Assembly (NCBI GenBank): GCA_049510745.1
Contig: JBEKYR010000014.1
Span: forward strand, 32,001-96,000
Source: Verrucomicrobiota bacterium
Lineage (GTDB): Bacteria; Verrucomicrobiota; Verrucomicrobiia; Limisphaerales; Palsa-1400
Length of the DNA stretch: 64,000 nucleotides
Direction of reading: 5' to 3'
Position numbers and translations under genes: made by a program
Shown here: piece after piece, positions 1-64,000 of the stretch
Layout: every line of letters starts with the position of its first letter
How positions within the stretch are numbered: the first letter of the stretch is position 1
The notes under the pieces: model-generated
What the model was told of the DNA's origin: nothing
Database searches by the model: none
Seen by the model: the letters and a program-made list of their open reading frames with translations, nothing else

Positions 1-795
1 GTCGAGGTTCCGGCTGGCGCCTTCAATTCGCGTGGTTGGAAAAAACCCGACTATCAATTCATCGCAGAAAAGGCGTATTTGCGGGATGCTTTGAGTTATT
101 TTTTTGATATCACCCCACTACTGGTAACACAAAAAGGGAAGGTTCCGGACGGACTGTATAATATCTCCGCAGCCGCTCCTCCGGGGCAACTTCCGCAGCT
201 TCAGGCCGCGGTTGTGGCTGCGGTGAAAGAGAAGTTGGGCATCACCGTCGTGACAAATCTCCAACAGACCCAAGTCTATAGCCTTATCGTTTATTCATCT
301 AACGCACCTTGTCTGCAAAGGGATCAAAAGACCGGCGGTGGCGGTGGACGTCCTGGAGGTTTTTATCTGCAAGGGAGCCATATGAAAGCGATCTGTTCCT
401 TTCTGGAGGACGCCGTCAACAAGCCGGTCATAGACGAGTCGGGGCTGACCGGCTTATGGAAGGTGGACTTTAATTGGCCAATGTCGGAATCAGAGTTATT
501 GCAACAACGGCTCTGTCACCAGTTTTACGCGATTCTTGACATGCCTCCCGAGAAGATCGACCTCGAAGATTTGCCACAGCATCTGCAAAAGGCCGTCTCG
601 TCTCACGAACTCCAGTTATTGAAAATCGAACTAGCCAAGCCGGTTCATCAACGTTTTCAACCCGATCCAGTCAAAGTCATCAAGGCCGCTCGTCAACAGT
701 TGGGATTGGACCTTAAACTGACTATGCGGAAAATGCCGACCCTCTTGATTGATGCAAATCCATCCTCAGAGGCCGATCGAAAGCAGTCTCCGTGA
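1..795 (+). CDS. TIGR03435-like (DUF3738) protein, 5' end outside window
   Basis: Frame is open from base 1. Motifs 'LEDAVNKPVIDESGLTGLWKVDFNW' and 'QLGLDLKLTMRKMPTLLID' resemble this family. GC is visibly lower than in neighbouring genes. Confidence 0.7.
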   Translation, partial: VEVPAGAFNSRGWKKPDYQFIAEKAYLRDALSYFFDITPLLVTQKGKVPDGLYNISAAAPPGQLPQLQAAVVAAVKEKLGITVVTNLQQTQVYSLIVYSSNAPCLQRDQKTGGGGGRPGGFYLQGSHMKAICSFLEDAVNKPVIDESGLTGLWKVDFNWPMSESELLQQRLCHQFYAILDMPPEKIDLEDLPQHLQKAVSSHELQLLKIELAKPVHQRFQPDPVKVIKAARQQLGLDLKLTMRKMPTLLIDANPSSEADRKQSP

Positions 796-920
796 CGAAC
801 TGGGGAAGCGTGCTTCGAGACTTTACTTGCGCTAATCAATCAATCCCAGCCGACCAGTTCGACCGCCGTCCGGGCCACCCCCAAATCGGGCCCCGGCGCT
901 ACGCTACAGGCCGCCAGCCG

Positions 921-990
921 TCGGCTCGCTTCGCTCCGACAACTGTCCGAAATGGATTGGAACAGGTGTCCGAATTGATCGGAATCCGCA
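921..990. mobile_element. IS21-family-like terminal end (orphan; no istA/istB in window)
   Basis: Ends in ...GGAATCCGCA (reverse complement TGCGGATTCCGATC...). Two ~20-bp imperfect repeats (944-963, 967-986) lie 23 bp apart and are preceded by CGCTTCGCTCC, a layout typical of IS21-family ends. Confidence 0.65.
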
Positions 991-1177
991 TAGGATCGCC
1001 CGCTTTTTAAGTTTTCTCGTGCATTTCAGCCAACGTGGCGCCGGCTCAAACAATCGCTTTTTCGAGCCTCGCCAGTGCAATAGGGCAAATCCAACGAGCG
1101 GCCCGGCCGGGAAATCAGATACAACCGCCTCTTTTCGTCCCTTTCGTCCGTCTCCGTCCTTTTCGTGCATTTCCTTA

Positions 1178-1200
1178 TCTTAATCGTAATCGTAATCCTC
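1178..1200. repeat. TAATCG hexamer microsatellite (related to GATTAA repeat at 61332)
   Basis: TCT-TAATCG-TAATCG-TAATC-CTC read directly. Confidence 0.8.
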
Positions 1201-1247
1201 TTTCCCTCCCCAAAGCCAAAAAAAAACGGAAAAAGTAACAAAAAGAC

Positions 1248-1304
1248 TTGCATATACAGAATACTGTGTCATATTCGCAACGTGCGAGAACTTGCTCTTT
1301 GACA
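1248..1304 (+). promoter_or_regulatory. Putative sigma70 promoter followed by boxA-like antitermination site
   Basis: A-tracts upstream, TTGCAT (1248-1253), TGn-CATATT (1267-1275), then TGCTCTTTGACA (1293-1304), one mismatch from E. coli boxA TGCTCTTTAACA. Confidence 0.45.
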
Positions 1305-1400
1305 TAAAGTGGAGCCGCCGCGGGAAACCTCCTGTCACCTCGCCGCAGGACGGACCCCACGCCGCCCGCAATGGCGTCATTCACGACCGCCGCATGGCCA

Positions 1401-1470
1401 ATCGTGCTGAATCGTGCTGAATCGTGCCGAATCGTGCTGAATCGTGCTGAATCGTGCTAAATCGTGCCAA
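1401..1470. repeat. Tandem repeat, 7 x 10 bp (ATCGTGCTGA consensus)
   Basis: Seven consecutive units: four exact, plus ATCGTGCCGA, ATCGTGCTAA and ATCGTGCCAA. Confidence 0.95.
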
Positions 1471-1564
1471 AAAAAGAAAAATCCCAACCACGATTGATGA
1501 ACCATCAGATCTCGCTTTAGCCTTTAGCGTTTAGCCTTCAAGCCCTTCCCCCGTCGCTCCGAGT

Positions 1565-1594
1565 CAATTCGACCCAATTCGACCCAATTCGACC
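1565..1594. repeat. Tandem repeat, 3 x 10 bp (CAATTCGACC)
   Basis: Three exact units read directly. Confidence 0.9.
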
Positions 1595-1776
1595 GAAATC
1601 AATGTTCCTCCGGCCGGGCTTCAACCCTCCCGGCGGGGCTTCTCCCGCTTGTGCAGGGCTGTGTCGGATTGTGCCACGAATTCGCAAGCGCCTTGAGTGC
1701 AATGGTATCCGCCGGAAAGACTGTTGATTTACGGTCTTGCAATCGTGGCCAGGAAGGATACGATGGCATTAGGAAA

Positions 1777-1850
1777 ACGGGTGTGGTTCAATGGGAGAAT
1801 GCGGGCTTCCCAAGCCTGAGAGGAGGGTTCGATCCCCTTCACCCGCTCCA
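1777..1850 (+). tRNA. tRNA-Gly(CCC), degenerate or possible pseudo-tRNA
   Basis: Cloverleaf with anticodon arm CGGGC-TTCCCAA-GCCTG, T-loop TTCGATC and CCA end. It has an A1:C72 mismatch and other non-consensus bases. Confidence 0.75.
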
Positions 1851-1867
1851 TTGATAATAACGAATTT

Positions 1868-3271
1868 GTGAATCTTGCGCAAAAACACTTCTCAGTGAAG
1901 CACGCGCCTTCAAAGAGCAGATTCCTGTTGCTGGCCCTGGCTGCGGGGCTTGTCATGGGAATGGAGACCTCCGCGCAATTCGCTGACGGCGGCTTTGAGC
2001 TCGATACTTCGGGCTGGCCGCCCGCCTCCCCGTGGGTCGTTACGACGTACATGAACCCGGTCGATGGCGTCACCTTGCAGACTCCGCAAACAGAAGCGGA
2101 ATTGAACCTGCTCGAAGGCGGTTCTGACTTGACCTCTGTCACAAACTCCCCCACCGGGCCTGATTCTCAGCCGGACCCCAACGTCGGCGCGGACGCATCG
2201 CTCCGCTGGCCCAGGTACGGATACCAGTGCGCCCTGATCAATCAGGATGGGAGAGACGAAAACGCCAACTCGTTATCGCAGAGCGCAACAGTCGGAGCCG
2301 GCATGATCAATCCTATTGACGGCCAAGTGCATGTGAGCTTTGTGGTGGCGCCTGTGCTTGAGAACCCCCACCACCTGCCCTTTCAACAACCATACTATTT
2401 CATCCAGTTGACGGACGATACACAGAACACCATTCTGTACCAGGATTTTGGCGCGCTGGACGACCCGGATATCCCGTGGAAAATCGTGACCACAGATGTC
2501 ACTGAATATGACTACACGGACTGGCAACTCATAGACGTTGTGCCCGACGGCACCAATGTTGCGATGGGCGACCAGCTCACGCTCACAGCCATCGCCAGCG
2601 GCTGCTCTCTCGGAGGTCATATGGGCCAGATGTACGTTGACGGCATTGATGGGGCCACAAATTTGATCCCCGGCATCTTCGTGACTGGCACGGCCGCCCA
2701 AGCGGCCCTCGCCGGCGGCAACCTGACCTACACGCTGGCTTACAGGAACGGGTCCGCTTCCGCGGAGGCCGGAGTGGTGCTTTGCTTCAACACGCCGCTG
2801 AACACCACCTTCCAATCGCTCGATGCCCCCGGGCTGGCGGCCTCCCCCCCGCAGGTCGGGATGCCTGGCATGGTTTCATGCACGCTTACCAACCTCGCCC
2901 CGGGCGCCAGTGGCAGCCTCACCGTTACCGTCAATATCAACCCCGGCACGACCGGCACAATCACTGCCAGAAATTACTATATCTACTCAAATATTGAACC
3001 GCCGCTTCTCGGCCCCAAGCTCAGCACCCTGCTGGTCAATCTCAATCCCATCCTGCTCTCCGCGCCCACCCTGTCCGTCGACGGCAGCTTCTCCTTCGGC
3101 TTCACCAACGCCCCCGGGGTCTGCTTCACCGTCTTGAGCACGACCAACCTCTCATTGCCGTTGAGTCAATGGACCGTCTCGGGCGGCGTGGTGGAGAACC
3201 CCGCCGGCAATTACACGTTTACCGACAACGCCACGAAACAGGAATACTTCTATTGCGTCCGTTGGCCTTAA
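1868..3271 (+). CDS. Secreted protein with DUF11-like Ig domain and Verrucomicrobia-type C-terminal domain
   Basis: Signal peptide ending TSA|Q, a DUF11-like 'GGNLTYTLAYRNG...LAPGASGSLTVTV' segment, and a C-terminal 'FSFGFTN..FTVLSTTNL..W..YTFTD..YFYCVRWP' module. Confidence 0.75.
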   Translation: MNLAQKHFSVKHAPSKSRFLLLALAAGLVMGMETSAQFADGGFELDTSGWPPASPWVVTTYMNPVDGVTLQTPQTEAELNLLEGGSDLTSVTNSPTGPDSQPDPNVGADASLRWPRYGYQCALINQDGRDENANSLSQSATVGAGMINPIDGQVHVSFVVAPVLENPHHLPFQQPYYFIQLTDDTQNTILYQDFGALDDPDIPWKIVTTDVTEYDYTDWQLIDVVPDGTNVAMGDQLTLTAIASGCSLGGHMGQMYVDGIDGATNLIPGIFVTGTAAQAALAGGNLTYTLAYRNGSASAEAGVVLCFNTPLNTTFQSLDAPGLAASPPQVGMPGMVSCTLTNLAPGASGSLTVTVNINPGTTGTITARNYYIYSNIEPPLLGPKLSTLLVNLNPILLSAPTLSVDGSFSFGFTNAPGVCFTVLSTTNLSLPLSQWTVSGGVVENPAGNYTFTDNATKQEYFYCVRWP

Positions 3272-3411
3272 AGGCTTTTGCGACGCCCCCAACGCCGGTG
3301 CTGGTGAAAGTTGGTCGAAAAAACATGACTCGATATGCTCCAGCGTTTCCCGCGTGAGGAAATGCGCCGGGCGCGGTCAAAGTTGTTAGGAAATCAAAAC
3401 ATGAGGAAGTT

Positions 3412-3876
3412 ATGAGTTGTGTTTGCATCTTAACGCCGCTGGTCATCGCCGCCTGGCCCGCTTTCAGCGCCGCCGTGGCCGCCGCCGCCAGTTCACTCGG
3501 CTACCAGGTCATTGCCACCGCCCAGGAAGAGACCGTCGCCAACGTTTCATCCAACAGTGTCCAGCTTGAAATCGCCCGCAGCGAGGTCGTCACCAGCCAG
3601 TTGGGCCGCCAGCAGCGGATCGTCGTCGCGCGCGGCGGCGTCTCGGTGACCTTCTCGCGCGACGCCCGCGGCAAGGCCTCCCTCTGCGTCACCGGCGAGG
3701 GCCACGACCGCGAGGAACTCAAGGCCCTGGGCAAGGAGTTGAGCCAGGCCGTCGTGCAACAATATGTGTACCAAAAGCTTATGGACGAAATGCGGTCGCG
3801 CGGCTTCATCGTCGTGGAAGAGCAAGCCAGCGAAGACCGCTCCATCCGCCTCAAGGTGCGCCATTGGGAGAATTGA
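3412..3876 (+). CDS. DUF1257 (Ycf35)-like protein
   Basis: RBS GAGG upstream. C-terminal 'QQYVYQKLMDEMRSRGFIVVEEQASEDRSIRLKV' resembles DUF1257, and the gene sits next to a DUF2997-like gene. Confidence 0.6.
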   Translation: MSCVCILTPLVIAAWPAFSAAVAAAASSLGYQVIATAQEETVANVSSNSVQLEIARSEVVTSQLGRQQRIVVARGGVSVTFSRDARGKASLCVTGEGHDREELKALGKELSQAVVQQYVYQKLMDEMRSRGFIVVEEQASEDRSIRLKVRHWEN

Positions 3877-3878
3877 CC

Positions 3879-4085
3879 ATGCCACAACGCGAATTTGACA
3901 TCACCATCGCCAAAGACGGCAGCGTCGAACTGCACGTCAAAGGTTACAAGGGCCGCGCCTGCCAGGAGGCGGCCAAAATCTTTGAGCAAATCGTCGGCGA
4001 AATGCAGTCCGAACGCCAGACCAGCGAGTTCTATGAACCGGAAGAGCAAGTCCGCTTTCGCCAGGATCAACGTCACGGAACATGA
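3879..4085 (+). CDS. DUF2997-like small protein
   Basis: 'FDITIAKDGSVELHVKGYKGRACQEAAKIFEQIVG..TSEFYE' matches the DUF2997 pattern. Confidence 0.8.
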   Translation: MPQREFDITIAKDGSVELHVKGYKGRACQEAAKIFEQIVGEMQSERQTSEFYEPEEQVRFRQDQRHGT

Positions 4086-4945
4086 CCCGCCCTGATTCAC
4101 CCTACTATCCGCGGCGGGCCAACCTGTTCAGCCCCCTGCTCGCTTGGGGCGACGCTTTGCACCGGTTGTGGGACCGCAGCGGCTTGCTCCTGGCGGACAA
4201 GGTCACGGTCAGGGGCGTCATTGCCAGCGTGTTTGTGCCGGGATTGGCGCTGTATCTCCGGGGGCCGCGCGCCTCGGGCCGGGCCGCGATGGGGGTATGC
4301 GCCCTCTTGTTTCTGTTTTTCATGGCTTTTCTCGGCTATCCGCTGGGCACGCTTGCGCTCGCCCTTTTGATGTCCATCCATGTTACGGGCGTGGTCGCTT
4401 ATTACCAGCCTGTCGTGGCCTCCGCGCGCTTGTCCTTTCGTTTGATGGCCACCCTGATGTTGTGCGCGCTGACAATTGGGTTCGTGTATCTGCCGGCGCG
4501 CGACCTGTTGGAGAACCGCTGGCTCATGCCATTGCAGGTCAAGGGCCAGGTGGTTGTCATCCACCGCCTCACCTCGCCCGTGACGCTCCGGCGCGGGGAC
4601 TGGATCGCTTTTCGGAATGGTTCGATCGGCGGCGACCACATGTACATTCGTTCCGGCGTCAACTTCGCCCCTGTCCTGGCCCTTCCAGGAGATCAAGTGG
4701 AGTTTTCGGCCGAGGCGTTTTCCGTCAACGGCGTGGCGCAACCGCGCCGGCAGAACATGCCCCAGTCGGGCGGATTCACCGTTGACCGAAACTGCTGGTT
4801 TGCCTGGCCGGAGTTTGCTATATACGCCCACGGACACGCGATGGATGTGTCCGGCATGGTGATGCAGATGGCCCTGGTGTCGAAAGACGAGCTTATCGGC
4901 AAACCTTTCGATCACTGGTTTTGGCGGCGGCAATCGTTCCAATGA
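4082..4945 (+). CDS. Membrane protein with S26 signal-peptidase-like domain, catalytic residues apparently absent
   Basis: Several N-terminal TM helices, then 'LRRGDWIAF...VLALPGDQVEF...SVNG...ELIGKP'. There is no SMxP box and no K in the KR box. Confidence 0.65.
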   Translation: MTRPDSPYYPRRANLFSPLLAWGDALHRLWDRSGLLLADKVTVRGVIASVFVPGLALYLRGPRASGRAAMGVCALLFLFFMAFLGYPLGTLALALLMSIHVTGVVAYYQPVVASARLSFRLMATLMLCALTIGFVYLPARDLLENRWLMPLQVKGQVVVIHRLTSPVTLRRGDWIAFRNGSIGGDHMYIRSGVNFAPVLALPGDQVEFSAEAFSVNGVAQPRRQNMPQSGGFTVDRNCWFAWPEFAIYAHGHAMDVSGMVMQMALVSKDELIGKPFDHWFWRRQSFQ

Positions 4946-5718
4946 GCAGGTTTATCAATCTTGAATTCGGCGGTGAGTCCGAGGACCAGTCCCTCGGCTC
5001 GGAGCAGGGATTGGCCAAGGACGAAGCTTATTACTTGCGCGAGGCCCAGGCCGCCTTTGAAAACGCCGACTTCGAGAAAGCCCTCCGCCATTACGCCCGC
5101 GTCCTGGAGTTCAATCCCCAAAACGCCGCCGCCTGGACCGCCCAGGTCCGAATGCTCATTGAACTGGGCGAGTACCGCGAAGCCAAAATCTGGGCTGACA
5201 AAGCCCTGGAACGCTTTCCCCAGGAGCCGGAGTTGCTCGCCGCCAAGGCCGTCACCCTCTGCCGTGGCGGCGACCTGCAAAGCGCGATGGCTTTTTCCGA
5301 CGCTGCCATCGAGGAGCGGGGCGACACCCCCTATATCTGGCTGGCGCGGGGCGACGTGCTGCTGGCGTGCAAGGAGCCACGGGCGGATTATTGCTTTGAA
5401 AAGGCTCTGCTGCTGGCCCCGCGCAACTGGTTCGTCGCCTGGCTGGCGGCCCGCATCCGCGCCTATTACAAGCAATTTGTCTTTGCCCTCAACTTGCTGC
5501 AAAAGGCCATCGAGTGGAACACGGGCCATTTCCTGCTCTGGCTCGAATTGGGCCGCTGCCAGGAGAGCCTCGGCTTCCTGGGTCCCGCTGAATCCTCCTT
5601 CACCCAGGCCCTCCAACTCAACCCCAATTGCCATGCCGCCGACCAGGCCCTGACCCGCCTGCTTTCCCGCGGCCTCACCGACCGCGTGCGCGGCTGGTGG
5701 CGGCGCCTGGGAAAATGA
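4942..5718 (+). CDS. Tetratricopeptide repeat protein
   Basis: Repeated TPR patterns ('ALRHYARVLEFNPQNAAAW', 'AESSFTQALQLNP'). ATGA overlap with the upstream gene. Confidence 0.9.
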   Translation: MSRFINLEFGGESEDQSLGSEQGLAKDEAYYLREAQAAFENADFEKALRHYARVLEFNPQNAAAWTAQVRMLIELGEYREAKIWADKALERFPQEPELLAAKAVTLCRGGDLQSAMAFSDAAIEERGDTPYIWLARGDVLLACKEPRADYCFEKALLLAPRNWFVAWLAARIRAYYKQFVFALNLLQKAIEWNTGHFLLWLELGRCQESLGFLGPAESSFTQALQLNPNCHAADQALTRLLSRGLTDRVRGWWRRLGK

Positions 5719-6791
5719 CCGCCGCCACCATGAGCACCGCCAACATCGACCGCCTCTTATCGGCCGTCAGTGATTTTCAGGCCTCGGACCTTCACCTGGT
5801 CGCCGGCGTGCCCCCCGCCTTCCGCGTCAACGGCGAAATCATCCTGGCCAACAGCGATGCCTTGACGGAGGAGGAAGTGACAGAATTGGCCGACAGCCTG
5901 TTGAACGAGCAGCAAAAGAAAAAGCTGGAGCAGGACTGGGAACTTTGCATCTCCAAACACCATGACGCCGTTGGCCGCATGCGCGTGACCTTCTACAGGC
6001 GCAACGGCCATCCCGAACTGAGCCTGCGCTTTTGCGGCCATCACATCGCTTCGCGCGAGGAACTGGGCCTGCCGGAGAAACTCGACGAGTTGGCGCGCCG
6101 GCCCAACGGCCTGGTCCTGGTCACCGGCGCCACCGGCGCCGGCAAAACCACCACCCTCAATTATCTGGTCGATCTCATCAACAACGAGCGCCGCTGCAAG
6201 ATCGTCACCATCGAGGACCCGATTGAATTTGTCCATGAGAACAAGCGGGCCATCGTCGTCCAGCAGGAGGTCCTCACCGACGTCCGCTCCTTCAACCGCG
6301 CCCTCATCCACGTCTTGCGCCAGGACCCGGACGTGATCGTCGTGGGCGAGATGCGGGACCACGAAGCGATCTCCACCGCGCTGACGGCGGCCGAGACGGG
6401 CCATCTGGTGCTGGCCACGATGCACTCCCCCAACGTGTCTCACGCCCTGGAGCGGATCATCGGCGTCTTTGAAGGCAACGCACAGCGGCAGATCGTTCTC
6501 CAATTGTCCAATTCATTGCAGGGGATCATCGCCCAGGACTTGCTGCCCGCCACCGACCGCAACCGGCGCGTGCTTGCCTATGAGCTGCTCATCGCCACCA
6601 ACGGCGTCCGCAACATGATCCGCGAGCACCAACTCCATCAACTGGACAACGCCATTCAAATGGGGCGCAAGGAAGGCATGGTCCTCATGGACAACTGCCT
6701 TTACGACCTCTATTGCAAGTGCCTCATCACCTACGACTCCGCCATCAGCCGCGCCCGCACTCCCGAACGCATCCTCCGCGACAAGAAATGA
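5715..6791 (+). CDS. pilT: PilT/PilU-family retraction ATPase
   Basis: ASDLHL, Walker A GATGAGKTT, TIEDPIE, LRQDPDVIVVGEMRD, AAETGHLV and the PilT AIRNLIRE-like motif 'GVRNMIRE'. Confidence 0.9.
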   Translation: MTAATMSTANIDRLLSAVSDFQASDLHLVAGVPPAFRVNGEIILANSDALTEEEVTELADSLLNEQQKKKLEQDWELCISKHHDAVGRMRVTFYRRNGHPELSLRFCGHHIASREELGLPEKLDELARRPNGLVLVTGATGAGKTTTLNYLVDLINNERRCKIVTIEDPIEFVHENKRAIVVQQEVLTDVRSFNRALIHVLRQDPDVIVVGEMRDHEAISTALTAAETGHLVLATMHSPNVSHALERIIGVFEGNAQRQIVLQLSNSLQGIIAQDLLPATDRNRRVLAYELLIATNGVRNMIREHQLHQLDNAIQMGRKEGMVLMDNCLYDLYCKCLITYDSAISRARTPERILRDKK

Positions 6792-6806
6792 CTCGTTCGC
6801 GCGGAT

Positions 6807-6845
6807 TGCGCAACTTTTGCGCACTCACCGAGCAACATCTGCGCG
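6807..6845. promoter_or_regulatory. Putative tandem enhancer-binding-protein sites
   Basis: Palindrome TGCGCAACTTTTGCGCA (6807-6823) and a related copy CGAGCAACATCTGCGCG (6829-6845), offset 22 bp, upstream of a sigma54 promoter. Confidence 0.55.
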
Positions 6846-6908
6846 GAGACGCGGGCGGCGGCGGGCCAAAACACCGGTTTCATTCAGCAAACCAACCGAC
6901 GCAACGCT

Positions 6909-6923
6909 TGGCACACAAGTTGC
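6909..6923 (+). promoter_or_regulatory. sigma54 (-24/-12) promoter
   Basis: TGGCAC-ACAAG-TTGC is a consensus match, about 80 bp upstream of the gene at 7005. Confidence 0.8.
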
Positions 6924-7004
6924 CTACGGTTGGCTGACGTCAACTGTTTTCGGGGCGCAAATGAGCGCCTGCGAACTGGTTAACCACAATATTCAACGTA
7001 AATT

Positions 7005-7535
7005 ATGAACATACTTAGGAAAGCTCTGATAGCCGGCGCGTGCGCGTGCGCGCTCTTTTCAACTACGGGCAGCCTCATGGCCCAGGGACGCCCCAATTTC
7101 GATCCCGCCCAAATGAAAAAAGACAGGCTCGACAGCCTGCGCGATCAAATGGAGATCAAGGACGATCAGGAATGGACCGCGATCGAAGCCAAACTCAGCA
7201 AAGCCTACGATGCCCGCGCCAACGTCATGGGCATCAGCATGCGCGGCGCTTTCGGCCGCGGCGGACCACGCCGCAATCCGAACAACGGCAACGCGGATGA
7301 TCAGACGCAAAGGCCGCGCCGGAACCCGTTCGGCGACCCAAGCCCCGCCTTCGATGCCCTGCAAAAAGCCATCGATGACAAGGCCCCCAGCGCCGAGATC
7401 AAGACCAAGCTGGCCGCTTACCGCGCCGACGTCAAGGACCGCGAGGCCAAGCTCGCAGCGGCCCAGGAAGATTTGCGCAGCGTCCTGACGCCCCGCCAGG
7501 AAGCCATCGCCACCATCAACGGTCTTTTGCAATAG
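7005..7535 (+). CDS. Periplasmic helical LTxxQ-motif protein (Spy/CpxP/ZraP-like)
   Basis: Signal peptide ending LMA|Q, helical and charged sequence, C-terminal 'VLTPRQ' (LTxxQ). Confidence 0.65.
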   Translation: MNILRKALIAGACACALFSTTGSLMAQGRPNFDPAQMKKDRLDSLRDQMEIKDDQEWTAIEAKLSKAYDARANVMGISMRGAFGRGGPRRNPNNGNADDQTQRPRRNPFGDPSPAFDALQKAIDDKAPSAEIKTKLAAYRADVKDREAKLAAAQEDLRSVLTPRQEAIATINGLLQ

Positions 7536-7555
7536 ACTCCCCCAACGGGGAGTCT
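7534..7555 (+). terminator. Hairpin after the LTxxQ gene (partial terminator or mRNA stabiliser)
   Basis: AGACTCCCC-CAAC-GGGGAGTCT, a 9-bp perfect stem with a weak U-tract. Confidence 0.55.
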
Positions 7556-7629
7556 TACTGTGGCCGCGCCGGGCGTTCCGAGGGGCGGACATCCCCGGAC
7601 GCCGGCGCCGCCGCAGGAGGCCCATTAAA

Positions 7630-9384
7630 ATGAACGAAGCAAAAACAGCGGAAGCTCCGGTCGCCCAGTTGCTCGACCAGATGGTCGCTGCCAAGCAACT
7701 CTCCTCGACCGACGCGGCCATTTTGACCAAGAGAAACCGCTCCAGCCCGCAAAAACCCATCGAAACCGAGGATGAAGTGCTCCGCTGGCTGGCCGGGGAG
7801 TACGGCCTGGGTTTCACCACTCTGGACGAGGTCGAGCCGGACCGCGAGTTGCTTTCGCTTTTCCCGGCGCGCGTGCTGCTCAAAGAGGAACTGCTCCCCT
7901 TGCAGCGCGTCAACGGCGTGGTGGAAGTGGCCACCAGCCGCCTCTTTGCCACCCAGGGCCTGGACACGCTCAAGACGCTGACCGGCCTGAGAATCAAACC
8001 GATTCTCGCCCCGACCGAAGCGATCCGGCGCGAAATAAAAAGGCACCTCGGCGTCGGCGCCGATACGATTGACACCCTCGACGACGTCGCGCCGCTGCAA
8101 GTGGTCGATGAAACCGGGGAAGAGGACACCAACCTCGAAAACGCGGCCGAGGACGCCTCCATCATCAAATTTGTCAACCAGGTCCTCACCGACGCCATCG
8201 AACTGCGCGCTTCGGACATTCATTTGGAGCCGTTTGAGGACGAGCTGCGCATCCGCTACCGGATTGACGGCGTGTTGCAGGAGATTCCGGTGCCGGCGCA
8301 GATCAAGCGTTTTCAGCCGGCCATTGTTTCCCGCGTCAAGATTTTGAGCCATTTGAACATCGCCGAAAAGCGCCTGCCGCAGGACGGCCGCATCAAAATC
8401 CGCCTGGCCAACAACGAAGTCGATATCCGCGTGTCGATCATTCCGATGCTGCACGGCGAGGCGGTGGTCATGCGGTTGCTGCGCCAAAAGGCGACCTTGC
8501 TGGGCATTGAGCAACTGGGCATGGACCCCGGCGTGCTGGCCTCCTTCCACCGGGTGCTGGCGCTGCCGCACGGCATTATCCTTGTCACCGGCCCGACCGG
8601 CAGCGGCAAGACCTCCACCCTTTACACCGCGCTGGCGGCCATCAATGACGATGTTCGCAAGATCATCACCATTGAAGACCCCATTGAATATCAAATGCGC
8701 GGGGTCAACCAGATTCAGGTCTCGGAAAAGGCGGGGCTGACTTTTGCCCGCGGCTTGCGCTCCATTTTGCGGCATGACCCGGACGTGATCCTGGTCGGTG
8801 AAATCCGCGACGAGGAAACGGCGCAAATCGCCGTTCAGGCCTCGCTCACCGGCCACCTGGTCTTCTCGACTCTCCACACCAACGACGCCCCCGGCGCGCT
8901 GACCCGGCTGGTCGATATGAACGTCGAGCCGTACCTGGTGGCGTCGTCTCTCGAAGCCGTGCTGGCCCAGCGCCTGGTGCGCGTTTTGTGTCCGGAATGC
9001 AAAATGGAGGATAAGTCTCCGACCACCGCCGCGTTCAAGGAGCAGGCCGGCATCGCGCCGGGCGTCACGATCTTTCGCGCGGTCGGCTGCCAGGCTTGCC
9101 GCAACACCGGCTATCACGGCCGGCACGCGATTTTTGAATGGATGGACCTGGACAATCAAATCCGCCAGATGGTTTTGAAAAACTGTTCCAGCGGCGAAAT
9201 CCGCGAAGTCGCCGTGCGCAACGGCATGCACAGCCTCAGTGACGATGGCTGGCGCCTCATCGGCATGGGCATCACCACGCCCGAGGAAGTCATGCGCGTG
9301 ACCAAGGACCAGACCCTGATGGGCGGCAAAATCGGCCACGCCGAAGCCGACACTGCGTTCGACAGCCGACCCAAGGCCGCCTAG
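7630..9384 (+). CDS. gspE: Type II secretion ATPase GspE/PulE
   Basis: ASDIHLEP, EKRLPQDG, GPTGSGKT, TIEDPIE, LRHDPDVILVGEIRD and the tetracysteine CPEC..CQAC. Confidence 0.95.
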   Translation: MNEAKTAEAPVAQLLDQMVAAKQLSSTDAAILTKRNRSSPQKPIETEDEVLRWLAGEYGLGFTTLDEVEPDRELLSLFPARVLLKEELLPLQRVNGVVEVATSRLFATQGLDTLKTLTGLRIKPILAPTEAIRREIKRHLGVGADTIDTLDDVAPLQVVDETGEEDTNLENAAEDASIIKFVNQVLTDAIELRASDIHLEPFEDELRIRYRIDGVLQEIPVPAQIKRFQPAIVSRVKILSHLNIAEKRLPQDGRIKIRLANNEVDIRVSIIPMLHGEAVVMRLLRQKATLLGIEQLGMDPGVLASFHRVLALPHGIILVTGPTGSGKTSTLYTALAAINDDVRKIITIEDPIEYQMRGVNQIQVSEKAGLTFARGLRSILRHDPDVILVGEIRDEETAQIAVQASLTGHLVFSTLHTNDAPGALTRLVDMNVEPYLVASSLEAVLAQRLVRVLCPECKMEDKSPTTAAFKEQAGIAPGVTIFRAVGCQACRNTGYHGRHAIFEWMDLDNQIRQMVLKNCSSGEIREVAVRNGMHSLSDDGWRLIGMGITTPEEVMRVTKDQTLMGGKIGHAEADTAFDSRPKAA

Positions 9385-9390
9385 CCCTCT

Positions 9391-10632
9391 ATGCCCGTTT
9401 TCGTTTACAAAGCGTTTCAAGCCGACGGCCAAACCGCCGAGGGCCAACTCGAGGCGGGCGGACGGCAGGAGGCTTTTCAGCGGATGGAAGAGAAAGGCCT
9501 GCGGCCCATCACGCTGGCGGAGAAAGCCGCCGCCGCGGAGAAAGACGGCAACGGCGCGCCGCCCCCAAGCGCGGCGTTCAGGTTTCAATCCAAGAAGGTC
9601 ACGCCGCGCATGCTGGAAAACTTCACCCGGCTGCTCTCCAGTTTGCTGGCGGCGGGCGTGCCGTTGAGCCGCGCGCTGGTCATTCTTTGCAAAGAGGCCG
9701 CCAGCCCCCTGGCCGCCGCCAAGTGGAAGCAGATTTACGACTCGGTCGTCGATGGCATTTCCCTGGCCGATTCCATGGCCACCATGCCGGACACCTTCCC
9801 GCGCGTCTATGTGGCGATGGTGTCGGCGGGCGAAACGGGCGGGTTCCTGGACCTGGTGCTGGCGCAAATCGCCGATTTCCAACTGCGGGAAAGAGACCTG
9901 CGCGGCAAGGTCACCGCGGCCATGCTTTACCCGGCCATCCTGCTCGTGCTCTCCATTGCCGTGTTGATCGTCCTGATGACATTTTTTATTCCGCGATTCC
10001 AAAAGATGTTCGAGGGTTTCGGCGGGCAATTGCCGCTGTTGACGCGGATGATCGTCGCCGTCAGCTACTGGATTCGGCACTACGGGCTTTTCATCGCCGT
10101 CGGGCTTGTGGTCACCGGATTGCTGGTGCGCAATTGGATCACCTCGGAGCGCGGCCGGCGGACCTGGGAAGGATTCATTATTCGCGTGCCGGTGCTGGGG
10201 CCGCTCTTGAGCCAATTTGCCATGGCCCGCTTTTGCCGGATGCTCGGCACGCTGCTCAACGCCGGCGTGCCGTTGGTGCAGGCCCTCAACGTCGCCCGCC
10301 GCTCCATCGGCAACCAGATCCTGGTCGATGCCGTCTCCAATTCCATCGAGCGGGTCAAGGAAGGCGCGCAATTGGGCGCCAGCCTCTCGGATTGCAAGTC
10401 GCTTTTCCCCAGCTCGGTCCTGGAAATGATTTCCGTCGGCGAAGAAAGTGGCAAGCTCGACCAGGAATTGGTCCGCATCGCCGGCGTGACGGAAACGGAC
10501 CTGGACCGGAACCTGAAAACGGCGGTGGCGTTTCTGGAGCCGTTGATGCTTTTTTTCATCGCCGGGTTTATTGGAACGATTTTCATCGGCATGATCTACC
10601 CGATTTTTGCCATGCAAGACTACATCAAATAA
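9391..10632 (+). CDS. gspF: Type II secretion inner membrane platform protein GspF/PilC
   Basis: Two T2SSF repeats ('AGETGG.LD', 'GEESGKLD'), plus AMLYP and LEP motifs. Confidence 0.95.
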   Translation: MPVFVYKAFQADGQTAEGQLEAGGRQEAFQRMEEKGLRPITLAEKAAAAEKDGNGAPPPSAAFRFQSKKVTPRMLENFTRLLSSLLAAGVPLSRALVILCKEAASPLAAAKWKQIYDSVVDGISLADSMATMPDTFPRVYVAMVSAGETGGFLDLVLAQIADFQLRERDLRGKVTAAMLYPAILLVLSIAVLIVLMTFFIPRFQKMFEGFGGQLPLLTRMIVAVSYWIRHYGLFIAVGLVVTGLLVRNWITSERGRRTWEGFIIRVPVLGPLLSQFAMARFCRMLGTLLNAGVPLVQALNVARRSIGNQILVDAVSNSIERVKEGAQLGASLSDCKSLFPSSVLEMISVGEESGKLDQELVRIAGVTETDLDRNLKTAVAFLEPLMLFFIAGFIGTIFIGMIYPIFAMQDYIK

Positions 10633-10647
10633 AAAGACAGGACATTT

Positions 10648-11088
10648 ATGAGAATAACCCCCCGCCATGCAAATCGCCCCGCCCGCCGGACTCAGGGCGC
10701 ATTCACGCTCGTTGAACTGCTCCTGGTGATGACCATTCTGGCCATTCTGGCCGGCATCGTCCTGCCGAAGATGGCCGGCAGGGGCGAACAAGCCCGCGTG
10801 GCGGCGGCAAAGACCCAGATTGAATCCTTCGGCACAGCCTTGGGCACATACGAAGTCGATAACGGCAACTATCCTCGCGGGCGGGACGGCTTGCAGGCCC
10901 TGATCGTCAAGCCGCGCGACGCCCTCAACTGGCACGGTCCGTACATGGAGAAGGATATTCCGCCGGATCCGTGGGGCAAAAAATACGTGTATGAATGCCC
11001 CGGCAAACACAACCCGTCCGGCTATGATCTCTACACGACCGGCCCCGACGGCACTGTTTATGGAAACTGGACAGTACAACAACGATAA
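10648..11088 (+). CDS. gspG: Major pseudopilin GspG
   Basis: 'GA|FTLVELLLV', 'YEVDNGNYP', 'WHGPY..DPWG..Y.Y..PG...YDLY..GPDG'. Confidence 0.95.
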   Translation: MRITPRHANRPARRTQGAFTLVELLLVMTILAILAGIVLPKMAGRGEQARVAAAKTQIESFGTALGTYEVDNGNYPRGRDGLQALIVKPRDALNWHGPYMEKDIPPDPWGKKYVYECPGKHNPSGYDLYTTGPDGTVYGNWTVQQR

Positions 11089-11620
11089 GGCCCGGCGCCG
11101 CGCCGCCTTCACCTTGGTCGAATTGATCCTGGTCATGACCATCATGGTGATCTTGATCAGCCTGGTTTTCCCTTCCCTGAAGGGCTTCTTCCACGGGCGC
11201 AACCTCGACAACGAGGCGCGCCGGTTTTTGTCGTTGACACGATACGCCCAAAGCCGCGCCATCTCCGAGGGTCTGCCGGTCGAACTGTGGATGAACCCGC
11301 GCAGCGGCTCCTACGGCGTGCAGGCGCTCTCCGGCTACACGGAAACGCGCACCAATCCGATGGCCTTCAACCTCGACTCCACCGTGACGCTCGCCTTTTC
11401 CGCGCCGTCCTCCGTCCTGGTGCGCTCCAACTTCTGGACGCAGGCCCAAGGGCAGTTCGGCGCGGTGGGCAAAATCCGCTTCCAGCCCGACGGTTTTATC
11501 AGCGACACCAGCCCGGAGAACATTTTTTTTCGGCAGGGCGCGGACGGCCAGATTTGGATCGCGGAAACCCCCTCCCATTTGAGATATGACATTCAACCCG
11601 GCCAACCCAACCGCCGCTAA
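11060..11620 (+). CDS. gspH: Minor pseudopilin GspH/FimT-like
   Basis: 'AA|FTLVELIL', 'YAQSRAI', 'IRFQPDG'. Confidence 0.8.
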   Translation: METGQYNNDKARRRAAFTLVELILVMTIMVILISLVFPSLKGFFHGRNLDNEARRFLSLTRYAQSRAISEGLPVELWMNPRSGSYGVQALSGYTETRTNPMAFNLDSTVTLAFSAPSSVLVRSNFWTQAQGQFGAVGKIRFQPDGFISDTSPENIFFRQGADGQIWIAETPSHLRYDIQPGQPNRR

Positions 11621-11996
11621 ACGCGCCCGCTCCGGCTTCACGCTGGCCGAGGTGCTGGCGGCGATGCTGTTTTTGGTCATCGTCATCCCGGTGGCCGTGC
11701 AGGGGTTGCATGTCGCCAGCATGGCCGGCGAAGTCAGCCAGCGCAAAATGGCCGCCGCCCGCATCGGCAACAAAATCCTCAACGAATTGAAGGTGACCGG
11801 CCAATTGCAAAACACCAGCCAAAGAGGCGTCGTGCAGGACCGCGGCCTGACTTACACATGGTCGGTCAAAAATCAGCCCTGGACGGAGGACACTCTCAGC
11901 CAGATGACCGTGGCCACCGTCACCGTCACTTATATGGCCCAGGGCAGGAGCTTCGACGTCAACCTGAGCACGCTGCTGCCGCCCGTCCAGCCATGA
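11586..11996 (+). CDS. gspI: Minor pseudopilin GspI-like
   Basis: 'SG|FTLAEVLAA', short length, position between the H- and J-like genes. Confidence 0.75.
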   Translation: MTFNPANPTAAKRARSGFTLAEVLAAMLFLVIVIPVAVQGLHVASMAGEVSQRKMAAARIGNKILNELKVTGQLQNTSQRGVVQDRGLTYTWSVKNQPWTEDTLSQMTVATVTVTYMAQGRSFDVNLSTLLPPVQP

Positions 11997-12682
11997 AACC
12001 GCCCCTCCATCCCAACCCTGCGCGCGCGTTCACGTTGCTGGAATTGCTCCTGGCCATTTCCATCATGTCCATCGTCCTGGTTGCGATCCACGGCGTTTTT
12101 TTCACGGCCATTCACCTGCGCAACGCCACCGTCAATGCCGTCGAAGCCGGCCTGCCGGTCGAACAAGCCCTGGAAGTCATGCAGCATGATCTGGCCAACA
12201 TCGTCGCCTCCACCAACGGCGTGCTCATCGGCCCGCTCCAAACCACCACTCCCACCAACGCCCTGCCCGACCAGATCGGCCCTGATTTTTACACCACCGG
12301 CGGAGAAATGGACGGCATGGTGCCGTGGGGCAATATCCAGAAGATTGATTATTTGCTCTCCACGCCGACCAACGGCGTTCGCGGTCCGGGCAAGGACCTC
12401 ATCCGCGCCGTCACCCGCAACTTGCTCCCCCTGAACCAGCCGCCCCAGCCGGACGAACAACATGCGCTCCTGAGCGGCGTCCAGACTTTGACGTTCCTCT
12501 ATTATGACGGCACGCAATGGGACCCCGATTGGGACACCACCCAGCAAACCAATCTGCCCCTGGCCATCAAGGTGCGCATTCAAATGGCCGCCGCCCGGGG
12601 CGTCGCCGCCGGCGGCCCGTTGGAACTGGTCGTGCCTGTGGATATTCTGCTCAACACCAACCCCGTCACCGCACTGCAATGA
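11993..12682 (+). CDS. gspJ: Minor pseudopilin GspJ-like
   Basis: 'RA|FTLLELLLA' and 'LLSGVQTLTFLYYDGTQW..WD...LPLAIKV', a typical GspJ C-terminus. Confidence 0.85.
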   Translation: MKPPLHPNPARAFTLLELLLAISIMSIVLVAIHGVFFTAIHLRNATVNAVEAGLPVEQALEVMQHDLANIVASTNGVLIGPLQTTTPTNALPDQIGPDFYTTGGEMDGMVPWGNIQKIDYLLSTPTNGVRGPGKDLIRAVTRNLLPLNQPPQPDEQHALLSGVQTLTFLYYDGTQWDPDWDTTQQTNLPLAIKVRIQMAAARGVAAGGPLELVVPVDILLNTNPVTALQ

Positions 12683-14121
12683 AACTGGCCGCCGCCAATT
12701 CGACTTCGTCCCGCGCCTCGGTGTTGATCATCGTGCTCTGGGTCGCCTTTGGCCTGGTCGCCATCACCCTCTATTTCGCCAACGCCATGTCGATGGAACT
12801 CAAGGCGGCCGATAACCGGGTCGCCAGCCTGGAAGCCGATCAAGCCATCGAGGGCGCCGCCCTTTACGTCAGCAACATCCTCGCCAACCGCGCCAACATG
12901 ATGATGATTCCCACCCCGGACAATTTCCGCGCCGACGGCGTGAAGGTGGGCGAGGCGACCTTCTGGCTGGTGGGCCGGGACACCAACGACCTGCAAACCT
13001 CCGCCCAGGGCGAGCAGCCCGTCTGGGGCCTCATCGATGAAGCCTCCAAGCTCAATCTCAACAGCGCCACCGCCGCCGAGCTGCAGAATCTTCCGCAAAT
13101 GACGGCGAACACGGCCGCCGCCATCTACGATTGGCAGACCGGCAGCAACAGCTCGCCCAGCACCGGCGGCGCCAAATCCGAAACCTATTCCGGTTTGCAG
13201 CCCGCCTACCTCTGCAAAAGCGCCCCCTACGAGAGCATCGACGAGTTGCGCCTGGTCTATGGCCTGAACATGGACCTGCTCTACGGCGAGGACGCCAACC
13301 TTAATGGCATCCTGGACCCCAACGAAAACGACGGCATGGTCACGCCGCCTACGGACAATTCCGACGGCATCCTCGATCCCGGCGTCCTGGAATACGTCAC
13401 CGTCTGGAGCCGCGAACCGACCCTGGACACCAACGGCTCGGCCCGCATCGCTGTCAACGATATTTCAAGCTTGACCTCGTTTCTCCAGCAAAGCTATCCC
13501 TCCCTGGTCTCCTACCTGGCTCCCTTCGGCGGCGGCGCAGGGGCGGCCGGCGGCGCGGGGACGGCCGCCGGCGGACGCGCCGGCGCTGGCACCGGCGCCG
13601 GGGCAACGCGTGGCGGAGCCGCCAGCGCCACCGCCGCCGCCGCTCCCACCAGCGTGCTGGACTTCTACATTCGCAGCGGCATGTCCGAAAGCGATTTTCA
13701 GCAAATCGAGCCATTTCTCATGAATACCAACTTGACGGGCTTGATTAACGTCAACACCGCCACCGCCACCGCCCTGGCGTGCGTCCCGGGCATCGGCCTG
13801 AACCAGGCGCCCCAAGTGCTCGCTTACCGCCAGTCCAATCCGCCGCAGACGCCCTCGATCACCTGGCTCAAAACCGCCCTGGGCACCACCGATCCGGCCA
13901 CGATCGCGCAGGTTGGCCCTTATGTCACCCCCTACTCCTTTCAATTCACCGCCGATGTCGTCGCGCTCGGACACCACAACCGCGGCTATCGGCGGGTCCG
14001 CTTTGTTTTTGATTGCAGCAGCGGCACGCCCCTGATCGTCTATCGCCAGGACCTGACCCATCTGGGATGGGCCTTGGGCAAAAAACTGCACGACCAATTG
14101 TTGGCCGATAACTCGAAATGA
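12679..14121 (+). CDS. gspK: Minor pseudopilin GspK-like
   Basis: 'RASVLIIVLWV' (no Glu5), 'IDEASKLNLNSA', 'ESIDELRLVYG', 'INVNTA..LACVPGIG'. Confidence 0.9.
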   Translation: MKLAAANSTSSRASVLIIVLWVAFGLVAITLYFANAMSMELKAADNRVASLEADQAIEGAALYVSNILANRANMMMIPTPDNFRADGVKVGEATFWLVGRDTNDLQTSAQGEQPVWGLIDEASKLNLNSATAAELQNLPQMTANTAAAIYDWQTGSNSSPSTGGAKSETYSGLQPAYLCKSAPYESIDELRLVYGLNMDLLYGEDANLNGILDPNENDGMVTPPTDNSDGILDPGVLEYVTVWSREPTLDTNGSARIAVNDISSLTSFLQQSYPSLVSYLAPFGGGAGAAGGAGTAAGGRAGAGTGAGATRGGAASATAAAAPTSVLDFYIRSGMSESDFQQIEPFLMNTNLTGLINVNTATATALACVPGIGLNQAPQVLAYRQSNPPQTPSITWLKTALGTTDPATIAQVGPYVTPYSFQFTADVVALGHHNRGYRRVRFVFDCSSGTPLIVYRQDLTHLGWALGKKLHDQLLADNSK

Positions 14122-15560
14122 TCGCCTTTTTCAAATCCAAACGCGCCGCTTCCGTCCTGGGTTTGGCCCTGGACGGCAACCGGCTGGAAGCCGTCGTTCT
14201 ACGCCGCTCCAACGGAACGCTGCATGTCCGCAAAGCCGTCTCCGCCGACCTGGCGATGTCGCCGCTGACCGACGACCCGGAACTGGTCGGGCGCGAAATC
14301 CGCAATCACCTCGACCAGGCCGGCGTGCGCGAGCGGCGCTGCGCCGTCTGCCTGCCCCTGGGCTGGCTGCTGACGCTGCAGGTCACCGTGCCGGAATTGT
14401 CCGATGCCGACCGGGCCAGTTTCCTGCAACTGGAGGCCGAGCGGGGATTTCACGGCGGCCCCGAGGCGCTCTTCACCGCCCATTCCCTGTTCCGGCCGGT
14501 GGGCGGCGAGGCGTTCGCCACCTTGCTGGCCGTGCCGCGCAACCACCTCGATACCCTCGAACGGGTCCTGCGCGCCGCCAAGCTCAAGCCCGTCACCTTC
14601 GCCCTGGGCGTCGGCGCCCTCCAGCCCGCCGCCGGCGACACAGGGCGCGTCCTGGCCCTTTGCGTGCGCAGCAATAGTATTGACCTGCAAGTCAGCGGCG
14701 GCGGCGGCATCGTCGCCTTGCGCTCGCTGGACGGGGCCATTGAAACCCAGGGCGGGCAGAAGCGGATTTCGGCCGAGTTGACCGCGCGCGAGTTGCGCAT
14801 CACGCTGGGCCAGTTGCCCGGCGGCCTGGCCGGCGGCCCCGGCAAAATCCGCGTCTTCGGCCAGGGCGAAATGTGCCGCGAGTTCGTCCATGATATATCT
14901 CCGCGCCTGGAGGCGATGGGCCTGGCGGTGGAAACCGTGGACCGGGTCCCGGACGCGCTGTTCGACCCGCCGCCGCCGCCGGACTTGGCGGTGTCTCCGG
15001 CGCTGGCCCTGGCCGCGGCCTGGGTGCGGGGCGCCGATTCCACTCCCGAGTTTCTGCCTCCGCGCGTCCAGCCGTGGCAGCAATTGATCAGCACGCGCCT
15101 GTCCACCCGCAAACTGGCCTACGCGGGCGGGGCGGCCGCCGCCGTGGTTTTGGGCATTCTGCTTGCCTTCGGCGTGCAGCAATGGCAAATCCACAGCCTG
15201 CAATCCAAATGGAACGCCATCGCGCCGCTGGTCAGCGAGTTGACCGGCGACCAGGACCAGATCAAAAAATTCCGGCCCTGGTACGACCAGACGTTTCGCA
15301 ACCTGCGCATCCTGCGCCGCTTGACGGAGGCCTTTCCCGAAGACGGCTCGGTTTCCGCCAAAACGGTCGAGATTCGCGAAACGGCCGGCATCACCTGCTC
15401 CGGCCAGGCGCGGGACAAGGCGGCGTTCGTCCGCATGCACGACAAGCTGGGCGACGACACCAATGAGATCAGCAACCTGCACGCCGAGACCCGCGGCCAA
15501 AACCCGACGCAGTTCACCTTGAACTTCCAGTGGGAGGAAGGAGTGGCCAATGGAAACTAA
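14118..15560 (+). CDS. GspL/PilM-PilN-like assembly platform protein
   Basis: Actin-like N-terminus ('VLGLALDGNRL'), a single TM helix, a PilN-like periplasmic C-terminus, and operon position. Confidence 0.7.
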   Translation: MIAFFKSKRAASVLGLALDGNRLEAVVLRRSNGTLHVRKAVSADLAMSPLTDDPELVGREIRNHLDQAGVRERRCAVCLPLGWLLTLQVTVPELSDADRASFLQLEAERGFHGGPEALFTAHSLFRPVGGEAFATLLAVPRNHLDTLERVLRAAKLKPVTFALGVGALQPAAGDTGRVLALCVRSNSIDLQVSGGGGIVALRSLDGAIETQGGQKRISAELTARELRITLGQLPGGLAGGPGKIRVFGQGEMCREFVHDISPRLEAMGLAVETVDRVPDALFDPPPPPDLAVSPALALAAAWVRGADSTPEFLPPRVQPWQQLISTRLSTRKLAYAGGAAAAVVLGILLAFGVQQWQIHSLQSKWNAIAPLVSELTGDQDQIKKFRPWYDQTFRNLRILRRLTEAFPEDGSVSAKTVEIRETAGITCSGQARDKAAFVRMHDKLGDDTNEISNLHAETRGQNPTQFTLNFQWEEGVANGN

Positions 15561-16083
15561 GAACCGCGAGAAAATCCTGGCCATCGCCGCCGGCGTCTGC
15601 GCCGGCCTGTGGCTCTTCAACCTCCTGGTCATTACGCCCATGACCAACGCCTGGCACCGCCGCTCCGCCCAAATCGACAGCCTGCGCAAGGCCATCGCCG
15701 AAGGCACGATGCTCCTCCGGCGGCAGGACACGGTGCGGGGGCGCTGGGACTACATGCGGACCAACGCCCTCTCCAGCAACCCGACCGTCGCCGAGCGGCA
15801 GTTGTTCGTCGCCTTTGACCGCTGGGTCGGCGCCAGCGGCGTGACCGAAGGCTCCTTCCGCCCCCAGTTGCACGAGACCGACGACAATTATTCCACCATC
15901 GAATGCCGGGCGGATGTGACGGGCACCCCCGAAGCCGTCACCCAGTTTCTTTTTGACATGGAAAAAGACCCGATTGGGGTTAAATTGGAGTCATGCGAAC
16001 TGACCTCACGCGACGACAACGGACGACAACTGGCGCTCGCCCTGGACATGAGCGGCTTGATTTTGCCCACACCCAATCCATGA
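15550..16083 (+). CDS. GspM/PilO-like protein
   Basis: 'NREKILAI' followed by a TM helix, coiled coil and ferredoxin-like tail; operon position. Confidence 0.7.
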   Translation: METKNREKILAIAAGVCAGLWLFNLLVITPMTNAWHRRSAQIDSLRKAIAEGTMLLRRQDTVRGRWDYMRTNALSSNPTVAERQLFVAFDRWVGASGVTEGSFRPQLHETDDNYSTIECRADVTGTPEAVTQFLFDMEKDPIGVKLESCELTSRDDNGRQLALALDMSGLILPTPNP

Positions 16084-16652
16084 AATCGTTCGCCCCCATC
16101 ATTATCGCGTCGTTGCTGGTTGCATCCATGAGGGCGCCGGCCCAGGAAACCAATGCCGGGGCCAGGCCGGACTTTAATTCGTTCAAAATCATCGCTGAAA
16201 GAAATATATTTGACCCGACCCGCACGGGGCGGCGCCGGCCCGGCGCCCCGCCCCGCCGCGTCGAGCGCGTCAGCCTGGTGGGCACGAGCATCGATAACGG
16301 GGACGCGGTGGCTATCTTCACAGGCAACGGCGTGCCGGAGCGGCCCTTCAAGACGGGTGATACAGTGAAGGATTTCAAAATTGTCCAGATCACACTGGAT
16401 AGCGTCCGCCTGACGGGCGTGACCAACACCAATATGTTTGTGATGGACTACGACAGCCGAAGGAGCCTGCGCCGCGAGGAGAACGGGCCGTGGCAGGGGT
16501 CGTCCGACCTCTCCGACCCGGTCCTTATTCCCAGCGGCAATGCCGATGACCCGGCGCCGTCCGCCAGCGCCTCCGCCCCGCCCGCGGGCGGCGGCGGCGA
16601 GAGCGACATTATCAAACGACTCAGATTGAAACGCGAACAGGAGGAAAAATGA
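16080..16652 (+). CDS. Exported GspC/PilP-like protein
   Basis: Signal or TM segment, 'RNIFDP', HR-domain-like 'SLVGT...AIF...FKTGDTVKDFKIVQITLDSVRL'; lies just before the secretin genes. Confidence 0.6.
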   Translation: MKSFAPIIIASLLVASMRAPAQETNAGARPDFNSFKIIAERNIFDPTRTGRRRPGAPPRRVERVSLVGTSIDNGDAVAIFTGNGVPERPFKTGDTVKDFKIVQITLDSVRLTGVTNTNMFVMDYDSRRSLRREENGPWQGSSDLSDPVLIPSGNADDPAPSASASAPPAGGGGESDIIKRLRLKREQEEK

Positions 16653-18214
16653 AAATGAAACACCTTGTCACTATTCTATTGACTACCTTTGCCGCCGGAT
16701 GGCTCGCCGCCGCCGCGGACGACACCACCAACGCGCCCGCCCCCGGCCCGCCCCCGGACGCGACCGCCGCGAACACCGCGCCGACCCCCGCCCCGGCGCC
16801 GGAAACGCCGGACACAAACCTGCCGGCCGAACCGACGCCGACCAACGGCCTTATCCTCAACTTCCACGATGCGCCTTTGAACGCCGTGCTTAATTATCTC
16901 AGCGCCAAGGCGGGGCTGATCATCATGTCGGATGTCGATTTGCGGGGCAAGGTGAGCGTCGTGGCCAAACAACCGGTCACCACCAACGAGATCGTCGATT
17001 TGCTCAGCGAACAACTGGGCAAGAACAACTACGCCGTCAACCTCAACGGCCGCACTCTGACCATTATGGATGCCACCCGCGCCAAGACCAGCGCCCTGAC
17101 TCCCGTCATCGTCGCCAACGGCGGTCCGAACACGATTCCGATCAACGACATCGTCGTCACCGAAATCCTGCCGGTCCACACCCTCAACCCGGGGCAACTG
17201 GTCAAGGACCTTGAAACCCTCATCCCCCCGGGCGACACCGTCACCGCCAACGACGCGGGCAACGCCATCCTCATGACCGCTTCGCAAAAAGACATTCATC
17301 GCATCTCCGAAATCATCGCCGCCCTCGACAGTTCGGCCATTTCCGACGTCGAGGTCTTTATCCTCAAATTCGCCGATGCCAAGTCGGTCGCCTCCGAATT
17401 GAAGGAAGTTTTCCAAAGCGCCGATTCGGACATCACCCGCGCCAACACGCGCAACACGTTTGCCGGCCGCGCCGGCCGGGGCGGGTTCGGCGGCGGGTTC
17501 AACCCCTTCGGTGGCGGCGGCGGCGGGGGCGGCGGCACCGATGACAGCACGAAAACCTCGCAAACCCACGCCGTCTTCGTCTCCGACGATCAAATGAACG
17601 CCGTCGTGGCCAGCACGCCGCCCGACTACATGCGCACCGTCAGCAACATCGTTGAGCAGTTGGACCAACCGAGCCAGGACATCACCGAAATCAAAGTCTT
17701 CCATTTGAAGAACGCCGACCCCCAGGAGATCGCCGACGAACTGTCCACCCTGTTTCCTTCAAGCACCAGTTCGGACCAGAACAGCCGGACGATGGGCTTT
17801 CGGTTTGGCCCGCCGTTTATGCAGCAGCAATCCTCGGCCAATTCCCAAAGCACCCGCATGAAACACCAAACGACCGTGGTGGCCGTGGCCGACCGCCGCA
17901 AGCAAGCGGTGGTCGTCACGGCTTCGAAGGATATGATGACGGAGATCAGAGCGATGATTGCCGACTTGGACGAAGGCACCCAGGGCGTGCAGCATGTTTT
18001 TGCCTTGCCCATCGACAGCGCAGACCCGGCCAGTGTGCAGGAAACCATGACCGGCCTCTTTGCCGGCTCCGGTGCCTCCTCCAAACAAACGCAGACGCAA
18101 ACGGCCTTGAGCGCCCGCGAGCAGAGCAATGCCAACAGCCAATCCACCACCACCACTTCCTCCTCCTCCAGCAGCTTCGGCACCGGCGCCAGCGGAACGA
18201 CCGGAATTCGGTGA
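16649..18214 (+). CDS. Secretin N-terminal half (N0 plus NolW-like domains, no barrel domain)
   Basis: Signal peptide, N0 'LILNFHDAPLNAVLNYLS', NolW-like repeats ('FILKFADAKSVASEL', 'FHLKNADPQEIADEL'), ends in an S/T/G-rich tail. Confidence 0.85.
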   Translation: MKMKHLVTILLTTFAAGWLAAAADDTTNAPAPGPPPDATAANTAPTPAPAPETPDTNLPAEPTPTNGLILNFHDAPLNAVLNYLSAKAGLIIMSDVDLRGKVSVVAKQPVTTNEIVDLLSEQLGKNNYAVNLNGRTLTIMDATRAKTSALTPVIVANGGPNTIPINDIVVTEILPVHTLNPGQLVKDLETLIPPGDTVTANDAGNAILMTASQKDIHRISEIIAALDSSAISDVEVFILKFADAKSVASELKEVFQSADSDITRANTRNTFAGRAGRGGFGGGFNPFGGGGGGGGGTDDSTKTSQTHAVFVSDDQMNAVVASTPPDYMRTVSNIVEQLDQPSQDITEIKVFHLKNADPQEIADELSTLFPSSTSSDQNSRTMGFRFGPPFMQQQSSANSQSTRMKHQTTVVAVADRRKQAVVVTASKDMMTEIRAMIADLDEGTQGVQHVFALPIDSADPASVQETMTGLFAGSGASSKQTQTQTALSAREQSNANSQSTTTTSSSSSSFGTGASGTTGIR

Positions 18215-18243
18215 TCGCAACATCTTTCCAACCAATCAAAAAT

Positions 18244-19491
18244 ATGACCATCCAAACTGCGAAACTTCGGGCCGGCCGGTGGACGGCGCTAGGCCTCTGT
18301 TGCCTGACTCTTCCATTGCTGGCGCAAACCCGGACCGGCGGCGGCGGCGGCGGGGGTGGCGGCTTTGGCGGCGGCGGCTTTGGCGGCGGCGGGGGCGGGG
18401 GGGGCGCGGGACGAACTTCCACCGCCACCTCCGGCACTTCCACCATTGAACGCCCGGCCAACGGCCAGGTCGGCACGGCCAACTTCTATGTCGATCAGGA
18501 TTCGCGGCAGTTGTTTGTCATCGCCGACGACGCGACCGCCGGCTACGTAAGCAACGTGGTGGCCAACCTCAACCGCCCCAAACCGCAGGTCTTGATCAAG
18601 GTCGTCTTCCTGGAAGTCACCTATAATAAAGGCGTGGACATCGGAGTTGAAGGCGGCGTCACCAAAAGAATCAACGCCTCCACCACCAACTCCGCCTCCA
18701 GCCTTTTCGGTCTGGCCCAACAGGGCATCACCCCCAATTCCGCCGGCGTCAACACCCTCCCCGGCGCCGGCCTCTACACCGTCGTCGGCAACGATTTCTC
18801 CGCCACCTTGCGGGCCATCTCCGAAGTCGGGAAGGTCGAAGTCCTCTCCCGCCCCACCGTGCTGGCCCGCAACAATCAGCAAGCCACCATTGTCGTCGGC
18901 CAGGAGGTTCCTCTCATCACCGGCGTCACTTATGACACTTTTGGCAACGAGCACAACGCCATCTCCTACCAGAACGTCGGCATCATCCTCCAAGTCACAC
19001 CGTTCATCACCTCCGACAACATGGTCGAGATGATCCTGGCGCCGCAAATCTCGGAGGTCGATCCCAGCCACTCCCAGGCCATCGCTTACACCACTAACGG
19101 CCAGGCCATCACCGCCCCGTATATCGACATCCGTTCCGCCAACACGGTGGTCGTCACGCCCGACGGCCAGACCGTGGTCATCGGCGGCTTGATGCAAAAC
19201 AGCCGCTCCAGCACCGACAGCAAAATTCCCATTCTGGGGGACATCCCGCTCCTGGGCGCGTTGTTCCATCACAAACTCCAATCCGACACCAAGACCGAGT
19301 TGATTATTCTGCTCACTCCCTACGTGGTCAAGACGCCGTCCGACCTGGCCCGGATGAGCGCCGACGAGCGTGGCCGGGCGCAACTGGCGCCCAAGGCCTT
19401 CTCCCAGGCCGAGTTGAACCAATACCTGGAAGGCGGACAAAGCAAACCACCGCCCCCGGCCGCCCCGTCCGGCTCCCCCCATGCCCGATAA
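18244..19491 (+). CDS. gspD: Secretin C-terminal half (barrel domain) with its own signal peptide; alternative GTG start at 18211
   Basis: Signal peptide ending LLA|Q, 'PQVLIKV', 'LSRPTVLARNNQQATIVVGQEVP', 'GQTVVIGGL', 'KIPILGDIPLLGALF', 'TELIILLTP'. Confidence 0.9.
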   Translation: MTIQTAKLRAGRWTALGLCCLTLPLLAQTRTGGGGGGGGGFGGGGFGGGGGGGGAGRTSTATSGTSTIERPANGQVGTANFYVDQDSRQLFVIADDATAGYVSNVVANLNRPKPQVLIKVVFLEVTYNKGVDIGVEGGVTKRINASTTNSASSLFGLAQQGITPNSAGVNTLPGAGLYTVVGNDFSATLRAISEVGKVEVLSRPTVLARNNQQATIVVGQEVPLITGVTYDTFGNEHNAISYQNVGIILQVTPFITSDNMVEMILAPQISEVDPSHSQAIAYTTNGQAITAPYIDIRSANTVVVTPDGQTVVIGGLMQNSRSSTDSKIPILGDIPLLGALFHHKLQSDTKTELIILLTPYVVKTPSDLARMSADERGRAQLAPKAFSQAELNQYLEGGQSKPPPPAAPSGSPHAR

Positions 19492-19504
19492 AAAGAATTG
19501 ACTC

Positions 19505-20947
19505 ATGATGACTCGCCGTGGATGGGCTGTTTATGGTGTGCTGGCGGCCGTGTGGGTCGCCCTGATTGCCTGGCAGACAGGCGAGCACGTCCGCGTCCGC
19601 AAAGCGCTCCACGATAATCTCATCGATCGGGGCCGCGCGAAAACGACGGCCTGCGGCAAGCTCATGCGCTCGCCCCGCTTTTCCCCGGGCATCATCAACC
19701 GGGAACGGCTCGAAGGCGGCCTCAGTGTCCTGGTCGATACCAATGAGCTTCGCTCGGTCGAACTGCTCAACAATTCCGACGAGGTGGTCGCCTCCGCCGG
19801 GCCGCCCATCAAGTTGCCGCCGCCCAGCGACTTTGAGGGCGGCGTCTATTGGGGCGACGACACCGCCATTCTGAAGTATCCGATTGAATTGGGAACCAAC
19901 ATGGTGGCCGAACTGGTCATCCCCTCCGCGGAGTTGCTTTCCATGCGCACCAATCGTTTGGCCGCCGCCGGCATCAACCCGGACGACCGCCCGCCCTTCG
20001 CCCCCGACCAGCCCCCCCGCCGGGTGGATTTTCGCACCGAGCGTCCTTACTGGATGAAGGAGGAAGATTACAGGGCGCTGATCAACACCAAGAGCGCTCA
20101 CACCTTTGTCGTCGTCTTGTCCGCCCAGCCCGTCCTGGCCGCCCAGCGCGATGATTTCTGGATGCGCGTGTTCATTGCCATGATGGGCACGGTGGCCGTC
20201 GCCGGCTACGGCCTGGCGTGGCGCAGCCTGGTCAAAACGTCCGAGCTGCAATTGCGCCTGGTCCGCGCCAGCGAACAGAACCTGCACCTCAAGGAAATGA
20301 ACATCGCCGCCGCCGGCCTGGCCCATGAAACCCGCAACCCTCTCAACATCATTCGCGGCCTGGCCCAACTCATCTCCAAACACGAGGAGGCCGCCCCTGA
20401 AATCCGCGCCAAGTCCCGCGACATCATTAACGAAACCGACCGCGTCACCGCCCAACTCAACGGCTTCATCAACTACTCCCGTCCCCGCGAAGTGCGCCGC
20501 GCCCCCACCGACCTCGGCGCCGTCGCCGCCGAAGTCGCCCGCGCCCTCAATTACGACCTCGAGGAGAAGAAAATCCAGCTCGAAGTCCTGGTCGAATCCA
20601 TGGTCATCGAAGCCGACGAACAACTGCTGCGCCAGGCCCTCTTCAACCTCGTCCTCAACGCCGTGCAAGCCGTGCCCCCCCAGGGCGTCATTCGCATCCG
20701 CGCCAGCCGGCGCACCAACGAGGAAGCCTTCATCGAAATCTCCGACAACGGCCCCGGCGTGCCCGCCGAGCATCGCGCCGAGATTTTCAAACCCTACTTC
20801 ACCACCCATGCCGAGGGCACCGGCCTGGGTCTGGCCGTCGTCCAGCAAATCGTCCTGGCCCACGGCTGGGAGATCGAGTGCCTGGCCAACCAGCCCGCCG
20901 GCGCGCTCTTTCGCATTTCGCACGTCAAGCTTAAGATGAAGGAGTGA
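19505..20947 (+). CDS. Membrane sensor histidine kinase (NtrB/ZraS-like)
   Basis: Two TM helices, H-box 'AAGLAHETRNPL', N-box 'NLVLNAVQA', 'DNGPG', 'FKPYFTT..GTGLGL'. Confidence 0.95.
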   Translation: MMTRRGWAVYGVLAAVWVALIAWQTGEHVRVRKALHDNLIDRGRAKTTACGKLMRSPRFSPGIINRERLEGGLSVLVDTNELRSVELLNNSDEVVASAGPPIKLPPPSDFEGGVYWGDDTAILKYPIELGTNMVAELVIPSAELLSMRTNRLAAAGINPDDRPPFAPDQPPRRVDFRTERPYWMKEEDYRALINTKSAHTFVVVLSAQPVLAAQRDDFWMRVFIAMMGTVAVAGYGLAWRSLVKTSELQLRLVRASEQNLHLKEMNIAAAGLAHETRNPLNIIRGLAQLISKHEEAAPEIRAKSRDIINETDRVTAQLNGFINYSRPREVRRAPTDLGAVAAEVARALNYDLEEKKIQLEVLVESMVIEADEQLLRQALFNLVLNAVQAVPPQGVIRIRASRRTNEEAFIEISDNGPGVPAEHRAEIFKPYFTTHAEGTGLGLAVVQQIVLAHGWEIECLANQPAGALFRISHVKLKMKE

Positions 20948-22323
20948 AGAAAGTGTCCAACGACGTTTCCATCGGCCCGCGCGCGCCACGACTCCTGATT
21001 GTCGATGACGACGCCGGCCAGCGCAGCCTGCTGGATTCCTTTCTCAGCAGCCAGGGCTTCGAAACCGTCCCGGTCTCCTCCGGCGAACGCGCCCTCGAAA
21101 TCCTGCGCGAACAGGAAATCAACATGATGATCTCCGACGTGCGCATGCCCGGCCTGACCGGCCTGGAAACCCTCCGCCTGGCCCGCCAGCAACACGGCTC
21201 TTTTCCCATTCTTTTGGTCACCGCCTACGCCGATGTCCGCGACGCCGTCGGCGCCATGCGCGACGGCGCTGTCAATTATCTTTCCAAACCGATTGACCTG
21301 GACGAATTGCTCGCCTCCGTCCGCCAGGCCACCGGCCTGTCCCGGCGCGTGCCGCTCAAATTCGACGCCGGCAAGCAATTGCCCTCCAACATCGTCGCCG
21401 CCAGCCCCCTCATGCAGGCCCTTTTCCGCGACGTCTCCCTCATCGCCGCCTCCGAAAGCCGCGTGCTCATCACCGGCGAAAGCGGGGTGGGCAAGGAAGT
21501 CGTGGCCGATGTCATCCACACTTGGAGCGCGCGGGCCGCCGGAAACCTGGTCAAGGTCAACTGCGCCGCCATTCCCGAAACGTTGCTGGAGAGCGAACTT
21601 TTTGGGCACGAAAAAGGCGCCTTTACCGGCGCAGTCGCCCAGCGCATTGGCCGCTTCCAGATGGCCGACGGCGGCACGATTTTCCTGGATGAAATCGCCG
21701 ACATGGCCCAGCAGCTTCAGGCCAAATTGTTGCGCGTCGCCCAGGATGGCCGTTTCCAGCGCATTGGCTCGAACTCCGAAATCCACGTCAACGCCCGCAT
21801 CCTCGCCGCCACCAACCGCAACCTGGAGGAGGAAGTCAAAGCCGGCCGTTTCCGCGAGGATTTGTTTTACCGGCTCAACGTGGTGGAACTGACCGTGCCC
21901 CCGCTGCGGGAACGGCGCGAGGACATTCTCCCGCTGGCCAATCAATTGCTGGCCGGGTTCACCCAGGGCCGCGCCCGTCTCTCTTCCTCCGCCGCCGCCT
22001 CTCTGGAGGCTTACTCCTGGCCCGGCAACGTCCGCGAACTGGCCAACGCCATGGAACGCGCCGCCTTGTTGTGCCGCGGCGATCTCATTGTGCCCGAACA
22101 CCTGCCCCCCCGCATCCAGTCTGGCGCCCGTCCCGGTGCCGCGCTGGAATCGGCCGACGCCGGCAAGCTCGAGGAAGTCGAAGCGCAAGCCGTTCTCCAG
22201 GCCTTGCGCAAGAACGATTTCAACCGCACCGCCACAGCCAAGGCCCTGGGCATCAGCCGTCGCGCGATGATCTACAAACTCCAGCGCCTGCGCGAGCTTG
22301 GCCACAACGTCGATGCCCCGTAG
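20944..22323 (+). CDS. sigma54-dependent response regulator (NtrC/ZraR-like)
   Basis: Receiver domain (VDDD, SDVRMP), GESGVGKE, GAFTGA, REDLFYRLNV, WPGNVREL and a Fis-type HTH. Confidence 0.95.
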   Translation: MKKVSNDVSIGPRAPRLLIVDDDAGQRSLLDSFLSSQGFETVPVSSGERALEILREQEINMMISDVRMPGLTGLETLRLARQQHGSFPILLVTAYADVRDAVGAMRDGAVNYLSKPIDLDELLASVRQATGLSRRVPLKFDAGKQLPSNIVAASPLMQALFRDVSLIAASESRVLITGESGVGKEVVADVIHTWSARAAGNLVKVNCAAIPETLLESELFGHEKGAFTGAVAQRIGRFQMADGGTIFLDEIADMAQQLQAKLLRVAQDGRFQRIGSNSEIHVNARILAATNRNLEEEVKAGRFREDLFYRLNVVELTVPPLRERREDILPLANQLLAGFTQGRARLSSSAAASLEAYSWPGNVRELANAMERAALLCRGDLIVPEHLPPRIQSGARPGAALESADAGKLEEVEAQAVLQALRKNDFNRTATAKALGISRRAMIYKLQRLRELGHNVDAP

Positions 22324-22350
22324 TCCGCGTCCCCCGGGGATTCCTGATCT

Positions 22351-25300
22351 ATGAAAAGAACAGTCCTGGCACTGCTGGCAATAGCTGCCATCGCTGGTTG
22401 CATGCTGAGTCCGGACGGGATGAAAGGCGCCGACGATATGGCCCAGGGGTTTGCCAATCCGCCCTCTTCCGCCCGTCCGTGGGTTTATTGGTTTCCGCTC
22501 GACGGAAACATCACCAGCAACGGCATCACCGCCGATCTGGAGGCGATGAAACGGGTCGGGATTGGCGGCGTGCTCTACATGGAAACAGACCAAGGCGCGC
22601 CAGAGGGGCCGGCCCGATTCGCGGGACCTTTGTGGCGCGACCTCTTCAAACATATCTGCTCGGAAGCGCGCCGCCTGGGCTTGGAGGTGAACATGAACAA
22701 CGACGCCGGCTGGTGCGGCAGCGGCGGCCCTTGGATCACGCCGGAGCTGTCGATGCAGCGGGTGGTTTGGACCGTGACCAATGTGTCCGGGCCGCTGGTT
22801 TTCACCGGGACCCTCCCCCAGCCCGAAGCCAAATTGAATTTCTATCGCGACATCGCCCTGCTCGCCTTCCCCACACCCGCAATCAGTTACCTGATACCGA
22901 ACATTGGCGACAAGTCGGCCGAAGGGTCGGGGGAGATTCCGCTTCACACCGTTTTTGCGGCGCTGCCTTCGGAGGCGGTCATTCCGCGCGACCGCATCGT
23001 GGACCTCACGGCGCGCCTTGGGGAGGGTGGCCGTCTGGTCTGGGACGTGCCGGCAGGCCGTTGGACGCTCTTGCGCCTCGGACATACGACCACTGGAGTG
23101 GAGAACCACCCCGCCCCGCCCGGCGGCTTGGGATTGGAGAGCGACAAGTTGAGCAAGGAGGCGTCCGACGCGGCGTTTGCCGGCCTGATGGCCAAGGTCA
23201 TTGCTGACTCCAAATCGCTGGCGGGCAAAGGCAAGACGCTGGTTTCAACTCATATCGACAGTTGGGAAACCGGCTCCCAGAATTGGACCCCGCGTTTCCG
23301 CAGGGAGTTCAAGCGGTTGCGCGGTTACGACCCGCTGCCTTTCTTGCCGGTGATGACTGGGCGGGTGGTGGACAATTTGGAAGTTTCCGAACGGTTCCTC
23401 TGGGACGTTCGCAAAACGGTGGACGATCTGCTGCTGGAGAATTACGCCGGCCAATTCCATAAATTGGCCAACCGCCGCGGCCTGCGGCTTTCCATCGAAG
23501 CTTACTTTGGCGAGCCTGCGGAGGACATGGCTTACGCCGGGCGCGCCGACGAGCCAATGGGCGAATTCTGGTCGTGGACCAGATATGGCGCCGCCAGCAG
23601 TTGCACCGAGATGGCTTCGGCGGCCCATATTTATGGCAAGCCCATTTTGGGCGCCGAAGCCTTCACCGCCACTGACGGCGAAAAATGGCAGGGGTATCCC
23701 GGCTCGATCAAAGAACTGGGCGACTGGGCCTTCTGCGAAGGGATCAATCGTTTCGTCTTCCACCGCTATGCCCTTCAACCGTGGACCAATCCCGACCGCC
23801 TTCCCGGCATGTCCATGGGACCGTGGGGGCTTCATTACGAGCGCACTCAAACTTGGTGGGAACAGTCCAAGGCGTGGCACGAATATCTGGCCCGCTGCCA
23901 GTTCATGCTCCGGCAGGGGCTTTTCGCGGCCGACCTCTGTTTTCTTGAGCCGGAAGCGTCCCCACAGGGTTTTCACTCGCCAGTCAAATCCGGCTACGAC
24001 CGTCCGGGTTACGGTTTTGACGGCTGCACGGCGGAAGTTGTGCTCACGCGCATGTCGGTCAAAGCCGGACGGCTTGTATTGCCCGACGGCATGAGCTACC
24101 GGATGCTGGTGTTGCCCAAGGTCGGAACGATGACTCCGCGTCTGTTGGGCAAGATCAAGGAGTTGGTCGCCGCCGGCGCCACCGTTGTGGGCGCGCCGCC
24201 GGTGAAATCGCCCAGTCTGAGCGATTATCCCAAGTGCGACGACGAGGTGAAAAGACTGGCTGGCGAGTTGTGGGGAACAGGCGAACCGCCGGAGCAAGCC
24301 ACCGGGCGTCCCTTTGGCAAAGGCAAAATCATCTGGGGTGGAGAGTTCCGGCTCGATCCCGAACCCACGCCGCAACCCGTCAGTCAACTCAGTTCAGGGA
24401 AATGGATTTGGCGCGCGGAAGGTAATCCCGCGGAAGCCGCGCCGCCAGGCGCCCGTTACTTCCGCCGCCTTCTGACCGTCGAGGCCGCAAGCCCCATCTC
24501 CTCCGCCCGGCTGGAGATGACCGCCGATAATTCTTTCCAGTGCTGGGTCAATGGCCAGAGCGCCGGCAGCGGAGACGACTGGAACCGGATCGTTTCCATG
24601 GACCTCACCCACCTGCTCAAACCGGGCGCGAACCTGCTCGCGGTGGCCGCCGTCAACGGCGGAGACCATCCCAACCCAGCCGGCCTCATCGGATTGCTGA
24701 GCATCAAATACGCCGACGGACGTTCTCAGGAAATCCCCACCGACCAGAGATGGGAGGCGGCGGAAAGCGCGAGCCGCCAATGGATTTCCGACGCGACCGC
24801 ATCCGACGGATGGGCCGCCGCGATGGAACTCGGCCCCCTGGGCATGTCACCTTGGAACTATCCCGCCATGAGTCTCGGCAACCCGGACTCCATTCCTGAC
24901 ATCGATTCTCTTTGCCGCCTGTTGGCCGCGATGAGGGTGCCGGCGGACTTCAGCTTTCAGGCCGCGGACGCCTCGCCATGCCTGCGCTTCATCCATCGCG
25001 TCGCCGGTGGCACGGACCTCTATTTTGTCGCCAATAAATACCCGCGCCCGGAGGACGCCTTGTGCTCCTTCCGCGTTTACGGTCGCCGTCCGGAATTATG
25101 GCGGCCGGATACAGGGCGCATCGAAAGAGCCGCAGCCTATGACGAGCAAGACGGCTGCGTCCGCCTCCCTGTTCGTTTCGATCCGAATGGTTCGGTCTTT
25201 GTTGTATTCCGCGACGGCGCGCCGGTGGAGGAGGACCGGATTACCGCGATGAGCTGCGACGGCGCGCCTCTCCTGACCACCGCTTTGGCCGAGTCCGCTT

Positions 25301-26028
25301 ATGTCTCAGCCACCCGCGGGCGGTCCGAGGCAGTGGAACTGACGCGAGATCAGAGCGGACGCGTGGCAGCCGAAGTCTCGCGGCCGGGCAAGTATGAGAT
25401 GGCGTCCGCCGACGGTCGAACCCGGCGATTCGAGTTGGCCTTCGTGCCTCAGCCCATCGAAATCACCGGACCGTGGGACTTGCGCTTCCCTCCAAACTGG
25501 GGAGCGCCGGAACACGTCACACTCGACCGGCTGATCTCATGGAGTGACCATCCCGACGCCGGCGTGAAGTACTTTTCCGGCGCCGCCACTTACTGCAAGA
25601 CGATTCAGGTCCCGGCCAGCCTGATCGAGGGGAATCGCCGGTTTTATCTGGACCTCGGCGAGGTGGCTGTCATCGCGCAAGTCAAGCTCAACGGCCAGGA
25701 CCTCGGCATCCTCTGGAAAGCGCCCTATCGCGCTGATGTCACCGGCGTTCTCCGGCCGGGGGACAACGATCTGGAGATCAAGGTCGTCAACCTTTGGATC
25801 AACCGCCTCATCGGCGACGAGCAATTGCCGGAGGACAGCGAGCGCAACAGCAACGGCACGCTCAAGCAGTGGCCGGAGTGGCTTGGGAAGGGCCAGCCCA
25901 GCCCAACCGGGCGCTTCACCTTCACCAGTTGGCGGCTTTGGCACAAGAACGATCGATTGGTTGAATCCGGACTGCTTGGCCCGGTGACCCTGCAAACATC
26001 GGCAATAGTCACTGTTGCCGCCCAATAG
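22351..26028 (+). CDS. Glycoside hydrolase family 106 (alpha-L-rhamnosidase-like), exported
   Basis: 'FANPPSSARPWVYW..GNIT..GITADLEAMKRVGIGG', 'GWCGSGGPWI', 'HIDSWE', 'PMGEFW', 'GAEAFT', 'SGLLGPV'. Confidence 0.9.
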   Translation: MKRTVLALLAIAAIAGCMLSPDGMKGADDMAQGFANPPSSARPWVYWFPLDGNITSNGITADLEAMKRVGIGGVLYMETDQGAPEGPARFAGPLWRDLFKHICSEARRLGLEVNMNNDAGWCGSGGPWITPELSMQRVVWTVTNVSGPLVFTGTLPQPEAKLNFYRDIALLAFPTPAISYLIPNIGDKSAEGSGEIPLHTVFAALPSEAVIPRDRIVDLTARLGEGGRLVWDVPAGRWTLLRLGHTTTGVENHPAPPGGLGLESDKLSKEASDAAFAGLMAKVIADSKSLAGKGKTLVSTHIDSWETGSQNWTPRFRREFKRLRGYDPLPFLPVMTGRVVDNLEVSERFLWDVRKTVDDLLLENYAGQFHKLANRRGLRLSIEAYFGEPAEDMAYAGRADEPMGEFWSWTRYGAASSCTEMASAAHIYGKPILGAEAFTATDGEKWQGYPGSIKELGDWAFCEGINRFVFHRYALQPWTNPDRLPGMSMGPWGLHYERTQTWWEQSKAWHEYLARCQFMLRQGLFAADLCFLEPEASPQGFHSPVKSGYDRPGYGFDGCTAEVVLTRMSVKAGRLVLPDGMSYRMLVLPKVGTMTPRLLGKIKELVAAGATVVGAPPVKSPSLSDYPKCDDEVKRLAGELWGTGEPPEQATGRPFGKGKIIWGGEFRLDPEPTPQPVSQLSSGKWIWRAEGNPAEAAPPGARYFRRLLTVEAASPISSARLEMTADNSFQCWVNGQSAGSGDDWNRIVSMDLTHLLKPGANLLAVAAVNGGDHPNPAGLIGLLSIKYADGRSQEIPTDQRWEAAESASRQWISDATASDGWAAAMELGPLGMSPWNYPAMSLGNPDSIPDIDSLCRLLAAMRVPADFSFQAADASPCLRFIHRVAGGTDLYFVANKYPRPEDALCSFRVYGRRPELWRPDTGRIERAAAYDEQDGCVRLPVRFDPNGSVFVVFRDGAPVEEDRITAMSCDGAPLLTTALAESAYVSATRGRSEAVELTRDQSGRVAAEVSRPGKYEMASADGRTRRFELAFVPQPIEITGPWDLRFPPNWGAPEHVTLDRLISWSDHPDAGVKYFSGAATYCKTIQVPASLIEGNRRFYLDLGEVAVIAQVKLNGQDLGILWKAPYRADVTGVLRPGDNDLEIKVVNLWINRLIGDEQLPEDSERNSNGTLKQWPEWLGKGQPSPTGRFTFTSWRLWHKNDRLVESGLLGPVTLQTSAIVTVAAQ

Positions 26029-26056
26029 AAATCGGCGTCCGTGCCGTTCGCAAAAC

Positions 26057-27451
26057 TCAAAGCGGAGTGTTCCAGCCGCCGCCCAACGCCTTGTAAAGCT
26101 GCACCGTCGCCAGCAGTTGATTGAGCAGCGTCCGGGTCAAGGCGTCTTGCGCGGGGAAAAGTTGCTGCTGTTCTTGCAGCAATTCATAGTAGTTGGCCTG
26201 GCCGCCGAGGTAGCGCTGGCTGGCCACTTGCACGGCTTCCTGGTAGGCGGCAACGGCGCGCGCTTGCTCGAGACGTTCCCGGGCCAGTTGCTCGCGCGCC
26301 GCCAGGGCGTTGGCCACTTCCCCCAAGGCGTTCAAGACGGTGGCTTGATATTGCAGGCGGGCCTCGTCCCACTGGGCGCGCGCCTGGCGCAACTGGCCCT
26401 TGAGCATTCCGCCTTCGAAGATCGGCCCGGTCAATTCGGCCGCCGCCTCCCAGGCGTTGGCGGAGCCGGAAGTGAGCGTGGAAAGTTCCGGGCTGACCTG
26501 CCCGAAGAGCGCCGTCAGACTCAGGCGCGGGTAAAAATCCGCCTGGGCCACTCCGACGCGCGCGTTGGCGGAGCGCATCAGTTGTTCGGCCTGGCGAATA
26601 TCGGGCCGCCGCTCCAGCAGCGCGGAGGGCAGCCCGGGCGGCACGTCCGGCAGCCGTTGGTCCTCAAGCGCGGCCCGCCCGCGCGCGACGGGTCCGGGCG
26701 GCAGGCCGAGCAAAATGCGCAGTTGGTTTTCCTCAACTGCGATCTGCCGCCGCAATTCGGGGATGGCCGCCGCCGCCGCCGCCAGCGCGGCCCGGGCCGA
26801 GGCGGTCTCGAGTTTGGAGGAAACCCCGCCGCTCAGGCGCTGGCTGAATATCGCCAGGCTTTGCGCGAACGAATTGGTGCTCTCCTGGGCGATCGACAAC
26901 TCTTTGTCCAGCGCCAGCAGTTGAAAGTAAGCGCCCGCTACCTCGGCAATCAGGCTGAGGGTCACGTTGCGGCGCGCTTCCTCGGTGGCCAGGTACTGGG
27001 CGCGGGCCGATTCGTTCAGCCGGCGGATGCGCCCCCACAGGTCGATTTCCCACGAAACAGAGCCGTCGAATCCAAGGGAAGTTCCCGCCGGGCCGCCGTT
27101 GTTGCTGGGCGCGCCGGCCGTGACATTTCTCCCCGCCCCCGCCCCCGCTTCATACGCCGCCTGGGGCCAGTAGAGAGACCGGTTCTGCGCCAGGACGGCC
27201 CGCGCTTCCACGACCCGCGCCACCGCCAGGCGTAAATCATAATTATTGGTCAGCGCGGTCTGGATCAACTCCCGCAGGGCCGGGTCCTGAAACAACTCCG
27301 GCCACGGCGCGTCCCCCAGCGAATTGGTCCGCGCGCCCTCGTCGCCGCGGAAGGAGGCGGGCGGCCGGGCGTCCGGCCTTTTGTAGTCGGGGCCGACGAC
27401 GCAACCCGCGGCGAAAAGCACGCAAAGGAGGAAGGGACAAAAGCGGCTCAC
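26057..27451 (-). CDS. Efflux outer membrane lipoprotein (NodT/OprM family)
   Basis: Lipobox 'AAGCVVGPDY', 'WEIDLWG', 'LLERRPDI', 'LYKALGGGW'. Confidence 0.95.
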   Translation of the reverse strand: MSRFCPFLLCVLFAAGCVVGPDYKRPDARPPASFRGDEGARTNSLGDAPWPELFQDPALRELIQTALTNNYDLRLAVARVVEARAVLAQNRSLYWPQAAYEAGAGAGRNVTAGAPSNNGGPAGTSLGFDGSVSWEIDLWGRIRRLNESARAQYLATEEARRNVTLSLIAEVAGAYFQLLALDKELSIAQESTNSFAQSLAIFSQRLSGGVSSKLETASARAALAAAAAAIPELRRQIAVEENQLRILLGLPPGPVARGRAALEDQRLPDVPPGLPSALLERRPDIRQAEQLMRSANARVGVAQADFYPRLSLTALFGQVSPELSTLTSGSANAWEAAAELTGPIFEGGMLKGQLRQARAQWDEARLQYQATVLNALGEVANALAAREQLARERLEQARAVAAYQEAVQVASQRYLGGQANYYELLQEQQQLFPAQDALTRTLLNQLLATVQLYKALGGGWNTPL

Positions 27452-30400
27452 GTTTTTTCCGCCTCCTTTTTCCCGGCGCGGCGCGAGAGGCGTTCGACCA
27501 CGTAGTAATTGACCGGGATGATGAAAATGCCCAGCAAGGTCGAGCCGAGCATCCCGCCAATGACGACGGTGCCGAGGGTTTCGCGCGAAATCCCCCCCGA
27601 GCCCGTGGCGAACCAGAGCGGAAGGCAGCCGAAGACAAAGGCGAAGGAGGTCATGAGGATGGGCCGCAGGCGGATGCGGGCGCCGGTCAGCGCCGCCTCG
27701 GCGAGGGATTTGCCGCGTTCGACTTCCCTCTTGGCAAATTCCACAATCAGGATCGCGTTTTTGGCCGACAGCCCGATCAGCACGATCAACCCGATCTGCA
27801 CATAGACATTATTCTGGAAGACATTATTCTGGAAGCGGCGCGCCCACATCGCCAGAAACGCCCCCAAAACGGCGACCGGCGTGCTGATCAAGACGCTGAA
27901 GGGCAGCGACCAGCTTTCATAGAGCGCCGCCAGGATGAGAAAGACAAAGACAAGCGACAGGCCGAAGACGGCGGCGCGCGGGACGCCTTGGGCGGCCTGC
28001 TGTTCCTGGAAGGACATCCCGAAATAGTCGTATCCCATCCCGCCGGGCATGGTCTGGGCAAAAACCGCTTCCAGGGCCTTGGTCGCCTGGTCCGAACTGT
28101 AGCCCCTGGCGGCGTTCCCGTTGATCTGCGCGCACCGGTACTCGTTGTAGTGCATGACGAACTCCGGGCCTGTCCGATGCTTGACAGTGACCAGGGCCGA
28201 GAGCGGAACGCTCTGGCCCCGGCGATTGCGGACGTAGAACAACCCCAGGTTGTCGGCGCTGGAGCGGTAGAGGTCCTCCGCCTCGACATAGACCTGCCAC
28301 TGGCGGCCGAAACGATTAAAATAGTTGACAAAATAGCCGCCCAGGAACGTTTGCAGCGTCTGGTACACCTCGCCCAGATCGACCCCTTGTTTGAGGGCCT
28401 TGTCGCGGTCCACGTCGATGAACACCTGCGGGACGCTGGGCAGGTAGGAGGTGCTCAGGCCGGACAATTCGGGGCGTTTGGCCGCCGCCTCCATGAATTT
28501 GCCCAGGTTTTCGGTCAGGAACGCGGGGTCCTTGCCGAGCCGGTCTTCCAAAATGAAGGTGAAGCCGCCGGCGGTGCCGACCCCGGGAATGGCCGGGGGC
28601 GGAAAGGCGAAGGCCCTGGCCTCCGGCAGCGCCGCCAACTCGTCGTTGATCCGCGCGCGAATGGCGTCGAATTGATCGGCCGCCGCCGTGCGTTTGTCCC
28701 ACGGCTGCAAAGTGACAAAGAACAAGGCGTTGTAGGTCGTTTGCGCCTGGCTCAGCAGGCTGAATCCCAGCACCGTCGAGTAATACTTGATGCCGGGTAT
28801 CTGCTTCAGGATGGTTTCGATCTTTTTGCAAACGGCGTCTGTCCGCGGCATGGCCGCGGCGTTGGGCAGTTGGACGTTGATGTACATGTAGCCCTGGTCC
28901 TCCTCGGGCAGGAAAGAGGACGGCAGTTTGTATCCGGCCAGCACCGCCAGGAGGGCCACGCCGGCCAGCAGCACCAAACTGAGCACGCTCCGCCGAATCA
29001 GCAGGTCGCTCCAATGCACGTAGCCGTGCCTGGCCCGGCCAAAAACGCGGTTGAACCAGTCGAAGAACCACGTCAGCGGACTGTGCGTTTGGCCTCTTGG
29101 CTTGAGGATCAGGGCGGAGAGCGCGGGGCTGAGGGAGAGGGCGTTGAAAGCCGAAAAGATCACCGAAATGGCGATGGTCAGCGCGAATTGCTGGTAAAGC
29201 CGCCCCGTGATGCCCGGAATGAAAATTGTCGGCACAAAGACCGCCGTCAATATCATGGCGATGGCCACCACCGGCCCGGATACCTCCGACATCGCTTTGA
29301 ACGCCGCATCCTTGGGCGTCATTCCTTCCTCGATGTGGCGCTCGACCGCCTCGACCACAATGATGGCGTCATCGACCACCAACCCGATGGCCAGCACCAG
29401 GCCGAAGAGCGAGAGGGTGTTGATGGAAAACCCAAAGACGGGAAAGAGGGTGAAGGTGCCGATGAGCGAGACCGGCACCGCCAGCATGGGGATGAGGGTG
29501 GCCCGCCAGCCCTGCAAAAAGATATATACTACAAGAATCACCAGCAGCATCGCCTCCCACAGCGTGGTCATGATCTCCTCGATGCCGCGGCTCACGGCCA
29601 GCGTCGTGTCCAGCGACACGGCGTAGTCCAGGTCGCGCGGAAACTGCTTTTTGAGCTCCTGCAGCAAGTCCTTGACTCCGTTGGCGGCATCGAGGGCATT
29701 GGAGCCGGGCAACTGGTAAATGGCCATGACGGCGGCCGGACGCCCATTGAAGCGGCCGACGATGCTATAGAGCTGGGCGCCCAGTTCGATGCGGGCGACA
29801 TCCTTGAGCCGCACGACCGAGCCGTCGGAGTTCTCGCGGACGACGATGTCGCCAAACTGCTCGGGCGTGACCAGCCGCCCCTGGGCGGTGGCGGCGTAGG
29901 TAAACTCCTGCGACGCCATCGAGGGGGGGCCGCCAATCTGGCCGACGGGATTGACGGTGTTCTGGCTGCCGACGGCGTTGATGACATCACTGACTGTCAA
30001 GTTGAGTTTTGCCAATTGGTCCGGCTTGACCCAAAAGCGCATGGCGTACTGGCCGGCGCCAAAAACATTGATGTTCGAGATGCCCTTGACCCGCGTGATC
30101 TGGTCCACCAGGTTGATATAGGCGTAGTTGGCCAGAAAGGTGGCGTCGTAAGTCCCCTCGGGCGAATAGAGCGCCACCAGCAACATGGGCGTGGTCGGCG
30201 ATTTGAGGATCGACACCCCGTAATTCTGCACCGCCGCCGGCAGTTGCGGCCCCGCCTGCGCCTCGCGCAATTGGGTCAGCATCTGGTCGATATTCGGATC
30301 GGTTTTGACATCGAAATTGACCACCATGCGCATGACGCCGTTGTTGGCGTTGATGGAATACATGTAATTCATGTCGTCCACCCCGCTCATTTGCTCCTCG

Positions 30401-30594
30401 ATGGGCGTGGAGATGGACTGCTGGACCGTCTCGGCATCGGCGCCGACAAACGTGGTTTGAATGCGAATCTCCGGCGGGACGACCTTGGGAAACTTCGATA
30501 TGGGCAGCGTGGCCATCGACACCAAACCGGTCAACACCATGAGAATGGCGATGACCATGGCCACGATGGGGCGGTTGATGAAAAAACGGTACAT
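27448..30594 (-). CDS. RND efflux permease (HAE1/AcrB family)
   Basis: 'FFINRPIVA', 'GLVVDDAI', 'KNAILIVEFA', 'RLRPILMTS'. Confidence 0.95.
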   Translation of the reverse strand: MYRFFINRPIVAMVIAILMVLTGLVSMATLPISKFPKVVPPEIRIQTTFVGADAETVQQSISTPIEEQMSGVDDMNYMYSINANNGVMRMVVNFDVKTDPNIDQMLTQLREAQAGPQLPAAVQNYGVSILKSPTTPMLLVALYSPEGTYDATFLANYAYINLVDQITRVKGISNINVFGAGQYAMRFWVKPDQLAKLNLTVSDVINAVGSQNTVNPVGQIGGPPSMASQEFTYAATAQGRLVTPEQFGDIVVRENSDGSVVRLKDVARIELGAQLYSIVGRFNGRPAAVMAIYQLPGSNALDAANGVKDLLQELKKQFPRDLDYAVSLDTTLAVSRGIEEIMTTLWEAMLLVILVVYIFLQGWRATLIPMLAVPVSLIGTFTLFPVFGFSINTLSLFGLVLAIGLVVDDAIIVVEAVERHIEEGMTPKDAAFKAMSEVSGPVVAIAMILTAVFVPTIFIPGITGRLYQQFALTIAISVIFSAFNALSLSPALSALILKPRGQTHSPLTWFFDWFNRVFGRARHGYVHWSDLLIRRSVLSLVLLAGVALLAVLAGYKLPSSFLPEEDQGYMYINVQLPNAAAMPRTDAVCKKIETILKQIPGIKYYSTVLGFSLLSQAQTTYNALFFVTLQPWDKRTAAADQFDAIRARINDELAALPEARAFAFPPPAIPGVGTAGGFTFILEDRLGKDPAFLTENLGKFMEAAAKRPELSGLSTSYLPSVPQVFIDVDRDKALKQGVDLGEVYQTLQTFLGGYFVNYFNRFGRQWQVYVEAEDLYRSSADNLGLFYVRNRRGQSVPLSALVTVKHRTGPEFVMHYNEYRCAQINGNAARGYSSDQATKALEAVFAQTMPGGMGYDYFGMSFQEQQAAQGVPRAAVFGLSLVFVFLILAALYESWSLPFSVLISTPVAVLGAFLAMWARRFQNNVFQNNVYVQIGLIVLIGLSAKNAILIVEFAKREVERGKSLAEAALTGARIRLRPILMTSFAFVFGCLPLWFATGSGGISRETLGTVVIGGMLGSTLLGIFIIPVNYYVVERLSRRAGKKEAEKT

Positions 30595-30619
30595 CGCGCC
30601 AGGATTTAAACGGCCCGTT

Positions 30620-31789
30620 TCATTCGTGTCTGGCCCCGGCCGGCGCGGGTTTGGGCGGCGTTTCGGGCGGCGCAACGGCGAACGGTTCCGGGTCCACCAC
30701 CGTGCCCTCCCTGACCTTTTGCGTCCCTTCCACAATGACCCGCTCGCCGGGTTCCAACCCCTTTTCGATCAGCCACTCCGTACCTATCTGCTGGCCTACT
30801 TTCACGGTTTTGACATGCGCCTTGTTCTGCGCGTCCACCGTCGCCACCTGGCAGGCGCCCTGCAACTCCATCACGGCCCGTTGCGGCACGAGCAACGCCC
30901 CGTGGCGCGTTTCTGTTTTGGCCCGCACCAGCGCGTACTGGCCGGGCCGCAACTCGTCCTCCGGGTTGGCGAAGGCCGCCCCCACTTGCAGCGTCCCCGT
31001 GGTGACATCGACCTGCCGGCCGGTAAACACCCACTTGCCGCGCCGGGGATAAACCGAGCCGTCGGAGAGGACCAGCTCCAGCTCCATTTCCGCCTCGTGC
31101 GCCGCCCGCTCCCCGCTGGTGGCGTACTGCCGGAAGTGCGTCAAGTAGAATTGCTCGTTGATGCTGAAATAGACCCGGATGGGATCGACCGTCGAGACCG
31201 TCGTCAGCACGCTCCCGTTGGGGCCGGCCAGGTCGCCGATCTGCGCCAGCGCCGTGCCCGCGATGCCGTCCACCGGCGAGGTGATTCTGGTGAAATCCAG
31301 ATTCATCCGCGCGTTCTCGACCGCCGCCTTGTCGGCCTCGACCGCCGCCTTGGCCATGAGATTGGATTGGACGGCGTCGTCCAATTCCTGCTGGCTGATG
31401 GCCTGCTCTTTGGCCAGCGGCGTGTAGCGTTTGACATCCAACTCCGTCTTGCCCAGCAGGGCCTGGTCTTGCGTCAGCTTGGCGGCGGCCTGGTTGAGCA
31501 GGGCTTGAAACGGGCGCGGATCAATCTCGAAGAGCAGGTCGCCCTGCTTGACTTTGCCGCCCTCGACATAATCCTGCTTCATCAAATAACCGGTGACTTG
31601 GGCGCGAATTTCGGCGTTGGGATAGCCGTCGGAAGTGCCGATCCACTGCTGAAAGACCGGCACATCGCGCGGGGCGATGGTCAAGACCTGCACCTTGGGG
31701 GGCGCTGGTTTGGGTGCCGGCTTCTGATCGCACGAAGTGCCCCACAACGGCAGGGCCGCCGCCGCCCAGAAAATCAATCGGTTCCTCAT
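30620..31789 (-). CDS. RND periplasmic adaptor (MFP)
   Basis: Lipoprotein-like N-terminus, 'EIRAQVTGYL..EG..VKQGDLLFEIDP', 'ITSPVDG', 'LRPGQY'. Confidence 0.95.
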   Translation of the reverse strand: MRNRLIFWAAAALPLWGTSCDQKPAPKPAPPKVQVLTIAPRDVPVFQQWIGTSDGYPNAEIRAQVTGYLMKQDYVEGGKVKQGDLLFEIDPRPFQALLNQAAAKLTQDQALLGKTELDVKRYTPLAKEQAISQQELDDAVQSNLMAKAAVEADKAAVENARMNLDFTRITSPVDGIAGTALAQIGDLAGPNGSVLTTVSTVDPIRVYFSINEQFYLTHFRQYATSGERAAHEAEMELELVLSDGSVYPRRGKWVFTGRQVDVTTGTLQVGAAFANPEDELRPGQYALVRAKTETRHGALLVPQRAVMELQGACQVATVDAQNKAHVKTVKVGQQIGTEWLIEKGLEPGERVIVEGTQKVREGTVVDPEPFAVAPPETPPKPAPAGARHE

Positions 31790-32130
31790 TTGGTCAAAAG
31801 AGCGCTAAAAAGCACGCAAGGCGCAAGATGCCAGAAGATTTGCCCGGCGCAAGCATCTTCGTATCTTCTTATCGTGCAAGGGCTCCCGATGGCTGAAACG
31901 CGCGGGAATGCTCTCGGGTCACAATGGGCGGCGTGGTTTTGGACTTGTTTTCTGCCGGGAGCCTGGCCTCTCCCGCCCGCCCTGTCGATCAGCGCCTTCG
32001 GGCGGAATTATGAAATTTCTGCTTTGCCTGTGCGGCGCGCCTCCGCTACAGTGGTCTCCGGAATTCTTGTGGCCGGTGACAGAACAGTCGCGATCGAATG
32101 TTTTTGCGAGGAATGACCCAGACAACAAAC

Positions 32131-32922
32131 ATGAAGGCCCGGGCCGGCATTCTTTTGCTGGTCGTGGCCTTGTCGGCGGCGGGGGACGTCAATCCGGCGC
32201 CCGGGGTTTACCCCAGCGGGTTTAGCGTGGCGATCAAACTGGGTGGGGAATTGTACGAGGCCTTGCCGCCGAAGTTCGCCGACCAATTGAACGCCCAGAC
32301 CATCACCCTCCAACCCCAGGATATGCCGCTGGTCAGCCCCATTGCCACCACCGAGGAGAACCGGGTCGTCCGGCAGGTGTCTCTCTCGGCGGGGCTGATC
32401 GACCTGCTCAATCACATCTGCCACGCCAAAGCCATCGACAGGGTTCAGCCCGGCTTTTTCGATCAGTATGTCAAGAATCTGGCCCGGCTCAGCCCGGGCG
32501 ACATCTTGGCGCCGCCCCCCATCGTCGAGCCGCGCTTTTGGACCGAGGACATCATCAACGACCAACTGAGCTATTTCAACCAGATGATCGGCCTGTTGAC
32601 GGCCATCAATTTAGCCCATCATTACCTGGGTCATTACGCCAAATACTCGGCCAAGATGACCGGGGCCGGCGGCCAGCTCACTCCCATCAATAATTTCCTG
32701 ACGCCCGCCGAATGGGACGTGTCCGTCAAGGCGGGCGTGATCGATGCCCTCAACTGCGCCCTGGCCACCGAAGGCCCCCGGGCGCTCTTTGATGCCGTTG
32801 ACCGGATGCCCACCCGCCCGCCGTGGACGGCCTACATAATCCCGCAACAGACGGACATCAAAAAGCTCAACAAGCAACTGGTCCACTACGAGGACCTTTT
32901 TTTCCACGGAAAGTTGAACTGA
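32131..32922 (+). CDS. Exported hypothetical protein, degenerate M48-like peptidase fold (alternative start 32113)
   Basis: Signal peptide, and 'AINLAHHYLGH' aligns with HE(L)AHxxLGH but lacks the first His and the Glu. Confidence 0.55.
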   Translation: MKARAGILLLVVALSAAGDVNPAPGVYPSGFSVAIKLGGELYEALPPKFADQLNAQTITLQPQDMPLVSPIATTEENRVVRQVSLSAGLIDLLNHICHAKAIDRVQPGFFDQYVKNLARLSPGDILAPPPIVEPRFWTEDIINDQLSYFNQMIGLLTAINLAHHYLGHYAKYSAKMTGAGGQLTPINNFLTPAEWDVSVKAGVIDALNCALATEGPRALFDAVDRMPTRPPWTAYIIPQQTDIKKLNKQLVHYEDLFFHGKLN

Positions 32923-32927
32923 CCCGG

Positions 32928-33806
32928 CTAACCCATGGCCATGGCGGCGCTGCTGATTTCGAGCAGTTCCTTGGTGATGTTGGCCTGGCGCAGTTTGTTG
33001 TATTCCAGGGTGAGGTCCTTGATGAATTGCATGGCGTTGTCGGTCGCGTTTTTCATCGCCACCATGCGGGCGCTGTGCTCGCTGGCTTTGGCTTCGAGCA
33101 GAATCTGGTAAACCTGGAAATTCAAGCTGTGCGGCAGCAGCGCGCCCAGCACCTGCTCCTGGTTGGGTTCAAAGAGAAATTCGCCCGTGCCGGTCCCGAC
33201 CGGATGGGCGCCCCCCGCCTTGGCCCCGACGCCCGCGGTGACATGCCGGATCTCGCCGATGGGCAGCAGTTGGCGCACTTCCGGTTTTTGGTTCAACGTC
33301 GAAATGAATCGGGTGAACAGAATATCGACCTGATCGGCCTCGCCTTCGAGATAGAGGTTCTGGGCGAATTTGGAGATGGCGCGCGCCTCGCTGAAGAGCG
33401 GGGCGTCCTTGTAACTGAATTCGGCCACCAGCATCCGCCTGGTCCGGGCCAGGAATTGCGAGGCCTTCCGCCCGGCGGAGATGAATTTTGTCCCGGCCTC
33501 AAACTTGGCCGCTTCCCGCATCAGGCTGCTGTTCAACCCGCCGCACAGGCCCTTGTCGGTGCTGACGACAATCACGCAACGCATCCCCCTCTCCCGCGGC
33601 TCGAGGAACGGATGGCTGAAATCCCTGGACTCGGACACGAGCGCGGCCAGCACCTCGTTCATCAGATTGGCGTAGGGCCGGCCCGCCAGCGCGGCCTGCT
33701 GGGCTTTGCGCATCTTCGAGGCCGCCACCATCTGCATCGCCTTGGTGATCTGCGCCGTGTTCTTGACGGACTTAATGCGGCGGCGGATGTCGCGTGTGCT
33801 GGGCAT
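32928..33806 (-). CDS. atpG: ATP synthase F1 gamma
   Basis: 'IRRRIKSVKNTAQITKAMQMVAASK', 'DKGLCG', 'RQANITKELLEI'. Confidence 0.98.
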   Translation of the reverse strand: MPSTRDIRRRIKSVKNTAQITKAMQMVAASKMRKAQQAALAGRPYANLMNEVLAALVSESRDFSHPFLEPRERGMRCVIVVSTDKGLCGGLNSSLMREAAKFEAGTKFISAGRKASQFLARTRRMLVAEFSYKDAPLFSEARAISKFAQNLYLEGEADQVDILFTRFISTLNQKPEVRQLLPIGEIRHVTAGVGAKAGGAHPVGTGTGEFLFEPNQEQVLGALLPHSLNFQVYQILLEAKASEHSARMVAMKNATDNAMQFIKDLTLEYNKLRQANITKELLEISSAAMAMG

Positions 33807-33811
33807 GGCGC

Positions 33812-35344
33812 TTACTTGTAGGTTTGCTTGAACTCGGCCACGGCGGCCTTCAACTCGGCGGCGCGGGCGTCGCTCAGGGCCTTTTCACCGCGGATTTTGT
33901 CCATCAACGCCGTTTTGCGGCTTGTCAAGTAATCGGTCAGCCTGCCCTGGAAATCCTTGATCTTGTCCACCGCCACGTCGTCCATCAGCCCGTTCTGCAC
34001 CGTCCAGAGGGCGGCGACCTGCACTTCGACCGGCATCGGATTGTATTGCGGCTGCTTGAAGACCTCGACGATCCGCTTGCCGCGCTCCAATTGCGCCTGG
34101 GTTTTGGCATCCAGGTCCGAGCCGAATTGCGCGAAGGCCGCCAACTCGCGGAATTGCGCCAGGTCCAGCTTCACCCGCCCGGCCACTTGTTTCATCGCCT
34201 TGATCTGCGCCGCCGAACCGACGCGCGAGACGGACAACCCGACGGAAATGGCCGGGCGAATCCCCTGGTAGAACAGGTCCGTTTCCAGGTAAATCTGGCC
34301 GTCGGTGATGGAGATGACGTTGGTCGGAATGTAGGCGGAGACGTCGCCCGCCTGCGTTTCGATGATGGGCAGGCCGGTGAGCGAGCCGTTGCCGTATTCC
34401 TCGCTGACCCGCGCGGACCGTTCCAGCAAACGGCTGTGCAAATAGAACACGTCGCCGGGATAGGCCTCGCGGCCGGAGGGACGCTTGAGCACGAGCGAAA
34501 CCTGGCGATAGGCCACCGCGTGCTTGGAAAGATCATCATAAATAATCAGCGCGTCCATCGCGTTGTCCATGAACCATTCGCCCATGGCGCAGCCGGCAAA
34601 GGGCGCCAGGTACTGGTTGGTGGCCGAATCCGAGGCGCTGGCGCTGACGATGATCGTGTAAGGCATCGCCCCGGCTTCCTCCAGGACGGCAATGACGCGG
34701 GCCACGTTGGATTGCTTTTGGCCCACGGCCACATAAATGCAATAGAGCGGACGGTAGCTGGCGTCCTTGGCCTGCTCCGCCGCCCGGTTCAGGCGGGCCT
34801 GGCTGATAATAGTATCGACGCCGATCGTCGTCTTGCCGGTCGAGCGGTCGCCGATGATCAACTCGCGCTGGCCGCGGCCAATCGGAATCATCGCATCGAC
34901 CGCCATGATGCCCGTCTGCACGGGCTGGCTGACCGGTTTGCGCTTGATGATGCCGGGGGCGATTTTTTCGACGGGATAGAACTTTTGCGTGTTGATCGGC
35001 CCCTTGCCGTCAAGCGGCTGGCCGAGGGCGTTGACGACGCGGCCCAGCAACGGCTTGCCGACGGGCACTTGCAGCAATTTGCCGGTCGTCCGCACTTCCT
35101 GGCCTTCCTTGATGCCGGTGTAGTCGCCGAGGATGATCGCGCCGACCTCCGTTTCCTCCAGGTTCAAGGCCAGGCCGACGACGCCGTTGCCGAAGTCAAG
35201 CATTTCGTTGAGCATGGCGTCGGAGAGACCCTCGATCTTGGCCACGCCGTCGCCAATCTCGCGGACGGTGCCGACGTTTTGGCGGGTGACGCCGGTTTTC
35301 AGGCCCGCAATCTGGGCCTCAATCTCTTGCAACAATGTACTCAT
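33812..35344 (-). CDS. atpA: ATP synthase F1 alpha
   Basis: '[16 protein letters not shown]', '[19 protein letters not shown]'. Confidence 0.99.
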
Positions 35345-35358
35345 AGGCGGTTAAAGGT

Positions 35359-35751
35359 TTAGAAACTCTCCCGCAAGGCGGCCAGACGCCCTTGCACGCT
35401 GCCGTTGTAAACATCGCCCCCGACCTGGATGCGCACCCCGCCGATCAAGGCGGCGTTTGCCGAAAACGTGAAATTCAAGCCCGGACCGTATTTGCGGGTC
35501 AGGTCGCTTTGCATCCGCGCCTGCATTTCTGGCGGGAGCGGCGCGGCGCTTTCAACGCGGGCGGTGCGGCGGGCCACTTCGAGCCTGACCAACCGTTGAA
35601 AATGGGAAAGGAGGGCGACGTAACCGCGCGGCTTTTGCCGCACGACGGCGGCCACGGCCTGGCGCGCGCGGTTTTCATCCAGCGCGTCGGCGACCAGGCA
35701 GGCGCGAAACAATTGGCGGGCGTCGCGGCGGGTTTGTTTGGAGATTTTCAT
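35359..35751 (-). CDS. atpH: ATP synthase delta subunit (short form)
   Basis: C-terminal 'LIGGVRIQVGGDVYNGSV..RL' and position between atpF and atpA. Confidence 0.9.
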   Translation of the reverse strand: MKISKQTRRDARQLFRACLVADALDENRARQAVAAVVRQKPRGYVALLSHFQRLVRLEVARRTARVESAAPLPPEMQARMQSDLTRKYGPGLNFTFSANAALIGGVRIQVGGDVYNGSVQGRLAALRESF

Positions 35752-35769
35752 CCCGGTGAGATTCGCGGG

Positions 35770-36321
35770 TTACGCGGCCAATTGGCGGCGGGTTTCCTCG
35801 GCCAGCCGTTGCTGATCGTCGGCGGTGAGGACCTTGCCGCTGACGACGGCGGTGGTTTGCACGACGAGGGCGGCGACTTCGCGTTTGAGTTCGATGAGCA
35901 TGCGCTGGCGTTCGAGAGTGGCGGCCTCGCGGGCTTTGCCGATGATTTGCTCGGCCTGGGCGATGGCCTTTTGCGTTTCCTGCTCCTGGACGCGGGCGGC
36001 GGCGGCGCGGGCTTCCTCAATGAGTTTGACCGCCTGGACATTGGCCTTTTCCAGGACCTCGCGCTGCAGGGCCTCGGTGCGGGCCAATTCCGCCTTGATC
36101 TGGTCGGCGTTGGCCAGGCCGTCGGCGATGCGCTGGCGGCGCTCGGCCAGGACGGTGAGGATGGGCCTGTAGGCAAATTTGACGAGAAGCAGGGCGACCA
36201 CCGAAAAGCTGATGACTTGGGCGATGAAATGCGGCCAATCCAGCCCGAAGGTTTCCGCAGTGTCGCTGGCGGTCTTTGCCAGGTCGCTGCCGATGCTGCC
36301 GAAAAGAATCAAATGCGTCAT
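35770..36321 (-). CDS. atpF: ATP synthase F0 b subunit
   Basis: 'FIAQVISF..L.KFAYRPI..LAERR.RI' followed by a coiled coil. Confidence 0.95.
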   Translation of the reverse strand: MTHLILFGSIGSDLAKTASDTAETFGLDWPHFIAQVISFSVVALLLVKFAYRPILTVLAERRQRIADGLANADQIKAELARTEALQREVLEKANVQAVKLIEEARAAAARVQEQETQKAIAQAEQIIGKAREAATLERQRMLIELKREVAALVVQTTAVVSGKVLTADDQQRLAEETRRQLAA

Positions 36322-36373
36322 AAATGGAGAGAAAGGCTGGCGCGGAGCACGCGGCTCCGCGCCATTTCACTGA

Positions 36374-36586
36374 TTAATGCACCATGAAGATCGCGTAGAA
36401 CACGATGGCCTCGGAGAGCGCCATGCCAAGAATGGCGATGGCGATCACTTTGCCGAACGCGCCGGGATTGCGTCCCACCGCTTCGGAGGCCTTCATTCCC
36501 ACCAATCCCACGCCAATGGCCGAACCCAGGCCGGCCAAGCCGACGTGGATGCTGCCTCCCATTTCTGCCAACATAGGCGTTGCCAT
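36374..36586 (-). CDS. atpE: ATP synthase F0 c subunit
   Basis: GxGxG helix, 'GRNP' loop, conserved Glu in 'LSEAIVFY'. Confidence 0.95.
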   Translation of the reverse strand: MATPMLAEMGGSIHVGLAGLGSAIGVGLVGMKASEAVGRNPGAFGKVIAIAILGMALSEAIVFYAIFMVH

Positions 36587-36667
36587 AATGACCTTTCTTT
36601 ACTTGTTGCTTTTGTCTCCGGCGGCCCCCGCAATTGAATACGGTCCGGCCGCCGAAATTCTCAATTC

Positions 36668-37588
36668 CTAGTGATGCGCCTGGGCCTGCGCCTCGTCGTG
36701 CATGCAGATCACTCCCGTAAACACCGACGTCAAGAGCATGAACACGATGGCCTGGACAAAGCCGACGAGCAGTTCCAGCAAATAAAACGGAATCGGCAGC
36801 ACCGCACTGAAGACCACCTTGGCCCAGGCCGGATGCTGGACGGTGTGCGACATGGCGTCCAACAGGTTTTCTCCCGCGAAAATGTTCCCGTAAAGACGGA
36901 AGCTGAGGGAAATCGGGCGAAAGGCGATGGACATGACTTCGACGAAACCGACCAGAAAGAACACCAGGATCATGAAGTATTTGAGCACCCCCTGGCTGTC
37001 GCCCTTGGGGCCGAAGATGTGCAGCACAAAGCCGGCGATGCCGTTGGATTGCAGCGCCCAGATAAACCACAGCACCATGAAAATCGCCGCCATGGCAAAC
37101 GTCATGTTCAGGTCCGCGTTGCCCCCGCGGAGCAGCGGCCGGGTCACTTCAAATCCCTCCGCCGTCTGATGCCCCCAGCCGATGGAGCCGACTCCCGGCA
37201 ACAGCCCGAACCAGTTGGTGAAAAAAATGAAGATGAAAATCGTGGCAAAAAACCAGAACGTCTTCTTAATCAGCTCCTCCCCGACAATTTCCCCCAGAAA
37301 ATCATGCAGGCTTTCCACCAGGAATTCCCAAAAGTTTTGCGCCCCATCGGGAACGTCCTTCATCCGGCGGGTTGAAAACTGGGCAAAGACGATGACCCCG
37401 ACGGCCACAATCCATGTCACGAGCATCGAGTCGGTTACGGGAAACGAACCGATATTGAAAATGGTCGGCGCCTTCGGCGGCAGCCCCGCCAGAGCCGGTT
37501 TGGCTTCGGCGGCGGACTGCGCCGGCAACGCCGCCAGCGGCGACGCCGCCAACACCAACAATAAAAATGAAACGATAATCAGTCGCAT
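36668..37588 (-). CDS. atpB: ATP synthase F0 a subunit
   Basis: 'NWFGLLPG', 'RPISLSFRLYGNIFAGE', 'ELLVGFVQA.VF.LLT'. Confidence 0.97.
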   Translation of the reverse strand: MRLIIVSFLLLVLAASPLAALPAQSAAEAKPALAGLPPKAPTIFNIGSFPVTDSMLVTWIVAVGVIVFAQFSTRRMKDVPDGAQNFWEFLVESLHDFLGEIVGEELIKKTFWFFATIFIFIFFTNWFGLLPGVGSIGWGHQTAEGFEVTRPLLRGGNADLNMTFAMAAIFMVLWFIWALQSNGIAGFVLHIFGPKGDSQGVLKYFMILVFFLVGFVEVMSIAFRPISLSFRLYGNIFAGENLLDAMSHTVQHPAWAKVVFSAVLPIPFYLLELLVGFVQAIVFMLLTSVFTGVICMHDEAQAQAHH

Positions 37589-37789
37589 CGGACGTGATAA
37601 AACCACGGAAAAACGCCGCTTCCGCCAGAGGAAAAACCGCTTCTCCGGCTGAAGCGGGCAAAAAGTTGCCTCATCGTGAAATTTTTCACAAGCGTTTTTT
37701 TGAAGGACTCTGAACAGCAGGCGCATCTCAGGCGCCATTTGGTCAACAGAGTGAGGGCATCGCCATGGATTTTGGCGAATTCAAAGTTG

Positions 37790-37826
37790 AGACTCCCCGC
37801 ATTGAAAGCCGCAATGCGGGGAGTCT
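37790..37826. terminator. Hairpin between upp and atpB
   Basis: AGACTCCCCGCATTG-aaagccg-CAATGCGGGGAGTCT, a 15-bp perfect stem. Confidence 0.55.
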
Positions 37827-37870
37827 AATTTCAAATCTCCCTTCTGTCGAGAAAAATCTGGAATCCGGGC

Positions 37871-37934
37871 GGGCCAACGGGCCTATCTCGGTTTTTGGAC
37901 CTCCTGCAACCATGTCCGATCCCTGCCAAAAACT
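37871..37934. repeat. Dispersed 64-bp intergenic element, copy 1
   Basis: 58/64 identical to 54420-54483; internal GTTTTTGG...CCAAAAAC inverted repeat. Confidence 0.85.
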
Positions 37935-37980
37935 TCCGTCGCCAAAGGCGACTGATTTCCTGAGATGCGCGCCTGAACAG

Positions 37981-38616
37981 TCAGGCCGTGCCGAAGAGCC
38001 GGTCGCCGGCGTCGCCCAGGCCCGGCAGGATGTAACCCCTCTTGTTCAGGCGCCGGTCAATGGCGGCGGTGTAAATGGCCAGATGCGGGAACTTCTCGTG
38101 GACGCGCCGTATCCCCTCCGGGGCGGCCAGGAGGCTCAAGAGCTTGACGCGCTTGGCCCCGTGCCGCGCCAGCAGGTCCATCGCCGCAACGACGGTGCCT
38201 CCGGTGGCCAGCATCGGGTCGATCAGCACCACCTCGCGGCGGGCAAGGTTCTTGGGGAAATTCTCGTAGTAGAAATGCGGCTCCAATGTCTTCTCGTCGC
38301 GCTTCAGGCCGATGAACCCCACCTGCGCGCGGGGAAAGATGCTGAGGATGGAATTGAGCATGCCCAGGCCGGCGCGCAAGACGGGGATGAGCACCACCTG
38401 GCGCCGCAACCGGGTGCCGCGGGTCGCTTCCAGCGGCGTTTGCACTTCCACCTGGACGGTTTGGAAGCTGCGCGCGATTTCGTAGGACATGAGGAGGGAA
38501 ATTTCACCCAGCAGGCGGCGGAATTCCAGGAGGCCGGTGTGCCGGTCGCGCAGGCAGGTGAGGTTGTGCCTGACCAGCGGGTGGTCCACCACGACGACGT
38601 TTTGCACGGGTTCCAT
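37981..38616 (-). CDS. upp: Uracil phosphoribosyltransferase
   Basis: 'DHPLVRH', 'PVLRAGLGM', 'DPMLATGG', 'YILPGLGDAGDRLFGT'. Confidence 0.98.
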   Translation of the reverse strand: MEPVQNVVVVDHPLVRHNLTCLRDRHTGLLEFRRLLGEISLLMSYEIARSFQTVQVEVQTPLEATRGTRLRRQVVLIPVLRAGLGMLNSILSIFPRAQVGFIGLKRDEKTLEPHFYYENFPKNLARREVVLIDPMLATGGTVVAAMDLLARHGAKRVKLLSLLAAPEGIRRVHEKFPHLAIYTAAIDRRLNKRGYILPGLGDAGDRLFGTA

Positions 38617-38618
38617 TT

Positions 38619-38651
38619 AAAAAATGGCCGGCGGAGTGCGCCGGCCATTTT
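38619..38651 (-). terminator. Intrinsic terminator after rpoC
   Basis: AAAATGGCCGGCG-loop-CGCCGGCCATTTT, with a T6 run on the minus strand. Confidence 0.75.
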
Positions 38652-38675
38652 CGCGGTTAAACATCTGCCGGCCCC

Positions 38676-42806
<4,131 letters not shown>

Positions 42807-42849
42807 TTTGCTTTATGCCGTATGGGAAAGGTGTCCAAGGTTGTTGCGA

Positions 42850-46668
<3,819 letters not shown>

Positions 46669-46822
46669 GATAACCTCGGGTCATTCTCTGGCGGCGGCCA
46701 GATTCTTGTTTAGCTGCAACGACAAAAGGCCCGTTCCCTGGCATGTGGAAAACGCGCCGGTTCAATAATCCTTTTGCTGAAACGATAATGCTCGTTTTAG
46801 AAATCGCTCTTGTGACGGTTCA

Positions 46823-46859
46823 ATTTGAGCGGCGGCGAAAGACACACCGCCGCTCAAAT
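46823..46859 (-). terminator. Hairpin/attenuator between rplL and rpoB
   Basis: ATTTGAGCGGCGG-loop-CCGCCGCTCAAAT, a 13-bp stem. Confidence 0.6.
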
Positions 46860-46870
46860 ATACACCGTTC

Positions 46871-47257
46871 CTATTTAATTTCAACTTTGGCGCCCGCCTC
46901 TTCCAATTTCTTCTTGGCGGCGTCGGCGTCGGCCTTGTTGGCCCCTTCCAGCACCGGTTTGGGCGCTCCCTCGACCAGCGCTTTGGCATCGGCCAGGCCC
47001 AGGCCCGCTTTGATTTCCCGCACCGCCTTGATCGCGGCTATCTTCTTTTCCGCTGGCACCGAGGCCAGAATGACGTCGAAGATCGTTTTCACTTCGGCGA
47101 CCGGCGCGGCAGGCCCTCCGGCGGCGCCCGGCGCGGCGACGGCGACCGGCGCGGCGGCGGTGACGCCCCAGGCCTTTTCCAGTTGTTTGACCAGGTCGGC
47201 GGCTTCCAACACCGTCAACTTGCCCAGTTCTTCCACTAATGCTGCTATGTCAGCCAT
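46871..47257 (-). CDS. rplL: 50S ribosomal protein L7/L12
   Basis: '[11 protein letters not shown]', '[17 protein letters not shown]'. Confidence 0.98.
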
Positions 47258-47407
47258 GTTTCCTTTCAGTCTCGTTGCCGTCCGCGGCCGCGGACGGGTT
47301 GCGCTCGCGAGCCCGCGAGCCGACGATTTACTTTGTTTATGTTGTGTGCTTCATCTCCTGTGGCTCGACGGAAATGAAAGGGTTCACTCTCCTGATTTCT
47401 CGACGGG

Positions 47408-47920
47408 CTAACCGCCCTTGTCCACCCGCGCCTGCAGGACGCGGGCCAATTGTGTTGCCGGCGCGTTGAGCACCGCCGCCAGCCCGGTCGCCGGCGCCAG
47501 CAGCACTCCCATCAGTTTGCCCCGCAGGACATCCAGCGACGGCAAATCGGCCAGGGCGAGGATGTCGGCGCTTTCCAGGCGCTGGTTTTTCAAATAACCG
47601 AACCGGATTTTGGGCTTCTCAAATTCCGCGCTGAACGTCTTGACCACCTTGGCGGCCGAGGCCACGTCGCGCTGGCCGGTGACGACGGCCAATTGGCCGT
47701 TGAGCCAGGCGCCCAAGTCGGCCACCCCGGCTTCCTTGGCCGCCAGGCGGAAGATGGAATTCTTGACGACACGCATTTCCGCCCCCGCCTTGTGCAGGCG
47801 TTTGCGCAACTCGGTGATCGGCCCGACCTTGAGGCCGCGATAATCGACGATAATAAAATAGGGCGAGGCGTTGAGCCGGGCCAGGTATTCGCTGCTGATG
47901 ATTTGTTTTTCGGCGCGCAT
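47408..47920 (-). CDS. rplJ: 50S ribosomal protein L10
   Basis: 'DYRGL...ELRK', 'VVKN', 'LADLPS'. Confidence 0.97.
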   Translation of the reverse strand: MRAEKQIISSEYLARLNASPYFIIVDYRGLKVGPITELRKRLHKAGAEMRVVKNSIFRLAAKEAGVADLGAWLNGQLAVVTGQRDVASAAKVVKTFSAEFEKPKIRFGYLKNQRLESADILALADLPSLDVLRGKLMGVLLAPATGLAAVLNAPATQLARVLQARVDKGG

Positions 47921-47933
47921 GGTGTCTTTTGGG

Positions 47934-48632
47934 TTAGGCCGCGGCCAGGAACTCGCGCACGTCCACCCGCACCGGCGGGCTCATCGTCGCGGAAATGGTG
48001 CAACTGTGGATAAACGTCCCCTTGGCGCTGGCCGGTTTGGCTTTGGCCACCGCCTCGATCACCGCCCGCCCGTTCTCCACCAATTGGATCGGCGCAAACG
48101 AGGCCTTGCCTATCGGAACATGGATGTTCCCGCCCTTGTCGATCTTGAATTCGACCCGCCCCGCCTTGACTTCCTTGACCGCTTTGGCGGTGTCCGGCGT
48201 CACGGTGCCTGTTTTGGGATTGGGCATCAATCCCCGCGGCCCAAGCGCTTTGCCCAGTTTGCGCACCTCGGACATCGCGTCCGGCGTGGCGATGGCCACG
48301 TCGAAATCCGTCCACCCTTCCGTGCATTTCTGGATCAAATCCTCAAAGCCGACAAATTCCGCCCCGGCGGCGCGCGCCGCATCGGCGGCGGGGCCGGGCT
48401 TGGCAAAGACCAGCACGCGCACGGTCTTGCCGCTGCCGTGCGGCAGGGGGACGGTGCCGCGGACCATCTGGTCGGATTGCTTGGGATCGACTCCCAATTT
48501 GAAGGCCATGTCCACGGTTTCGTTGAACTTGGCTTTGGGAAATTTTCCGAGAATTTCCACGGCCGACGGCAGCGGATAGAGCTTGCCGGTTTGGACTAAT
48601 TGGCGCGCTTTTTTGTAACGTTTGCTTGGCAT
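47934..48632 (-). CDS. rplA: 50S ribosomal protein L1
   Basis: 'VRGTVPLPHGSGK', 'LGPRGLMPNPKTGTV'. Confidence 0.98.
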   Translation of the reverse strand: MPSKRYKKARQLVQTGKLYPLPSAVEILGKFPKAKFNETVDMAFKLGVDPKQSDQMVRGTVPLPHGSGKTVRVLVFAKPGPAADAARAAGAEFVGFEDLIQKCTEGWTDFDVAIATPDAMSEVRKLGKALGPRGLMPNPKTGTVTPDTAKAVKEVKAGRVEFKIDKGGNIHVPIGKASFAPIQLVENGRAVIEAVAKAKPASAKGTFIHSCTISATMSPPVRVDVREFLAAA

Positions 48633-48641
48633 TGTGTTTCA

Positions 48642-48683
48642 GCGGTGCAAACGAGTCCCGCCCGCGGGCGCAGACTCTCCCGC
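48642..48683 (-). promoter_or_regulatory. Putative L1-binding autoregulatory RNA in the rplK-rplA spacer
   Basis: Minus strand reads GCGG-GAG-AGTC...GACTC-G..A-CCGC: two helices around a GGGAG-containing internal loop, like known L1 sites. Confidence 0.5.
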
Positions 48684-48689
48684 GTTGGC

Positions 48690-49115
48690 TTATTCCTGGA
48701 CTTCGATCCCCATGCTGCGGGCGGTGCCCGCAATGACCCGGAACCCGGCTTCTTCGGAGGTCGAGTTCAAATCTTTCATCTTGAGTTTGACAATTTCCAG
48801 CACCTGTTTGCGGGTGACTTTGCCCACCTTGTCCTTGTTCGGGACCTTCGAGCCGGAAGCGATGCCGGCGGCCTTCTTGAGCAGGACGGCGGCCGGCGGC
48901 GACTTGGTGATGAAGGTAAAGGACTTGTCCTGATAGACGGTAATGACCACCGGAATGATCAGCCCGGCCTGCTCCTTGGTGGCCGCGTTGAACTCCTTGC
49001 AAAACCCCATGATGTTGACGCCTTGCTGGCCCAACGCCGGCCCCACCGGCGGCGCCGGGTTGGCCTGTCCGGCCGGAATCTGCAATTTAATCTGGCCCGT
49101 AATCTTTTTTGCCAT
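48690..49115 (-). CDS. rplK: 50S ribosomal protein L11
   Basis: '[17 protein letters not shown]', 'GTARSMG'. Confidence 0.99.
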
Positions 49116-49121
49116 AAAAAA

Positions 49122-49673
49122 CTATGCTTTCTCCACCTGCCAATACTCCAGTTCGACCGGCGTATTGCGCCCGAAAATGTTCACGGTGACCTTGAGTTTG
49201 CCGCGCTCCGGCTCAATCTCCTCAATCACCCCGCTGAAATTCAGAAACGGCCCGTCATTGATCTTGACCGTCTCCCCCACGTCAAAATGCACCTTCGGCT
49301 TCTCCGTCTCTTCCGACTCCGTTATTTGCGCCTTGATCGTCGCTATCTCGTCCGGCGTCACCGCCATCGGACGGTCCCCGCCCACAATGCCGATTTTTCC
49401 CGGCGTGTCCTGGATGAAATACCAGGGCCGCTCCATGATCCGGTTGTTCTCGTCCAGCAGCACCATGTCGATATAGACATAGCCGGGATGCAGCTTGCGG
49501 CTGGTCACCGTTTTCTTGCCCCCGCGCACATCGACCACCTTCTCCACCGGCACGAGCACTTCCTTGATATACTCGCCCATCTCCTCGGCTTTGAGGCGCT
49601 TTTCAATGTTCTCTTTGACCTTCTGCTCCTGTCCGGACAAAGTATGTATGACAAACCACTGGCTCTTTGGCAT
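49122..49673 (-). CDS. nusG: Transcription factor NusG
   Basis: 'WFVIHTLSGQE', KOW 'VKINDGPF', 'IFGRNTPVEL'. Confidence 0.97.
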   Translation of the reverse strand: MPKSQWFVIHTLSGQEQKVKENIEKRLKAEEMGEYIKEVLVPVEKVVDVRGGKKTVTSRKLHPGYVYIDMVLLDENNRIMERPWYFIQDTPGKIGIVGGDRPMAVTPDEIATIKAQITESEETEKPKVHFDVGETVKINDGPFLNFSGVIEEIEPERGKLKVTVNIFGRNTPVELEYWQVEKA

Positions 49674-49683
49674 TAGAAAATCC

Positions 49684-49941
49684 TCAAACAATGAGTTTCA
49701 GCAGCCACGCCACCGTCAAATCGACCGCCACGGTGAAGCCGCCCAGCAAGGCGACCGACACCATCACCACCGCCGTCGAGCCGGTCAATTCATCCCAGGT
49801 TGGCCAGGTGCATTTCTTGAGCTCGTCCTGCGTCTCGCGGAAATAGCCGGAGAGGCGCAGGAACGCACCCTGCCGCCAAAGCAGCGTGAACACCGTCATG
49901 GCGATCACGATCCCAATTATGATTGGCAAATAATCTCTCAT
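49684..49941 (-). CDS. secE: Preprotein translocase SecE
   Basis: 'ETQDELKKCTWPT..EL' plus a TM helix; lies upstream of nusG. Confidence 0.92.
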   Translation of the reverse strand: MRDYLPIIIGIVIAMTVFTLLWRQGAFLRLSGYFRETQDELKKCTWPTWDELTGSTAVVMVSVALLGGFTVAVDLTVAWLLKLIV

Positions 49942-49956
49942 CTCGTTTCCTCTTTT

Positions 49957-50046
49957 TGGCGGAGGGGGAGGGATTCGAACCCCCGGTGCGGTTGCCCGCA
50001 CAACGGTTTTCAAGACCGTCGCATTAGACCACTCTGCCACCCCTCC
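49957..50046 (-). tRNA. tRNA-Ser(UGA)
   Basis: GGAGGGG...ACGGT-CTTGAAA-ACCGT, long variable arm, TTCGAAT, GCCA end. Confidence 0.95.
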
Positions 50047-50078
50047 GGTCGCAACCCCTCGACTCTCGTTGCCCCGAG

Positions 50079-50154
50079 TGGCAGGGCGGGAGGGACTCGA
50101 ACCCCCAACCGACGGTTTTGGAGACCGCTACTCTACCAATTGAGCTACCGCCCT
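50079..50154 (-). tRNA. tRNA-Trp(CCA)
   Basis: AGGGCGG-TAGCTCAATTGGTAGAG...CTCCAAA...TTCGAGT...GCCA. Confidence 0.97.
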
Positions 50155-50231
50155 TCACCCCGAGCAGTCCCTCAGCCAACCGGCAGGAGCGCCTTGCCCT
50201 CCTGCCGCAAAATTCCAGCTACACGCACAAC

Positions 50232-51422
50232 TCAAGCCACAATGTCAGACACTCGGCCCGCCCCGATCGTTCGACCCCCTTCGCGGATGGCGAACCGCTG
50301 CCCTTTTTCCATCGCCACAGGCGCGATCAATTCGATATCGACCGACACGTTGTCGCCCGGCATCACCATCTCCACTCCCTGGGCCAGCTTCACCGTGCCC
50401 GTCACGTCGGTCGTCCGAAAATAGAACTGCGGCCGGTAATTGGTGAAGAACGGCGTGTGCCGCCCACCCTCGTCCTTGGACAGAACGTACACTTCCGCCT
50501 TGAATTTGGTGTGCGGTGTGATGGTCCCCGGCTTGGCCAGAACCATCCCCCGCTCGACTTCATCCTTCTTGGTGCCGCGCAGGAGCACGCCCACGTTGTC
50601 CCCGGCGCTGGCCTTGTCCAGCAGCTTGCGGAACATCTCAATGTCCGTCGCCACCGTCTTGCGCGTCTCCTTCAAGCCGACGATCTCGACATCCGACATC
50701 TTGTTCAATTCGCCCCGCTCGACACGGCCCGTCACGACCGTGCCGCGGCCTTCAATGTTGAACACGTCTTCGATGCACATCAGGAACGGCTTGTCAACCT
50801 CGCGCGTGGGCAGCGGGATGAACACGTCAATGGCTTCCATCAATTCCTGGATGGCATCTTCGCCAGCCTTGTCCCCGGCCATCGCCGCTTTGGCGCTGCC
50901 GCGGATGACGGGCGTCTTTTCGCCGGGGAACTCATATTTAGTCAGCAGGTCGCGGACTTCCATTTCGACCAAATCCAGCAATTCCTTGTCATCCACGAGG
51001 TCAACCTTGTTCAGGAAAACCACAATGGCCGGCACACCCACTTGACGGGCCAAGAGCACGTGCTCCTTGGTCTGGGGCATCGGGCCTTCCGAGGCATCCA
51101 CCACGAGGATGGCCCCGTCCATCTGCGCCGCGCCAGTAATCATGTTCTTGATGAAGTCGGCATGCCCCGGACAGTCAATGTGGGCATAGTGGCGTTTGTC
51201 GCTCTGGTATTCCACGTGGGAAACCGCGATCGTCAGAGTTTTGGTTTCATCCCGTACCGTCCCACCCTTGGTGATTTCGGCATAGGAAATCGGCGTCGCC
51301 AGGCCCTTCTTGGCCTGCACCTTGACAATCGCGGCCGTCAAAGTGGATTTGCCGTGATCAATGTGGCCGATGGTGCCGACATTGACGTGAGGTTTGGTAC
51401 GTTGAAAGGCTTCTTTTGCCAT
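50232..51422 (-). CDS. tuf: Elongation factor Tu
   Basis: [19 protein letters not shown], '[14 protein letters not shown]'. Confidence 0.99.
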
Positions 51423-51482
51423 AATCTCCTGCTTCTTTTTTTAGTTAAAATCCGCTGCGATATTCATTTCGGTTCCGTTATC

Positions 51483-51558
51483 TGGAGCCCATGATCAGGA
51501 TTGAACTGATGACCTCGTCCTTACCAAGGACGCGCTCTGCCGACTGAGCTACATGGGC
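51483..51558 (-). tRNA. tRNA-Thr(GGU)
   Basis: GCCCATG-TAGCTCAG...TTGGTAA...TTCAAT...CATGGGC-TCCA. Confidence 0.97.
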
Positions 51559-51894
51559 AAAAGCCAAATTTATCATTCTGGCATCCTGACCGTGCGAAAC
51601 GACAAAACCCCATTACCCCTGCCTTCCCCCGCTTTTGGCGGGGCGACTTCGGGGCTAATGGTTCCTGTTTTCCACCCGATAACTTTCACAAAACTACGGT
51701 GGGTCGCCAAACCTGTCAACGGCTTTTTTGAGCTTTTTTTCCATCCCGATCCGGCGGCTTTTTCGGACACGGGCAGGGATGGAGTTTTCCGCTCCACCCC
51801 TCCCTCCGGACCGACGGGCCGGTTTCCCCCATCCGGCTCTCCTGTCATTATCCCGGCCTGCTCTTTTAACTCGCAGTTTGGCGGCGCGATCGTT

Positions 51895-53022
51895 ATGCTT
51901 CCCGCCAGCTTGAACCGAACTACCCACGGCTTTGAAGCGAGCCTCTTCCACCCGGATTTGGGAACCGAGCCGGTCGGCGGGAGAATACTGGTTGGCCGCA
52001 CCCAGTTGCAGTTTCAGTCAGAGGCGCTTTCCACGGATATTCCTCTGGCGGCTCTCGAAGTGGAATTTGAGCGCGCCGGCAAGGGGATTTTTTTTAACGA
52101 CGCAACGCGCCCCGAGGTGAAAATCTTCACCCTGGATCAATCCATTCTGCGGCACCCGGCCATCCGGTCCCATCCCCAGGTCGCGCCCGTCCTCGCCCGG
52201 CGCGAATTGACCCGCGCCCTCCGCCTGACGCTCTATTTCGCCGCCGGTTGCGTGCTGGTTGTATGGCTTGGATCGCTGGCCATGAGCGCGATGGCCCGCG
52301 CCATTGCGGCGAGGGTCCCGATGGCATGGGAGCAAAAGATCGGCGCCCGGAAAATTGATGAGCTGCGCAAAAGCGGCATGCTGCTCGATGACTCGAACGA
52401 CGTCGCGCAACTGACCGCTCTCGCCGCGCCGCTCATCCAGGCTTTGCCCACCGGCCGGCGCGATCTGAAGTTCTACGTCTTGGACGATCCCGCGCCCAAC
52501 GCCTTTGCCCTCCCCGGCGGGCACGTGGTTGTCAACGCCGGCTTGCTGCGAATGGCCGATCAGCCCGAAGAGCTTCTCGGCGTGCTCGCCCATGAACTGG
52601 CCCACCAAACTAAACGGCACGCCATCCGCCGCGGCCTCGCCGCTGCCGGCCCTCTGGTGATTTTCGGCCTGTTCCTCCATAGCGACAGCGGAATGGGAAA
52701 CCTCCTCGCGCTCGGTTCGGGGCTGATGGTTTTTCAGGGGTTTTCGCAGGATTACGAGACGGAAGCCGATGATACGGGCTGGAGTTATCTCGTCGCGGCG
52801 AATATCGATCCCCGCGGCATGATCCGGGCCTTCCAAAAGCTGGAGGCGGCGGAAGGAAAACTCGGATTGCGCGCCCTCGCGCCGCAGGCCTTTCAAAGCC
52901 ACCCGGCCACTGAAAAACGCATCGCCCGGCTTCAAAACAAATGGAAAAAGCTCGCCCGCAAATCCGATTTCCTGAACCTGGCCCCCGTGAAATGGTCCCT
53001 CAAGAAAACTCTCACCAATTGA
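51895..53022 (+). CDS. M48-family metallopeptidase with N-terminal domain and TM anchor
   Basis: 'PNAFALPGG', 'GVLAHELAH', 'FSQDYETEAD', 'SHPATEKRI'. Start codon is uncertain. Confidence 0.9.
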   Translation: MLPASLNRTTHGFEASLFHPDLGTEPVGGRILVGRTQLQFQSEALSTDIPLAALEVEFERAGKGIFFNDATRPEVKIFTLDQSILRHPAIRSHPQVAPVLARRELTRALRLTLYFAAGCVLVVWLGSLAMSAMARAIAARVPMAWEQKIGARKIDELRKSGMLLDDSNDVAQLTALAAPLIQALPTGRRDLKFYVLDDPAPNAFALPGGHVVVNAGLLRMADQPEELLGVLAHELAHQTKRHAIRRGLAAAGPLVIFGLFLHSDSGMGNLLALGSGLMVFQGFSQDYETEADDTGWSYLVAANIDPRGMIRAFQKLEAAEGKLGLRALAPQAFQSHPATEKRIARLQNKWKKLARKSDFLNLAPVKWSLKKTLTN

Positions 53023-54337
53023 ACCAGCCCAGTTTTTGTTTGCTGGCGTTATAGAAGAGTCCCAGTAGGCGCATCGTGACCGTCAGCAGATAAACACTCA
53101 GCAGCGCCCACACCGCCTGGATTCCCACGGCCGCAAAAAACGTGTTCTTGTCATGGGTCCTCAGCGCGACCCTTCCCAGGCCGCCCGATAACAGGCTCCC
53201 TAGCTGGCGGATTCCGATCACTCCCAGAAACAGGACGGCGGTGACAGAGTATTTCAGCGGAACTTTCACCATCGCCGGGATGACGACCAGGGGGTTGGCT
53301 GCCAGGACGGAGTCTTTCATCGCTACGGCCAGCAATGCCATCGGAAAATAAACTCCTCCAAGAATCACGCTCCCAAGAATGGCCTCCGACGGAACCTCCA
53401 CCCCGCGCAACTTCGCAATTACGAGTCCGATGGCCAGCCAAAACGACGCCACGACTGTGCCGCCCAGTTGAAAGGCGGCCCCGATGAGGCTGCTCACGTC
53501 GGGAAAACACAAAGACGCATTTTCATCCGACGTCGTAGTCAATATGATGTTCTGCATGAACAAAAAGACAAATCCGTAAAGCGCAATTTTGATGAAGAAT
53601 CCGAAAATGCTGCCGCTAAGGAAGTTCAGCGCCGCAAACGCGATCGTGGCGCAAACCAGAATGACTATCCCCGCGCCTTTGAACGGATACAGAAACGCGC
53701 CGGGCAGCTTCGCGTAAAATCCCTGGGTGGGCGCCGGCCGGAATTGGAACGGAACAACCTCCTCCCCGCAGGTGCGGCACGTCCGCGCCGTCCGGCCCAT
53801 TGTCTCCGTCAACTGGATGCACAAATCGCAATATGCGCGGTTGCATTTGTCGCACAAAAAACGGGCCGGCGATTTCGGATGATATTTGCAGAACCTCGTC
53901 CCTGTCAACAATTCTGGGGCGGTTTCCGTCGTGCCTGCCGTCGCCGCCGGCGATTCGAGGACTGCGGCCGCAGGCGGCGCCGCGGCCCTTGCGGCCATTC
54001 TGATCGGCGGCGGCAACGGCGGCGATGCGACCGCGGCGGCTGGCGCGGCTGTCCCGGAGTAATAAGTCATTTCCACGCCGCCCAGCCGTATCGCTTTGCC
54101 ATCCTCAAGATTTCGCTCCTGAATGCGCGACCCGCCGACAAACGTGCCGTTGGTGGAACCCAAGTCCCTCAGCACCACCGCACTGTCGCTGACCCAAACC
54201 TGGCAATGCGACCCGGACACGCTCGGATCATTGATTTTGAAATCATTCGCGTCGCTTCGGCCCAGCGAATTCGCCCCCGGCTTGAGCTGGATTTCCCAGG
54301 CCTGCGGCGTTCCAGGATTGACTACCAGACAGCTCAT
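53012..54337 (-). CDS. FHA domain + B-box-like Zn finger + multi-TM membrane protein
   Basis: FHA 'LGRS..ND..I.DPSVSGSH..DLGSTNGTFV', 'CKYHP..CDKC..C.LC..CRTC', and a hydrophobic C-terminal half. Confidence 0.85.
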   Translation of the reverse strand: MSCLVVNPGTPQAWEIQLKPGANSLGRSDANDFKINDPSVSGSHCQVWVSDSAVVLRDLGSTNGTFVGGSRIQERNLEDGKAIRLGGVEMTYYSGTAAPAAAVASPPLPPPIRMAARAAAPPAAAVLESPAATAGTTETAPELLTGTRFCKYHPKSPARFLCDKCNRAYCDLCIQLTETMGRTARTCRTCGEEVVPFQFRPAPTQGFYAKLPGAFLYPFKGAGIVILVCATIAFAALNFLSGSIFGFFIKIALYGFVFLFMQNIILTTTSDENASLCFPDVSSLIGAAFQLGGTVVASFWLAIGLVIAKLRGVEVPSEAILGSVILGGVYFPMALLAVAMKDSVLAANPLVVIPAMVKVPLKYSVTAVLFLGVIGIRQLGSLLSGGLGRVALRTHDKNTFFAAVGIQAVWALLSVYLLTVTMRLLGLFYNASKQKLGWFNW

Positions 54338-54419
54338 GGTTGGCGCTCTCGGCTTTGACTTCAAACGAAGTCTTACCGGATCGCCGGGCCGTTGTCACCA
54401 AAAAAATCGAGCCCATCAA

Positions 54420-54483
54420 GGGCCGACGGGCGTATCCCGGTTTTTGGACCTCCTGCGACCTTGTCCGATTCCTGCCAAAAACT
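54420..54483. repeat. Dispersed 64-bp intergenic element, copy 2
   Basis: 58/64 identical to 37871-37934. Confidence 0.85.
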
Positions 54484-54503
54484 GAAATGCGCGCTTTTCC
54501 CGC

Positions 54504-54532
54504 TTGACATACATCGCAACGCAATGTATTGT
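54504..54532 (+). promoter_or_regulatory. sigma70 promoter with overlapping palindromic operator; likely leaderless padR mRNA
   Basis: TTGACA-17 bp-TATTGT, palindrome ATACAT-N9-ATGTAT (54509-54529), ATG 6 nt after the -10 box. Confidence 0.75.
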
Positions 54533-54538
54533 GTCGCT

Positions 54539-54871
54539 ATGCTGACTAAAGAACTTGTGGCGGCCTCCACCGAGCCGTTGATTTTGTCCCTCCTGGCCGG
54601 CGGCGAGAGCTACGGTTATGCCCTGATTCAGGAAGTGAAACGGCTTTCCGGGGACAAGATCGAATGGACCGACGGGATGCTTTACCCGGTGTTGCACCGA
54701 ATGGAACAGCGGGGGTTGATCAAGTCGCGCTGGGGCGAAAGCGAGACCGGGCGGAAACGCAAATACTACTCGCTTAAAAGGGACGGGAAAACGGCGATGG
54801 CCAGGCACCACGAACAATGGTCGCTGGTTCATGGCGTTTTGTCCGGCCTGCGAAAGGAGCAATATGTTTGA
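54539..54871 (+). CDS. PadR-family transcriptional regulator
   Basis: 'ESYGYALIQ', 'GMLYPVLHRME', 'RKRKYYSL'. Confidence 0.93.
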   Translation: MLTKELVAASTEPLILSLLAGGESYGYALIQEVKRLSGDKIEWTDGMLYPVLHRMEQRGLIKSRWGESETGRKRKYYSLKRDGKTAMARHHEQWSLVHGVLSGLRKEQYV

Positions 54872-55310
54872 CCTCGAAAAATCAATCGCGGAATGGCGGA
54901 AACAAATGCTGGCAGCCGGAATCAAAACTCCCGTGCCGCTGGAAGAATTGGAAGGCCATCTGCGCGACGACGTGGAACAACAGGTCCGGTCGGGATTGAA
55001 CGCGCAACAAGCTTTTGAAAATTCGGTCCGGCGGATCGGCCAGGCCGACAAGCTCAAAAGCGAATTCAAGAAAACTTGCGGAGCGAACGGCAGCGTTTGG
55101 TTATGGATCGGCCCCCTCCCGTTGGCTGGCACGCTCATTCTGAATCTGGCCGGGCTGTTTGTATTTCACAGAAGCTCGTCAGTTTTTTTCTCGGATCAGT
55201 GGTGGTCTGATTGGTTCCCAAATTATGTCGTTTGGGCAAGCTTCACCGGCATTGCCATAGCCGTCAGCTTTGCCAACTGGAGATCGCAGCGCAAGGCAAC
55301 CAGACAGTAA
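54864..55310 (+). CDS. Permease-prefix-domain membrane protein
   Basis: 'MFDLEKSIAEWR...LEELEGHLRD...AF..SVRRIG..L..EF' plus two TM helices; a typical PadR partner. Confidence 0.75.
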   Translation: MFDLEKSIAEWRKQMLAAGIKTPVPLEELEGHLRDDVEQQVRSGLNAQQAFENSVRRIGQADKLKSEFKKTCGANGSVWLWIGPLPLAGTLILNLAGLFVFHRSSSVFFSDQWWSDWFPNYVVWASFTGIAIAVSFANWRSQRKATRQ

Positions 55311-55348
55311 AACCGGGAGGCGATGCGCCCGGTGAATGGAGCAAATCA

Positions 55349-57946
55349 TCAGCGCACCATCACCACGTAATCGAGCGTCTGGCCGGGCAGTTTCAGTTTT
55401 TCGCCGGGGGCAACGTCGCGGCTCCAAAGTTCGGCGCAGGCCCGGTTGAGCAGATGATCGCGCCAGACAGCCTCGGTGGCACTGGCCTTAAACCCGGCGG
55501 CGGCGAGCGACTCTCGCAATGCTTGCGCCGCGCCTGCGATAGCCGGATCCGGCTGCTTCAGCGTCACGGTCGGATAAGCACCGGTCGAGAAGAGCACAAA
55601 AACCGTTGCGCCTTTGGCGGACGGGTTGATGCGGAACGCCAGATCGGTTTTGAGCTTGGGGTCGCTCAGGCGGCGCGTGGCGATCCATTCCGCGCCTTCA
55701 ACCTCCTTGGGCAGCAGGTCAAATGTGTTGTCCGAGGAACCATCGACATCGGAATAAACCGGCCCTTGCGACTCGACTGGACGGTCGATGAAGCAGGCGG
55801 GATTGTCCGCATTCGAACTCTGCAAGTCCTGCACCAAGGCGGTGGAATCCGGCGCACCCGCCGGTTCCTGGTAAATAATCATGCGGTCGCTGTGCCCGCG
55901 GCCGTCGCCAACCTCGACCACGTTTCGGCCCGGCTTGAGCGGCGTTTTCCAGAAGAACACGTTCGCCACCGGGATGCCGGGCACAAGCATCACCGTCCCG
56001 TCCTTCTTTTTCATCCCGGAATCCGGGATGCGATAAGTGCCGTTGGTGATTGTTTCCCGGGGGACTCCGTTCAGAGTCAACTGCAATTCGTCGGAGTTGG
56101 AGTAAGCCTTTATGCCATCGTCCGGCGCAAAGGCGCGCAGAAAGTGGTGGCGCCCGCAAAGATGCACCACCGGCTTGGCGGGATTGAAAAAGGCCTGAAA
56201 CAAAAAGGAGAGGTCCTTCGGCATGCCCGCCAGGGTAAGCAAGCCCTTGGTGTTGCGATTGTTTTTGAACTTCAAGTTGTAGAACTCGCGGAAGTTCCAC
56301 CAGAGGAACATGGGGCGATTGCGGACGTCATCGCGGCAGACGGTCTGGAGCCGATACTCGGTAAACATCTCCGCGTACTCCTCCGGCTCGAATTTATCCA
56401 CCGACCACTTGATAGTGCCGTAGGGAACGTGGTGGGTGATCCAATCGCCCGCGCCGGTCTCGGAAACGATGGCATTGCGCGGCAATTTTGTGAAATCGGT
56501 ATAGGGGCCGCTGGTGTACCAGCCATCGTAGGTGTTGTTCGCCACAAAATCGCAGTTCCGGGGTTCCTTGTCATTGGCGGCGTAAGTGACCAGGCGCGTG
56601 GGGTCCTGTTCCTGCCGGATCACGCTGGCGTAGTGGCTCACCACGTCCAGAATGGTTTCGTTGCCGGCGCTCCAAAAAAGGATGCTGGGATGGTTCCAGT
56701 TCTGCCGCACCATCTCGCGAGTCAGGCGCTCGCCGTCGGGCGTAACGGTTTTTTCCTCGTTGCCCGGGTCTTTCCAAACCTGCCCGGCGTAGCCGTTCTC
56801 AGCCCACACCGCAATGCCGCGCTCGTCCGCCAGGTCGTATTCCAGGTGGCTGTGCGGATAATGCGGCAACCGCACCATGTTCACCCCCAGATCGGCCATC
56901 CATTGCCATTCGCGGCGCAACTCGTCATCGCTCACCGCGTTCCAGGCGTATTCGTTTTGCGCGTGCTTGTTGACGCCGCGAAACTGCGCCTCGCGCCCGT
57001 TGAGGAAAAAGTGTTTGTCTTTGAACTCGATGGAGCGCAGACCGACGCGCTCGGTCACAGCGTCACTCACCTGGCCGCCCACGTTGATTTCAGTGCGAAC
57101 CGTATAAAGATTGGGCTGCCCGATATCCCAAAGTTTGGGATGGTCGATTCTTCCCGCCGCCTTGATCGCGGCCGTTTCTCCGGCGGGAATGGTTTGTTTG
57201 GCCTCGAATGGCGCGCCAGCCGCGCCGCCGGGGTCGGTGACAAAATGGCGGACCACCACCTCGACGGGCGCGGCGAGGGGGTTGCGCACGAACGTCAGCG
57301 CGTTAAGATCGGCGCCGGCCGCCGTCACGCCGGCTGGTGTCAAATAAACGCCACTCGAACCCATATCCGGGAAAATATGCACCGCGCCGGTTTTCACCAG
57401 CCAGGCCTTGCGGAACATGCCGCCATTGACGTAGTAAAGCGAGGAACGCGAAAAGCAGTTCCGCGCTTCGCTGTCGCGGTTGCTCACGCGCACGGCCAGG
57501 GTGTTGGTTGGGGCGATTTTCAGCGCCGGGGTCAGGTCGAAGGCCGACGCCGAAAACGCGCCCTTGTGCCGGCCGATGAACCGGCCATTGACGAAGACGT
57601 CTTTGACCGAGGCAGCGCCTTCCAGCAACAGATACACACGCTTGTTCCGGTCGGCCTCGGTCAGACTTATGATCTGGCGATACCAACCGGCAGCGTTGTC
57701 GGGCAAGCCAGACTGGCGAAAGACATGCGGAACAGCGATCTGCTTCCACTCCGCCGTCGTCGGTGGCTGGACCGCCATCGCATTGGTTTCGCCATCTTCG
57801 ACAAACTCCCAAGTCGTCAGTGGAATAGACTCGCGCGGGGATTTTGCGGCCAAATCAGAGGCGCCGGCTGAGGCGAGAGACAATATAAAAAGGCACGCCA
57901 GCCCCGGCATCGTGATTAGGACGTTTGCGAGTTGTTTCGATCTCAT
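55349..57946 (-). CDS. Glycoside hydrolase family 2, exported
   Basis: 'GWYR', 'G.R.IEF..FFLNG..RGVNKH', 'RLPHYP', acid/base 'WSAGNE', nucleophile 'SETG'. Start codon is uncertain. Confidence 0.9.
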   Translation of the reverse strand: MRSKQLANVLITMPGLACLFILSLASAGASDLAAKSPRESIPLTTWEFVEDGETNAMAVQPPTTAEWKQIAVPHVFRQSGLPDNAAGWYRQIISLTEADRNKRVYLLLEGAASVKDVFVNGRFIGRHKGAFSASAFDLTPALKIAPTNTLAVRVSNRDSEARNCFSRSSLYYVNGGMFRKAWLVKTGAVHIFPDMGSSGVYLTPAGVTAAGADLNALTFVRNPLAAPVEVVVRHFVTDPGGAAGAPFEAKQTIPAGETAAIKAAGRIDHPKLWDIGQPNLYTVRTEINVGGQVSDAVTERVGLRSIEFKDKHFFLNGREAQFRGVNKHAQNEYAWNAVSDDELRREWQWMADLGVNMVRLPHYPHSHLEYDLADERGIAVWAENGYAGQVWKDPGNEEKTVTPDGERLTREMVRQNWNHPSILFWSAGNETILDVVSHYASVIRQEQDPTRLVTYAANDKEPRNCDFVANNTYDGWYTSGPYTDFTKLPRNAIVSETGAGDWITHHVPYGTIKWSVDKFEPEEYAEMFTEYRLQTVCRDDVRNRPMFLWWNFREFYNLKFKNNRNTKGLLTLAGMPKDLSFLFQAFFNPAKPVVHLCGRHHFLRAFAPDDGIKAYSNSDELQLTLNGVPRETITNGTYRIPDSGMKKKDGTVMLVPGIPVANVFFWKTPLKPGRNVVEVGDGRGHSDRMIIYQEPAGAPDSTALVQDLQSSNADNPACFIDRPVESQGPVYSDVDGSSDNTFDLLPKEVEGAEWIATRRLSDPKLKTDLAFRINPSAKGATVFVLFSTGAYPTVTLKQPDPAIAGAAQALRESLAAAGFKASATEAVWRDHLLNRACAELWSRDVAPGEKLKLPGQTLDYVVMVR

Positions 57947-58486
57947 CTTTGATCGCTTGGCAATCCCGCTCAGGGTCATCGTCGTTTCGTGGCGCAGGCG
58001 CCGGGTCGGCCGCGCGTTCCAGAGAAGGTGTTCCATCATGAAGAGCAGACATTACGTTTAGAGGGATAAATGTAAATGCTGGATTAAAGAAAGACGCCCG
58101 CTTGCGCGGGCGTCGAATGGTTTTCAAGGGGGGGGATTTACCCCGCCGGGGACTTTGCCACCAAAACCGACTAAAACCTCAAACCACCGCGGCATCGCCC
58201 CGTTGGTTACAAGTCTGTAATAGAAAGTTCCGTGCCATCCGGTATTTAAATTGCACAGAAGATCGTAATCGGTTGTGCCATAATTGGTTAGAAATCTGGT
58301 CCGTTTGACCCGGAAATCGTGGAGTGGCAAGAAAGCCGACGCGCAGGGCGCAGTTCCTCAGTTTTTCCCCTATGGCAAGATTCGCCGGATTAACCGTAAG
58401 CGTTTGATTTTCAGCGGGATGCGTATGCTGGTTTCCTTGCGAGGCGGCATGGGACGGCGATTGTAAGAGAATCCGACGCAATCAGC

Positions 58487-60118
58487 CTATTCCCGCCAGC
58501 CGCGTATGACCAAAAGGGGAAGGTCCTCGACCGGATTGACCGGCTGGCCGCCCGGAACGGGGATCGATACCAGCCCCCCGCTGAGGGCGTGTGCTTGAAT
58601 CATCCCGGAAATCTCGAACATCCAACTGGAAAAATATCGCGCGTCCGGCATGTCCATGCCGCCATGATACGGGGGATAGACCGGTTGGGGAGGGCCGGGC
58701 GGCGGGGTTTCAAAGACGCCGACAATCCAGAGGGCGTGGCCGGATTGCAGCGTCTTTCGGATAGCCTCCAGCAACGGGCCGATTGGGTTTTCCGCCTCCA
58801 TTTGCCGCTTCATCAGGTCGTAGCGATGAATGCGCAACTCGCTCATCGGGGGCAGGGTGACGAAGCGGCGGGCGTCAAAGTATCGTTGCAGCGAAACGCC
58901 GTAATACCACGGCGAAACCAAAATCAAATCGCCCGGCTGCGCGGCTTGCCGCAATTGCGCGGCGACCAGATCGACGTTGGATTGCCGCAGGCGCGCGCCG
59001 CCGTAGCAAGCCGGAAGGCACGCCAGCCCAATGAGCAGCGCCGCGCCGGCGCGCGCCAGGCGGACGGCCGCGAAGTCGATTCCGCCGAAGATGGCGTCCA
59101 GCGCCAACGCCGCCGGGGCGAGCGGCAGCAGGAAATACCAGGCGCGCGGTTCCAGGCCCAGGTTGCGCAAAAATAGAAGGTACAGCGCCAGGCCCGCGGC
59201 GAGAGCGATTCCGTGGTACGCCGTTCCCCGGCCTGGCCGGCGCGCGGCCAGGACAATGGCTGCGGCCAGGGCCGCCAGGAGCAACGCCGCCCAGACGGGC
59301 GTCATCCAGCCGCCGGCGTTGTTGAGCGCCTCGGAAAGGACCTTCGCGATCCGGCTCCAGTGGATTTCCTGCCGCGAAATGCCGAACCAGGCCTGGGCTT
59401 TTTTGATGTTGACAGCATTGGCCAGGAGCGAAACAGCGGCGGCGGCCCCGATGGCGGCGATGCGCGCGGCCGTTTTCCAGTCGCGCCGCGCCAGGGTCAT
59501 GGCCCACGCTCCGCAGCAATAGGCGGCCAGAAGGAAGGCGTTTTGATAAAGGCATTGCACGCTCAACACCGCCGCCGCAAGGGCGCAGAGCCAGGGGCGC
59601 GTCCCTTTGCGCCGCGCAAATTCCCACATCGTGACCGAGGCCAGCAGCGTCAGGGCGATGCCCAAGCCGTAAGGCCGCATGGAGTCGCCCACCCGCAACG
59701 CGAGCGGATTGGCGGCAAAGAGGACCAGCGCCAGCAACGGCGCGCGCGCGCCGAATTTGCGCGCGCCGAACCAAAACACCGCTAGCGTGCCCACTCCGAC
59801 CAGGGCGCCAAGCACGCGATAGCTGAAATCGGCGGTCCCTCCGGCCAGCGTCCAGACCCGCGCCAGCGCGACAAAGAGGGGCGGGAAATTGTCGTATTGC
59901 AGATTGCGGCCAATCTCCGCGAGAGACGGCAGGGAGGCGAAACCGATCGTGCCGGCTTCATCGCGCCAGAGCGGGCCGGCGGAAAAGAGATAGACTCCAT
60001 GCAGCGCCAGCACCCACAAGCTGGCCAGAAGCGCCACCGCCATTTCCAAGCGGGTCAGGAGGACGGGCCAGGCAGGCTGCGGGGCGGTGTTCGTGGCGCG
60101 TCCCTGACTTTTTCTCAT
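58487..60118 (-). CDS. GT-C-fold (PMT/ArnT-like) membrane glycosyltransferase
   Basis: 'LWRDEA', 'DNFPPL', 'MRPYGL' and many TM helices. Confidence 0.7.
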   Translation of the reverse strand: MRKSQGRATNTAPQPAWPVLLTRLEMAVALLASLWVLALHGVYLFSAGPLWRDEAGTIGFASLPSLAEIGRNLQYDNFPPLFVALARVWTLAGGTADFSYRVLGALVGVGTLAVFWFGARKFGARAPLLALVLFAANPLALRVGDSMRPYGLGIALTLLASVTMWEFARRKGTRPWLCALAAAVLSVQCLYQNAFLLAAYCCGAWAMTLARRDWKTAARIAAIGAAAAVSLLANAVNIKKAQAWFGISRQEIHWSRIAKVLSEALNNAGGWMTPVWAALLLAALAAAIVLAARRPGRGTAYHGIALAAGLALYLLFLRNLGLEPRAWYFLLPLAPAALALDAIFGGIDFAAVRLARAGAALLIGLACLPACYGGARLRQSNVDLVAAQLRQAAQPGDLILVSPWYYGVSLQRYFDARRFVTLPPMSELRIHRYDLMKRQMEAENPIGPLLEAIRKTLQSGHALWIVGVFETPPPGPPQPVYPPYHGGMDMPDARYFSSWMFEISGMIQAHALSGGLVSIPVPGGQPVNPVEDLPLLVIRGWRE

Positions 60119-60378
60119 AACACCGGGAGCAGCCCAACGGCAAGCCAGAGGAAACATGCCAACAACCCAAATACAGCGAGCATTTGATGTGTTTTCCAGG
60201 ACAGGACGCTGACCAAAAAGACAGCCGTCATCAGGACAAGGCAACCGGGGGAAACACCTTCGCGCCCAAATCGTCCATAAGAATTGTGGGGCCGCCAGAG
60301 TCCCATGCTCAAATAGGCAGCGGGAACCAGCGTAAATAGAGCCACTCTTATCACTTTGGACCACGTCGAGTCTGACAT
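60115..60378 (-). CDS. Small hypothetical membrane protein (87 aa)
   Basis: Three hydrophobic segments and an ATGA overlap with the downstream gene. It is the tail of a longer computed ORF. Confidence 0.55.
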   Translation of the reverse strand: MSDSTWSKVIRVALFTLVPAAYLSMGLWRPHNSYGRFGREGVSPGCLVLMTAVFLVSVLSWKTHQMLAVFGLLACFLWLAVGLLPVL

Positions 60379-60407
60379 ACGAGCTGAGTGCGCTTGACTA
60401 TTATTGA

Positions 60408-61244
60408 TTAAATCAGCCTTTGGTAAAGTTCGGTCAGGCCGCGCTGGCTGAATGGAGCGGCGGCGAGCAGAACGATGATGGCCAGCACGGGCGCGAAGTC
60501 GATCTTGCCGGCTTGCAGCGGCAGCCAGCGCAACGGACGCAGGAGCGCGCGCGCGGTGGCGTTGATGAAGTTCCACAACGGAAGCTCCCCAAGATAAACG
60601 TAGCTGTTGACCAGATAGACCGCCAGGACGGCGACGAGAAAGAACTTGAGAACGAGGTAGGCCGCCAAACCGATGACCGCGCCTTGCGCCACGACGTGCC
60701 AGAGGGAATGGGCGTTGCGCGATACCAGGCCCACGTTGACAAACAACGGATTGAGCAGGCACCAGGCGGCGGCGGTGAAAAAGAGCGGCAAGAGCAATTT
60801 CATCGCGCCCGGCCAGCGGTCGAGCGCGCCGAGGTGGGCGCGCACCAGGCGCTGGGCGGGATCGGCGTCGGAGATTTTCCCGTTGAGCCACGAGAGCAGC
60901 AAGAGGCAGAGATAAAAAATCCCCAGGGCGACCGCAAAACTCAAGACGGAGAACAAAAGCATCCGCCCGAACACGTCGCTGCGGAACCAAAAAGTCGTCG
61001 GGCCGAGGGGAATGCGCGGGGTCCAATGGAGCGGCTGGCCGACCTGCCAATAAAAGAACGCGCGGACCGGCAGCAGGAGCAGGAGGGCGGCCAGGTAGCA
61101 GGCGCGGGGACGGGGCGGCCCGGCGGGTTTGAGCGTCGAAGCGAGCAAACTGCCCGCCGGCGCCGGGATGGCCAGCGGAATGGCGCGCCAGTTCAACCAC
61201 AGCAACAATCCAACGACGTTTAAAATAAAATCGATCACGCTCAT
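60408..61244 (-). CDS. YggT-family membrane protein
   Basis: C-terminal 'LLRPLRWLP...IDFAPVLAI' YGGT motif, duplicated architecture. Confidence 0.75.
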   Translation of the reverse strand: MSVIDFILNVVGLLLWLNWRAIPLAIPAPAGSLLASTLKPAGPPRPRACYLAALLLLLPVRAFFYWQVGQPLHWTPRIPLGPTTFWFRSDVFGRMLLFSVLSFAVALGIFYLCLLLLSWLNGKISDADPAQRLVRAHLGALDRWPGAMKLLLPLFFTAAAWCLLNPLFVNVGLVSRNAHSLWHVVAQGAVIGLAAYLVLKFFLVAVLAVYLVNSYVYLGELPLWNFINATARALLRPLRWLPLQAGKIDFAPVLAIIVLLAAAPFSQRGLTELYQRLI

Positions 61245-61331
61245 CGCGCGGCTTCGTTTGCGCCCGATTGAAATTGTTCGTGGCGGGATTTTCAATGGCA
61301 ATCTGCTGGAGCGGATTTCTGGTGAGACCGG

Positions 61332-61357
61332 GATTAAGATTAAGATTAAGAGTAGGA
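61332..61357. repeat. GATTAA hexamer microsatellite
   Basis: GATTAA x3 followed by GAGTAGGA. Confidence 0.8.
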
Positions 61358-61388
61358 GGAGACCCAAAGAAATGCGCCCAATCTGCTT

Positions 61389-61417
61389 TTGACACCCGGA
61401 CGGATGTTGGGTACGTT
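61389..61417 (+). promoter_or_regulatory. Putative sigma70 promoter of the iscA-like gene
   Basis: TTGACA-17 bp-TACGTT, 9 nt before the ATG. Confidence 0.6.
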
Positions 61418-61426
61418 AGGGGCGAG

Positions 61427-61783
61427 ATGGATACGGCCAAACAGAGCGAGGCGGTGGTGACGCTGACGGAAAGCGCCGCGGAAGAAATCCGGGCCAAGCT
61501 GGCGGCGGACCCGCAAGGGGCGGCCAAGGGTTTGCGCGTTTATGTCGAAAAAGGCGGCTGTTCGGGGCTGCAATACGGCATGGTTTTCGATGAGCAGCGG
61601 CCCGATGACCTGGCGCAGTCGTTTTTTGGCGTCCCGGTCTGGGTGGACCCATTCAGCGCGGATTACCTTCGGGGGGCGGTGGTGGATTTTTCGGATGCCC
61701 TGAGCGGGGGCGGGTTCAAGATCACCAATCCGCGCGCGGCTCAAAGCTGCGGGTGCGGACGGTCCTTTGAAGCGGCCGGCTGA
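61427..61783 (+). CDS. A-type Fe-S carrier (HesB/IscA/ErpA family)
   Basis: 'GGCSGLQY', 'NP.A.QSCGCG.SF'. Confidence 0.95.
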   Translation: MDTAKQSEAVVTLTESAAEEIRAKLAADPQGAAKGLRVYVEKGGCSGLQYGMVFDEQRPDDLAQSFFGVPVWVDPFSADYLRGAVVDFSDALSGGGFKITNPRAAQSCGCGRSFEAAG

Positions 61784-61799
61784 AGCCGCGTTTGTCTTT

Positions 61800-62189
61800 A
61801 TGCTGAAACACGGCATTCTCAATCCGGCGCTGGCCTCGTTGCTCTGCCGCTTTCGCCATACCAATTGGCTGGTCATTGCCGACCGCGGTTTTCCGTCCTG
61901 GCCGGGGTTGGAAACCGTCGATCTGAGCCTGACCGATGACATCCCGACCGTGCGCCAGGTGCTGGCTGCTTTGCGGGAAAACTACAGCATCAGCGCGGCG
62001 CTGATGGCGGCGGAGGTCAAACGGGAGAACGACGCCAAAGTGTTGGCCGGGTATCAAGCCCTGCTGCCGTCGGCCCGGATTGAGTTCCTGCCCCACGTTG
62101 CGTTCAAGAAACGCGTCCCGGCCGCCATCGGCCTCATCCGCACCGGCGACACAACGCAATACGGAAACATCCTGATCCAGTCGGGATAA
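61800..62189 (+). CDS. RbsD/FucU family sugar pyranase/mutarotase
   Basis: 'GILN..L...RHT..LVIAD.GFP', 'H..FK', 'IRTGDTT.YGNI'. Confidence 0.9.
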   Translation: MLKHGILNPALASLLCRFRHTNWLVIADRGFPSWPGLETVDLSLTDDIPTVRQVLAALRENYSISAALMAAEVKRENDAKVLAGYQALLPSARIEFLPHVAFKKRVPAAIGLIRTGDTTQYGNILIQSG

Positions 62190-62305
62190 CTCTTCAAACC
62201 AACTCCGGCTCCTCGATTTGGCGGGGCGGCGGGGAGAGGGGGGCGTGATTGGCTGGTATTCACACGCCGCTTGATTGGAGCGACGGTTTGTGGATAATTG
62301 TCAAT

Positions 62306-62542
62306 ATGAGCGCACAGGAAGTCAGTGAGCAACTGGAAGCATTGCCCGCAGCCCAACGGGTGGAAGTTCTGAAACGGGCGCTGGCCGGGCTTTGCCCCCA
62401 AAGCAGCAAGGCGATCGAGCGATTGTGCCGGCGCCTGGAGAATCCGGACATTCCGGAAGACGTGTGGCGCGGCATTGAGGAGGCGGAAGACGGACGGTTG
62501 ATTGACTTGGATGAGGCCTTGACGGAATTGGATCGGCCTTGA
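62306..62542 (+). CDS. Putative antitoxin (addiction-module component)
   Basis: 78 aa, acidic C-terminus 'RGIEEAEDGRLIDLDEAL', overlaps the start of a RelE-like fragment. Confidence 0.6.
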   Translation: MSAQEVSEQLEALPAAQRVEVLKRALAGLCPQSSKAIERLCRRLENPDIPEDVWRGIEEAEDGRLIDLDEALTELDRP

Positions 62543-62636
62543 ACGCCCGTGTTTTCAAGACGACGCCGCAATTCCGCCGCGCCTTGCGGAGCCTCTCACC
62601 TGACCAAAAGAAGGCCGCCAAAGCGGCCTTTCAACC
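62539..62636 (+). pseudogene. Truncated RelE/ParE-like toxin
   Basis: 'VFKTTPQFRRALRSLSPDQKKAAKAAFQ' matches the RelE-type beta1-alpha1-alpha2 N-terminus, then the frame runs into antisense kamA. Confidence 0.55.
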
Positions 62637-62638
62637 TG

Positions 62639-63880
62639 TCAAACCAGTTCCGGCTCCTCGATTTCCCGGGGCGGCGGCGAGAGGGGGGCGCCGCCGGCGT
62701 CTTCCGGATATTCAAATATCCTGCCCTCGAAATTGCGCAGGACAAGGCGGTCGTTGTTGCGGCTCAGGACGTAATCGGAATTGACCGGCACTTTGCCGCC
62801 GCCGCCGGGAGCGTCAATAACATATTGCGGGACGGCGTAGCCGGTGGTGTGGCCGCGCAGGCTCTGCATGATCTCGATTCCCCGGCGCACGCTGGAGCGC
62901 AAATGGGCCGAGCCGCTGATCAGATCGCATTGATAAATGTAGTAGGGCTTGACCCGGCAGATGAGCAATTTCTGCATGAGCGCGCGCATCACCACCGGAT
63001 CGTCGTTGACGTCGCGCAGCAGAACGGATTGGTTGCCCAGCGGAATGCCGGCGTCGGCCAGCCGCCCCAGGGCGTCGCGCACCTCGGTCGTCAACTCGCG
63101 CGGGTGATTGGAGTGGATGCTGATAAAGAGCGGGTGGTATTTCCGCAACATGGCGCACAACTCCGGCGTGATGCGTTGCGGCAGGAAAACGGGAATGCGC
63201 GTGCCGATGCGCAGGAATTCGACGTGCGGGATGGCGCGCAGCCGCCCCAACAAAAACTCCAGCTTCTCGTCGCTCAACAAGAACGGATCGCCCCCGCTCA
63301 ACAGGACGTCGCGGATGGCGGTGTGCTGGCGGACGTACTCGATTTGGCGGTCGAACTCCGGATGGAAATCGTAGCCGGCGGCATTGCTCACCATGCGCGA
63401 GCGGGTGCAATACCGGCAATAAGCCGCGCAGCGGTCGGTCACCAGAAAGAGCACGCGGTCGGGATAGCGATGCACCAGACCGGGCACCGGCGAATGCGAA
63501 TCCTCCCCGCACGGATCGCTCATTTCCCACGGAGCGGTGAAGGTTTCCTCGACGCGCGGCACGACCTGGCGGCGGATCGGGCAACGGTCGTCGGCCGCGT
63601 CAATAAGATTGAAAAAGTAAGGGGTGATGGCGAGGGCCAGCTTGTGATTGGCCAGGAGGGTGCCTTCGTGTTCTTCGGGCGTGAGCGTGGGCAGGAAGCG
63701 CTGCAACTGCGCCAGGGACGTGATGCGGTGCTTGAGCTGCCAGCGCCAGTCGTTCCAATCCTCCGGGCGGACATCGCTCCAGAAGCCTCTGCCGGCGGAA
63801 TGGAAGGTTTTCAGGGAGTGGAGTCGCGCGGAGTCAAGCTCATCCGTCTCCGCCTGCCCGTCAAAGATGTGACTTTGCAT
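62639..63880 (-). CDS. kamA: KamA-family radical SAM protein (lysine 2,3-aminomutase-like)
   Basis: 'HRYPDRVL', CAAYCRYC, 'LLSGGDP', 'GNQSVLL', 'DAPGGGGK'. Confidence 0.9.
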   Translation of the reverse strand: MQSHIFDGQAETDELDSARLHSLKTFHSAGRGFWSDVRPEDWNDWRWQLKHRITSLAQLQRFLPTLTPEEHEGTLLANHKLALAITPYFFNLIDAADDRCPIRRQVVPRVEETFTAPWEMSDPCGEDSHSPVPGLVHRYPDRVLFLVTDRCAAYCRYCTRSRMVSNAAGYDFHPEFDRQIEYVRQHTAIRDVLLSGGDPFLLSDEKLEFLLGRLRAIPHVEFLRIGTRIPVFLPQRITPELCAMLRKYHPLFISIHSNHPRELTTEVRDALGRLADAGIPLGNQSVLLRDVNDDPVVMRALMQKLLICRVKPYYIYQCDLISGSAHLRSSVRRGIEIMQSLRGHTTGYAVPQYVIDAPGGGGKVPVNSDYVLSRNNDRLVLRNFEGRIFEYPEDAGGAPLSPPPREIEEPELV

Positions 63881-64000
63881 TTTTACGCACTATAAATGTG
63901 ATCGGCTTCGTGTCAAGCGGCGGGGAAAGGGGGGTTGACGTTGGGGGCAGGGGCCGCCCGATCAGGCTTTATCCGTCACGGCTCCGGCCTCGGCCAGCTT

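Follow-up and report, generated by a model that had tools for sequence, protein, structure and literature searches.

The secretin of a T2SS-like operon in a Verrucomicrobiota bacterium of the order Limisphaerales is encoded by two genes, and the break between them falls inside the N domain adjacent to the barrel. The T2SS secretin GspD forms a 12-15-mer gated outer-membrane pore. Comparison of homologous loci shows that the split is real and old. We propose, with a probability of about 0.72, that a single fission gave rise to two exported chains which rebuild the N3-equivalent domain by complementation and serve as a T2SS pore. All positions refer to the window, the whole stretch of 64,000 nucleotides that was analysed.

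Two genes at the end of a T2SS-like operon

Gene 1 (GspD-N; 16649..18214, + strand; 521 aa) was defined by its ORF, Pfam and NCBIfam matches, a model and fold matches as a periplasmic array of N domains without a barrel. A signal-peptide-like N-terminus, read from the sequence (approximately 16649..16717, +), is followed by a Pro/Thr/Ala linker and by the N0 domain (16847..17083, +; aa 67-145; PF21305, E 2.9e-7, and model). Three complete NolW/N domains come next: the first at 17150..17335 (+; aa 168-229) with the order β-α-β-β-α in the model, the second at 17345..17674 (+; aa 233-342) with a Gly-rich internal loop, and the third at 17684..17977 (+; aa 346-443), also with an internal loop; Pfam and the model support the latter two. 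In total, Pfam detects N0 and three Secretin_N stretches (PF03958) and no barrel, and structure comparison matched the domains to the N-domains of PulD, XcpQ and GspD. At the end of the gene lies the β1-α1 half of a further N domain (17987..18064, +; aa 447-472), recognised by core conservation, half-models and the monomer model, in which the α1 helix is formed and the β1 strand is unpaired. The S/T/G tail behind it holds a short conserved helix (18101..18142, +), with L487 conserved in 91% and R490 invariant.

Gene 2 (GspD-C; 18244..19491, +; 415 aa from ATG 18244) was assigned from its ORF and Pfam, NCBIfam and PDB matches, with the start taken from 48 loci. Its signal-peptide-like N-terminus (18244..18324, +), scored by a heuristic, has a basic n-region, a hydrophobic core and LLA followed by Q. 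The poly-Gly/Ser/Thr linker that follows (18325..18444, +) appears to be a remnant of the N-domain internal loop, as the same low-complexity loop is found in the single-chain secretins P0003-P0006. Next comes the β2-β3-α2 half of the barrel-adjacent N domain (18475..18579, +; aa 78-112), supported by half-models and core conservation and modelled as strand-strand-helix only, with this β-β-α element alone ahead of the barrel. The secretin β-barrel (18580..19338, +; PF00263, E 4.7e-47) is the only Pfam domain of gene 2 and matches 5wq7 (Z 15.1, rmsd 8.7, 271 aligned); two modelled C-terminal helices (19339..19431, +) stand at the S-domain position. The monomer models of both chains, built from 48-row alignments, reach only a modest mean pLDDT of 67-68. 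Both ORFs and the half-domain peptides quoted in the sequence-only reading lie where it had placed them (gene 1 aa 447-471, 17987-18061; gene 2 aa 79-110, 18478-18573).

The GspD profile TIGR02517 is matched at positions 1-303 by gene 1 and at 275-599 by gene 2. The scores of 180.8 and 227.7 bits are both below the equivalog cut-off of 351.35, and the locus contains no single polypeptide with N0-N3 and barrel above it. The domains of GspD are present, N0 and NolW repeats in gene 1 and the secretin barrel in gene 2.

Upstream of the pair, Pfam and NCBIfam outline a T2SS-like operon (7005..16652, +) that encodes a small helical periplasmic protein and then E, F, G, H, I, J, K, L-like, M and C-like. 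T2SSE, T2SSF, T2SSG, GspH, T2SSJ and T2SSK_1st score above the Pfam cut-offs, and pseudopilin I shows only an N_methyl motif below cut-off, so that ATPase E, platform F and pseudopilins G-K of a T2SS locus are represented. The matches to GspM (E 6.7e-8) and GspC (E 1.5e-5) are below cut-off. This weak C-like gene, an L-like gene with only a faint PilM match (E 0.096) and a PilT-like ATPase ORF at 5628-6791, labelled by inspection, could mean that the pair is a real split secretin of a pilus-type machine and that the T2SS label is wrong. We regard this as quite unlikely: T2SSG, GspH, T2SSJ and T2SSK_1st all speak for T2SS, and T2SS GspD is the best NCBIfam and PDB match for both halves.

The small first gene (7005-7535) gave no match above cut-off in a Pfam search; one of its relatives matches Metal_resist at E 8e-4. 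A putative sigma54-like site (6909..6923, +) precedes the first ATG of the operon by approximately 95 nt. It was found by matching the -24/-12 consensus, a pattern that occurs 105 times in this genome of 5.6 Mb. Directly downstream of gene 2, Pfam identifies a histidine kinase and a sigma54-activator response regulator (19505..22323, +).

Conservation and origin of the split

Homologues of the pair are also split: in 48 of 48 distinct locus pairs the parts lie in separate frames, and gene 2 has its own signal-like start in 47 of 48 by a simple heuristic run without a negative control. A gene-2 orthologue occurs exactly once in 210 of the 301 genomes of the order. The 150 orthologues listed lie in open frames of 376-682 aa, which could not hold a fused protein, and the split persists in five of the longest. 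Soil and peat bacteria make up the large group that has inherited the cut.

These data bear on whether the two frames reflect a broken gene or an assembly error. Such errors do occur, since one relative (G007) has its barrel gene itself in two frames. At our locus, contigs from all four of the sequencing runs compared (four studies, one possibly the source) match across the junction with no differing letters and no gaps, and show no indel that would fuse the ORFs. They extend from 17700 to 18264-18324, over the stop at 18212-18214 and ATG 18244; the poly-Gly repeat at 18325-18413 is uncovered, and no single piece spans the whole stretch. Because members of the order also share the split and keep both frames intact, we reject an artefact as almost certainly wrong.

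A single chain could also be produced by programmed read-through or frameshifting over the junction, and in 14 of 48 loci the two genes do share a frame. We reject this as very improbable. In the other 34 loci the frames differ, gene-1 stops are TAA, TGA or TAG, spacers vary from -1 to 496 nt, and the product would carry a hydrophobic signal-like segment inside the chain. The GTGA start/stop overlap that had been noted is present at 18211-18214, but a 4-nt in-frame overlap occurs in this one locus of 48 and is not conserved; translational coupling through it was therefore rejected. An ATG lies 11-62 nt past the gene-1 stop in 44 of the 47 loci that have an ATG (29 nt here), and ATG 18244 is therefore the likely start of gene 2.

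The number of full repeats is less constant. The extra NolW repeat pointed out earlier is real in this genome, which has three, and is not a fixed trait: counts vary from 2 to 5, with two in two of the relatives scanned and five in another. The terminal β1-α1 half is kept although the repeat number changes in this way.

Outside the order, no orthologue was found among 150 genomes of the phylum; 27 of them gave matches at E<=1e-30, whose identity was 28-36% throughout and whose frames measured 599-1094 aa. In a search for close fused forms among 7998 scored candidates, the 12 matches (proteins of 913-2605 aa) reached 27-31% identity at best. The profile search of representatives returned mostly giant repeat proteins of 2-5.5 kaa, and 24 of the 162 proteins examined lack a barrel, several probably being truncated.

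In a quick, midpoint-rooted barrel tree the 26 split barrels form one clade (SH-aLRT 99), which is sister to the single-chain secretins P0003, P0004, P0005 (Humisphaera borealis) and P0006 with a support of 96. As the split barrels stand together beside single-chain secretins, the tree indicates that the two-gene secretin arose by true fission. Genes 1 and 2 share the same closest single-chain relatives. The sister proteins resemble the pair in their barrel profile (44% identity) and in a long, low-complexity S/G/Q loop that connects the two N-domain halves exactly at the split position, and differ in being one polypeptide of 922-1189 aa; Humisphaera borealis has six Secretin_N stretches. A Phycisphaerae secretin is cut in the same way. 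Sequence and tree show an ancestral GspD of one chain that carried additional N repeats, as the Phycisphaerae ones do. Fission happened once, early in Limisphaerales; the cut hit the disordered loop within the N domain that precedes the barrel, and the downstream piece acquired a signal peptide.

The divided N domain

We consider it likely that the split N domain is rebuilt in trans, as a hydrophobic core is kept in both halves. The core positions of the gene-1 half are hydrophobic in 91-100% of 47 homologues, those of both halves together in 89-100%, and the tail differs. Half-models built from complete repeats only scored above 5 bits on 23/48 and 9/48 gene-1 ends and on 32/48 and 30/48 gene-2 starts. 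The β1-α1 models matched gene-1 ends only and the β2β3α2 models gene-2 starts only, with zero cross-hits and zero matches on shuffles; half-models derived from N1 gave 0/48 and 5/48. The signal comes from the family, scores on this genome's own sequences being weak (at most 3.1 bits). Complex prediction for chain 2 aa 68-396 with gene-1 aa 442-502 (48-row alignments) gave scores of 0.13 and 0.08, where the mark is 0.32, and speaks neither for nor against contact between the chains.

Both chains would be exported to the periplasm. There chain 1 would pack with its β1-α1 end on the β2-β3-α2 start of chain 2, forming an N3-equivalent domain by fragment complementation. Inheritance of the cut across a large bacterial group makes it probable that the pieces join on the outer side of the inner membrane. 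By homology, the barrel ring would then hold an N0-Nx vestibule, docked non-covalently and connecting it to the GspC-like inner-membrane platform, and the assembled pair would work as a T2SS pore. N3 is described as critical for pre-pore formation by PulD (PMC6946019) and therefore probably must be complete. Some secretins manage without N3, which we counted against the need for rebuilding.

Alternatively, chain 2 may oligomerise alone while chain 1 links it to GspC through another surface, with no domain rebuilt. RhcC1 has been proposed to connect SctD with the barrel protein RhcC2 in this manner (PMC3459982), and the tail helix with its invariant R490 could provide such a contact. P. aeruginosa RcpA is described as having only a flexible N-domain and linker, its N3 not resolved, while other RcpA homologues include N3 (PMC10499894). 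This explanation is improbable in our view: it does not account for exactly complementary halves whose hydrophobic cores are conserved in both chains across 39-72% identity, nor for a terminal half that survives duplication and changes in repeat number.

Known systems and extra gene-1 copies

The pair retains the order of N0, NolW repeats, barrel and C-terminal helices of single-chain GspD (PulD 6hcg, XcpQ 5wln, GspD 5wq7/5zdh; TIGR02517) and the secretin's place as last gene of a T2SS-like cluster. It differs in its two genes, two signal-like N-termini, halved barrel-adjacent N domain and, here, one extra full repeat. The two-component secretin of the sequence-only reading holds in these points, with the cut at a loop inside one N domain and conserved; two precedents had been missed.

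In rhizobial T3SS, N-terminal domains and barrel are likewise encoded apart from each other, by the genes for RhcC1 (NolW) and RhcC2 (PMC3574062, PMC3973906, PMC3459982). These genes lie apart and, in the accounts cited, their parts differ in origin, RhcC2 coming from Tad, which makes them a partial replacement and not a fission; those descriptions do not include complementary half-domains. The neighbours scanned at our locus belong to the T2SS-like set or to the two-component pair and not to a T3SS cluster, RcpA ranks below GspD for the barrel, and Pfam finds no BON domain of the kind that goes with the Tad RcpA barrel. The mitochondrial T2SS also builds its secretin from several polypeptides, GspD/GspDL and GspDN1-3, of which GspDN2 is described as the C-terminal and GspDN3 as the N-terminal half of a single N domain (PMC8134430, PMC10128026). 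It is eukaryotic, with five small proteins, no N0 and free-standing half-domains, whereas here one half ends an array with N0 and the other is joined to the barrel. In the review cited, the bacterial pore is called an oligomer of a single polypeptide. The literature searched, which excluded most subscription journals, yielded no description of this bacterial split.

Extra gene-1 copies are present in 12 of 31 family genomes. The orphan copy of this genome, at 97514-98950 of contig C5, has a sigma54-like site like that of the operon; among other orphans, such a site lies directly upstream in one of seven. Such additional gene-1 products may dock to the same pore. Tentatively, the divided N domain could be a plug-and-socket joint by which one barrel gene accepts several interchangeable N-array proteins, a joint that would have arisen separately in giant Phycisphaerae secretins. 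Candidates are the copy in the operon, tandem duplicates and orphans located far away; each ends in the β1-α1 plug. If this is true, the vestibule of a single pore could be swapped or mixed, altering its length, partners or substrates. The exchangeable vestibule suggested earlier gains genomic support from extra gene-1 copies beside one barrel gene, and these raise the possibility of modular pores.

As both genes score below the GspD cut-off, split-secretin systems may be under-called by annotation tools. In bacteria, the split secretin parallels the mitochondrial T2SS with its half N-domain proteins. An order-wide natural fission through the N3-equivalent separates barrel assembly from vestibule attachment, and makes two points testable: whether N3 has to fold ahead of oligomerisation, and by what means the N rings are coupled to the inner-membrane platform.

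A conserved secretin in two genes

Gene 1 (16649-18214) encodes 521 aa with N0 and three Secretin_N stretches in Pfam but no barrel, and gene 2 (start ATG 18244) has the barrel as its only Pfam domain. On the GspD profile TIGR02517 they cover positions 1–303 and 275–599, both under the cut-off. Sequence, Pfam and profile coverage agree with the two reading frames claimed in the sequence-only reading. Together they close a T2SS-like gene order E-F-G-H-I-J-K-L-M-C; three other secretins of the same genome lie in open frames of 603–940 aa. Reads over the junction had been proposed as a check, and contigs of all four runs span the gene-1 stop and ATG 18244 with no differences. The GTGA overlap described earlier is present at the window locus, but a 4-nt overlap occurs at no other of the 48 loci. 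Because it is unique, ATG 18244 is the likely start of gene 2, as judged from sequence. Read-through as a general rule was excluded by this distribution and by the different frames of 34 of the 48 pairs.

The split is real and conserved. Gene 2 was matched in all 31 family genomes, and, among 74 loci, the two parts occupy separate frames wherever both are present. Own-genome and sequence duplicates were dropped, as were one locus at a contig end and the genome G007, where the barrel gene is already broken into two frames; this left 47 other pairs, with identities in most rows of 39–72% and 48–84%. All are split, and a signal-like gene-2 start was found in 47/48 by a simple rule asking for Met, a basic residue, a hydrophobic core of 9 residues and a small-residue cleavage site. 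Both the split and a signal-like second start, which the sequence-only reading proposed to look for in related genomes, therefore recur there. Across the order, exactly one gene-2 match at E≤1e-60 was detected in 210 of 301 genomes. Frame lengths were 376–682 aa among the 150 matches listed of the 210; five of the longest (682, 673, 638, 558 and 554 aa) were examined with their surroundings, and each proved to be split and to begin with a hydrophobic stretch of its own, the 591- and 557-aa frames lying outside this check. No orthologue was found among 150 genomes sampled from the remaining phylum, and records bearing names included Limisphaerales and other Verrucomicrobiota MAGs. At L106:917-2786 (genome G219) gene 1 occupies two consecutive ORFs, giving three pieces, which may be real or an error. 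Two loci (L108 in G074, L109 in G133) have unusually long spacers between the genes, about 500–800 nt.

Complementary half-domains at the cut

AlphaFold2 models chain 1 (mean pLDDT 67.9) with N0 and three β-α-β-β-α domains. Beyond them come an extended stretch that pairs with no strand (aa 446-453), one helix at 460-472 and another, in the tail, at 486-497. The chain 2 model (66.6, from aa 68) begins with β-β-α and passes directly into the barrel; aa 28-67, outside the model, are Gly/Ser/Thr-rich. Half-domain HMMs were built from complete repeats only. Those for β1-α1 of repeats 3 and 2 matched 23/48 and 9/48 gene-1 ends above 5 bits and no gene-2 starts, while those for β2β3α2 matched 32/48 and 30/48 gene-2 starts and no gene-1 ends. 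Shuffled sequences gave no matches, repeat-1 HMMs were uninformative (0/48 and 5/48), and the window genome's own scores were low. Hydrophobic core positions of both halves are kept in 89–100% of the 47 homologues, among which the gene-1 tail drifts except for L487 and the invariant R490. The nearest single-chain relatives carry the same two halves with a long low-complexity loop between them.

Origin by fission and known comparisons

A quick tree built from 74 barrel domains (midpoint root, without a clade test) places the 26 split rows on a single branch (SH-aLRT 99), its sister (96) being four single-chain proteins, Humisphaera borealis among them; more single-chain giants lie outside both. 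Gene 1 and gene 2 lead to the same set of single-chain relatives. By this sequence evidence, the pair arose when one gene underwent fission, rather than by replacement. Split secretins are described in rhizobial T3SS (PMC3574062, PMC3459982, PMC3973906), where, as far as those accounts go, the two parts have different origins. Mitochondrial T2SS has half N-domain proteins (PMC8134430, in part), which a review, in the portion consulted, sets against a single-polypeptide bacterial pore (PMC10128026). Verrucomicrobia and Planctomycetes are absent from the main text of a survey of type IV filament systems (PMC6668835), and our literature searches found no description of this bacterial T2SS split. 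As to the extra NolW repeat previously attributed to gene 1, three full repeats are indeed present here, but the number varies from 2 (loci L116, L117) to 5 (protein P0241), and all of these arrays terminate in the β1-α1 half.

A giant Phycisphaerae secretin is also divided into two genes (L122:3-11431, and L121), with the cut inside an internal N repeat. A Phycisphaerae N-array, P0264 (3514 aa; three 3514-aa members are named by NCBI), lacks a barrel and ends in β1-α1. In two metagenome loci sharing this match, the following ORF opens with a hydrophobic segment; a Pro/Thr linker and, as judged by eye, a β-β-α half follow, then full repeats and, in L122, a barrel (162 bits). This split, whose barrel is outside the tree, is probably convergent, since it belongs to a single lineage and cuts an internal repeat. 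The proteins P0135-P0284 include many secretins of 2,100–5,500 aa, in which as many as 54 repeat stretches were matched; P0009, P0180 and P0248 have no barrel and end in β1-α1.

Possible control, additional gene-1 copies and proposed assembly

Genes for a histidine kinase and for a sigma54 activator adjoin gene 2 on its 3′ side (19505-22323). With the sigma54-like promoter ahead of the operon (6909-6923), this suggests that the operon is under its own two-component system. The operon opens with a gene (7005-7535, +) for a small, helical protein whose start is signal-like. One homologue matches Metal_resist weakly and the protein's end resembles an LTXXQ motif, so the product is possibly a Spy/CpxP/ZraP-like chaperone. 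By inspection, a PilT-like ATPase ORF lies just upstream of the operon (5628-6791, +), and a 1225-aa glycoside-hydrolase-like protein (22351-26028, +) and an RND efflux triplet (26057-31789, -) were also labelled.

At least two matches to the gene-1 C-terminal region occur in 12/31 family genomes, counted by matches, third matches in G020 and G021 being outside inspection. Gene 2 is single-copy at E≤1e-60 in all 210 order genomes; a further, partial match to the barrel occurs in the family genome G027. Seven distinct orphan loci, with no barrel in the 7.6–10 kb fetched, all terminate in a β1-α1-like segment and tail (12.5–50.7 bits), and G012 has a tandem gene-1 pair inside the operon. The window genome's orphan (G000:C5:97514-98950, -) is intact, 478 aa long and 61% identical to gene 1; its start is signal-like, it keeps the terminal half-domain, and it is distant from any T2SS cluster. 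A sigma54-like site nearly identical to the operon's lies 45 nt upstream, the consensus pattern having 105 matches in the 5.6 Mb genome; such a site is directly upstream in only one of the seven other orphans, and a homologue of the operon's first gene is near 4/7. Interchangeable vestibules, in which N-array proteins are swapped on one barrel via the split domain, seem on balance unlikely.

The two genes are conserved, arose by fission and carry complementary half-domains. In the reading we favour, at a probability of about 0.72, both chains would be exported separately, the N3-equivalent domain would be rebuilt by complementation of the halves, the docked N-array would connect pore and GspC-like platform, and the assembled two-chain pore would secrete protein. 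For PulD, no region other than N3 is reported to be critical when the pre-pore forms (PMC6946019), and in pIV, N3 is described with disordered loops facing the lumen (10.1101/2021.07.20.453082). The main rival, in which the barrel assembles alone and chain 1 is attached some other way, draws on P. aeruginosa RcpA, by which N3 is not universal (PMC10499894, in the portion cited); we consider it improbable. The split pair is not a single chain but would be GspD-like in its working.
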